From Nemertoderma westbladi (Eukaryota; Animalia; Xenacoelomorpha): 48,844 bases of DNA. Below, one piece after another: positions 1 through 48,844 of the stretch. The stretch covers positions 1 to 48,844 of the forward strand of contig JAUCBJ010003387.1 in the NCBI GenBank assembly GCA_032718475.1. The letters are read 5' to 3'. Below the pieces are notes generated by a model that saw nothing but the letters and a program-made list of their open reading frames with translations, searched no databases and had not been told where the DNA came from. Made by a program: the position numbers and the translations under genes. Positions within the stretch are counted from its first letter, which is position 1. Every line of letters starts with the position of its first letter.

Positions 1-555
1 ATGCGATGATCAAAAGCGAGCTCGATAGCAAGATAGAAAAGGGATAGCAGCGGTTGTTCCCCCGAGCCGCTGGAACTTGCAACTGCTGACGATTCCAGGT
101 CCATTATCGGTAGGTTTAGGTTTGAGTACCGAGGTCGGGCAACCGATCTATTTGTGCGATGGTTGCGTGGTCTCATACCAACGTCGTGCACACGCCATTC
201 GCTCCAATCTCTGAAACACAATGCCCCAAATATTCTTGCCTCTAACGTTGTGTATTCATTCTATTGTCCCTCTTGTTAATATAATATGGAATATGTTGGA
301 CACACTATCCAACACTTTTTGACGCGTTAGACAGCACCAGGATTGGACTGCTAAAGATGGTAGTGAATAAGGCAAGCCTGTACACAACCACATCATGACA
401 GATCGTCGCGTGCTCAATACAGGTTGGCTAACTGACTGGCGCGGGCTAATTAAACATTTCAAAGTAAATGCACGTTGATGTCTGTTCTGCAAAAGCTTGA
501 AATGTATTATATTCGCACGCGCCGTGCCATTATCAACAAGCATAAACGTGATTGA
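1..555 (+). mobile_element. Degraded 3' end of a Penelope-like retroelement (GIY-YIG endonuclease domain), truncated by the window edge
   Basis: Manual + strand translation gives ...ASNVVYSFYCPSC*YNMEYVGHTIQHFLTR*, then KPVHNHIM and, after a frameshift, LQKLEMYYIRTRRAIINK. This matches the Penelope EN pattern (VVY-x-C-x2-C...YVG-x-T...R...H...LE...I...N). It has multiple stops and frameshifts. Confidence 0.7.
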
Positions 556-1054
556 CGCTAGTTTGCGGTGCTGCTTCCCAGTGGATAGTTACTGGACTAG
601 ACTCTAAATGTCATTTTTTGGCTTGGCCTCCTGAGAATATCTTCCTTCATGAGGCGAAACCTACCGGACAACTTACTGCCGTCAGCTGTTCACTAATTGC
701 ATGCCACCATCTAGGTCCAGTTGCTTTTTGGCGTTTTACATACTTTGGTCCTTACTTGGATACCTAGCGGTAGGTTTTTTACTTAAATTGCTTGATAATT
801 ATAATAAATAATATAATTATCAATTCATATTAATGTTTCTTCATGTGTTCACTTCAATCTATTAGTATTATATTAATTTATAATATTATAATATGGTGGT
901 ATTGTATGCATAATGTTAGGGTGTTATCAAATTTTGATTGTTTCATTCATAAATGAAACAATATAAATTAATATCTATAATTGAAATATTTTTTATAATT
1001 TACTATTATAAATTACAAGCAAACGCAATTAGACACAAATTATTAATATATTAA

Positions 1055-2150
1055 GGGGAGTAGTACAAGCCTCCAATTTTTTTTTTTTTTTTTCTGTTTC
1101 ATCTAGAGCAAATTTTTATCAAGATTCCAAATTTGAAAACCGTTTAGCAAGATCTATCTTATTTCTCGAGATATTAATTTGAGAGATGAAGCGGTAGGTA
1201 TGGTAGATATGGCTGTCTGTCCGATTGACTGTCGGTTTGTCCGTCAGTATGTCTGTCCATCAATAAAAAGCAAACTATCCGTCTAAAAAATTCCCTATGG
1301 GTTTTCGTGGTCGGCCTCGTCGTTTCTGTCTGTCTGTATGCCTGTCAGTCTGTCTGTCTGTCAAAATATAACCGACAGACTGACTGCCAAACTGACAATT
1401 TGAAAGTCTTCAAATGTTAAAACTGACACTCGAAATGAATTCTGCGACCACGAAAACCCCTCTAGTTATACTTTTAACTAGATTGTATGCCCTTTTCTTA
1501 TATCTGACGGACAGATTGTCGGATAGGCAGAAAGACCGACAGACAGACATACAGACAAATAAGATTTCATTAAAAGTGAAAACTGATCACAGAAATGAAA
1601 TCAGCGACCAGGAAAACCCCATAGCAAAAATCTTAGCATGGTTTTGTTTTGCTAGGTATATATTGATAGACATTATTTCATAATAACAGCCAGTTTTTGC
1701 GCGGGAAAGTTCAAAATTTATCTGGATTTTTCTCAAAATGAGTTTTTAGAATTCTTTCGGTACATGTTTCTCAGCTGCCATTTGAGATTAGACTTAAATA
1801 TTTCTCACTAGGATCATTTTTTTTACCTTTAGAATAACGTTAGAATAAAGTAAACCAATTACTTTTTTGTATTATGTACGCACAAGCACCGAATCGTGTG
1901 ATTTTAATGTTTGTGACACTAATTGTTTAGCTATTTTTTTAGGTCAATTAGGTCCATTTTTCAAAAAAATAAGCTAAATATATGAAAAAAAATTGAAATT
2001 CGAAAAACCAATTGGTCTACCTGAAAGCCCGTTAAATTCCGGTTGGAATGTATGAACAGTTGGCCTATAAAGTAATCTGATGCGTTCTAAAATGGAACCG
2101 AGGCTTAATAGGTAGTAGTTTGTATGGGTAAAATGCCTGTACTACTCCCC
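1055..2150. mobile_element. Non-autonomous DNA transposon, Kolobok-like (TTAA TSD, purine-purine termini)
   Basis: TTAA at 1051-1054 and 2151-2154 flanks TIRs GGGGAGTAGTACAAGC / GCCTGTACTACTCCCC (15/16). Internal inverted (TGTC)n/(GACA)n blocks are present and there is no transposase ORF. The superfamily is inferred from the termini. Confidence 0.75.
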
Positions 2151-2214
2151 TTAAGCTTGCGGTACTAACATTACCTAAATCAAATGTGCTGTCAATGAAT
2201 GTCTAGATAAAGTG

Positions 2215-2831
2215 TCGATCTAGGAACGGTTGTCATGGTAACTGTGACTGGAAACAAGTTCAATGAACACACTACTGTATGTACGATATAGCGGGGGTAT
2301 GTTGAAACAGTACCATCATATAGTAATTGATTGATTAGGTCGATGGATGCTATGATAGACTACAGTAGTTACCTTAGCAACGGTTGTCGTAATAACTGTG
2401 ACACCCGAATTCAATGCGCGATTTACTGAGGGAATGTTAATACTAAGATCGTATAAAGCATAAGTTGGTGTTGCTAAGGCGTCAACTGAAGATTACTGCC
2501 CCTAGAAACGATTGCCATGGTAACAGTGATTTGAGAATGAGCTCATCGAATTCGCAATCTTTGGTTTAGTTAAGTTTGGGGTAAATCCTGTAACCATGGT
2601 AACACGTCCCTCAACACGTGGTAACCATTGTGTTTAAAACATGGCAGCTGCAGATAAACACACCGGTAGCCATGGTAACACGATCTATTTGAAATGCTCA
2701 AGGTTGTTGGGGCGATACCCTCATAAATATTGTTTAGTAGGGTCTAACGAGTACTAAACCGATGAAACATTTTATGGGTATATATAGAAAATCACGGTTC
2801 ACCAAAATCTATGCATTTTGCTGCCAGACTA
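2215..2831. repeat. Interspersed-repeat fragment rich in CATGGTAAC / RFX X-box-like motifs
   Basis: CATGGTAAC or near-variants recur at about 2236, 2516, 2595, 2617 and 2671, plus TTAGCAAC/GTTGCTAAG. No paired termini were found. Confidence 0.4.
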
Positions 2832-3712
2832 TCATATTTATTAATTATTATTGGCCCTATATAGTACATACTGTTTATTTTCCACGGTCATACAGTAAGT
2901 ACTGTATTATTCATTTCATTTAATTTTACTAGTAGTTAGTAAAGTTTTCATTGAATGATAGTGGGTGCTTTAAAATAAGCAGGCCGTCTGTAAAACTATT
3001 ACTGTGGCATGTTTGTGTGAGTTGATAATTAATAACGTTTATAATTAATGTAATTATACAGTTAGTTGTGTCAAAATTTATATTTTAACTTTAGGATATG
3101 GGATAGTGTCCCACTCTGTGAAAGGTTTTCACACAGTGATCGTGATCCCGGTGTGTGAAAAGTAGCACTTTTCAGCGTTCTGATCTCAGTGTATATATGT
3201 ACCGAGCGAGCACAGAATGGGAAGTTTACATAAATAACTACTACAAACTACACTGTAGGTACTAGGTAGGTATGTAGGTACAGTAGATAGATAACTGGAT
3301 AACAGTATTACAGAATACTGAATTACATAATTTGAGTGTTGTCCTGACATTTTGATTGCTGTCCCCACATGTTTAACTGTTTTCCTACGACTTGTCGGCG
3401 TTATGCGGAGCCGAAATTTTGCAGAATTACAATTAGGAGTTAGGACTGCGATCTAATGTACTTCACTTTTATTTGTTGCCATTTTTGACTGTGATGAACA
3501 GTAGTGTCAAAGAATTCCTCTAAAATTTCACTATCAGAAGTAAAACTCAAGTGATTAGCGTAGTGGTTTGAGCAGTTGCCTTGTATTCACCCGGAGGTGG
3601 TGGGGGCGAGGACGACCCCACCCCACCCCACCCCCCCCCCCCCCCCCCCCCCCCCCAAGGGGGCTAGGGCAGTTTTCGTTTGGTATGAGGGCTCATTTAG
3701 TCCTATACTCAG

Positions 3713-5188
3713 TAGGGTGGCTCTTAAAAACCGAAAATGTGATTTTTTTGATCGCTCAGGGTGTCAATTGGGTCCATTCCATGAGAAAACACACCAAAAA
3801 AAATTTGAGCATCATATCTCAATTTTTAGGGTGTGCTCAAGCACATTGAAGTTTACAAATTTTAAGCGCGGCAGTCCACTGTGGGGTTTAAGCATTATTT
3901 TTCAAATATCAATTTGTTCATATAAAATACACTTTTCTATACAATTGGACGATGCTGATTCCGAATCTGCTTTCGGATTTGCTATAGCATGTCAAGTTCA
4001 CTCGCTGTAACCAATTCAAGTTTAAGTAAAGGTGCGATAAGAATCAGTTATAAGTTATTTAGTAATATTATAGGCAGTAGGTCCAGCATGGGTGGTCCAA
4101 AAAACTTATTTTTGAATTTCAACTCAGTTCGCACATCAGATGTCATCAAATGGGCCCAAACTTCGATAGATACCAAAGTTTTGATGGGGACGACAGGAAA
4201 TATTCCCATGGCAAGTTCCCGCCCTTGGCGCAAGTGAGTCATATCATGACCTACTATAACTCTAAAAATATGAGTTGAGTGATTACTTCTCGAGTTATTG
4301 TACAAAATGTCTGGACTGGGTCAACTCAATATAAGGTCATCAATTGGTGGACCTAGCCTTGATATTTTGTACAATAACTAGAGAAGTAATCACTCAACTC
4401 ATATTTTTAGAGTGTCAACATCCCCTAAATTGATCATTGCAGTTATCTGTAAATTCTTTAGCGTATTTGTCAATATCGCATCAAAGCGCTAATGTTGACT
4501 TGTACCGGACTTCACATTTTCTGCAATATCTCAAAAACTATTTGCTTTATGCTTGTTTTGAAGGTGACTACACCAACTAAATCGGTCATTGCGGTTCTAA
4601 TGAGGATAATATCAATGCAGTAGGAAAACTAGAAGTTGATCATCACAAAAATGGGGAATAGGACTCACTTGCCATCTGCATGTGGGAATATTTCCCGTCA
4701 TCCCCAAATCAAAACTTTGGCATCTATCGAAATTTGGGCCCATTTGATGACATCTGATGTGCGAACTGAGTTGAAATTCAAAAATAAGTTTTTTGGACCA
4801 CCCATGCTGGACCTACTGCCACCCTATAATATTACTATATAACTTATAACTGATTCTTATCGCAGCTTTACTTAAACTTGAATTGGTTACAGCGAGTGAA
4901 CTTGACATGCTATACCTATAGCAAATCTGAAAGCAGATTCGGAACCAGCATCGTCCAATTGTATAGAAAAGTGTATTTTATATGAACAAATTGATATTTT
5001 AAAAATAATGCTTAAACCCACAGTGGACTGCCGCGCTTAAAATTTGTAAACTTCAATGTGCTTGAGCACACCCTAAAAATTGAGATATGATGCTCAAATT
5101 TTTTTTGGTGTGTATTCTCATGGAATGGACCCAATTGACACCCTGAGCGATCAAAAAATCAGATTTTCGATTTTTAAGAGTCACCCTA
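3713..5188. mobile_element. Foldback (near-palindromic) non-autonomous hAT-type transposon
   Basis: TAGGGTG...CACCCTA termini, an exact 8-bp TSD ATACTCAG (3705-3712, 5189-5196), about 520-bp inverted arms, and a second internal inverted repeat (about 4258-4310 vs 4362-4412). Confidence 0.9.
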
Positions 5189-5746
5189 ATACTCAGTAGT
5201 TGGTAGGCGGCCACTAATTACAACTTTATCTCCAAGGAAAGCCGTATTTTGACACATCATTCCAATTAAAAAAAAGTTGCTCGATTCGTGCACTTTGCCG
5301 ATCTAACCTCACCACTACCGGTCAGAAGGCCATTACTACGAAAAATTACTAAAACATTATCACCGTAAGTTTAACAATCTCACCTTGCTTTCCTTAAAGT
5401 CTTAATGATGTGGTTGGTACATCTGTCAATCTTTATGATTGACAGATTTGTTTGTAATTACCGCAAGCGCAGGACCTAAATGCCATTGAAACGTGGGGAA
5501 AACGTATGAAAAATAAAATTTGGAATCTGGCTTTGTTCATGCTTTCTTGTCAATTTGAAGATTAATTTTAAATTGTTAGTCGCTCGCTTGACGTTTTCGT
5601 TTGATAGCGTTGTGGGATGGGAGGGGGTGGGGGCACCTCCATCTGGGTACGTTAGTGGTTATTGCTGCAATAAATAAGAACCATATAATCATTGACTGGT
5701 CATATTATAACCCTTGGCTAATCACGAGAATCGATTGTTCACTCAC

Positions 5747-5983
5747 CTCAATATGATCGTAGATAGTCCATGCAATACTACTCTGGAAACCAGTGCTAGT
5801 CACCGTGCTAACGTTGTAGTGGTCTGCGATCAACCTCACTTCGTCGGTAGACCTTTCCGTTCCCAATATGAACGACAAGTCCTGAATGTCGCAGGGGAAA
5901 CACGCTAACTCCATGCGTTCGTAGAATACACCCCGTTGGCGACGTTTAAGGACAACCCAAGGAATAGAATCTTCTATGACAAC
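5747..5983 (-). CDS. Exon 3 of a Cys-less (Pro-loop) pentameric ligand-gated ion channel subunit
   Basis: Acceptor tttttaag, donor gtgagt, 237 nt, phase 0/0. It encodes ...RGVFYERMELACFPCDIQDLSFIL..., i.e. the [FY]PxD loop without the canonical Cys pair. Confidence 0.8.
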
Positions 5984-6214
5984 CTTAAAAATGAAGAAAT
6001 ACAGCTTGTCGTGAAATATATGTAGTCCTAGCTACTGTACCACACACTACCCATCATCAATTTCAACATCAGCATCAATTCATTCAAGCTAGGGAATAAC
6101 TACTAGAACTAACATATGATATAGTGACATAAGGTACAAATGCGAAATGCCTTGGGACATACACGAAATGGTCGTTCTAGACTCTCCATTCATGACTTTA
6201 ATTTGGATGGTTAA

Positions 6215-6521
6215 CTTTGCGTACCAAAACTAAAAATAGGTGGCAGTGTGGCAGGACCCTGCTCATAATGGCGGCAGTGTGCCGCCTTTATATAATTATA
6301 ACTTAACCCCCAGCAGGGCGGCAGTGTGCCGCCTTAATGGGGTTCAAATGAAAGATTTAAAAATTTGCCACCTTTTAGGGTAGAATAAGTACTAATATGA
6401 TTATACTCTTTATATAAAAATCTCTGATAGGACAACAAAATAAACCTTGGTTCGATCAAATATATTTTTCTTGGTCCTTGGAAATAAAAATGTATGTAAT
6501 TTATCTTTGGTACGCAAAGGG
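6215..6521. mobile_element. piggyBac-like MITE in the channel intron
   Basis: TTAA|CTTTGCGTACCAAA ... TTTGGTACGCAAAGGG|TTAA (the left end lacks two C). Two internal GGCGGCAGTGTGCCGCC hairpin motifs. Confidence 0.65.
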
Positions 6522-6642
6522 TTAAATTATATATTATTGATACAGTAAATATGTAAAAGTATAGTATAGTATAAAAAATTTATCTAAGTTAATCACATCG
6601 CCAGCTTCAGTTATAGGTTGGTAGAACTCCGTAAATGCTAAC

Positions 6643-6861
6643 CTTTTTCCAACATTCACTCCTGAATGGCTCTCCATCCTTGTTAATAAACGTTAGACAG
6701 GGGTCCCAGAAGTTCTCCCACGCTATGGCACTCTGCTGCTCTGCTGTAAAATTTTTAAATGCGAGTTCTTTCCATCGGGCGCGAACAATAATATCGGCAA
6801 CAAAAACCTCATTCACGGTATCAACAACTCCAAGGTTCAACACAGCAAACTTTACAAACAC
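6643..6861 (-). CDS. Exon 2 of the Cys-less pLGIC subunit (extracellular beta1-beta4 region)
   Basis: Acceptor ttccag, donor gttagc, 219 nt, phase 0/0. VFVKFAVLNLGVVDTVNEVFVADIIVRARWKE...WDPCLTFIN matches pLGIC extracellular-domain motifs (WxD/E, WxPxL). Confidence 0.8.
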
Positions 6862-7128
6862 CTGGAATTTGTAAACACAGGCCACCGTAAGTTACCCTAA
6901 GTTACTTCTACTTGACACCGGGCTTGAAGAGCGGTTAATCTCGTGAAAGACATGGGGGATAGGGAGTTGTGGCATAGCATTCTTAAAGCACGCTGCATTG
7001 GGCTTACCAATTGTGTATTGCATGGTGGTGACAAAATGTTTTTGTTAAGCCAACATAGCATCTCAATGTGCAGTTTCAATGCAGCAGACCGATTATAGTA
7101 GGCCTAGTATAGTACTGTAGTAACTTGC

Positions 7129-8709
7129 TTGGGCAGCCACCAAACATCGAGGTCAGCCCTACAAGGAAAATATATGACTGACAAGACACTACCTATAGAG
7201 ACAGGGGACTTCACACCTGCCGAACTCCAAAAAAGCATTAAAAGCATGTCCATTAATAAAGCGAGTGGATTAGATGAAATCCCAGCGGAGGTATGGAAAA
7301 CAGGAGTGCTAAACAGACCATTATTGAATGTTTGCAACCGGATGTTAAAAGGGGAAAAGCCTGCACCAATTTGGACTAAAGGTCAACTAAAGCCTCTCCC
7401 CAAGAAAGGAGACCTCGGCATACCAACAAACTATCGTGGGATCTGTCTGCTTGTGGTAGCTGCCAAAATATACAATAAAATGATTCTATATAGGATTAGG
7501 CCTCACATAGAGAAACTACTGCGTAAGAGCCAAAACGGATTTCAACCAAGTAGATCAACAATAGCTCAGATACTTGCACTACGGAGACTGATTGAAGGAA
7601 TTAAGTCAAAGAATCTCCTCGCAGTCATGACTTTTGTGGACTTCAAGAAGGCATTCGACTCCATACATAGAGGTAAAATGCTTGAAATCCTACGAGCTTA
7701 TGGAATACCAGAAGTAATTGTTGCTGGCATTGGATTGTTATATTGTGAAACAGAAGCACAGGTACTCTCACCAGATGGTGAAACTCAATCCTGGCTGGCG
7801 TACTGCAAGGTGACACATTAGCACCATTACTATTTGTAATTGTGCTGGATTACGCAATAAGGACGGCCACAAAGGGTGAAGATCGGGGATTCACACTTCA
7901 AGAACGCAGAAGTACTAGATATCCGGCAACTACAGTCACAGACACCGACTTTGCGGATGACAGCGCCCTGTTCTCTAATACGATAGTAGATGCACAGCTT
8001 CTTCTAAATAAAGTGGAGAGGGCTGCTAAGGAGGTTGGATTGCATATAAATGCTACCAAGACCGAATTCATGACCTTTAATGTTGATGGAAACTTGACAA
8101 CCATTGATAATAATCAACTAAGGAAGGTCGACGACTTCCAGTACCTAGGATCTTGGATGGAGAGCAGGAAAAGGACATAGAAGTTAGGAAAGCAAAGGCT
8201 TGGGTAGCTCTATCAAAAATGGATACCATCTGGAAATCAGATCTCTCCAGGCACCTGAAGACTAAGTTCTTTCGAGCCACAGTGGAAAGTGTATTTTTAT
8301 ACGGGGGTGAGACCTGGACACTGACTAAATCACTTGAACAACGAATTGATGGTTGCTACACAAGACTACTAAGGGCAGCCCTAAACATCAGCTGGAGACA
8401 ACACATCACAAACGCCGAGCTTTATGGTACAATACCACCTGTATCAACCACCCTCCGTGAACGCAGATTAAGATTCAGTGGGCACTGCTGGCGAAGTAAA
8501 GACGAGGTCATACCAGATCTACTTTTCTGGCAACCAACTCATGGAAAGCGTAGTAGTGGACGACCGGCCATAACATATATAGATCAACTTGAAAGGGATA
8601 CTGAACTTGGGAGAAACGAAATTGCGACAACTATGGAGTTAATCGGGAAGCCTGGAAGGATCTCACTTCCACTGTCCGAGTTCGCTCGACCTAGTAGTAG
8701 TAGTAGTAG
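7129..8709 (+). mobile_element. 5'-truncated, frameshifted RTE-clade LINE (reverse transcriptase), antisense in channel intron 1
   Basis: Three ORF pieces carry KASGLDEIP, LPKKGD, NYRGICL, QNGF, FVDFKKAFDSIHR, GVLQGDTLAP, DFADD, FQYLGS and YGGETW. A (TAG)6 tail lies at 8692-8709. Confidence 0.92.
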
Positions 8710-9129
8710 GTCTATAGTACTAGTACTTCAACTTCCACTTTAAAAGTTTAGGAATACTTAACGATTAGGCCTAATCAAAAGAACTTTGCACACTATTTCC
8801 GTGCAAAGTTGAACCTTTTCGTACAAAGTTGAACCTTATAAACGTTGTGCGGTCAATGTATCGACACTGTGGTACAATGGCGGCACAACGTAATGCCTAC
8901 ACTGTTGGTACGGTGTCGGTACAACTTTTACACCAATAGAAATGCTACTTTAAGAATCATAATGCTGAAATGATAACATTGCAATATTCAATTAATGATT
9001 TAACAGATTGTTACTTAAAGAATTAAATGTGGATATACGAGGGGTGTGCACACAGTATTGTTACATATAGCCAGTAGGCCTACTATTATAGCGTTTAATA
9101 ATCTTTTTATTATAATAAATCTGATTTAC

Positions 9130-9510
9130 CGTGACAGGTTCCGGTCTGAAGTGTATCAAAGAATGCGTCCTGGTTCTGGATGGGGAGGGTTCTATTTCTT
9201 CCGTATGAACAACTCTTTGTATAAACGGCTGAGTCACTGTCTCAGTCAAAGCCAACATATTTTCTGTAACGTAAATCTGCAAGGTTTCCAGTAAATCCAT
9301 AGGAGAGTCCCCATATATATCACCCGCTTTCTTATCTGCTTCGTACTCAGACTCATTGTCTAACAGCTTTCCCTTAATCACATCATGTACAGCGACTTCT
9401 ATGGCGCTTAAAGAACTCCTTCCAAAATGCCGAAGAGCGTGACTTTCTGAGTTGCTACAACTCCCTTCCAACTGATTCCAGTACACTGACTTTTTGAATC
9501 CAACTGCCAT
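9130..9510 (-). CDS. Probable exon 1 of the Cys-less pLGIC subunit
   Basis: ATG at 9510 opens 127 codons to a phase-0 donor (ACG|gtaaat). It joins in frame to exon 2 as ...RPEPVT|VFVKF..., the usual pre-beta1 'P-x-x-V-x-V' pattern. Confidence 0.6.
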
Positions 9511-9996
9511 CTTTGTGTGTCAACAATCCCTGAGGATAATATGCCAGTTGTCAGCGTTCATCTGCGTTTTTTTTTAATGTTTAAAATAGCAACAAATAGG
9601 TATTCGGTATTTCCCGAATGGAAAAGTAGAAAAGAATACGGAATTGGCCGTGTATTTTTAAGAATAGTAATAAAATCAATTTAAGTCATAGAAACAGAAC
9701 CCTGTTGTACGAGGATTATGACCAAAAATTGCCAACAATTAGTACCGGTAGATAGTAAAAAAAGTAGCTAGTAAAATTGTAAAAAAATGTAACAAATTTA
9801 TTAATTTAAATATGTGAAATGTGTCTGTCTGTGTTTCAGTTGCAATTTTTTACTAGCTAATATTTTTTCATTTTTTCGTAACCACAACATCATATCTTAT
9901 AAAAGTCCGGACCAATAAAATCAGTACCAAAAATACTATCAAATATCAGTAGGAGCAATTTTGGCCTACGACATTAACCCTACGACATAGACTAAC

Positions 9997-10056
9997 TAGA
10001 AAGGGATGCTGGACTTGGGAGACGAAATTAGAGTTCGCTCAACCTAGTACAGTAGT
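9997..10056 (+). repeat. About 60-bp internally deleted 3'-end fragment of the same RTE family
   Basis: GAAAGGGATGCTGGACTTGGGAGACGAAATT + GAGTTCGCTCAACCTAGTA matches about 8591-8623 joined to about 8678-8696. Confidence 0.65.
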
Positions 10057-11397
10057 GTATTAGGAGTAACTATTGATACTATATTGTAAAAATAAAATAG
10101 CTGAACATTCTCAATTGGCTATTAGATGAAAAGTAGCGTAATGGCCTTTACAAGCTAAGCTAAGGTGCAAAATTATTTAAAAAACAAATTCAGACGATAG
10201 CTAATGGAATGAAACGAAAAACATACCATTTTCAAATTTACAATGCTGTCCCCCAAGTTAGCAAGTAAAATCCGGCAGCAAAATGCATAGTTTAAAAAGT
10301 CTTGAAAAAAACTACCCCAAGTCCAATTTTTAATAAACAAAGTTAAAAACAAAATAAAGTTCTAGAAAACGTATGGTAATTTATTTGTAACTATTGAAAC
10401 ACCAAAATATTAATTACATAATTATTAGTGAATAAAGACAAAGGAAATAAATCAATGTTCTTTAATTTTAGTTAAATTTAATAATAAAGTCAACACTGAC
10501 TTATATAATACATTATTCGCCAAGTGGAAATAAAGTAAATTTAGTTAACACCATACAAGGACAATAAAGGCGTTATATTAACACCGAAATTAATTATTGC
10601 TCTGTAACATACTGAGAAATAATGTCGCACAGCGGTGTAAAGTTACAAAATATGTCGCCCTGGCGATTTTGTAGTGCGAAATCCACACAAGTAAATAAAA
10701 ATTTAATATATTATATTATAATATCATATAGGGCCTATCGCTATAGTACCTATTTTTTCTATTTCGCTTTATATAACGGTATTTCACTATGGAAGAATCT
10801 TCGATTGACGATATTTATGCTGAAGTAGGCCCAGATAAAAGAGAGAGAACTTACAACAAATAAAACGACGTAAGTGGTGGAAAAAAGTAACATTTTTGTC
10901 TTGCTTTCTTATAGGTCTACGTTTTTTGTCACCACTTACATGTTAGTTATATCCAATCAAGGATCTATAAGTTGATTCTGTTGACTTTGCATTATTTATT
11001 CTAAACCAGTAATTAATTACGTTGATAATTATTACTAAATTTACCATTAAACTGTTTAGTAAACATTTAGTTTTGCTCCAGTATCTAGTGTAATCAAATT
11101 TTTTGTTTGATTATTTGATTAACGTTCTGGAATATGACCTAAACTCACAAAGATAAGCTAGTATATATAGTAGCTAGTATAATTTAATCACACAATGAAT
11201 GGTGCAGAATTTACCTCAAATTTTCGTAACTTTAAACTTCTAATTCAAAAGTAAATACTTTAAAGAAAACTATATCTTTTACAAAAAGAAAGTCCTCCTT
11301 ATAATCCACATTTTCGAGGAATAGTTAAAGCATATTTTTTTCGAGGCCGAAGGCCGAGGAATGAATGCATCGCACAGGTAACGGTTACGACACCGAA

Positions 11398-12342
11398 TTA
11401 TTTCTTCGTTATTTTCTTAATAAGTTTTTCGGCCTCGACTACGGCTTCCTTATCCTCCTCCTTCTTGACTTCGTAGCTCTCGACGAGTCGAGTAAGATGG
11501 AGGAGTGCTAGACGATCATTGCCGAGCTCCTTGTAGCAAAGTCCGAGATGTAGGAGGTTCATACTGTAGAAGTTGGGTTGGACTTCCTCGGCGCGGAGAA
11601 AGTTCTCCAGAGCTTCTTCGAACGATGACTCGGGTACTTTGGCGAAGATTGTGGAGGCGATTCGCTTCTGTATCCAGTTCATACTCGCCACCTGGAAGTG
11701 CCATCGACCCAGCAGATGGTGGACGGTTGGATCCCTGGGCTTCAGTTTACACGCGATATCGAAATGATTCCGAATCTTGTAGCTATTCTCGATCTTGTTC
11801 TTGTAGCCCTCGTATTCTCCAACTTCGGACAGCATTATCGCGTACCACTTGTGACACGCCCAGTTCCCTTCCCCGTGGGACAGACCGCGTTCCGCGCAAC
11901 GTAAACCCTGCAGGAACAGCTGTTGCGCCGCATCCGATGGGGTTTTAGGGTTGGATTTAACAATTTCTCTGTGGGCACGAGCTAACCTCCATAGAATCTC
12001 CGGGTTGTCGCTGTCTTTGAATTCAACTAGAAGTTCAAATAATTCCTCTGCTTTATTATCTTCATACAGCTGATCAGCTCTGTCCAGCACTTCCTGATCT
12101 TTAGGTTTAGATCTAACTGCCTTCACAGTTTCTTCTTCCTCTTCGGTTTTCTTCTTCCATGGTAAGGTGAGCGCCAACAGTAACGGTGCAGTACTTCCAA
12201 ACCAACCTTGATTCGGGTTGGCGCGACTATTAGAATGATTGGAGTTGCAGCCTTTATTGACCAGGTAACCACGGCGACCAGTGACTCTTTCAGTAGTGAT
12301 CACTCTTCGGGATAAAAGGCGAGAAACTGATAGGGAAGCCAT
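11398..12342 (-). CDS. RMDN1: Regulator of microtubule dynamics (RMDN/FAM82 family) protein, 314 aa, single exon
   Basis: Motifs EILWRLARA, CHKWYAI, HLLGRW, WIQKRIASTIF and NFLRAEEVQPNF. The first ATG is at 12342 (the ORF track's GTG start is unlikely). The N-terminus is Arg/Ser-rich and resembles a mitochondrial presequence. Confidence 0.9.
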   Translation of the reverse strand: MASLSVSRLLSRRVITTERVTGRRGYLVNKGCNSNHSNSRANPNQGWFGSTAPLLLALTLPWKKKTEEEEETVKAVRSKPKDQEVLDRADQLYEDNKAEELFELLVEFKDSDNPEILWRLARAHREIVKSNPKTPSDAAQQLFLQGLRCAERGLSHGEGNWACHKWYAIMLSEVGEYEGYKNKIENSYKIRNHFDIACKLKPRDPTVHHLLGRWHFQVASMNWIQKRIASTIFAKVPESSFEEALENFLRAEEVQPNFYSMNLLHLGLCYKELGNDRLALLHLTRLVESYEVKKEEDKEAVVEAEKLIKKITKK

Positions 12343-12967
12343 TGCATTACTAATAGCGAAGCTAGTATATACTAAAATAATATACTCCACTCAGCAGTTA
12401 CAAAACATTGATAAGGAGCCGATATATTTAATTTTTGTTTTACTTATAAAATCGTTTCAATGCTGCAATGCGTCGAGTTTATTAAATAAATTAAAACTAA
12501 ATGACTAATTACCTACTAATTTACTAATTATCTACAATATTATAACCTAATTCAAATTTTATGTTCTAAAATAAACGTTGTTTTTTATTCAATCAAATGG
12601 AAAAATATTAGCAGCGGACAACCCAAATTATAAATTGAACCTTACTTTGTATATTTCACACAATTGTATTGTAAGTACAAAAAATTACGTCAGTACATAA
12701 ACTTAATAATAGGCCAACTGTAATATGAATATGTAAGCAGGTGGTTTTATGCTGGGTTGCTAGACTGTAGATAAGCCTATCTGACTATTGTTTTTCTTTT
12801 GTCAATTTTTTTTATTATTTTTCTCACCATAGCACATCGTGTTCGGGTTGGCTAGCTAACTATTTTTCAGCTAATGAAAAAGGTTTTTGGCTTGTAGAAT
12901 AATAGCGATTTAATGTATTTGTGTAAGTACGCCCGTACCGGTAATGGTGCAAAGAAAGTTCATTTCC

Positions 12968-13564
12968 CTACGGTGTAGGTACCGTGTCTATTGATTCGCA
13001 AACTGATGGTGTAACCTCTGAGTTTTGCAAAACAATTCGCCAAGCCCACATTAAATCATCATCCCACAGTTCTGTGACATCCGGTCTCAGATGGACGGCC
13101 CTACAGAAACTAGAGACCGCCAGTTTGGGTCGACCTGCTCCAAGAAGCGACCTACCCAGCGTCTGATGGCCGGGCCACCACAAGGGATCCAAGACCACGG
13201 CCTCCCTAGCAGACTCAACTGCGGCCTCCCACTCCATCAGTTCCAGCAATACTTGGGCTTTCATTTCATGTAACACCGCGGATTTTGGTTGTAGAAGAGT
13301 TGCCTCAGTTAACCGTCGTATCGCCTCGACATAACGTCCCGCATCGGCTAACATTTCACCCTCCCCGCGCAATCGCTTTGCTCTGGTCACCGAATCTTCC
13401 CTCTGTCCCGATTTCAACGTTGCTTCTGACTTCGACTTACCGATATTTTCAACGTGATCTTGTTTGTTATTATCTTCGAAATCCTGACGATTTTTCTTAA
13501 GCAATGAATTGGATTGTCTCTTTATTTTAAATTTTATAAATTTGCTAGGCATTTCGGCATCCAT
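12968..13564 (-). CDS. TTC33: Tetratricopeptide repeat protein 33, 198 aa, single exon
   Basis: TPR region with EG..LA..GRY.EAI, LHEMKAQVL, QTLGR and ELW.DDL.WA, characteristic of TTC33. Confidence 0.85.
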   Translation of the reverse strand: MDAEMPSKFIKFKIKRQSNSLLKKNRQDFEDNNKQDHVENIGKSKSEATLKSGQREDSVTRAKRLRGEGEMLADAGRYVEAIRRLTEATLLQPKSAVLHEMKAQVLLELMEWEAAVESAREAVVLDPLWWPGHQTLGRSLLGAGRPKLAVSSFCRAVHLRPDVTELWDDDLMWAWRIVLQNSEVTPSVCESIDTVPTP

Positions 13565-14067
13565 TGATCATCAATCAAATGAGTTGAGACTTGAGAACAT
13601 TATCCTGCTTCGAAAATCATATTCCGTTTCTGTATCCTGTATTACAGTATTATACAGCTGTACAGTACAGCTGCAGTATAAAGTAGCCTATAACTACTGT
13701 AATACAATGTACAGTAATACCTGAATACTGTAATACATGTAGGCCTAATATCTGAATATCCAGGCCGAATTGCGAATTAAAGTAAACCCACACAGCCACA
13801 CCCCACGCCCACACCTGCCCACGCTACCTGCCTACAGTGCTACAGTCAGAAACCTGCTAGGGGCTGCTACTAAGCAGCAACCAATCACGTTAATCCTGTT
13901 TAACACAGAGTCAATGAGAATGGAATATTGCTAACATGAAAAAGTTCAGGTTGACATTATTCCAAAGTAATCAGATATTACAGCAATTAAGCTGCTACCT
14001 GCTAGTGTTAGTCAGTTAGTAATCGAGTAAGCCATATAATATTATATGGTCTGATGGTACAATACCA

Positions 14068-15253
14068 GGGTAAATCTTTTCGACCTACGCGTAGGCCTAC
14101 GCGTAGCTACGCGTAGCTACGCGTAGCTACGCGTAGTTTGTAACTTCCATTCCTGTCATTTACCGGTAGGGCCAGACTTACTGCCTTTTTAACAACTACG
14201 CGTAGGTGTTTTAAAACTACGCGTAGTTATTTTGGAACTACGCGTAGGTATTTTGAAACTACGCGTAGGTGCTACGCGTAGCTACGCGTAGGTGCTACGC
14301 GTAGCAGTCCTGATAACAATGATTTTTCATTTCAGGTCCGGTAGGGTTGAGTTGTTAGGCAAGTATCGGTATATGTCAGGTATCTGATTATCAGACAAAT
14401 GTAATAACAGAATCGGAAACTCATATCTCTACATACAGCACTGGTAATAAATAATATTCGGCTCTTTCATATACAAACACAGAGGATGAATAAAAAGTAA
14501 ACTTAAAATTCACGTCTCATGATTCAAGTATCTTTGTTTCCATTGGATTATTTAAATATTGAATAGTAGTAAATAAAGCGACCAGTCTACCGGTGAAGAG
14601 GTTAAGCGAAAGCTGATAAATACTGCATATAATCAAATTGTTTGGTCAAATGACAAGTGCAACCAATCATGGTAGACAATTTAGTCTCCCCCTTCCCTTG
14701 TCAAGGGGTTAACATATTAAATACAGTATATCCTTGCCCTATCGTGAACAAAGGCAATAAAAAGCATAGAGAATCGATAAGAACCATCGGCCTATTTCCT
14801 TTGGAAACTATTTTTGAACTCTAAACATTAATTATTAACACATTTTACCGCCCGCAACGCATGAAGTGAAGAATATGTAGTTTTCGCGTATTCCTCTATA
14901 TAGAGTATACAGGTATAGGATACATTACTGTTGAAAGCATTTGATGGTTGTGGGTTGTTTATTGAACATACCGTATTGTGTCTTATTTTAGTACTGACTC
15001 GCTTGGAATACGTAAGCCTACTAATGATAAACGACGTATAGGCATAGTTATGGGTAGCACCTATGCGTAGGTCGCGTAGGACCTACGCGTAGCTACGCGT
15101 AGCTACGCGTAGCACCTACGCGTAGCTACGCGTAGCACCTACGCGTAGTTATTGTTAAAACTCTGAAACTGGTGATATATGACCCAATGTTGCGAACTAC
15201 GCGTAGCTACGCGTAGCTACGCGTAGCTACGCGTAGGCCGAAAAGATTTACCC
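14068..15253. mobile_element. Non-autonomous DNA transposon with palindromic CTACGCGTAG subterminal arrays (Merlin- or hAT-like)
   Basis: 15-bp TIR GGGTAAATCTTTTCG / CGAAAAGATTTACCC and an 8-bp TSD CAATACCA (14060-14067, 15254-15261). About 12 left and 10 right perfect copies of the 10-mer. Confidence 0.85.
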
Positions 15254-15736
15254 CAATACCAGGCATAATATATGCACAGATGCAAGAAAAAAAACGTATG
15301 TACCGGTACTGTAGTTTAAGTGGATTAGTTTAATTACAATGATGTAAACTGTAAATGAAATATTTATAGTTAAGTCCGGTTTAGTAATAAACATACACTG
15401 TACTTATACAATATCTCATTGAAGTACTTGCCACGTAGTAATATCAGTAGCAAAATGCAGGTCTCACATATCAGTTCATCACCCCGAATCTCGTGTTGCG
15501 TTTTATTCACAAAACTTTTATGATACCAACCACTTCGTGCAAACGGGGTGTAAATGCTACGCCGTAACGCCGACAGCCAACGCCGACAACCATTACTGCA
15601 TTATTAAAGCTAATTAATGTTATTTATTAATTGACAGATTGAGGGAAAGGAACAGACAGTGGAAGGTTAGTCTAACCAAAACAATAAACGAGAGTTACGA
15701 ACTCAGGTTACATTTTCATATTTGAAATATGAAATC

Positions 15737-15930
15737 CTACCAGTACCGTATTTAAATGGTAGGCTACACAGTAGGCCTACAGCAGTACCGGTGCCGGTAG
15801 CGGTACTAAAATACAGAAATGCCTGCTTTATACAGTTATCTACATCTGTATACATACAATGCAGCAAAATACTGCTCTATATACTAATACCGGTAATGAT
15901 AGCCTAAGACTGTAAGAGAACAGCAGTAGT
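15737..15930 (+). repeat. Dispersed repeat block associated with the 59-bp minisatellite
   Basis: Near-identical to about 31119-31310, with weaker copies at about 16905-16990 and 18150-18200. Confidence 0.7.
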
Positions 15931-17576
15931 CGATTTATAGAATTATTATTAATAACATTATAATAAATTAATAACCTAATTACCTAATTCTATTGGCGAA
16001 TATATCTTTTGAGTTATTTGCAGCTACTGTAGTAGTTTGTTCCGACCTCCTCTGTGGGTGGATCTGGCCTACTTTCTTTTTTTCTATTTATGATTATTTT
16101 TGTATTAACTACCTTATTCTATTACTGGATGGAATATTATCTTGGATATCCTTGGCGATTTTTGTGCATTTGTTAGATTTAATCTTTTGCTCCACATGAT
16201 ACATTCAGACATTTCTTATGGTGGGGTTTTTAAATTAAATTTTTTGAACAATTTGATTTTTCTGCTTCTGCTGGTGGTACTGTAACGGCCAAACGTCTGA
16301 AGCAGGCCGAAAACGTTCACGTACTACTAAACTTACCGCCAACCTAAGACCCTCATACTGTAAACTGTTTATTTAGTCTAGTTTAATTTAATCCTATATT
16401 AATTATACACGAAATATATAGTTTAAACAGTTTTTGTTCCCACCTTTATCTAAACGATCATTTAGCAATTGAGGGAAATGGAGCACTTGACGGCGGCATC
16501 TTTTTATGTATATTTGTATACTTTATATCCTTTATTGGGACAACCATCCGGACTTTTTGACTAAAAACGGCCCGATATTTTCGCTATCTGTGACTATCAA
16601 ATGGGGAATGATTTTGTTTTGAGTTTGTGGACTGATCTGTTCTGTGATGCGGCTATCCGTAATATACAGTAGTACACAGACAGTAGATCCATTATAAACT
16701 GATAAATGTGAAATGTATAGGGCCTATTGCCTACCCAGTTTGGCCTATAAATTACAGTATTTGAAATATATACATTAACGTATGGTAACTATTTAAAAGA
16801 GGCTACAGTATCGGTACTTTCTGTAAACTAAAGTTCTGAAGTTAGTTAATTACTGTAAATTACTGTACCATCATTCTGACATTTACAATAGTACATATCA
16901 CAGAATCAGTACCTAAAATGTAGAAATGCTTTCTAAAATACAGCAATACTGCAAAATACTGCTCTATTATACAGATATACTGATACCGGAACTCATGGGC
17001 GTATCCAGAGAGGGGGGGGGGGGGGGGCAAAGCGGGCAAGTGCCCCATCCCAAGATCGTTGGGGTGGGGCATGCCCCCCCCCCCCCCCCCACAAAGTGTG
17101 GCAAACACCTTAGGATGTGCTGATGCACCTACATTTTCAGTTTACCTGAGCTTACAGTATAGTTCCCTTGTATAATTTTGAGTACATCATATCCCGGAAT
17201 TATAATTTCGTAATTTAGGTAGGCCAGACATGCCTCACCACCCCCATCCCATTTATCGAAAAAAATAGTGAGTACATGAAATGTGAATGAAAGAGTTGAC
17301 CTCGGGTCTGACTTCCTAAGCCAAATTTGTTATTTTTGTTTTCAATAAAAGCATTAAAAATGTGTCTCCATTTCAGCAATTACTGTACTACTACTGTACT
17401 TGTCAGCTTGTAGTTCCAGCAAGGTGGTATTGTGTCAAAGCTCGACGTTTGTCATGTGTTGTATCCAACTGATGTTTAATGCTGATGCCCTTAGTAATCT
17501 TGTGTAACTAAAACGAATCTGTTTATAAATAAAGGTAATGTTCCAAAATAATATGTTGTTTATTAAATAGAAATAA

Positions 17577-17813
17577 GTCGGGGTAGCTGAGTTGGTTGAG
17601 CGCCGGACCTGCAATCTAATGGTTGTAGGTTCGAGCTCGGGCAGTGTCCACTCAGCACTTCATCCCATGGGGTCAATAAAATGGGGACCAGTTGAATTAG
17701 TGGGAGCAAAACTAGGGATATATGAGTAGCGCCCACCCCTACTTCGAGGGAGCACCTATAGAGGAATCTTCGGGTCGCCTCAGGCTTCGGCCCCGTTTAA
17801 TTTGCTTGCTTCC
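17577..17813 (+). mobile_element. tRNA-derived SINE with a conserved central domain
   Basis: A box TAGCTGAGTTGG, GCA anticodon-like loop and B box GGTTCGAGC, followed by CACTCAGCACTTCATCCCATGGGGTCAATAAAATGGGGACCAG (resembles the Meta/MESC SINE core, from memory). It has a (TTGC)n tail and TSD AAATAGAAA(T/G)AA. Confidence 0.75.
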
Positions 17814-18730
17814 AAATAGAAAGAAAACTTTCTCTCAGCTATTCCTTAACAAAATTCATATTTTCACACATATTTTGAATCCCTACCACACTACCTTTTC
17901 CTTTCCAAATATACCAACGGCAACAAACCACTGTCTGACTGTAGGTTTGACTACACTGCTGCACTGTTAAGGTGGCAAAAATACAAATGATGCATCACCC
18001 AGAAGTAAGGTTATCTCTATCAAATTTCTTGCATTCTCATTTATAAACATTCTCAAGTGTAATTTTTCGAAAATTTGGAGGGGGGTGGGGGGGGGGTCGC
18101 GTGCCCTGATTATGACACAAGGCAAACATATAAGGCAAAAAAAATAGCATAAGAGACCAGCAGTAGAGATACCGGTCAGCCGGTAGCATGGAACCTATTA
18201 AGTATTAATCGTAAATTTCCGGCTGACATAAAAAGTCAAAATCGGAGGACACATGAGTGATTTCAACGGACAAGAAAAATATGAGTGATTTCATCGGACA
18301 AGAAAAATTATTGTGTTAAAAATTGGCAGTGATTTTTTATGTCCTTTTATTTGACTTTTTTTGTCCTCCTTTTTTTACGAATTGTGCATAATGACTTTTG
18401 TTGTCCTTTTAATGACTTTTATTGTCCTTTTAATGACTTTTTATGTATGTATTTCTTCAAACTGTCAGACTGCTGATTTCTGGACTGTCATACAGTTGAA
18501 TTCAACATGCCTATGCCAAAACATTCAAAATTTGTTGATTTCTGGTCTGTCGGACAGTTGGTTTCACTATGCCTGTGCCAAAACATTCCATGATTCCATG
18601 ATTTATAGACTATGAGATAGAATTCCATATGCGCCTGTGGTAAAAGACTCTACATTTAATAGTTTGTGGTTGTTGTCGATAATCGATTACCACATGACGT
18701 AGCAAAACACTCATTTTATAGCCAAAAACA

Positions 18731-18999
18731 ATTACCAATTGATGGAAAGGAACAGGTTAAGGCCGGATTTTCTAACCAAAACAATAAACAGTCACTTTAC
18801 CAAATCAGGGAAAGGAGCAGAATACAGAGGCGGGATTTTCTAACCAAAAAAATAAACGATCATTTAACCAATTGAGGGAAAGGAGCAGGTTACAGAGACG
18901 GGATTTTCTAACCAAAACAATAAACGAACATTATCAATTGAGAGAAAGGAGCAGGTTACAGATGCGGGATTTTCTAACCAAAACAATAAACAGTCACTT
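18731..18999 (+). repeat. About 59-bp minisatellite, left part (split by the LTR element)
   Basis: Units ...GAAAGGAGCAGGTTACAGAGGCGGGATTTTCTAACCAAAACAATAAAC..., about 4.5 copies. Confidence 0.9.
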
Positions 19000-20257
19000 T
19001 GTTCGCGCTTTTAAGACCTTTGGCAGTTTAACCCGCCGAATCTATATGTCTTCTAGGTTATAAATCTACTCCAGCCTATGACAAGTATTGAACACCTATA
19101 ATAATTCTAACATTAGCCAAAGCCAGTCTGTGCGCGACCATTCACCCGCTGGATATACCCGGGAGACTGGATTTGGATGCTTTAATTTGATTGCGGTGCA
19201 GGCCTACCGTACTATTCGATTGATCGTTAATATATAATCTCTGATAAATATTATTCACTTTCGGGAAATATTAGCAGTTCCTTTAGGACGTGGCGCTCTA
19301 TCTATTTAAACAGAGCTATGACTTACACTATACACAACGGTATGTCTTATAGATCACCAAAGTGCATTCTTTAGGAAATGCTTTGTTACTCGGTCAAGCA
19401 CACACAGACTATTGCACACAACTGCACACTGAATTGCCGACATTCACTGATTTTAATCATATATAAAGAGAATAAGAACCGACATTTGTAGGGCCTATTA
19501 AGTAGCATTGAACTCACTACAAACCACGATAATGTATGTCGCAAATTGTTATATGTAACCGGTCTCTCTAACCTTAGTGTATCAAGAAGATTGGGTTTTC
19601 AGATCGTTATCAATATTCTTCCCAATAATAATATGTAAACGAATGATACAATTAACAACACAGTAAATAGCAGTAAATAATGCGGCGAAAAGCAGTTTAC
19701 GTCAGGGTGCTTAATCAGATGCCGAGGTGCAAAACCGTGGTGCTGTATCAAAACCGAGACCGAGGTGCAAAACCGAGATAACCGTTTGATGATCTTATAA
19801 TTAAAGACGCTCTAATGTCAGAAAACATTCCCCGGCCGGTGTTCTAGGCGTGGGGGAAACGTCAGTACTGAATCCTGTAATTCTGCTGTACAGTTTTTAC
19901 ACAAAGGGGGAAACTCTGATTGGTCGAATGGCAAAAAGCTCCACGTGGATACAGCTGATAGATGTCGTCATTTTGAGCTGAGCAGAACAAAGAACCAAGG
20001 CAAGGCTCCGGGCAAGCTACACGTGTAAAGCTCAGCCGTTAGCTGTCGTCATAGTAACGACACTGTTTCAAGAGGATCTAGGGCGTTGCGTCATAGAATT
20101 GCTAATTATGTCCTCTAAAGTACACATACAGAAGAAATAGCTTTTATGTCCCCTAAAAACACTGGTACAGCAATGACACGGCCTTTTATGCCTGCTAAAC
20201 CAACTACCGAGTACTTTACGGGGAAAATAACCGGGCAATTCCGCAAAAGCTTTTACA
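19000..20257 (-). repeat. 3' LTR (1258 bp)
   Basis: Direct repeat of 29497-30760. By eye there are about 5 substitutions plus 2-bp and 4-bp indels. Confidence 0.95.
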
Positions 20258-20265
20258 CCGCTCCC
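20258..20265 (-). promoter_or_regulatory. Polypurine tract (plus-strand primer) candidate
   Basis: The minus strand reads GGGAGCGG immediately before the TGT of the 3' LTR. Confidence 0.65.
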
Positions 20266-22429
20266 AGAAAATGGGATTTTAGTCTATAAAATATAAAAAA
20301 TCACAGTTTCTAAAATATAAAGATACTCTAAACAGTTAGTTTTTCTTGCGCGGACGGCATTTACGCAGTTTCTTGAGACTAGCAAGAGTCCTTTTCTCTT
20401 TGGGGCGAGCCACTTTACTAGGAGGGCTATAACTCCTGGGTGAAGGGTGCAATACAATTGCATCAGAAGGTTTAGGGTTACGGTCAGTGTCTCGTCCATT
20501 TCGATCTGCTTCTCCTCGAGCTGATTTTCCTCCGCTTGTCGTTGGACACGCTCGCCCAAAACTCTCGCAGAGAATAGGGTTGTCTAAACTCGATATCTTC
20601 TTAGAGATTCAAGATTTCCCAATCAAACTGAGATAAGCCAATTCGTTTACCGCTTGGACTTGCTGTTATAACTTACATTTATCTGAACAAACGCAGGTTT
20701 CCTTTCTGATCTTTGTAGAATAGCGTTTAACTCGTTTCGTACAACGCTCTCCTTCACCTTGATGAAGGGTTGTATCGCGTTAAACTGGGACGACCATACG
20801 GTTGAATGGTGATATTAGGTGTCCGCGTCCCAATACGGCTAGGTAAGATGGGCGGCTAGCTAGAGCTCGCTGGCGGAGTGTTACCGATTAATTGTTAGGG
20901 TAGCACTAGATCTTTGAACAGTGAATACAGCTCGTGAGGATCCGGGATACCATCAGAATCGAAAGACTGAGGTCTAATCAAGGAACGAGGTGGTCTGACC
21001 GAGTATTCCGGAACTATGATCGTAGGTTTACTCAAGGATCGTCTGAGTCGAGCGAGCGTAGGTGATATGTCGAACAAGTTTCGGTTTCCGTGGATGTTTA
21101 TGTCTTTCCGTTTATTAGTTGGGTCTAGGGCATTTATCGTAATAATACCAAAGACGCACGTCTGGTAGGGGAAACGCGGATGATATTTATTTGTTGTTAC
21201 AATGCTTCTATCAAGAATTCCAAATATACGTTAGAGTTACCGCGTCCATTTGTCTCTCTAATGTCTTTTCTTTCGAGTCGATTTCGAATAGAATTTTCGC
21301 ATTTGAATTTCAGTTTATCGTTCCGACTCCGCTGGGTAGGATATATGTTCGACATAGTCCGTATCGTGTGAATCGATAGAATGGCCAATGGTTAAGAAGT
21401 CCATATACGTACTATTACGATGCGTGTAGCGAGCGGTGAATTTTCCATAGTCCAATTCACTTCGAGGAAATCGTCGGTTCGATATAACGACCATCGTCCT
21501 CCGTAGTAGTTGGACTAGCGTCGCCGCGTATCAAACTATCAACAAACACTTGTAAAGGTAGAGTATATCGCTCCCCGATACCAAGACCATCTTCTATCAA
21601 CTCCGTTATATCTGCTATATATGAGTTTATTAATATTATAATGAGCTTATAATTAGGCTAGCGAGCGTCGCTCCCTACCCCAATCAGCCCCCGGACAGTG
21701 TACGATCCTCAGCGCAAATGTATCGTCGTCGCTGTGTTTTCCGCCAACGTGTAGCTACACAACGACAACGACACTAGCACGAGTCACTCCACTGTCCGTC
21801 CCAAAGGCTTAGATACACTTCAGGTTCTTACTGGAGAGTTAGGGTTACTTTCACAATTGCGACTCGCTACTGTAAACACACCTTAGTAGTAACATTCGCC
21901 TATAAACTCACAAATTCCACACACACAACTGTCACAAATTACACATACTCAGGCCATTTGTCCGTTAGTCAGTGCCTTCCAGAATGCCACGTTATTATTA
22001 TGTATCCTTGGATACTAGCAGTGCGCTATTTATTTCTTACAATGCAATGGGGCAAGCTTTCTATTGTTCTTTTTAACTTGCTTCTATTTCTAGCGTGGGT
22101 GTTACTATGGTGACATTATGGAAAGCTAGCGGTAGAATTAGGGTAATTCCAATGCATACAGATCTGGGATGCTATTTAATAGTAATTCTTTAATGGTCCA
22201 ATATCTCGTTTATACATGATTTTATAAATTTTATCGGCTATTGACTCATACATGGGAGATTCTCACACTCTAACACACTTAATAGGATGAAGCTCCGCTC
22301 CCGTGATCTATTAATTAATGGGATTTTGGGAATGTTATAAATTGCACAGAATGGCAATTTATCAAATTCATTAAAATATGAAATTAAATTTATTCCCTGA
22401 AATTTTATTATTTGATAGTACAATTGACA

Positions 22430-22712
22430 CAATTTTATTCCAGAGCAGGTCTGGGGACATAGGATCCTTAATTCTATGAAAATTGTCTTTTAAGAGTATC
22501 GGTAAGTGCTACGATATCTTAATCGACTAGAATTGTTAAAGGATCTGAATTTTACAGATTTTGATTTATAGATTTATAAATATTAAATAATTAATATTTG
22601 AGATGGGCACCAATTTATTCCAGAACTTGTCTGGGGACGTTAACCACTGATTCTAGAATTTGTCTTTCAAGTATATCGGTGGGTGCCGCGATATCTTAAT
22701 CGACTAGAATTA
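22430..22712. repeat. Two degenerate direct repeats, about 180-bp period, in the element's 3' non-coding region
   Basis: TTATTCCAGA..GTCTGGGGAC ... GATATCTTAATCGACTAGAATT occurs twice. Confidence 0.7.
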
Positions 22713-23258
22713 CAGATGGTCAAAAGGTTTAACAGATTTATTTGCGTTTCACGCTACTGTTAGAGGGACATCACGCTACTATATGTATTATTATATATGG
22801 TATGAGAGCAATATCGCACGAAGCAATGTCAGTGTGAAGAGGCAAGTCGTTTCCAAGGTCTACCCAGAGCTTGGTTTAGCCGAGACACGAGGATCTGAAC
22901 TTTGCATTCCTAATACTCTGCCTACCAAAAATACTTGAATGTAGTAGTGGCTTTATTGTACTTTAATAAGTACGGACATTTCATCTTACTGTAGTCACGT
23001 ATTTATAATAGGATACAGACAGTAAGGAAAGAGAAAAATAATTATTTCTCGCCGTCGCACTAAATATATATTATAAGTAATTACGTACGTAATAAACACT
23101 AATATATTGCACTAATCTACTAAATAATCACTAAAATAACATTCTACTAAATAAAATTAAAGAAAACGATTATAATAAAATTACATAATAATACATACAT
23201 AAATATAAAATAAAAACAAATATAAAATGATATAGTCACACGCCCACTCCATATGTTA

Positions 23259-26200
23259 TTACGTTATGGAGTCCCTAGATATTTGTCGGATTAGGGAAGT
23301 GGTCGTAGGAAGAGTATCTTGCCTTCCATAGTTTCCGGACAGTTTTCGGTCTCTTTCCAGTAAACATAAACGACCAGCTGGGCGATTGAGTTGTTGTGTT
23401 ACTTTCTCCGCTCCCTTGGCCTGTCTAATCTCCGCCGTGGTAAGATGAGGAGGCCATTCTTCTTCTTCTTTACTTAAGAAGTCGGATCCACCTAACCAGC
23501 CTGGAGTATCTATCAGTTCTTGAGGAGTTGCTCCTCTGGAAGCGATGTCGGCTGGATTAATCGTCCCAAGGCAATGTCTCCATTGATCTACATTGGAGTT
23601 AATATCGTCATTATCTGAGGAGTATGGTGTTCCTTCAGTTAGTTCGTCCACCTCACTGCTCTCCACTTCCCATTCCTTTACTTGGTATACCTGTTGTTGA
23701 GGTAATCTCTCTTTGAGAGTTCTACGGGAAGGGCCAGTGAAGTACCAACCTACTCTAGTTCTTACCGCATAGGTTTGTAGTGGCTGTGGTTGAGCAGGCC
23801 GTTTCTCCAATGTCTCTAGCGCCTCATGCGCGTTTTGGCCGATGAGTATTTGCACTCCAGGATAATCTGTGTGGAATCGAGGTATCTTAAACTGCTGGAT
23901 GCTCTCGTCCTCGTCCCAGTTATAAGGTTCTACTTGGGTAGTAGCGAAGTTCTTTATAGCCACCATTTTTACTGACCTTATACTTTGTTCTCCTAATTTA
24001 TCCTGGGGGGTGGACAACGCACCTACATAGTAATCTGCCTTTATGGTAGATTTCCAAACCTGCCTAATTCCTGACATATTCAACTTAGTTCGGAATTTAG
24101 GTTGTCCAGTAAAGATGTCTTCGGCTAGTTCTTGATCGATGAATGTTCCTGTGCTGCCGGAGTCAAGGAGGGCGTTCACTATGTAACTTTTGTTAGGACC
24201 GTGAACTCTTACCTGCACTACAGGAAATTCTCTGATTCCTACATTGGAAGTTGGAGGTTTCCAAGATGGTTGTCTGTCAAAGGTAGTTGGGGGGAACTCA
24301 TTGTCGGTGTCCTTTTCATACGTAAGTGCTCGATACACTGCGGTATTTATTAGGTAACAGGATTCGTTGGCGTCGGAGAATTCGTCCGTATAGAATCCTT
24401 CCATCTCAGATTCTTGATCAGTGTCATTTACATCACTGAATTGGACATGTAGTTCGGGCTCACTTACCTGACTCGGGTTGTTTCGTTCGAATTCACTGTG
24501 TAACAAGATGTGATGTTTCGCACCGCACTTTGCACACTTTACGTCGGAGTAACAGGTTCGCCGTTGGTGTCCTTGTCTGAGGCAATTATAGCATAACCGC
24601 TTATCCCACATGACTTCACGTCTGTCTACCAGGGATTTCTTTAGGAATTCAGCACACACACTCAAACGGTGGGGCCCGTCGCACAGCGCACATTTTGGTT
24701 TGATGTTACTCACTTTACCTTGGGTAACGTTATGCACTCTCGTTCTTTCTTCGGGCTTTCTTCCGTGAATTATCTTAGGAGACGTAGGAGGAGTTGTTGT
24801 TACCTGTTCTCTCCTGTCACTGGTTCGAGACTTATATTTACTTACGTCTTTATAGGTCTTGTTGTCATAGTAAGATTTTGCTGTGTCTTTCCCGCTGTCC
24901 TCTTCTTGAGAAGCTTGGCTTTCGCCGTCGTCAGTAAAACACACTGGTGTTACCCTTCTCCTAGAAATGGGTTTCTCACTTACCTTATTTTCCGATGTTT
25001 TCTCTCTGGACTGCTTTATGAGTTGTAATTTTACTTCACTATCTAAGAAGGACATGAGATCAGCCATGGTAGGGCCTCGTCGTTGCTGCTCATTCATATA
25101 CAACACTTTCTTGTCCCAGCGTGTACATACTCCACCCTTTGGTAAAGTAGAGACTACGGCTCCAATAACCATGGAACTCTGATATTCCTGAGACTTACCT
25201 AACCAATCCAATTGTCTACAGATCTCCTGAATCTCATCGGAAAACTCTATAATCCCGCTACTAAGGAACTTTCGGGGGGCTACTAATTTTGCTTACAAAT
25301 ACTTAGCTATGTTATCCTTGTTACCATACCTGATGTTTAATGTATCCCAAACTTGTCTTAATCCATCTGGGTGTCCAATAAACTTTAACGCCATTAACTT
25401 GGGAGGTCCTTCCAAGCACTTGATGAGGAATCTAAGTTTCTCTCCGTTAGATAGTACAGAGTTCTGTATGCTATCTTTGTAATATTCATTAAAAGATAAC
25501 CATTTCATCTCATCTCCATTGAATTTGACGATTTCTCCCACTTTGACCGCTTGGCGGGCTTCTGTTCTAGCCATCTGACGCGTAAAGCTTTCTTGGGCCA
25601 TCGTGTTATTTAATATCGAATTATCGGTATATAAATTTCCCGGATTATTATCAGGTCTATAGGGAATATCATCAACAACAGGTTTATAATCACCCTTAAT
25701 AGGGTTTGCTATAGGAGTTTCTACTTCACTAGCAGTATAGATGCGTGTAGGCTCCACACCTTGCGCATGTAATACTTCAGACCTAACAGGTTGACACAAT
25801 GTTACAGGGGGTATTGGTATACCCTTTTGTATATTGACTAATTTGTCGCGTTCTAGTGCGATACTTTGCTGCACTTCTTGCAATTCTAACATACTTTCCC
25901 TTACTGTTCCCTTGAGTTGGTGGACAGTCTCCTGCATCTGTCCGAGCAGGAGATTCATTCCCCGCCGTCCCTCCTCTACCCACTCGACCGCCGAAGCGGG
26001 AGTCGCCAACATTGTAGCGGGCAGACACGGGACGACGGGAGACAAATCTTTGATTTCTCTCTCGGCATCCAGGACAGGGATATTCTCATGGACTGTTCTA
26101 CCGGGTACAGGCAGTGTAGTACTGTGTAAAGGGAATTTAGAGTTAAGCTCTGGAAGTACAGGGGTCTCTAGCACAGGAGTGGCTTTGAGAACGACAGGCC

Positions 26201-27278
26201 TAATTATTTCAGGCTCATCAACTATCGTAGGGAGTCTTTTGACCTTAATAATTTGGTCTGTGGGTTCTGTACTACCTAAGTCTGTGCTAGCTAGTTGTCT
26301 TCTAACAGCTGGGGGCAAATCAGGCAATTTGTGACGGTGAGATGTTTTTCTACGCCTGCTTAGACGAGATCTATTTCCTCCGCCTTCAGGATCGGTGGTC
26401 TCGCCTTCTTCCGATGATGTGTATTCTTGGCGTTTGGGAGTAGATCGACTCATCATCTGCATTTGACTAGCAGTTAACTGTTTATTTATGTTGTCTTGCG
26501 TCTCTTGCAGATTTTCCAACTCCAGTTGGGTAGTCTCCTCAGACGCTCTCCGTTCTGCTTCTGCCACTGCCCTTGCCTCTGCTACTGCTGCTGCCTTTCG
26601 ATCCTCTATCCGTCTTTTCTTTACTTGTTCTTCCTGGACTCTAGCGAGGCGGAGTTTTTCATCAAATTTAGCTTGGTTCGCAGCTAACATTTCCGCATCG
26701 ATTGCGTCCAACACAAGCTTGGTTCCTTCACCATTAGGGCGAAGTCCAGACAGTCGTCTCCTCAACTCTTCGTCTCCTAGGAATCGCTGATAGTCTGACA
26801 GATAAATATCAATAGCGTCTCTCTTTCGCGGCTCCCCCGCTGTCACTTCGCTTTCTTCTTGAGAAGAAGTGGCGTCGGTTGATTCTTCAAAGGTTGGCCG
26901 CTCATCATAAACCGTATCCGCCATCTTCGCTCCGCGTTTGGGCGTCCGCTCAACAGTATCTGAACTACTGGAGCTATCGGGCCACTGAGAACTAGGTTCT
27001 TGGCTAGGAGGTTGCTGCTGTTTGATAGCTGCTTCTTGCTCCCGCTTGACTTGGGCCCGAGTGCCGATGATAGACCTACGCTGTTCTACTAGCCTAGGGT
27101 CTGACACTACTACTGTAGGGATGGCCTTTCTTACAATAGTAGGTGACTTAGACTTGGATCTAGGATGTTCTATACTTTGATCTTGGTCACAGATCCTTTT
27201 AATACGCTGTCTAAGTCTAATACTCATTCTAACACTTTCTAAGAGACTATCTGACAGTGATTGGGTTGCGTCTGACAT
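23259..27278 (-). pseudogene. BEL/Pao gag-protease(-RNase H tip) polyprotein, 1340 codons with one in-frame TAA (25293-25295); RT and integrase absent
   Basis: The two track ORFs are in the same frame, with 27 open codons between them. Present: DUF1759-type Gag (KFNGDEMKWLSF...LSNGEKLRFL...RYGN), three zinc knuckles (CALCDGPHRLSVC, CYNCLRQGHQRRTC, CAKCGAKHHILLH), protease ALLDSGS...ILIG...TRVGW, then directly WRHCLGTINPADIASRG. Confidence 0.9.
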
Positions 27279-27409
27279 GTTTGTTTGTACAGTTGAATGC
27301 CTACTGCTATATTACAGTTAAAGCAAGTCTAGTAATTCAGTATCACTGTTAGCCTAATAATTAATTACCGATACTGCTACTCAGTGTAGCGTGATATATA
27401 TAATATATT

Positions 27410-27665
27410 AGAATACCGGTATGCTTATAGTAGATATATAAGTATTATTACAGACTAGATTTGTCACAGAATACCGGTATATAATTTTAGCACAAATATA
27501 TATAAATATATAATAGGCCTATCGTGAATACCGGTATACAGCTGACACTTATATTATATATAAGTATAATTATTACAGACTAGAATTAATTACAGAATAC
27601 CGGTATGATTTCAGCCTAAATTTATAGAATAAATATAATAAGCCTATTGTAAATACCGGTATGTT
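27410..27665. repeat. Degenerate about 60/125-bp tandem repeat in the 5' leader
   Basis: (G/A)AATACCGGTAT recurs at about 27410, 27469, 27526, 27595 and 27651. Confidence 0.65.
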
Positions 27666-28616
27666 AATTATTTTAAAAATAATTGAATTTCTGAATGTTA
27701 GGGGTTACTTGGTTACTTTACTTACTTTATTACCGTTATTTGAGCAGTAGTCCAACTGATATTAAGACCTAAGTGTTGTATAACAGGCCTACTATTTTAT
27801 TAATAGATTTAGTGGATTTATATGTACCCGTATGAGGGGTTTTGTTACAATATTGAAATAGATGTTATTATTTCTGGGAAGTAGTCACTACACAAAGGCT
27901 GTGCGCTCTCAGTGAAGTGCTACTTATTGGACACTAAAACAAATAATTCTACTTCCTAAGTTACTTATCTACGAATTACTTACAATACGGGTGAGATTAA
28001 ATCTCTAATTAAACACAACAAAAATATTACGTACGAAATTTTAGGGTAATTTTACAGGGAACTACAAACCAGTCTAACAGAGTGTTAGATTTTCTGGTTA
28101 TTACAACGGACAGGATACTACGGTATTTGAAAATAATAAGTAGTAGTAAATACACTGCGTTGTCCAGATAGGAAAATACCACCGTCTAACGACCTGTATC
28201 ACGGAGTGTCCCTACCTAGAAGTTAATTACCGCGGTCTACCAGAACCAACGTGCCTATTAACCACTTTACAACACAAATATACTGCCTACACACTAATTA
28301 CCTTCGGAAAGCACTGTACACTAAACCCTAAATTAGGTACAAGTACTGGTACAACAGATAACTAGCAGTTAAATATACTTGAACAGTTAAAAGAACCACG
28401 GCATCTGCTGGAGTGACCAGAGCACAAAATCTCCGGTCTTTACCTACGCCAAGCAGCCCGTGTAGTACCGGGGTTAATTTAACTATAACGGTATGTATAA
28501 CAAGCACAATTACTGTAGGAATAAACTAGGGGACATGAATGTTGCGAATAATCGCATAAACTCTGAATAATAAATATTACGCTACCCGTACAGAATACTC
28601 AAACAAAATACAAACC

Positions 28617-29143
28617 AAACGCTGGCAGACTACTATCAAGCCTAAATAAACTACAGTATGTGCAGATTCCAAAATGGTTAGTTAGTATGCGTTCTAACAC
28701 GGTAGTACGACTTATTCTTTTGGAGGGGGTTGACCTTACAACTCAAGATGCCCCAACTTACTAACTGGCACTTTATCGGACAGACTCTACACACACCGCA
28801 ATCTCTCCAGACCCAACAACAGTCAGACAACAATCCGGCCTACAAAATATCTGAGTAATAACTATTACGGTACCTGAACAGACCACACAAACAAACACAG
28901 GCTAAAACGCTGGCAGACTACTATCAAGCCTAAATAAACTACAGTACATGCAGATTCCAAAATGGTTAGTTAGTATGCGTTCTAACACGGTAGTACGACT
29001 TATTCTTTAGGTGGGGATTGACCTTACAGCTCTGGCTGCCCCTACTTCCTAACCGTACTTTATCGGACATACACTCTACATGCACTGCAATCCGTTCAGA
29101 CCTAACAACAGTCAGAACAACAGTCCAGCCTACAAATTATCTG
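28617..29143. repeat. Two direct repeats, 288-bp period, in the 5' leader
   Basis: AAACGCTGGCAGACTACTATCAAGCCTAAATAAACTACAGTA... starts at 28617 and at 28905. Confidence 0.85.
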
Positions 29144-29485
29144 TACAATCTGAGCAGGGTTACACGCCTTCTGCTCAATATTATCCTACTAGTAAATAAG
29201 ACTGACAGAAATAGACCTAAGTAAAATCCCAATAAAAACCAGGCGTCCCCGATTTAATATCGAGACCTACCGGTATATAATTATCAAAATCGAATAATAC
29301 TGCTGTACCTGTACTGCTGTAAGTACCGGTCCGGATGATCAGGCAGTCAGGCCTACAGATTACCAGTCGACCGGTACTTTAGTCTTGATCGCTTACGCCG
29401 CAATCAAGATCCTTCCAATGGTTATTGTTCTTACCAGAACAATATTAAACTGTATTTATTGCCTACACTGCAATCAAGAATTTTA

Positions 29486-29496
29486 CAAACGGTTAT
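29486..29496 (-). promoter_or_regulatory. Non-tRNA primer-binding site candidate (ATAACCGTTTG), complementary to LTR 30277-30287
   Basis: It abuts the 5' LTR with no gap, lacks the TGG start of a tRNA PBS, and has an exact 11-nt reverse complement inside both LTRs. Confidence 0.6.
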
Positions 29497-30760
29497 TGTT
29501 CGCGCTTTTAAGACCTTTGGCAGTTTAACCCGCCGAATCTATATGTCTTCTAGGTTATAAATCTACTCCAGCCTATGACAAGTATTGAACACCTATAATA
29601 ATTCTAACATTAGCCAAAGCCAGTCTGTGCGCGACCATTCACCCGCTAGATATACCCGGGAGACTGGATTTGGATGCTTTAATTTGATTGCGGTGCAGGC
29701 CTACCGTACTATTCGATTGATCGTTAATATATAATCTCTGATAAATATTGTTCACTTTCGGGAAATATTAGCAGTTCCTTTAGGACGTGGCGCTCTATCT
29801 ATTTAAACAGCGAGCTATGACTTACACTATACACAACGGTATGTCTTATAGATCACCAAAGTGCATTCTTTAGGAAATGCTTTGTTACTCGGTCAAGCAC
29901 ACACAGACTATTGCACACAACTGCACACTGAATTGCCGACATTCACTGATTTTAATCATATATAAAGAGAATAAGAACCGACATTTGTAGGGCCTATTAA
30001 GTAGCATTGAACTCACTACAAACCACGATAATGTATGTCGCAAATTGTTATATGTAACCGGTCTCTCTAACCTTAGTGTATCAAGAAGATTGGGTTTTCG
30101 GATCGTTATCAATATTCTTCCCAATAATAATATGTAAACGAACGATACAATTAACAACACAGTAAATAGCAGTAAATAATGCGGCGAAAAGCAGTTTACG
30201 TCAGGGTGCTTAATCAGATGCCGAGGTGCAAAACCGTGGTGCTGTATCAAAACCGAGACCGAGGTGCAAAACCGAGATAACCGTTTGATGATCTTATAAT
30301 TAAAGACGCTCTAATGTCAGAAAACATTCCCCGGCCGGTGTTCTAGGCGTGGGGGAAACGTCAGTACTGAATCCTGTAATTCTGCTGTACAGTTTTTACA
30401 CAAAGGGGGAAACTCTGATTGGTCGAATGGCAAAAAGCTCCACGTGGATACAGCTGATAGATGTCGTCATTTTGAGCTGAGCAGAACAAAGAACGTACCA
30501 AGGCAAGGCTCCGGGCAAGCTACACGTGTAAAGCTCAGCCGTTAGCTGTCGTCATAGTAACGACACTGTTTCAAGAGGATCTAGGGCGTTGCGTCATAGA
30601 ATTGCTAATTATGTCCTCTAAAGTACACATACAGAAGAAATAGCTTTTATGTCCCCTAAAAACACCGGTACAGCAATGACACGGCCTTTTATGCCTGCTA
30701 AACCAACTACCGAGTACTTTACGGGGAAAATAACCGGGCAATTCCGCAAAAGCTTTTACA
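29497..30760 (-). repeat. 5' LTR (1264 bp)
   Basis: The minus strand reads TGTAAAAGC...GCGCGAACA. It contains a CCAAT box (about 30418-30422) and TATAAG (about 30293-30298). Confidence 0.95.
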
Positions 30761-31103
30761 CACTTTACCAAATCAGGGAAAGGAGCAGGTTACAGAGACG
30801 GGATTTTCTAACCAAAACAATAACAGAATAAACGATAACATTACCAATTGAGAGAAAGGAGCAGGTTACAGAGGCGGGATTTCCTAACCAAAACAATAAA
30901 CGATCACTTAATTAATAGAGGGAAAGGGGCAGGTTACAGAGGCGGGATTTTCTAACCAAACAAGAAACAGTCACTTTACAAAATGAAGGAAAGGAGCAGG
31001 TTACATAGGCGGGCCTTTCTAACCAAAACAATAAACGGTCACTTTACCAAATCAGGCAAAGGAGCAGGTTACAGATGAGGCGGGATTTTCTAACCAAAAC
31101 AAC
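30761..31103 (+). repeat. About 59-bp minisatellite, right part
   Basis: About 6 units. Removing the element restores the unit sequence CAGTCACTTTACCAAATCAGGGAAAGG. Confidence 0.9.
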
Positions 31104-32024
31104 CGGTCAGCCGGTAGGCCTACCAGTACCATTTAAATGGTAGGCTACACAGTCAGACAGTAGGCCTACAGCAGTACCGGTGCCGGTAGCGGTACTAAAA
31201 TACAGAAATGCCTGCTTTATACAGTTATACCTACATCTGTACATACAATGCAGCAAAATAGTGCTATATATACTAATACCGGTACTGATAGCCTGAGAGA
31301 ACAGCAGTAGAGAAACCGGTAGCATGGAACCTAACATTAGATTTTTGGAGGACATAAAAAATAAAAAAAAGGACAAAAAAAGGATTTAAACGGACAATAA
31401 AAATTATTGCTTTAAAAATTTGCACCACCATACAGCCATATGGGCCTACAGAGCTGGTACCGTTCAGTACTGCGCCTTCTACTGCTGTACTGTACACTGT
31501 GCAACTACAGAACTACGCCAACCTTCAGACCTTCTGCTGTTGGGATAAACTTACAGACTTATCCACGCACAGACGCGTATGCCGTACGTATCCACGTACG
31601 GTATTCAGTCTGTCAGTATTTCAGTATTTGTGTACGGGTACATATCCACGTAGGCCCTATCTATATTCTATATACATGATATATATCTGTATAATACTGA
31701 ATTACATTCAGACATTGAGCGATTTCACATACGCGTAGACGAATACTGTTTCCTGATTGGTCCAGATGAGATACGAGATAAATGTCATGCAAAATGCTTA
31801 GGCCTAAGTCTGTCGCCGGTAGTTAACGCCTTAACGGTGTTTGTACAGCAGTACGAGTACAGTGCTGCAGTGGTATAGTTCAGTAGTTATTGCAGTGCAC
31901 AGTGCAGTATTGGTATGGCCTGACGGCAGTGCGGTACCTTTTTGTACTGATTTGAATACAGAATGATTGATAGACAGATAGACCCTACTTCAGTACTGAT
32001 CTAAGGCTAAGCACCAGTGCACAG

Positions 32025-33394
32025 TAGGGCGGTGCGTTTTTTACTTTTTTTTCGATTTCATTGTTCTACCGGTGCACAAAAGTTGCCAAAATGCCAAATG
32101 GTAAAAAAATAAGGCAAAAAAAATTTCTTTAAATTTCGTCTATATCTTCACGGATCCCAAGAGGGTTGAAATTTTGTGCCATCGCGATGCACCATAATGA
32201 AATGTATAACAATATAACACATTGATGAAAGATCAATGACTCAAAAAAAAAACTTCCTGCATGCATCAAATGTCATCAAATGGGTCCAAACTTAGTTAGA
32301 TACCAAAATTTTAATTTTTGGGTCAAGGGAACTAGTGCCACAGGCACATGGCCAGAACCTACCATTTGGCACAAGCAATGATTATTCTCAATTTTCGCGA
32401 TGGCCAACTTTGAGTTCTCCTACTGCATTCATATTATGCTCATTAGAACTGCAATGACCGATTTAGTGGGGGTAGACACCTTCAAAACAAACATAGAGCT
32501 TATAGTTCTTGAGATATCGCAGAAAATGTGAAGTACGGCACAAGTCTACATTACCGCCTTGATGTGATATGGACAAATACACTATAAATGATATTTTGAA
32601 TTATCTCAAGGAATCAAGAATAGACACATCACAGAAATGATCGATATAGTGGGTGAAGACACCTTCAAAATAAGAGTAGAGTCATTAGTTCTTGAGTTAT
32701 TTTACAAAATGTCAAGACTATGTCCACCAATTACTACTTGATATTGAGTTGACCCATTCCACACATTTTGTACAAAAACTATAGTGAATTAATCACTACT
32801 CTTTAATTTTGAAGGTCTCTGTATATACTAAATCAATTTGTTGCAGTGATATGTATATTTTTGATGCCTTAAGATAAATAGAAGTAACATTTTTGTGTAT
32901 TTGTCTATAAATCATCAAGGCAGTGATGTTGACTTGTGCCGTACTTAACGTTTTCTGTAATATCTCAAGAACTATACGCTCTATGCTTGTTTTGATGGTG
33001 TCTACCCCCACTAAATCGGTCATTGCGGTTCTAATGAGCATAATAATAATGCCGTAGGAGAACTAAATGTTGTCCATCACCAAAATTGAGAATAATCATC
33101 ACTTGCGCCAAAGAGTAGGTTCTGGTCATGTGCCTGTGGCACTACTTCCCTTGTTCCAAAAATTAAAATTTTGGTATCTAACTAAGTTTGGACCCATTTG
33201 ATGACATTTTGATGCATGCAGGAAGTTCTTTTTTGAGTCATTGATCTTTCATCAATGTGTTATATTCTTATAAATTTCATTATGGTGCATCGCGATGGCT
33301 CAAAATTTCACGCCTTATTTTTTTACCATTTGGCAACTTTTGTGCACTGGTAGAACAATGAAATCGTAGAAAAAGTAAAAAACGCACCGCCCTA
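32025..33394. mobile_element. Second foldback non-autonomous hAT-type transposon
   Basis: TAGGGCGGTGCG...CGCACCGCCCTA termini, TSD GTGCACAG / GTGCGCAG (7/8), and about 540-bp inverted arms. Confidence 0.88.
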
Positions 33395-33608
33395 GTGCGC
33401 AGTTGTCACAGGTAGACCTACTTCTGTTTTCTGTACTTGCAGACTTGCTTTACCTGTTTACTTCACACTCCATCTGTCCATTGCAGCATTGCTGCACTGC
33501 TCCAACACTCTTAGACTTTTCCGGTTTACCTTCTCACCGATCCCGATTCCCTGATTCAGAGAGACAGGTCAGCAGCAGGTAGCAATTCCAGAATTCTGAA
33601 AAGTTAAA

Positions 33609-34958
33609 ATGGCTGGCGAGGGAAAGTTACAACACATGGAGGTTGATTATTCTGACACGGTGGATGCAACGCTACCACAATGTGAAGAAATGACAGCTCG
33701 CGGTAAACTGAACGATGCTATAGAGGAATTACAATCGCTGGAAAAGAAAACCCGATTAGGTGGAGACATGCCCTCGACATCGCGAATCCTCGTCGCCATA
33801 GTGAAACTATGTCGGCAACGCAACGAATGGGACCTATTGAACGAGCAGCTGGTAAAACTCAGCAAAAAGCGAAGCCAAATTAAGCAATCCGTTACGAAGA
33901 TGGTCCAAGCGGGGTGCAGTTACGTGGACGAAACGCCGACGGCAGAAGTCCGACTCAGACTAATACAGACTCTACTAACCATTACAGAAGGGAAAATCTA
34001 CGTTGAGATCGAACGCGCTAGATTAACTCGGACTCTCGCGGAGATTAAAGAACGAGAAGGCGACATTGATACGGCGGCGGAAGTACTGCACGAACTACAA
34101 GTGGAGACCTTCGGATCCATGGAGAAGCGGGAGAAAACCGAGTTCCTACTGGAACAGATGCGGCTGTGTTTAGCGAAGAAGGATTTCATACGAACCGGAA
34201 TAATTTCGAACAAAATTTCCACGAAAGTCTTCCAGACCGCGGACATGCGAGATCTGAAGCTCAAGTACTACCGTCTCATGATTGAGCACGGTCTACACGA
34301 GGACAGCTTCCTCAAGGTCTCCACTTACTATTACCACGTCTTCAGCACTTTTGTCGACAGCGGAGAGGCGGACAAAGCCAGGGATACATTGAAGTGCGTC
34401 ATTCTCTTCTGTGTGTTGGCACCGTACGACAACGAACAACGCGATCTAACGCATCGCGTTAAAGAGTTGAAGCAGACGGAGGAGTTACTTACCTCATACC
34501 GGGAGATTCTAGAGTTGTTCGTGAAACCGGAGTTGATAGTGTGGCGCGACGCGTCCACAATGCATGGTCCATCACTCCGGTCGGATCCGTCGGCGCCGAA
34601 CGTGTTCGACGGATCGGAGGCCGGTGAGACGCGCTGGCGGAAGTTGCACGACCGCGTTGTGGAGCACAACATCCGGGTGCTCGCCGCGTGTTACACGCGA
34701 GTGCGGCTGGACCGCATGGCTAAACTCCTGGACCTCGGGGTGGACCGCGCGGAGGAGTTCCTCTCCGAACTGGTGGTCGCCAAGACGATCTACGCGCGGT
34801 TGGATCGACTCGACGGGGTCGTTGTGTTCCAGCGTCCTAAAGATCCCGCCACCGTGCTCAATCAGTGGTCCGACGATCTAAACATCTTGATGGCTCATCT
34901 CAATAAGATAACTCATTTGGTCAACAAAGAGGAGATGGTTCACAGACCAATCCCATAA
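33609..34958 (+). CDS. PSMD12: 26S proteasome non-ATPase regulatory subunit 12 (Rpn5), 449 aa, single exon
   Basis: Motifs LEKKTR, ITEGKIYVEIERARLT, LQVETFGSMEKREK and the PCI-domain RVVEHNIRV, ending VNKEEMVH. Confidence 0.97.
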   Translation: MAGEGKLQHMEVDYSDTVDATLPQCEEMTARGKLNDAIEELQSLEKKTRLGGDMPSTSRILVAIVKLCRQRNEWDLLNEQLVKLSKKRSQIKQSVTKMVQAGCSYVDETPTAEVRLRLIQTLLTITEGKIYVEIERARLTRTLAEIKEREGDIDTAAEVLHELQVETFGSMEKREKTEFLLEQMRLCLAKKDFIRTGIISNKISTKVFQTADMRDLKLKYYRLMIEHGLHEDSFLKVSTYYYHVFSTFVDSGEADKARDTLKCVILFCVLAPYDNEQRDLTHRVKELKQTEELLTSYREILELFVKPELIVWRDASTMHGPSLRSDPSAPNVFDGSEAGETRWRKLHDRVVEHNIRVLAACYTRVRLDRMAKLLDLGVDRAEEFLSELVVAKTIYARLDRLDGVVVFQRPKDPATVLNQWSDDLNILMAHLNKITHLVNKEEMVHRPIP

Positions 34959-35868
34959 CTAATACTCTATTGCGCGTCTAGTTGTAACGAACTGTTAATA
35001 TAAAGTAGATGAAACATGTAATAAATAATTAACATCAGAATACACTATTATTTTCAGTTTATTTTTCCCTTCTTTCTTGGAAATTAAAAGCGCTAAAAAT
35101 ATATATATTTTTTGTTATGATTGAATTATGTTCGATGTTGACATCTCTTGTTCTTACGGCACATAAACACATAAGCTGTTTTCTGTCTCCTGTCCAGTCT
35201 GAGAACCATAAATGTGTTTTAAGAAACAATATAAATAAACAATATTAATCAACGGGTCGTTATATTAAAGAGAATAATAAATATTTAATAATATTTTGTG
35301 TGTAAGCTATAATTTATTATAGTTATATAGCAACTATAATTATAACTTGTTATCTCTGGCCGTTCCCGAGTGCCAATATATAAAATGTGCAAATATATAA
35401 ACGTGATGGAGAAAGTGGGTGAGTGAAATTTTAATTATAAAATATTGTCTCAATGAAATATTTTAATATTATGAAAAAAATATTGAAAAGGGCCTTCTTG
35501 AGATAAGGATATGTTATGTTATCCACAATGTTTGAAGGGACTCCATTTTGAACATGGCCATATTGGCATTGGGCATCCCGGCATATCCTAGATGACGTAA
35601 CCGGTAACATAGTCATGTTTACAACCCCCCCCCCCCCCAGGCCCACCCCCTCACCTTGTTACATTGCGATTGAGGCCGCCACCCCCTACCCCATTATTTT
35701 AAAATAAGGAATTCTTAGAACTATTGAACGTTAAAGCATTAACGTTGGGACTTCTCAAAATTATAATGTGTTACAAATATTACGCTGATAAATCTTTTAG
35801 ATCTCCACACATTTTCATTGAAAATAAATAATGGCAGGAATTACGCACAAAGTGGCGAACCAAAAACT

Positions 35869-35901
<33 letters not shown>

Positions 35902-36080
35902 TTCACATGGGCCCCTCCTTACGGGGCTCCAACCAACGACCCCTGCAACAAGAGATGGGATTCAAGAGATTGAATTTAACCAATACGCCTTTGTGTGATT
36001 GAATACAATAAATACGATACGATTCAAATATCGTTTTTATTCTTATAGGTTATTAAATTCGTTTTTATTATATGCGGCAT

Positions 36081-37292
36081 TCACAGAGTCAATAAAAGAA
36101 AGGTGATGAAATAAATTGCTGATATAACACAATATGTTAAAGGGAAAAACCATCTCGAGAACTTATCAACATCAACGGCAGATATATTGCCTGTGTTATA
36201 GTTTGTGTTACCATCAGAACGTAGGTTAAGTTGACATACAACAGTGAATTCGAACAAAGTACCGAAAACAAACACCATGCCAATCATAAAATACGCGTCT
36301 AAGGCCTTTATATAAGAGACATCGGGGAAGTGGCTGTAGGAACTGACAGTAACAGTTAGTAGAGATAGTATGGTTGTAATTGATAATGCCGCCCTTGCTG
36401 GGGTCGCCCTAGTATCAACCCAGAACCCGCTCCAAGACATTGCAACGATCAGATTGAGTGGAATGTAAGCCTTGATTACATAAGCAGCTGTAACTCTTCT
36501 TAGCTCGATGTATACGTCAAGTTGAGAGTAATAATCGTGAGCGACTGTTTTCGTAAAAGTTACAGAATCAGAGGTTAAACTGTAATGAGTAGACAAGTCA
36601 ATATATTCGTTGACGATTTCCGCGCCAGGGTTCGAGTTGGTCAGCGCGAAGAAGTCGAATACTACGTCTCGTTCAGGGTAACTGTAGCTTTGGAAGGTTA
36701 TTGGACAAGTCTGAATGTCCAGAGGAAAATAAGTCAAGTTGAAAGTACAGGAAACATGGGTGCTTACTCTGGTGGACAGATGGACCGTACCATTCGGCCA
36801 CAGAACAAGCTGCTGAGGCCTCTGATCGCTAAGAACTTGGCTCTTAAATTCGTTTGTTACATGTAAATCTGGAGTCCATATCAATCTCTCGAAGCTTGGA
36901 TTCAAGGTTATTGATTCAGTTCGCGTTGAGAATTCGTTTGTAAAATCTAGTCGTTTGTCGATCCATATCATGCGAACGTAGAGGACAGACTTGAAGGTCA
37001 TGGAGTGGTCTTCGACGTTGTTAACGTTGTATACTCCTATGTTTACACCAACATTAACAGCCGAGTCCCCACCAGCTCTCTGTAACATATAGCCGCTGTG
37101 CTGGGACTTAACCCTTTCTGTGATAATATCTACTACTTCTTTATCAGTGGCCCCGCTATCGGCCACTGAAAGAGTTAATACAAATATATAACATGAATAA
37201 ATAACAATGCAATACTGTTTAGCGAAATTTAATAACATTGTTGAAAAATAAGAACATATAAGTTTGGTGATACCGTGATTTATAACTTTCAT
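36081..37292 (-). CDS. Anion-selective Cys-loop receptor subunit (GABA/glycine receptor-like), single exon
   Basis: Signal-peptide-like stretch, WTPD, Cys-loop CTFNLTYFPLDIQTC, M1 MSWSGFWV, PAR motif before M2, SYIKALDAY and a C-terminal M4. The true start may be the second ATG (37238). Confidence 0.92.
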   Translation of the reverse strand: MKVINHGITKLICSYFSTMLLNFAKQYCIVIYSCYIFVLTLSVADSGATDKEVVDIITERVKSQHSGYMLQRAGGDSAVNVGVNIGVYNVNNVEDHSMTFKSVLYVRMIWIDKRLDFTNEFSTRTESITLNPSFERLIWTPDLHVTNEFKSQVLSDQRPQQLVLWPNGTVHLSTRVSTHVSCTFNLTYFPLDIQTCPITFQSYSYPERDVVFDFFALTNSNPGAEIVNEYIDLSTHYSLTSDSVTFTKTVAHDYYSQLDVYIELRRVTAAYVIKAYIPLNLIVAMSWSGFWVDTRATPARAALSITTILSLLTVTVSSYSHFPDVSYIKALDAYFMIGMVFVFGTLFEFTVVCQLNLRSDGNTNYNTGNISAVDVDKFSRWFFPLTYCVISAIYFITFLLLTL

Positions 37293-39209
37293 ATAGTTTA
37301 TCGGGCGACAAATAATTTTTCCCTATGACATACTGTACTGCATCATTTGTTACTGTAATATAAAGTCCAACACAGTTTACCTTAACACAATATCATGACT
37401 TATTCAATTAAAACATTCAGTCATCGTATAAAAATACTGTAATCTGAAAACAATATTTAACCAGTTGTAACAGGTTTCACAGGAAGATTTTGTGGTTGAT
37501 TTTAAATCATTAACTTACAGTATATGGACATTAATAGACATTCATAAACCAGTAATTATTATAATTTATTATGTTGAAAATATGTCCTTTCATGTTCTTA
37601 GAAAGATTCATTAAAATTCCGTGACATGTGGAACACATGTTGTTAGGGTTTACTCAAAGTTATAATAATTGATTACAATACTTACATAGTTCGTTCGTTT
37701 ATGGATTGCGTGAATGCGACCTTCACAAGCGAAACTAAATAAAAGAATAGCTACATCATTGTTGTTAGTTAGCTTTCATGCCATACAACAGCTACTTGAA
37801 GTAGGCCTACATACAATATTATATAATGCTACCCTCAATGTGAATAATGTTAACTTCGGGAGTCAAAACACAGTTGATACCTAGCCTTGAGGGATAACTC
37901 GTTAAATATGACATTAATATTAATTTATTGTAAGATAAATGGATGACTAACTGGCAGTGTAAATATAATAATATGCTTCATTAAGTTCTCCGGATGGCTC
38001 CTCTCTATATGCTGTAACCTGTAAGGCAGTGAATCTAACTCCTAAAATGTCGAACACTACTTAACTGTCCAACACGTTCCCTTACTCCAGAAGAAGAAGA
38101 CGGACTTTCCCATTTCGGAGTTTGCAGTGGCCCGGAGATTCCCGGGTGTCGTGGCGGCCTAGACCATGGGCCGGCCCTCTTCCAGTTGGAGAGGTACACG
38201 TAGGAAGGGCTACTGCGGGACAGTGATGCTAATGGATGGCAAAAACCATTTTATTTTCACCGCCAATAAAATAACCTTGCCTGCAAGTGGTGGGGGGGGG
38301 GGGGGGGGGGGGGGGGGTGTTAGGAATATCTGGAAATGCAATCTCGGCTAATTAACAAAGTAAATTTTAAAGGTTATACTTTGATTTTTGCTCGCAATTA
38401 GCTGTTATTTACGTGATTTCTCCTTGCGTTGTTTCCCTTGCCTCTACCTGGAAGTTGTACTGTACAAAGAAAAGTTTCTGACTCAAATCTGATTTTAAAC
38501 CACTGGTATGCCGCCTGGTAGTACATTTTCATCCCCTAATCAACTCTTTCACTTTCTAGTGAGCAAAACATATTTTCCTTAATTAAAAAGAAAAACATTT
38601 CGTGTTGGTTGTAAAATAATGAGATGGTGCCGCTTGATAGACCACAATACTGTTTGAGAGTTATGCTTGTCGTGTATAACATTGAACAACGCCAAGATGA
38701 AAGATGATTACTATCATTTAATTTTTATATATTTTATTAAACATAAACTTTGAGACGAACTATTTGCTTTTAAGTCTTGTAATCCGACACAAGATAAAGT
38801 ATTAGGCATTTTAATATCTGACCACCAGCATGATGGATTGCGACTTGCAGTACCGGTATATAATTTTATTCGAAAATTGATGTCATATTTACGTCGAAAT
38901 TTATATTATAATAAAAAAAAACAGATCTACATTATCGATAATTTGTAATAGAATATTTACCAACATAATCAATGTAACATATCTCCTTATGTATTTATTG
39001 CAATCAAAATTTGGTATTCTATAAATTGAAATTAAGGGGTTAACTTTCCTCATAAGGTTATATTTAACATACATCACTATATATATGGGCTACGGAAAAG
39101 TATGTTTCAATTTTCGAATAAAATACTGAAAATAAACACTAATAATTAATTAGCTCTCTGCGGATATTTTTCACACTACATCTCACAACAATCTACGCCA
39201 ATTGGATGT

Positions 39210-39830
39210 CTAATTGAGACCTTTATCTTTGGTCTCCGCGGTTTTCTCCAGTGCTAATTTAGTTGCCTGTTTAACTAACTCCTTAGAATGCTCGCTACGA
39301 TCGTGTATCCTTTGTCTGATCGTCTGCTTCGGATTAAACTTCGCTTCTAAGACTTGCAGGAGCCCTAACTCCGCTTTCTTTGCGTTCTTTCTGTATTTCC
39401 GGATCCCGAAAGCTTCTAAAACCCGAACGAAACCGTTGCAGTTGGAATAAATCCACGCCTGTTTGCTAACGTCAGTAAACTTCTGTTGACTCACGGAGTA
39501 CAAACATTTCTCTTCCGCTACGAGGTAGTCTTGTAGAGTTATATTCCTCGAATAAGTTGTAAAAGTTCGCTCTTTTAAGTCCACCACTGATTCCTCTAAG
39601 ACGTATACGTAGTTCGGTAATCGACGGAACACGGAACGGCCCCACTTCGGTATCGGACTAGTTTTACTAATGATCCGTTTGGTTATGAGTTTCTCGTCGG
39701 AAACTCTTCTATCTACAACGTCCTCTGAGACAACGTGTTTGCTGTACTTATTGGGATAGCGGCACCAAATAGTGGGGAATACTCGAGTCCAGTCAAACTC
39801 TAGAGCAGTAAAAACCGCATGGAACTTCAT
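39210..39830 (-). CDS. PRELID1: PRELI domain-containing protein 1 (Ups1-like mitochondrial lipid transfer), 206 aa, single exon
   Basis: WCRYPNKYSKHVVSEDV, VYVLEESVVD, EEKCLY and AWI; the pattern fits PRELID1 better than PRELID3. Confidence 0.88.
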   Translation of the reverse strand: MKFHAVFTALEFDWTRVFPTIWCRYPNKYSKHVVSEDVVDRRVSDEKLITKRIISKTSPIPKWGRSVFRRLPNYVYVLEESVVDLKERTFTTYSRNITLQDYLVAEEKCLYSVSQQKFTDVSKQAWIYSNCNGFVRVLEAFGIRKYRKNAKKAELGLLQVLEAKFNPKQTIRQRIHDRSEHSKELVKQATKLALEKTAETKDKGLN

Positions 39831-39990
39831 TGTCAGTAATTGCAGTCTTCAGGTCTTAGTACTGTAGTAAGGATAAAGTAAAACCAAGAACGAGAATACC
39901 TAATTCTGTAATTCCTGTAATTTGTATACCTAGGTAGGAGGAGTTATCCGGTTATGGTTATTCCAGTATTCGGATAGGAATACTTTCGCC

Positions 39991-40224
39991 TCAAATCTTG
40001 AAGCCGAGTTTCCGTAAACAGGTTTTATGGTCCTCAATAAATTCCTGACAATTATCTTCTCCTAGAAAAATCATACATTCGTCTCTTTTCTTCCTCGTTT
40101 CGGGACAGGCACAACACGCCTTCAAGGGTTTTCCTTTACTGTCGACAGCGACGCCGGGATTTGTATTTGCAGACTTGGTTGATTTCGAAGTTTCGGGTTG
40201 ATGTTTACCATTTCTAGCATCCAT
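39991..40224 (-). CDS. COX17: Cytochrome c oxidase copper chaperone, 77 aa, single exon
   Basis: KPLKACCACPETRKKRDEC...C...HKTCLRKLGFKI (CC plus twin CX9C). Confidence 0.96.
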   Translation of the reverse strand: MDARNGKHQPETSKSTKSANTNPGVAVDSKGKPLKACCACPETRKKRDECMIFLGEDNCQEFIEDHKTCLRKLGFKI

Positions 40225-40445
40225 CGGATTGTTTCATATTTCCGTGGACAGATAGTCAGCTATAGACTGATGGAGGCTCTGATTCTTATTACAGTTTTCA
40301 GTATTCTGTCTGGGATTACTGTAGTACCAAGTACCGGTACTGTATAACATTACCGGTCAGCCGGTCCCACTACCAGTAAAAGGATAACAAAGCTACAGTA
40401 CTGTACTGCGGTATGCTATCTACAAATTGCACTCGCCTGTGCCGT

Positions 40446-41354
40446 TGTCACAAGGAAATCAGCCCCCCCTAGAATATGCCCCCCGGGGCATTATTTCCTA
40501 GGATATTATGTCCCCCCGGGCAATTTTTCCTAGGAAATTTAGCCCGGGGGGGCATTTTCTCCTTAGGAAATAATGCCTCCCGTCAGGAAAATTAGCCCCC
40601 CTCAAAAGTCTGAAAACTGGTACGATACCGGTCTGCTGGTAGCCACTTTTAATCTACCAACTGCAGAACTTGTAATAGTTGGAAGAATAGTACGGTACCA
40701 GTCTGCCGGTAGGTAAGCAGGTAAGGCAGTAAGGGATGTAGAACAGCATACTGAAGTATGTAAGTCAGTAGGCTACTGTAGTAAGTACTGGTATAACAGC
40801 AGTGCGAGTGTGTGGTGTTGTGTGGGCGCCGAGCAGCTCCAAGCTTTTTTAAGTCTGTAACCTGCTCCTTTCCCTGATTTGGTAAAGTGATTGTTTATTG
40901 TTTTGGTTAGAAAATCCCACCTCTGTAACCTGCTCCTTTCTCTCAATTGGTAATGTTATCGTTTATTGTTTTGGTTAGAAAATCCCGTCTCTGTAACCTG
41001 CTCCTTTCCCTGATTTGCTAAAGTGACTGTTTATTGTTTTGGTTAGAAAATCCCGCCTCTGTAACCTGCTCCTTTCCCTCAATTAGTTAAATGATCGTTT
41101 ATTGTTTTGGTTAGAAAGGCCTGCCTCTGTAACCTGCTCCTTTCCTTCATTTGGTAAAGTGACTGTTTATTGTTTTGTATAATTTTTGTAAGTTTTAGTA
41201 GTAATAAGTTTTGTTTATTGTATAATTCAGGGGGGGCATAATTTCCTAAGGGGGGGCATTTTTTCCTAGGGAAATTTGCCCGGGGGGGCATTTTTTCCTA
41301 GGAAAATATGCCCCCCCGGACACATTTCCCGGGGGGGCATATTTTCCTGTTACA
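40446..41354. mobile_element. Non-autonomous Ginger-like DNA transposon carrying the 59-bp minisatellite
   Basis: TGT...ACA ends and a 4-bp TSD CCGT (40442-40445, 41355-41358). Repetitive inverted arms (AGGAAA..GCCCCCC / GGGGGGC..TTTCCT) flank about 5.5 reverse-oriented 59-bp units at about 40855-41178. Confidence 0.75.
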
Positions 41355-42690
41355 CCGTTTCTACCTTTGCAATGTTTCCTTATTTAAATGTTAATTAGTC
41401 TTATTCGTTCTATTACATACATATCCGCCAAAATCAAAATTGGTCAGGAACGACGATGTTTTGCTTAAAATTTGGATTTTGGTTATTTTCGACAAATATG
41501 TCCAGCACTGTTTGTTTATACTTTCGACCTGTAATGTTAAAGTTTCATATGTGCATCTTTTACTCCACAATATTGACTTTTGTGCACAATTTGGCGCTAA
41601 TGTTGTTTTTCCTGCTATTTTCTGTTTTTTTTAAACAACTTAAGTTCCAATTATAACTTTGAAAAACAACTCAAACGCTGGATTAGGGTTTTTCATAAGA
41701 ACTTGAACTTACGTGACAGTTTTTTTTATTTGTGTTTTTATTTATGTTTTTCCTATTTCCATCGGCTCAATAGTAATACTTGAAACAGTTACCTTATTAC
41801 CACCTCATGTTGTACAGTACACCGTTCCCAAGTGTTGCAACGGTTTCGAATGGGATATTTTTTTACAGGTTGTTTCACATTATTTCCTCATTTTCAGCTT
41901 GCCGGCTCATAGTACTCGCAATATCGTTAAGGAGTGTTGTCACTTAGATCAGTAATTTTAACTTCGACATACTGTACATAACTAATAATTCGTTTGTAAT
42001 GTATTTAAAGTTTCACTATGCAGCATAAAACACATACAAACACAGTAGGCCTAATCCAATAAATATAAAATTATACGATTCGAAATTCCCACTATAAAAC
42101 AATGGCCTTATTGTGTTATTCCATTGGATAGTCCAATGATCACTATGGAAATATACATAAAAAGTTGTCGCTTAGGTTGTTATAAAAAAAATAGGCATTG
42201 CCATTAGATCAACCTAAATTTGTCGCTTGAGTTGTTATGGTCAACCCTATAATTTCTAAACCGTTGATTTTGAGCCTTCGAGACCGCGATAGATCGGTAG
42301 AGGCCGCTCTAAATAGTCAGAAACAATAAAAAAGTGGTTTTTGAAAAATATGTCGCTTTGTGTTCTTTCAAGACAGAGACGATATATACACACTTCAAAC
42401 TCCGTCATCACATAGAATATACAGTAAGCCATACACTCGAACTCGCCTGTAACCACATGTGAATGGAGTTGATTAAATCTATATACAGTATTTCAAGTCT
42501 ATATTATAACTACAGCAGCACAGTACTGAATATTAACTGAAAAAACTCTCAAATCAACTACAGGGTCCAAAACTGAGCTGATTTTGGTTAAATATAAAAA
42601 CGAGTTACCATGTCGACCGGGTTAAACAGATGTTTCACATAGATCGCAATTGATATACTTTGGAGTACAAAGGTAAAGCGTGTTATGACT

Positions 42691-45600
42691 TTACAGTTAT
42701 AGGACCAACTCCTACCCTACCCTACCCCCACTACTGTAGGCCTATAATATTACAGTTATAGGACCAACTCCTACCCTACCCCCACTACTAGGCCTATAAT
42801 ATTACAGTTATAGGACCAACTCCTACCCTATCCCCACTACCCACTTCTGAAGGCCTATAATATTACAGTTATAGGACCAACTCCCACCCTATCCCCACTA
42901 CTGTAGGCCTATAATATTACAGTCATAGGACCAACTCCTACCCTACCCCCACCCCCCACTACTGTGACTTAAAGTTATAGGACCCAACTCCTACCCTACC
43001 CCCACTACCCACTACTGTAGGCCTATAATATTACAGTTATAGGACCAACTCCTACCCTACCCCCACTACCCACTACTGAAGGCCTATAATATTACAGTTA
43101 TAGGACCAACTCCCACCCTACCCCCACTACTGTAGGCCTATAATATTACAGTTATAGGACCAACTCCCACCCTACCCCCACTACTGTAGGCCTATAATAT
43201 TACAGTTATAGAACCAACTCCCACCCTACCCCCACTACTGAAGGCCTATAATATTACAGTTATAGGACCCAACTCCTACCCTACCCCCACTACCCATTAC
43301 TGAAGGCCTATAATATTACAGTTATAGGACCAACTCCTACCCTACCCCCACTACCCACTACTGTAGGCCTATAATATTACAGTTATAGGACCAACTCCCA
43401 CCCTACCCCCACTACTGTAGGCCTATAATATTACAGTTATACAGTAGGACCAACTCCCACCCTACCCCCACTACTGTAGGCCTATAATATTACAGTTATA
43501 GGACCAACTCCCACCCTACCCCCACTACCCACTACTGTAGGCCTATAATATTACAGTTATAGGACCAACTCCCACCCTACCCCCACTACTGTAGGCCTAT
43601 AATATTACAGTTATAGGACCAACTCCCACCCTACCCCCACTACCCACTACTGTAGGCCTATAATATTACAGTTATAGGACCAACTCCCACCCTACCCCCA
43701 CTACCCACTACTGTTGGCCTATAATATTACAGTTATAGGACCAACTCCCACCCTACCCCCACTACCCACTACTGTTGGCCTATAATATTACAGTTATAGG
43801 ACCAACTCCTACCCTACCCTACCCTCACTACTGTAGGCCTATAATATTACAGTTATAGGACCAACTCCCACCCTACCCCCACTACTGTAGGCCTATAATA
43901 TTACAGTTATAGGACCAACTCCCACCCTACCCCCACTACTGTAGGCCTATAATATTACAGTTATAGGACCAACTCCCACCCTACCCCCACTACCCACTAC
44001 TGTTGGCCTATAATATTACAGTTATAGGACCAACTCCTACCCTACCCTACCCCCACTACTGTAGGCCTATAATATTACAGTTATAGGACCAACTCCCACC
44101 CTACCCCCACTACCCACTACTGTTGGCCTATAATATTACAGTTATAGGACCAACTCCCACCCTACCCCCACTACCCACTACTGTAGGCCTATAATATTAC
44201 AGTTATAGGACCAACTCCCACCCTACCCCCACTACCCACTACTGTTGGCCTATAATATTACAGTTATAGGACCAACTCCCACCCTACCCCCACTACTGTA
44301 GGCCTATAATATTACAGTTATAGGACCAACTCCTACCCTACCCCCACTACTGTAGGCCTATAATATTACAGTTATAGGACCCAACTCCTACCCTACCCCC
44401 ACTACCCACTACTGTTGGCCTATAATATTACAGTTATAGGACCAACTCCCACCCTACCCCCACTACCCACTACTGTTGGCCTATAATATTACAGTTATAG
44501 GACCAACTCCTACCCTACCCCCACTACCCACTACTGTAGGCCTATAATATTACAGTTATAGGACCAATTCCTACCCTACCCCCACTACTGTAGGCCTATA
44601 ATATTACAGTTATAGGACCAACTCCTACCCTACCCCCACTACCCACTACTGTAGGCCTATAATATTACAGTTATAGGACCAACTCCTACCCTACCCCCAC
44701 TACCCACTACTGTAGGCCTATAATATTACAGTTATAGGACCAACTCCCACCCTACCCCCACTACTGTAGGCCTATAATATTACAGTTATAGGACCAACTC
44801 CACCCCCACTACCCACTACTGAAGGCCTATAATATTACAGTTATAGGACCAACTCCTACCCTACCCCCACTACCCACTACTGTAGGCCTATAATATTACA
44901 GTTATAGGACCAATTCCTACCCTACCCCCACTACTGTAGGCCTATAATATTACAGTTATAGGACCAACTCCTACCCTACCCCCACTACCCACTACTGTAG
45001 GCCTATAATATTACAGTTATAGGACCAACTCCTACCCTACCCCCACTACCCACTACTGTAGGCCTATAATATTACAGTTATAGGACCAACTCCCACCCTA
45101 CCCCCACTACTGTAGGCCTATAATATTACAGTTATAGGACCAACTCCCACCCTACCCCCCACTACTGTAGGCCTATAATATTACAGTTATAGGACCCAAC
45201 TCCTACCCTACCCCCACTACCCACTACTGTAGGCCTATAATATTACAGTTATAGGACCAACTCCTACCCTACCCCCACTACCCACTACTGTAGGCCTATA
45301 ATATTACAGTTATAGGACCAACTCCTACCCTACCCCCACTACCCACTACTGTAGGCCTATAATATTACAGTTATAGGACCAACTCCTACCCTACCCCCAC
45401 TACCCATTACTGAAGGCCTATAATATTACAGTTATAGGACCAACTCCTACCCTACCCCCACTACCCACTACTGTAGGCCTATAATATTACAGTTATAGGA
45501 CCAACTCCCACCCTACCCCCACTACTGTAGGCCTATAATATTACAGTTATAGGACCAACTCCCACCCTACCCCCACTACCCACTACTGTAGGCCTATAAT

Positions 45601-47633
45601 ATTACAGTTATAGGACCCAACTCCTACCCTACCCCCACTACCCACTACTGTAGGCCTATAATATTACAGTTATATGACCAACTCCTACCCTACCCCCACT
45701 ACCCACTACTGTAGGCCTATAATATTACAGTTATAGGACCAACTCCTACCCTACCCCCACTACCCACTACTGTAGGCCTATAATATTACAGTTATAGGAC
45801 CAACTCCTACCCTACCCCCACTACCCACTACTGTAGGCCTATAATATTACAGTTATAGGACCAACTCCTACCCTACCCCCACTACCCACTACTGTAGGCC
45901 TATAATATTACAGTTATAGGACCAACTCCTACCCTACCCCCACTACCCACTACTGTAGGCCTATAATATTACAGTTATAGGACCAACTCCCACCCTACCC
46001 CCACTACTGTAGGCCTATAATATTACAGTTATAGGACCAACTCCCACCCTACCCCCACTACTGTAGGCCTATAATATTACAGTTATAGGACCAACTCCCA
46101 CCCTACCCCCACTACTGTAGGCCTATAATATTACAGTTATAGGACCAACTCCTACCCTACCCCAACTACCCACTACTGTAGGCCTATAATATTACAGTTA
46201 TAGGACCAACTCCTACCCTACCCCCACTACCCACTACTGTAGGCCTATAATATTACAGTTATAGGACCAACTCCCACCCTACCCCCACTACTGTAGGCCT
46301 ATAATATTACAGTTATAGGACCAACTCCCACCCTACCCCCACTACTGTAGGCCTATAATATTACAGTTATAGGACCAAGCCGACCAACTCCCACCCTACC
46401 CCCACTACTGTAGGCCTATAATATTACAGTTATAGGACCAAGCCGACCAACTCCTACCCTACCCCCACTACTGTAGGCCTATATTATTACAGTTATAGGA
46501 CCAACTCCCACCCTACCCCCACTACTGTAGGCCTATAATATTACAGTTATAGAACCAACTCCCACCCTACCCCCCACTACTGAAGGCCTATAATATTACA
46601 GTTATAGGACCAACTCCTACCCTACCCCCACTACCCACTACTGTAGGCCTATAATATTACAGTTATAGGACCAACTCCTACCCTACCCCCCACTACCCAC
46701 TACTGAAGGCCTATAATATTACAGTTATAGGACCAACTCCTACCCTACCCCCCACTACCCACTACTGTAGGCCTATAATATTACAGTTATAGGACCAACT
46801 CCTAACCCTACCCCCACTACCCACTACTGTAGGCCTATAATATTACAGTTATAGGACCAACTCCTACCCTACCCCCACTCCCCACTACTGTAGGCCTATA
46901 ATATTACAGTTATAGGACCAACTCCTACCCCTACCCCCACTACCCACTACTGTAGGCCTATAATATTACAGTTATAGGACCAACTCCTACCCTATCCCCA
47001 CTACCCACTTCTGAAGGCCTATAATATTACAGTTATAGGACCCAACTCCTACCCTACCCCCACTACCCACTTCTGTAGGCCTATAATATTACAGTTATAG
47101 GACCAACTCCCACCCTACCCCCACTACTGTAGGCCTATAATATTACAGTTATAGGACCCAACTCCTACCCTACCCCCCACTACCCACTACTGTAGGCCTA
47201 TAATATTACAGTTATAGGACCATCTCCCACCCTACCCCCACTACTGTAGGCCTATAATATTACAGTTATAGGACCAACTCCCACCCTACCCCCACTACCC
47301 ACTACTGTAGGCCTATACTATTACAGTTATAGGACCAACACTCCTACCTACCCTACCCCCACTACTGTAGGCCTATAATATTACAGTTATAGGACCATCT
47401 CCCACCCTACCCCCACTACTGTAGGCCTATAATATTACAGTGATAGGACCAACTCCTACCCTACCCCCACTACTGTAGGCCTATAATACTACAGTTATAG
47501 GACCAAGTAGACCAACTCCTACCCTACCCCCACTACCCACTACTGTAGGCCTATAATATTACAGTACAGTTATAGGACAAACTCCTACCCTATCCTCACT
47601 ACTGTAGGCCTATAATATTACAGTTATGTGACC
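42691..47633. repeat. 4.9-kb tandem satellite of 54- and 61-bp units
   Basis: Unit GGCCTATAATATTACAGTTATAGGACCAACTCC(C/T)ACCCTACCCCCACTAC[CCACTAC]TGTA, roughly 85 copies. Confidence 0.97.
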
Positions 47634-48383
47634 TAGTTACCGGCGGGAATTTTGATTCGATGTATTTTTAGGTTTGTCATAATCAGATACTGCTTACTGC
47701 TGCTTGCTGTCTGCTACACTGTCACTGCACCTTCCGCTTCTACCAGTCCACACACCGGGTTGTAAACCAATAAAACGAGATAGTACCGGTACACCAGTAG
47801 GCATAGCGGCATAGGCATATCGTATTGTATGTGGTAGGCCAGCGATAGGCAGATAGGGCAGGCAGGCAGGGCCGCCGAGGATAAGAACTCCCGGACAGCC
47901 GGACTAAGACCAGTCTGCCAGTACCAGTTAGACTTTTCTCGGTCTACAGTAAGTATAAATATATTCGGAACGCCCTCTATTACTGGTTACATTATGATTA
48001 TATACAGCATTATAATAAATAATTACCTCGGTCGCGTTGTGGTATCGTAACTAGGCCTATGTCATTATGCTGTTCAGCTGTTAGGATAAATAATTATTGT
48101 ATTAATTAAAACTAGGCCTAATTTATTTTTATTAATATTATCCAAATCCTGTAATACAGTAATAATAGTGCCGCGCAGCTTGTAATACCTTTGATTGAAA
48201 ATGTATACTATGTCAAGCCTAGGCGTGGTGATAACAGTGAATAATGTAATGAAAAAAAAATGAAGTATGACTGTATGAAGTAATCTTCACAAAAAACAAG
48301 ACTTAAACGTAAACCCTAACAAATTATTTAACATATTATGAAATACAATCTTACACAATAACCAAACACGATTTTTGTCAAAA

Positions 48384-48844
48384 ATGGTGGAACATATGAC
48401 AGTTGGCGACAGGTATTACAATAAATGGTACAAACTGAATAGCCGTGGAGCCAACGAGGATATATTAGTTATGCAGCATAGCAATAAACTATGTGTGGTA
48501 ACCTTGGCTGAGTCCCATCCCGCTATCTGTGGAGGTAGTCCCACTATATTTGGAGGAATTCCCGATGCGGTTAAAGGAAGTGCCATAGTAAGCGTTAGTT
48601 TCGACGTTAAACCCGGAGTAAGTCGTCTCAACAACCAGCCGGCTCTCGGTAAACGCAAATTTGGCGCTCCATTCATGGACGCAAACAGTGTGGTCTGTAT
48701 AGTTACGCGTGGCGGTAGACAGTTTAAAATAGAGGCTGGGGTCCGTGGTAAACTTTTGGAAGTCAATAAATCTCTCCTAACTAACCCGGAACTTATCCTT
48801 ACTAAACCCAACTCCAACGGTTACATCGCGATAATTCTTCCTCC
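48384..48844 (+). CDS. ABITRAM: Abitram / Simiate (FAM206A) protein, open to the window edge; absent from the ORF track
   Basis: Manual translation from ATG 48384: MVEHMTVGDRYYNKWY...QHSNKLCVVTLAESHP...VRGKLLEVNKSLLTNPELILTKPNSNGYIAIILP. No intron so far. Confidence 0.92.
   Translation, partial: MVEHMTVGDRYYNKWYKLNSRGANEDILVMQHSNKLCVVTLAESHPAICGGSPTIFGGIPDAVKGSAIVSVSFDVKPGVSRLNNQPALGKRKFGAPFMDANSVVCIVTRGGRQFKIEAGVRGKLLEVNKSLLTNPELILTKPNSNGYIAIILP

Follow-up and report, generated by a model that had tools for sequence, protein, structure and literature searches.

We describe in Nemertoderma westbladi (Xenacoelomorpha) a BEL/Pao retrotransposon in which a segment of the element's own RNA, not a tRNA, probably primes minus-strand DNA synthesis. 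Four direct observations carry the case, namely the anatomy of the element, an exact complementarity between its primer-binding site (PBS) and its own long terminal repeat (LTR), family-specific pairing of the same kind in distant relatives, and the lack of such pairing in a control clade with TGG sites. The window, by which we mean the whole stretch of 48,844 nt analysed here (contig JAUCBJ010003387.1), carries the element on its minus strand, where it occupies 11.76 kb from 30760 to 19000; all element features given below lie on that strand. This copy represents the simple, one-piece form of a young family that is present in very high copy number, since 4,367 contigs of one sequencing run fall on 1.46 kb of it.

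The 5' LTR (29497-30760, 1264 nt) and the 3' LTR (19000-20257, 1258 nt) are of the TG...CA type and 99.6% alike, differing by 5 substitutions and 2 small indels in 1265 columns. They are flanked by an intact 5-bp target-site duplication, AAGTG, whose upstream copy (30761-30765) lies within a 68-nt tandem repeat and whose downstream copy is found at 18995-18999, and a polypurine tract, GGGAGCGG (20258-20265), adjoins the 3' LTR. A single in-frame stop splits the two coding frames. The first (25296-27311) encodes gag with a DUF1759 domain (Pfam match, E 2.2e-7), and the second (23262-25292) holds the remainder of gag with its CCHC knuckles and the protease, followed by a short RNase H piece of the Pao type (E 4.6e-15). 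Profile matches cover the gag-protease part and the RNase H piece; the BEL/Pao profile jumps from position 632 to position 1175, which indicates that the reverse transcriptase has been lost from this copy, and profile comparison found no integrase in the element. The best homologs of the element protein are BEL/Pao polyproteins, and 38 of the 39 long ones contain the Pao domain (PF05380). The DUF1759 match, these homologs and the profile matches bear out the BEL/Pao identity proposed in an earlier, sequence-only reading of this DNA, and the LTR type, the target duplication and the polypurine tract are likewise those of the superfamily. The copy is therefore a recently inserted, non-autonomous BEL/Pao retrotransposon. 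Its 2.2-kb leader (29496-27279) holds an internal duplication of 149 nt (28617-28765 and 28905-29053). The approximately 3 kb that follow the RNase H piece (23260-20258) contain short frames only, and the one frame scanned there, at 20898-21230, gave no Pfam match.

The 5' LTR ends in GCGAACA and the PBS, ATAACCGTTTG (29486-29496), starts at once, with a gap of 0. It lacks TGG, the first TGG beyond the LTR being at leader position 61, and the 18-nt site for the 3' end of a host tRNA that the ICTV description gives for BEL/Pao is not present at the PBS of the element; the window contains no tRNA genes. The exact complement of the PBS, the candidate self-primer CAAACGGTTAT, lies at LTR positions 474-484 (30277-30287) and again in the 3' LTR (19778-19788), once per LTR and at no other place in the window. 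The pairing covers exactly 11 nt and does not extend to 12, and the duplex has a predicted energy of -12.7 kcal/mol. A scan for a longer, splice-joined primer at offsets 0-9 gave none better than the contiguous 11 nt. Dinucleotide shuffling of the LTR produced the complement in 10 of 20,000 trials, and 2 of 9,228 other internal 11-mers had a complement in the LTR, so that the overall chance of the match is about 2-5e-4. Hence both the gapless non-TGG site and its complement in each LTR, as claimed in the sequence-only reading, hold true, and the rough chance of 3e-4 given there is in line with these counts.

A diverged second copy of the LTR end, the PBS and the leader arm described below is found at 29382-29430. 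Its PBS-like site (29425-29415) pairs at 9 of 11 positions and has no LTR match above 6 nt, the leader arm of this copy likewise pairs with the arm in U5, and other copies of the family skip 74-107 nt at this duplicate region. Directly after the 11-mer, an array of CGGT-type units (30276-30220) varies strongly between copies; contig cover falls in this array, and the 11-mer and the part upstream of it remain covered.

Predicted RNA folding places stems on both sides of the PBS. A 17-nt leader arm (29461-29477), located 8 nt past the PBS, pairs with LTR positions 1061-1077 (29684-29700) in a U5-leader stem of 16 pairs and 1 mismatch, with a pair probability close to 1 for 14 of the 16 pairs. 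On the LTR side, a branched stem resembling the U5-IR (29500-29634), closed by 29634-29629 with 29505-29500, ends 3 nt before the LTR end; its probability is 0.54 in the free fold and 0.85-0.99 when the PBS is held open. The local fold from LTR position 1050 to leader position +45 has a z score of -3.4, and only 1 of 200 shuffles was as low. Opening the PBS would cost 1.8 kcal/mol, against the -12.7 kcal/mol of the primer duplex. The predicted arrangement is thus a PBS held open between the U5-IR-like stem and the U5-leader stem, with the 11-mer pairing across them in a pseudoknot that resembles a pretzel. Ordinary folding cannot show this pairing because it crosses the U5-leader stem; when the whole region is folded, the 11-mer and the PBS do not pair with each other, which is expected for a pseudoknot yet lends it no support. 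Among the variants listed (40 of 120), both of those in the LTR arm of the U5-leader stem keep its pairing (29696, G-U to A-U; 29698, C-G to U-G), the variant at 29616 strengthens the inner stem, the deletions at 29506 and 29510 fall in an unpaired bulge, and those at 29542 and 29556 break a weaker U5 hairpin. U5 stems also flank tRNA-primed sites in retroviruses, and for this reason the fold alone does not tell self-priming from tRNA priming.

We then considered relatives of the element. One BEL/Pao clade, sampled by alignment, yielded 78 metagenome loci (the best of 527 matches), of which 43 had flanking repeats and 15 had the LTR end in both copies; after removal of L040, which is not an LTR, and of L049, which belongs to the family of L054, 13 distinct true or likely LTR ends were retained. 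This sample and the control clade described below were both picked by alignment and do not constitute a random draw of BEL/Pao. None of the 13 loci has TGG in the first 8 nt. Nine of them pair over 11-16 nt with their own LTR at an offset of 0-4, an extent reached by 0-1 of 200 shuffles in each case, and these correspond to seven lineages if L006, L019 and L076 are counted once. In eight of the nine (L001, L006, L016, L019, L022, L054, L055 and L076), the pairing spans a GT-AG intron of 77-345 nt; L068 pairs in one piece, and L054 also has 11 contiguous nt. Four loci fall short, with 10 nt in L059, 8 nt in L043, 6 nt in L024 and low complexity in L053. Pairs made across families reached 11 nt in 8 of 182 combinations, 6 of them inside the lineage of L006, L019 and L076, and other leader positions did so in 3 of 572. 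The self-pairing of the relatives is family-specific.

The donor is GTAAG in six of the eight splice-joined relatives, the scan having required GT or GC only, and GTRAG makes up 3.8% of the GTs in these LTRs. The paired part of the PBS starts with GT in nine of the ten relatives with at least 10 pairs (AG in L001) and with AT in the window element. L055, with an intron, and L068, without one, belong to one small clade, and one-piece primers like that of the window therefore occur beside split ones. An extended scan of 13 further loci without a known LTR end, one of which was too short, reached at least 11 nt in 9 of 12; we kept it out of the main count since the number of trials is far greater (nulls reaching 10 of 30); the cases of L037 and L051 look doubtful. 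The idea that these PBSs are simply palindromes was rejected, only 1 of 11 being significant.

The control clade comprised 23 loci, 13 with flanking repeats, of which 12 are true LTRs from 6 families. All 12 true-LTR loci carry a near-invariant TGG site, and their best self-pairing is 4-6 nt, none exceeding 6 nt. The window element is 19-25% identical to the sampled loci and sits on a long branch. FastTree placed it on either side in two runs, and we do not name a sub-lineage because its placement changed between them. In the IQ-TREE analysis (29 rows, 514 columns) it was not part of the 98% branch containing the TGG loci, and AU tests, with groups named after the tree was seen, rejected its joining either the tight TGG clade (p 0.021) or the tight self-pairing clade (p 0.011). 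Judged from these sequence comparisons, the element is best called a separate deep BEL/Pao lineage, and what is seen in the relatives may be carried over to it by analogy, not through close kinship. No close protein relative was present in the sets searched, the best being 27% identical over 513 columns; a family-specific DNA pattern had 0 matches in metagenome contigs, and viral contigs contained no BEL/Pao relatives. Intact BEL/Pao elements of animal type (L082-L099) were noted in contigs filed as bacterial genomes. They probably represent host DNA within bacterial assemblies, and L082, in a Wolbachia record, is possibly a real insertion.

The position of the 11-mer with regard to the transcript start was also considered. 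Upstream of it are found a CCAAT box (30418-30422) at -135, a CRE half-site at -76 and the motif TATAAG (30293-30298) at -11, leaving a gap of 5 nt; the sequence-only reading had placed the CCAAT box at about 130 nt and TATAAG at 5-10 nt. TATAAG could be a TATA-like box or provide a splice-acceptor-like AG, and the interval 25-35 nt upstream of the 11-mer holds no TATA-like box. RNA is expected to start some distance past a TATA box; judging from this spacing, were TATAAG a real one, the start would lie about 20 nt further on and the 11-mer would be missed. For Tf2, transcripts that start downstream of the LTR are described as not reverse transcribable (PMC5341516, in excerpt). In the three relatives with a TATA box that far upstream (L068, L076 and L035), it precedes the primer by 124-165 nt, and in all ten relatives with at least 10 pairs the primer comes before the first poly(A)-type signal. 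L016 has TATAAG at -11, exactly as in the window element. The stretch TTATAAG plus 5 nt before the primer is common to the window (30299-30288) and to the distant L016 (LTR 234-245). In 8 of 11 lineages an AG precedes the primer by 4-9 nt, the background being 28% (P 0.0025, for an interval chosen after looking). Instead of a TATA box, the TATAAG of the element may accordingly represent a splice acceptor, or else a signal that the elements share. Because the primer spans a splice junction in eight relatives and follows a TATA box by 124-165 nt in three, the primer is likely to be internal to R, downstream of the cap and not at the very 5' end.

Variation within the element family bears on the same question. 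In four single contigs, drawn from three runs, the LTR end is followed by a variant PBS, changed at positions 10-11 in two of them, at 6, 10 and 11 in another, and at 6 and 9-11 in the last; positions 1-5 and 7-8 are constant in these four contigs. At the LTR site, one contig of another run keeps TATAAG and the 5-nt spacer and has changes at 6, 10 and 11 in register, equal to one of the PBS variants. The same contig is also changed at position 1, the 3' base of the primer, and would mismatch every PBS variant seen. These variants are unphased and come from contigs of different runs, none of which spans both the PBS and the 11-mer. The two sets of variants, matched at set level, are suggestive, and changes at positions 6 and 9-11 of the PBS would not be expected with a fixed tRNA primer.

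According to the mechanism that we favour, the U5 fold would keep the PBS open and the 11-mer would pair with it across the stems. The element RNA would be cut right after ...GGUUAU, presumably, by analogy with Tf1, through RNase H that an autonomous partner supplies in trans, and the reverse transcriptase of such a partner could then extend the cut end, starting at the last base of the LTR. As in the relatives, the primer would lie inside R, downstream of the cap; in most of these it would be assembled by splicing, and in the window element it would be ready-made, in one piece. The core of the proposal made in the sequence-only reading, priming by the element's own RNA without a tRNA, gains from the pairing in nine of 13 relatives and in none of the 12 TGG controls, and from the pretzel-like predicted fold. 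Its further claim, that the mechanism is the same as in Tf1 with the first 11 nt of the transcript as primer, has become doubtful. This strict form, included in the self-priming reading as a sub-case, would have the transcript start at or a few bases from 30287, with the 11-mer as the capped 5' end cut between bases 11 and 12. The equal length of 11 nt, the gapless junction with the LTR end and the pretzel-like fold are as described for Tf1 (PMC7175516 and PMC10085805, both in excerpt). However, there is no TATA-like box at 25-35 nt, a start further upstream is suggested by the CCAAT box at -135 and the CRE half-site at -76, and the primers of the relatives, which span a splice junction or follow a TATA box at a distance, do not fit a capped 5' end, so that we regard the strict form as unlikely.

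Other explanations do without a self-primer altogether. The pairing could have been selected for a structural role, such as packaging, dimer formation or an RNA switch hiding the PBS, with another RNA acting as primer; the 11-mer is partly paired locally, self-priming is deduced here from sequence, and the R-U5 stretch after the 11-mer is long, at 780 nt, the well-supported relatives having 74-278 nt. Nevertheless, the start of the complement is in every case 0-4 nt away from the end of the LTR, the place at which a primer's 3' end has to lie if it is to set that end, and the site differs by family, which would call for a different host RNA in each; such a role seems to us quite improbable as the full explanation. 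We give even less credit to the view that half of a tRNA or a tRNA fragment acts as primer, as happens in certain copia lineages, and that the match to the LTR arose by chance or from a local repeat. In Osser, Bryco, Gymco-II and Bianca, half-tRNA priming does lead to sites that lack TGG (PMC6317226, in excerpt), and the last 7 letters of the 11-mer open the variable CGGT-type array. Against it stand a chance of 5e-4 and a PBS that varies within the family and from one family to the next; in the TGG control clade, by contrast, a single site is common to all 6 families. Finally, the true PBS might have been lost in a defective copy, leaving decayed sequence in its place. The deletion of the reverse transcriptase and integrase and the duplicated relic of the LTR end and PBS would suit such a history, which is nonetheless hardly credible, given that the 99.6% alike LTRs and the intact target duplication imply that this very RNA was reverse transcribed recently, and that the same kind of site is found in other copies of the family. 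Self-priming by the element's own RNA therefore remains our preferred reading.

The surroundings of the element give some information on the host. Four genes in the window are each contained in one uninterrupted frame: PSMD12 (33600-34958, plus strand), an RMD1-like gene (11398-12390, minus), a PRELI-like gene (39210-39848, minus) and a ligand-gated ion channel (36081-37322, minus). For PSMD12, the matches span 98-100% of the frame, are mostly 448-462 aa long and show at most 58% identity to the PSMD12 of other animals, which marks the host as a divergent animal. The host appears to be poor in introns, and a primer without one would be in keeping with this. In a broader reading to which we assign an even chance, an old and large animal branch of BEL/Pao would work without a tRNA, using an internal R primer that is spliced in most families and ready-made in intron-less ones; the deep, separate lineage of the window element, in a host with intron-less nearby genes, would then show that the trait is ancestral to that half of the family or has arisen again. 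The 68-nt tandem repeat family occurs at 18732-19000, 30827-31102 and 40854-41177, the element being inserted inside one array and another, inverted array lying 10 kb away, and a satellite of about 82 mixed 61- and 54-nt units covers 42691-47627. Two long inverted-repeat elements, mutually related and MITE- or foldback-like, are located at 3744-5158 and 32013-33406, pieces of reverse transcriptase in two overlapping frames at 7108-8180 (plus strand) belong to a separate element, and the 10-nt unit CTACGCGTAG, which is palindromic, recurs in clusters at 14073-15236.

In the literature searched, a scope outside which fall subscription journals, Repbase, GyDB and supplements, we found no paper on self-priming in BEL/Pao. 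A term look-up in the available parts of PMC3118150 and PMC554778 returned no mention of PBS, primer or tRNA, and the available parts of PMC8220671, PMC3601003 and PMC12451622 contain nothing on BEL/Pao self-priming. Self-priming has been described for Tf1/sushi elements and Tcn1 (PMC4600332 and PMC6317226, both in excerpt) and predicted for the TAR copia elements (PMC6317226, in excerpt); it is proven only for gypsy elements of the Tf1 type and predicted for one copia lineage. If our reading is true, self-priming exists in all three LTR superfamilies, the elements that use it may be freed from control by tRNA fragments, and it becomes clear why PBS finders based on tRNAs would miss them. In the relatives, the start of reverse transcription would moreover be tied to host splicing.

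Among known systems, the element is closest in its priming region to Tf1/Tf2 of Schizosaccharomyces pombe, Tj1, Tosmo and the Tf1/sushi chromoviruses (Tcn1) of the Ty3/gypsy superfamily, with which it shares an 11-nt, LTR-complementary PBS adjoining the 5' LTR and the lack of a tRNA site (PMC7175516 and PMC4600332, both in excerpt). The Tf1 primer consists of the transcript's 11 initial bases, which RNase H cleaves off between bases 11 and 12 (PMC7175516, in excerpt), and it forms a central duplex with one further duplex on each side of the PBS (PMC10085805, in excerpt), a three-duplex layout that is predicted for our element too. Unlike the Tf1/sushi group, however, the element has BEL/Pao gag and RNase H, no chromovirus proteins and a primer-to-PBS loop of 780 nt, and its primer is likely internal to R instead of being the first 11 bases. 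With the TAR elements of plants (Houba, Osr-1; Ty1/copia), it has in common that self-priming is predicted from sequence outside Tf1/sushi; those elements belong to the copia superfamily, and no LTR intron is mentioned for them in the available part of the source (PMC6317226). The DUF1759 gag, the CCHC knuckles, the protease, the Pao-type RNase H piece, the TG...CA LTRs and the 5-bp duplication are shared with the Belpaoviridae (Semotivirus; BEL, Pao, Tas, Suzu, Sinbad). The ICTV profile describes this family as tRNA-primed, with an 18-nt PBS for tRNA-Arg or tRNA-Gly (PMC8742986), and our element departs from it in having no such site and in its long branch. As a tRNA PBS is also missing in 13 of 13 relatives of intact type, it is the description of the Belpaoviridae, not the membership of the element, that looks too narrow.
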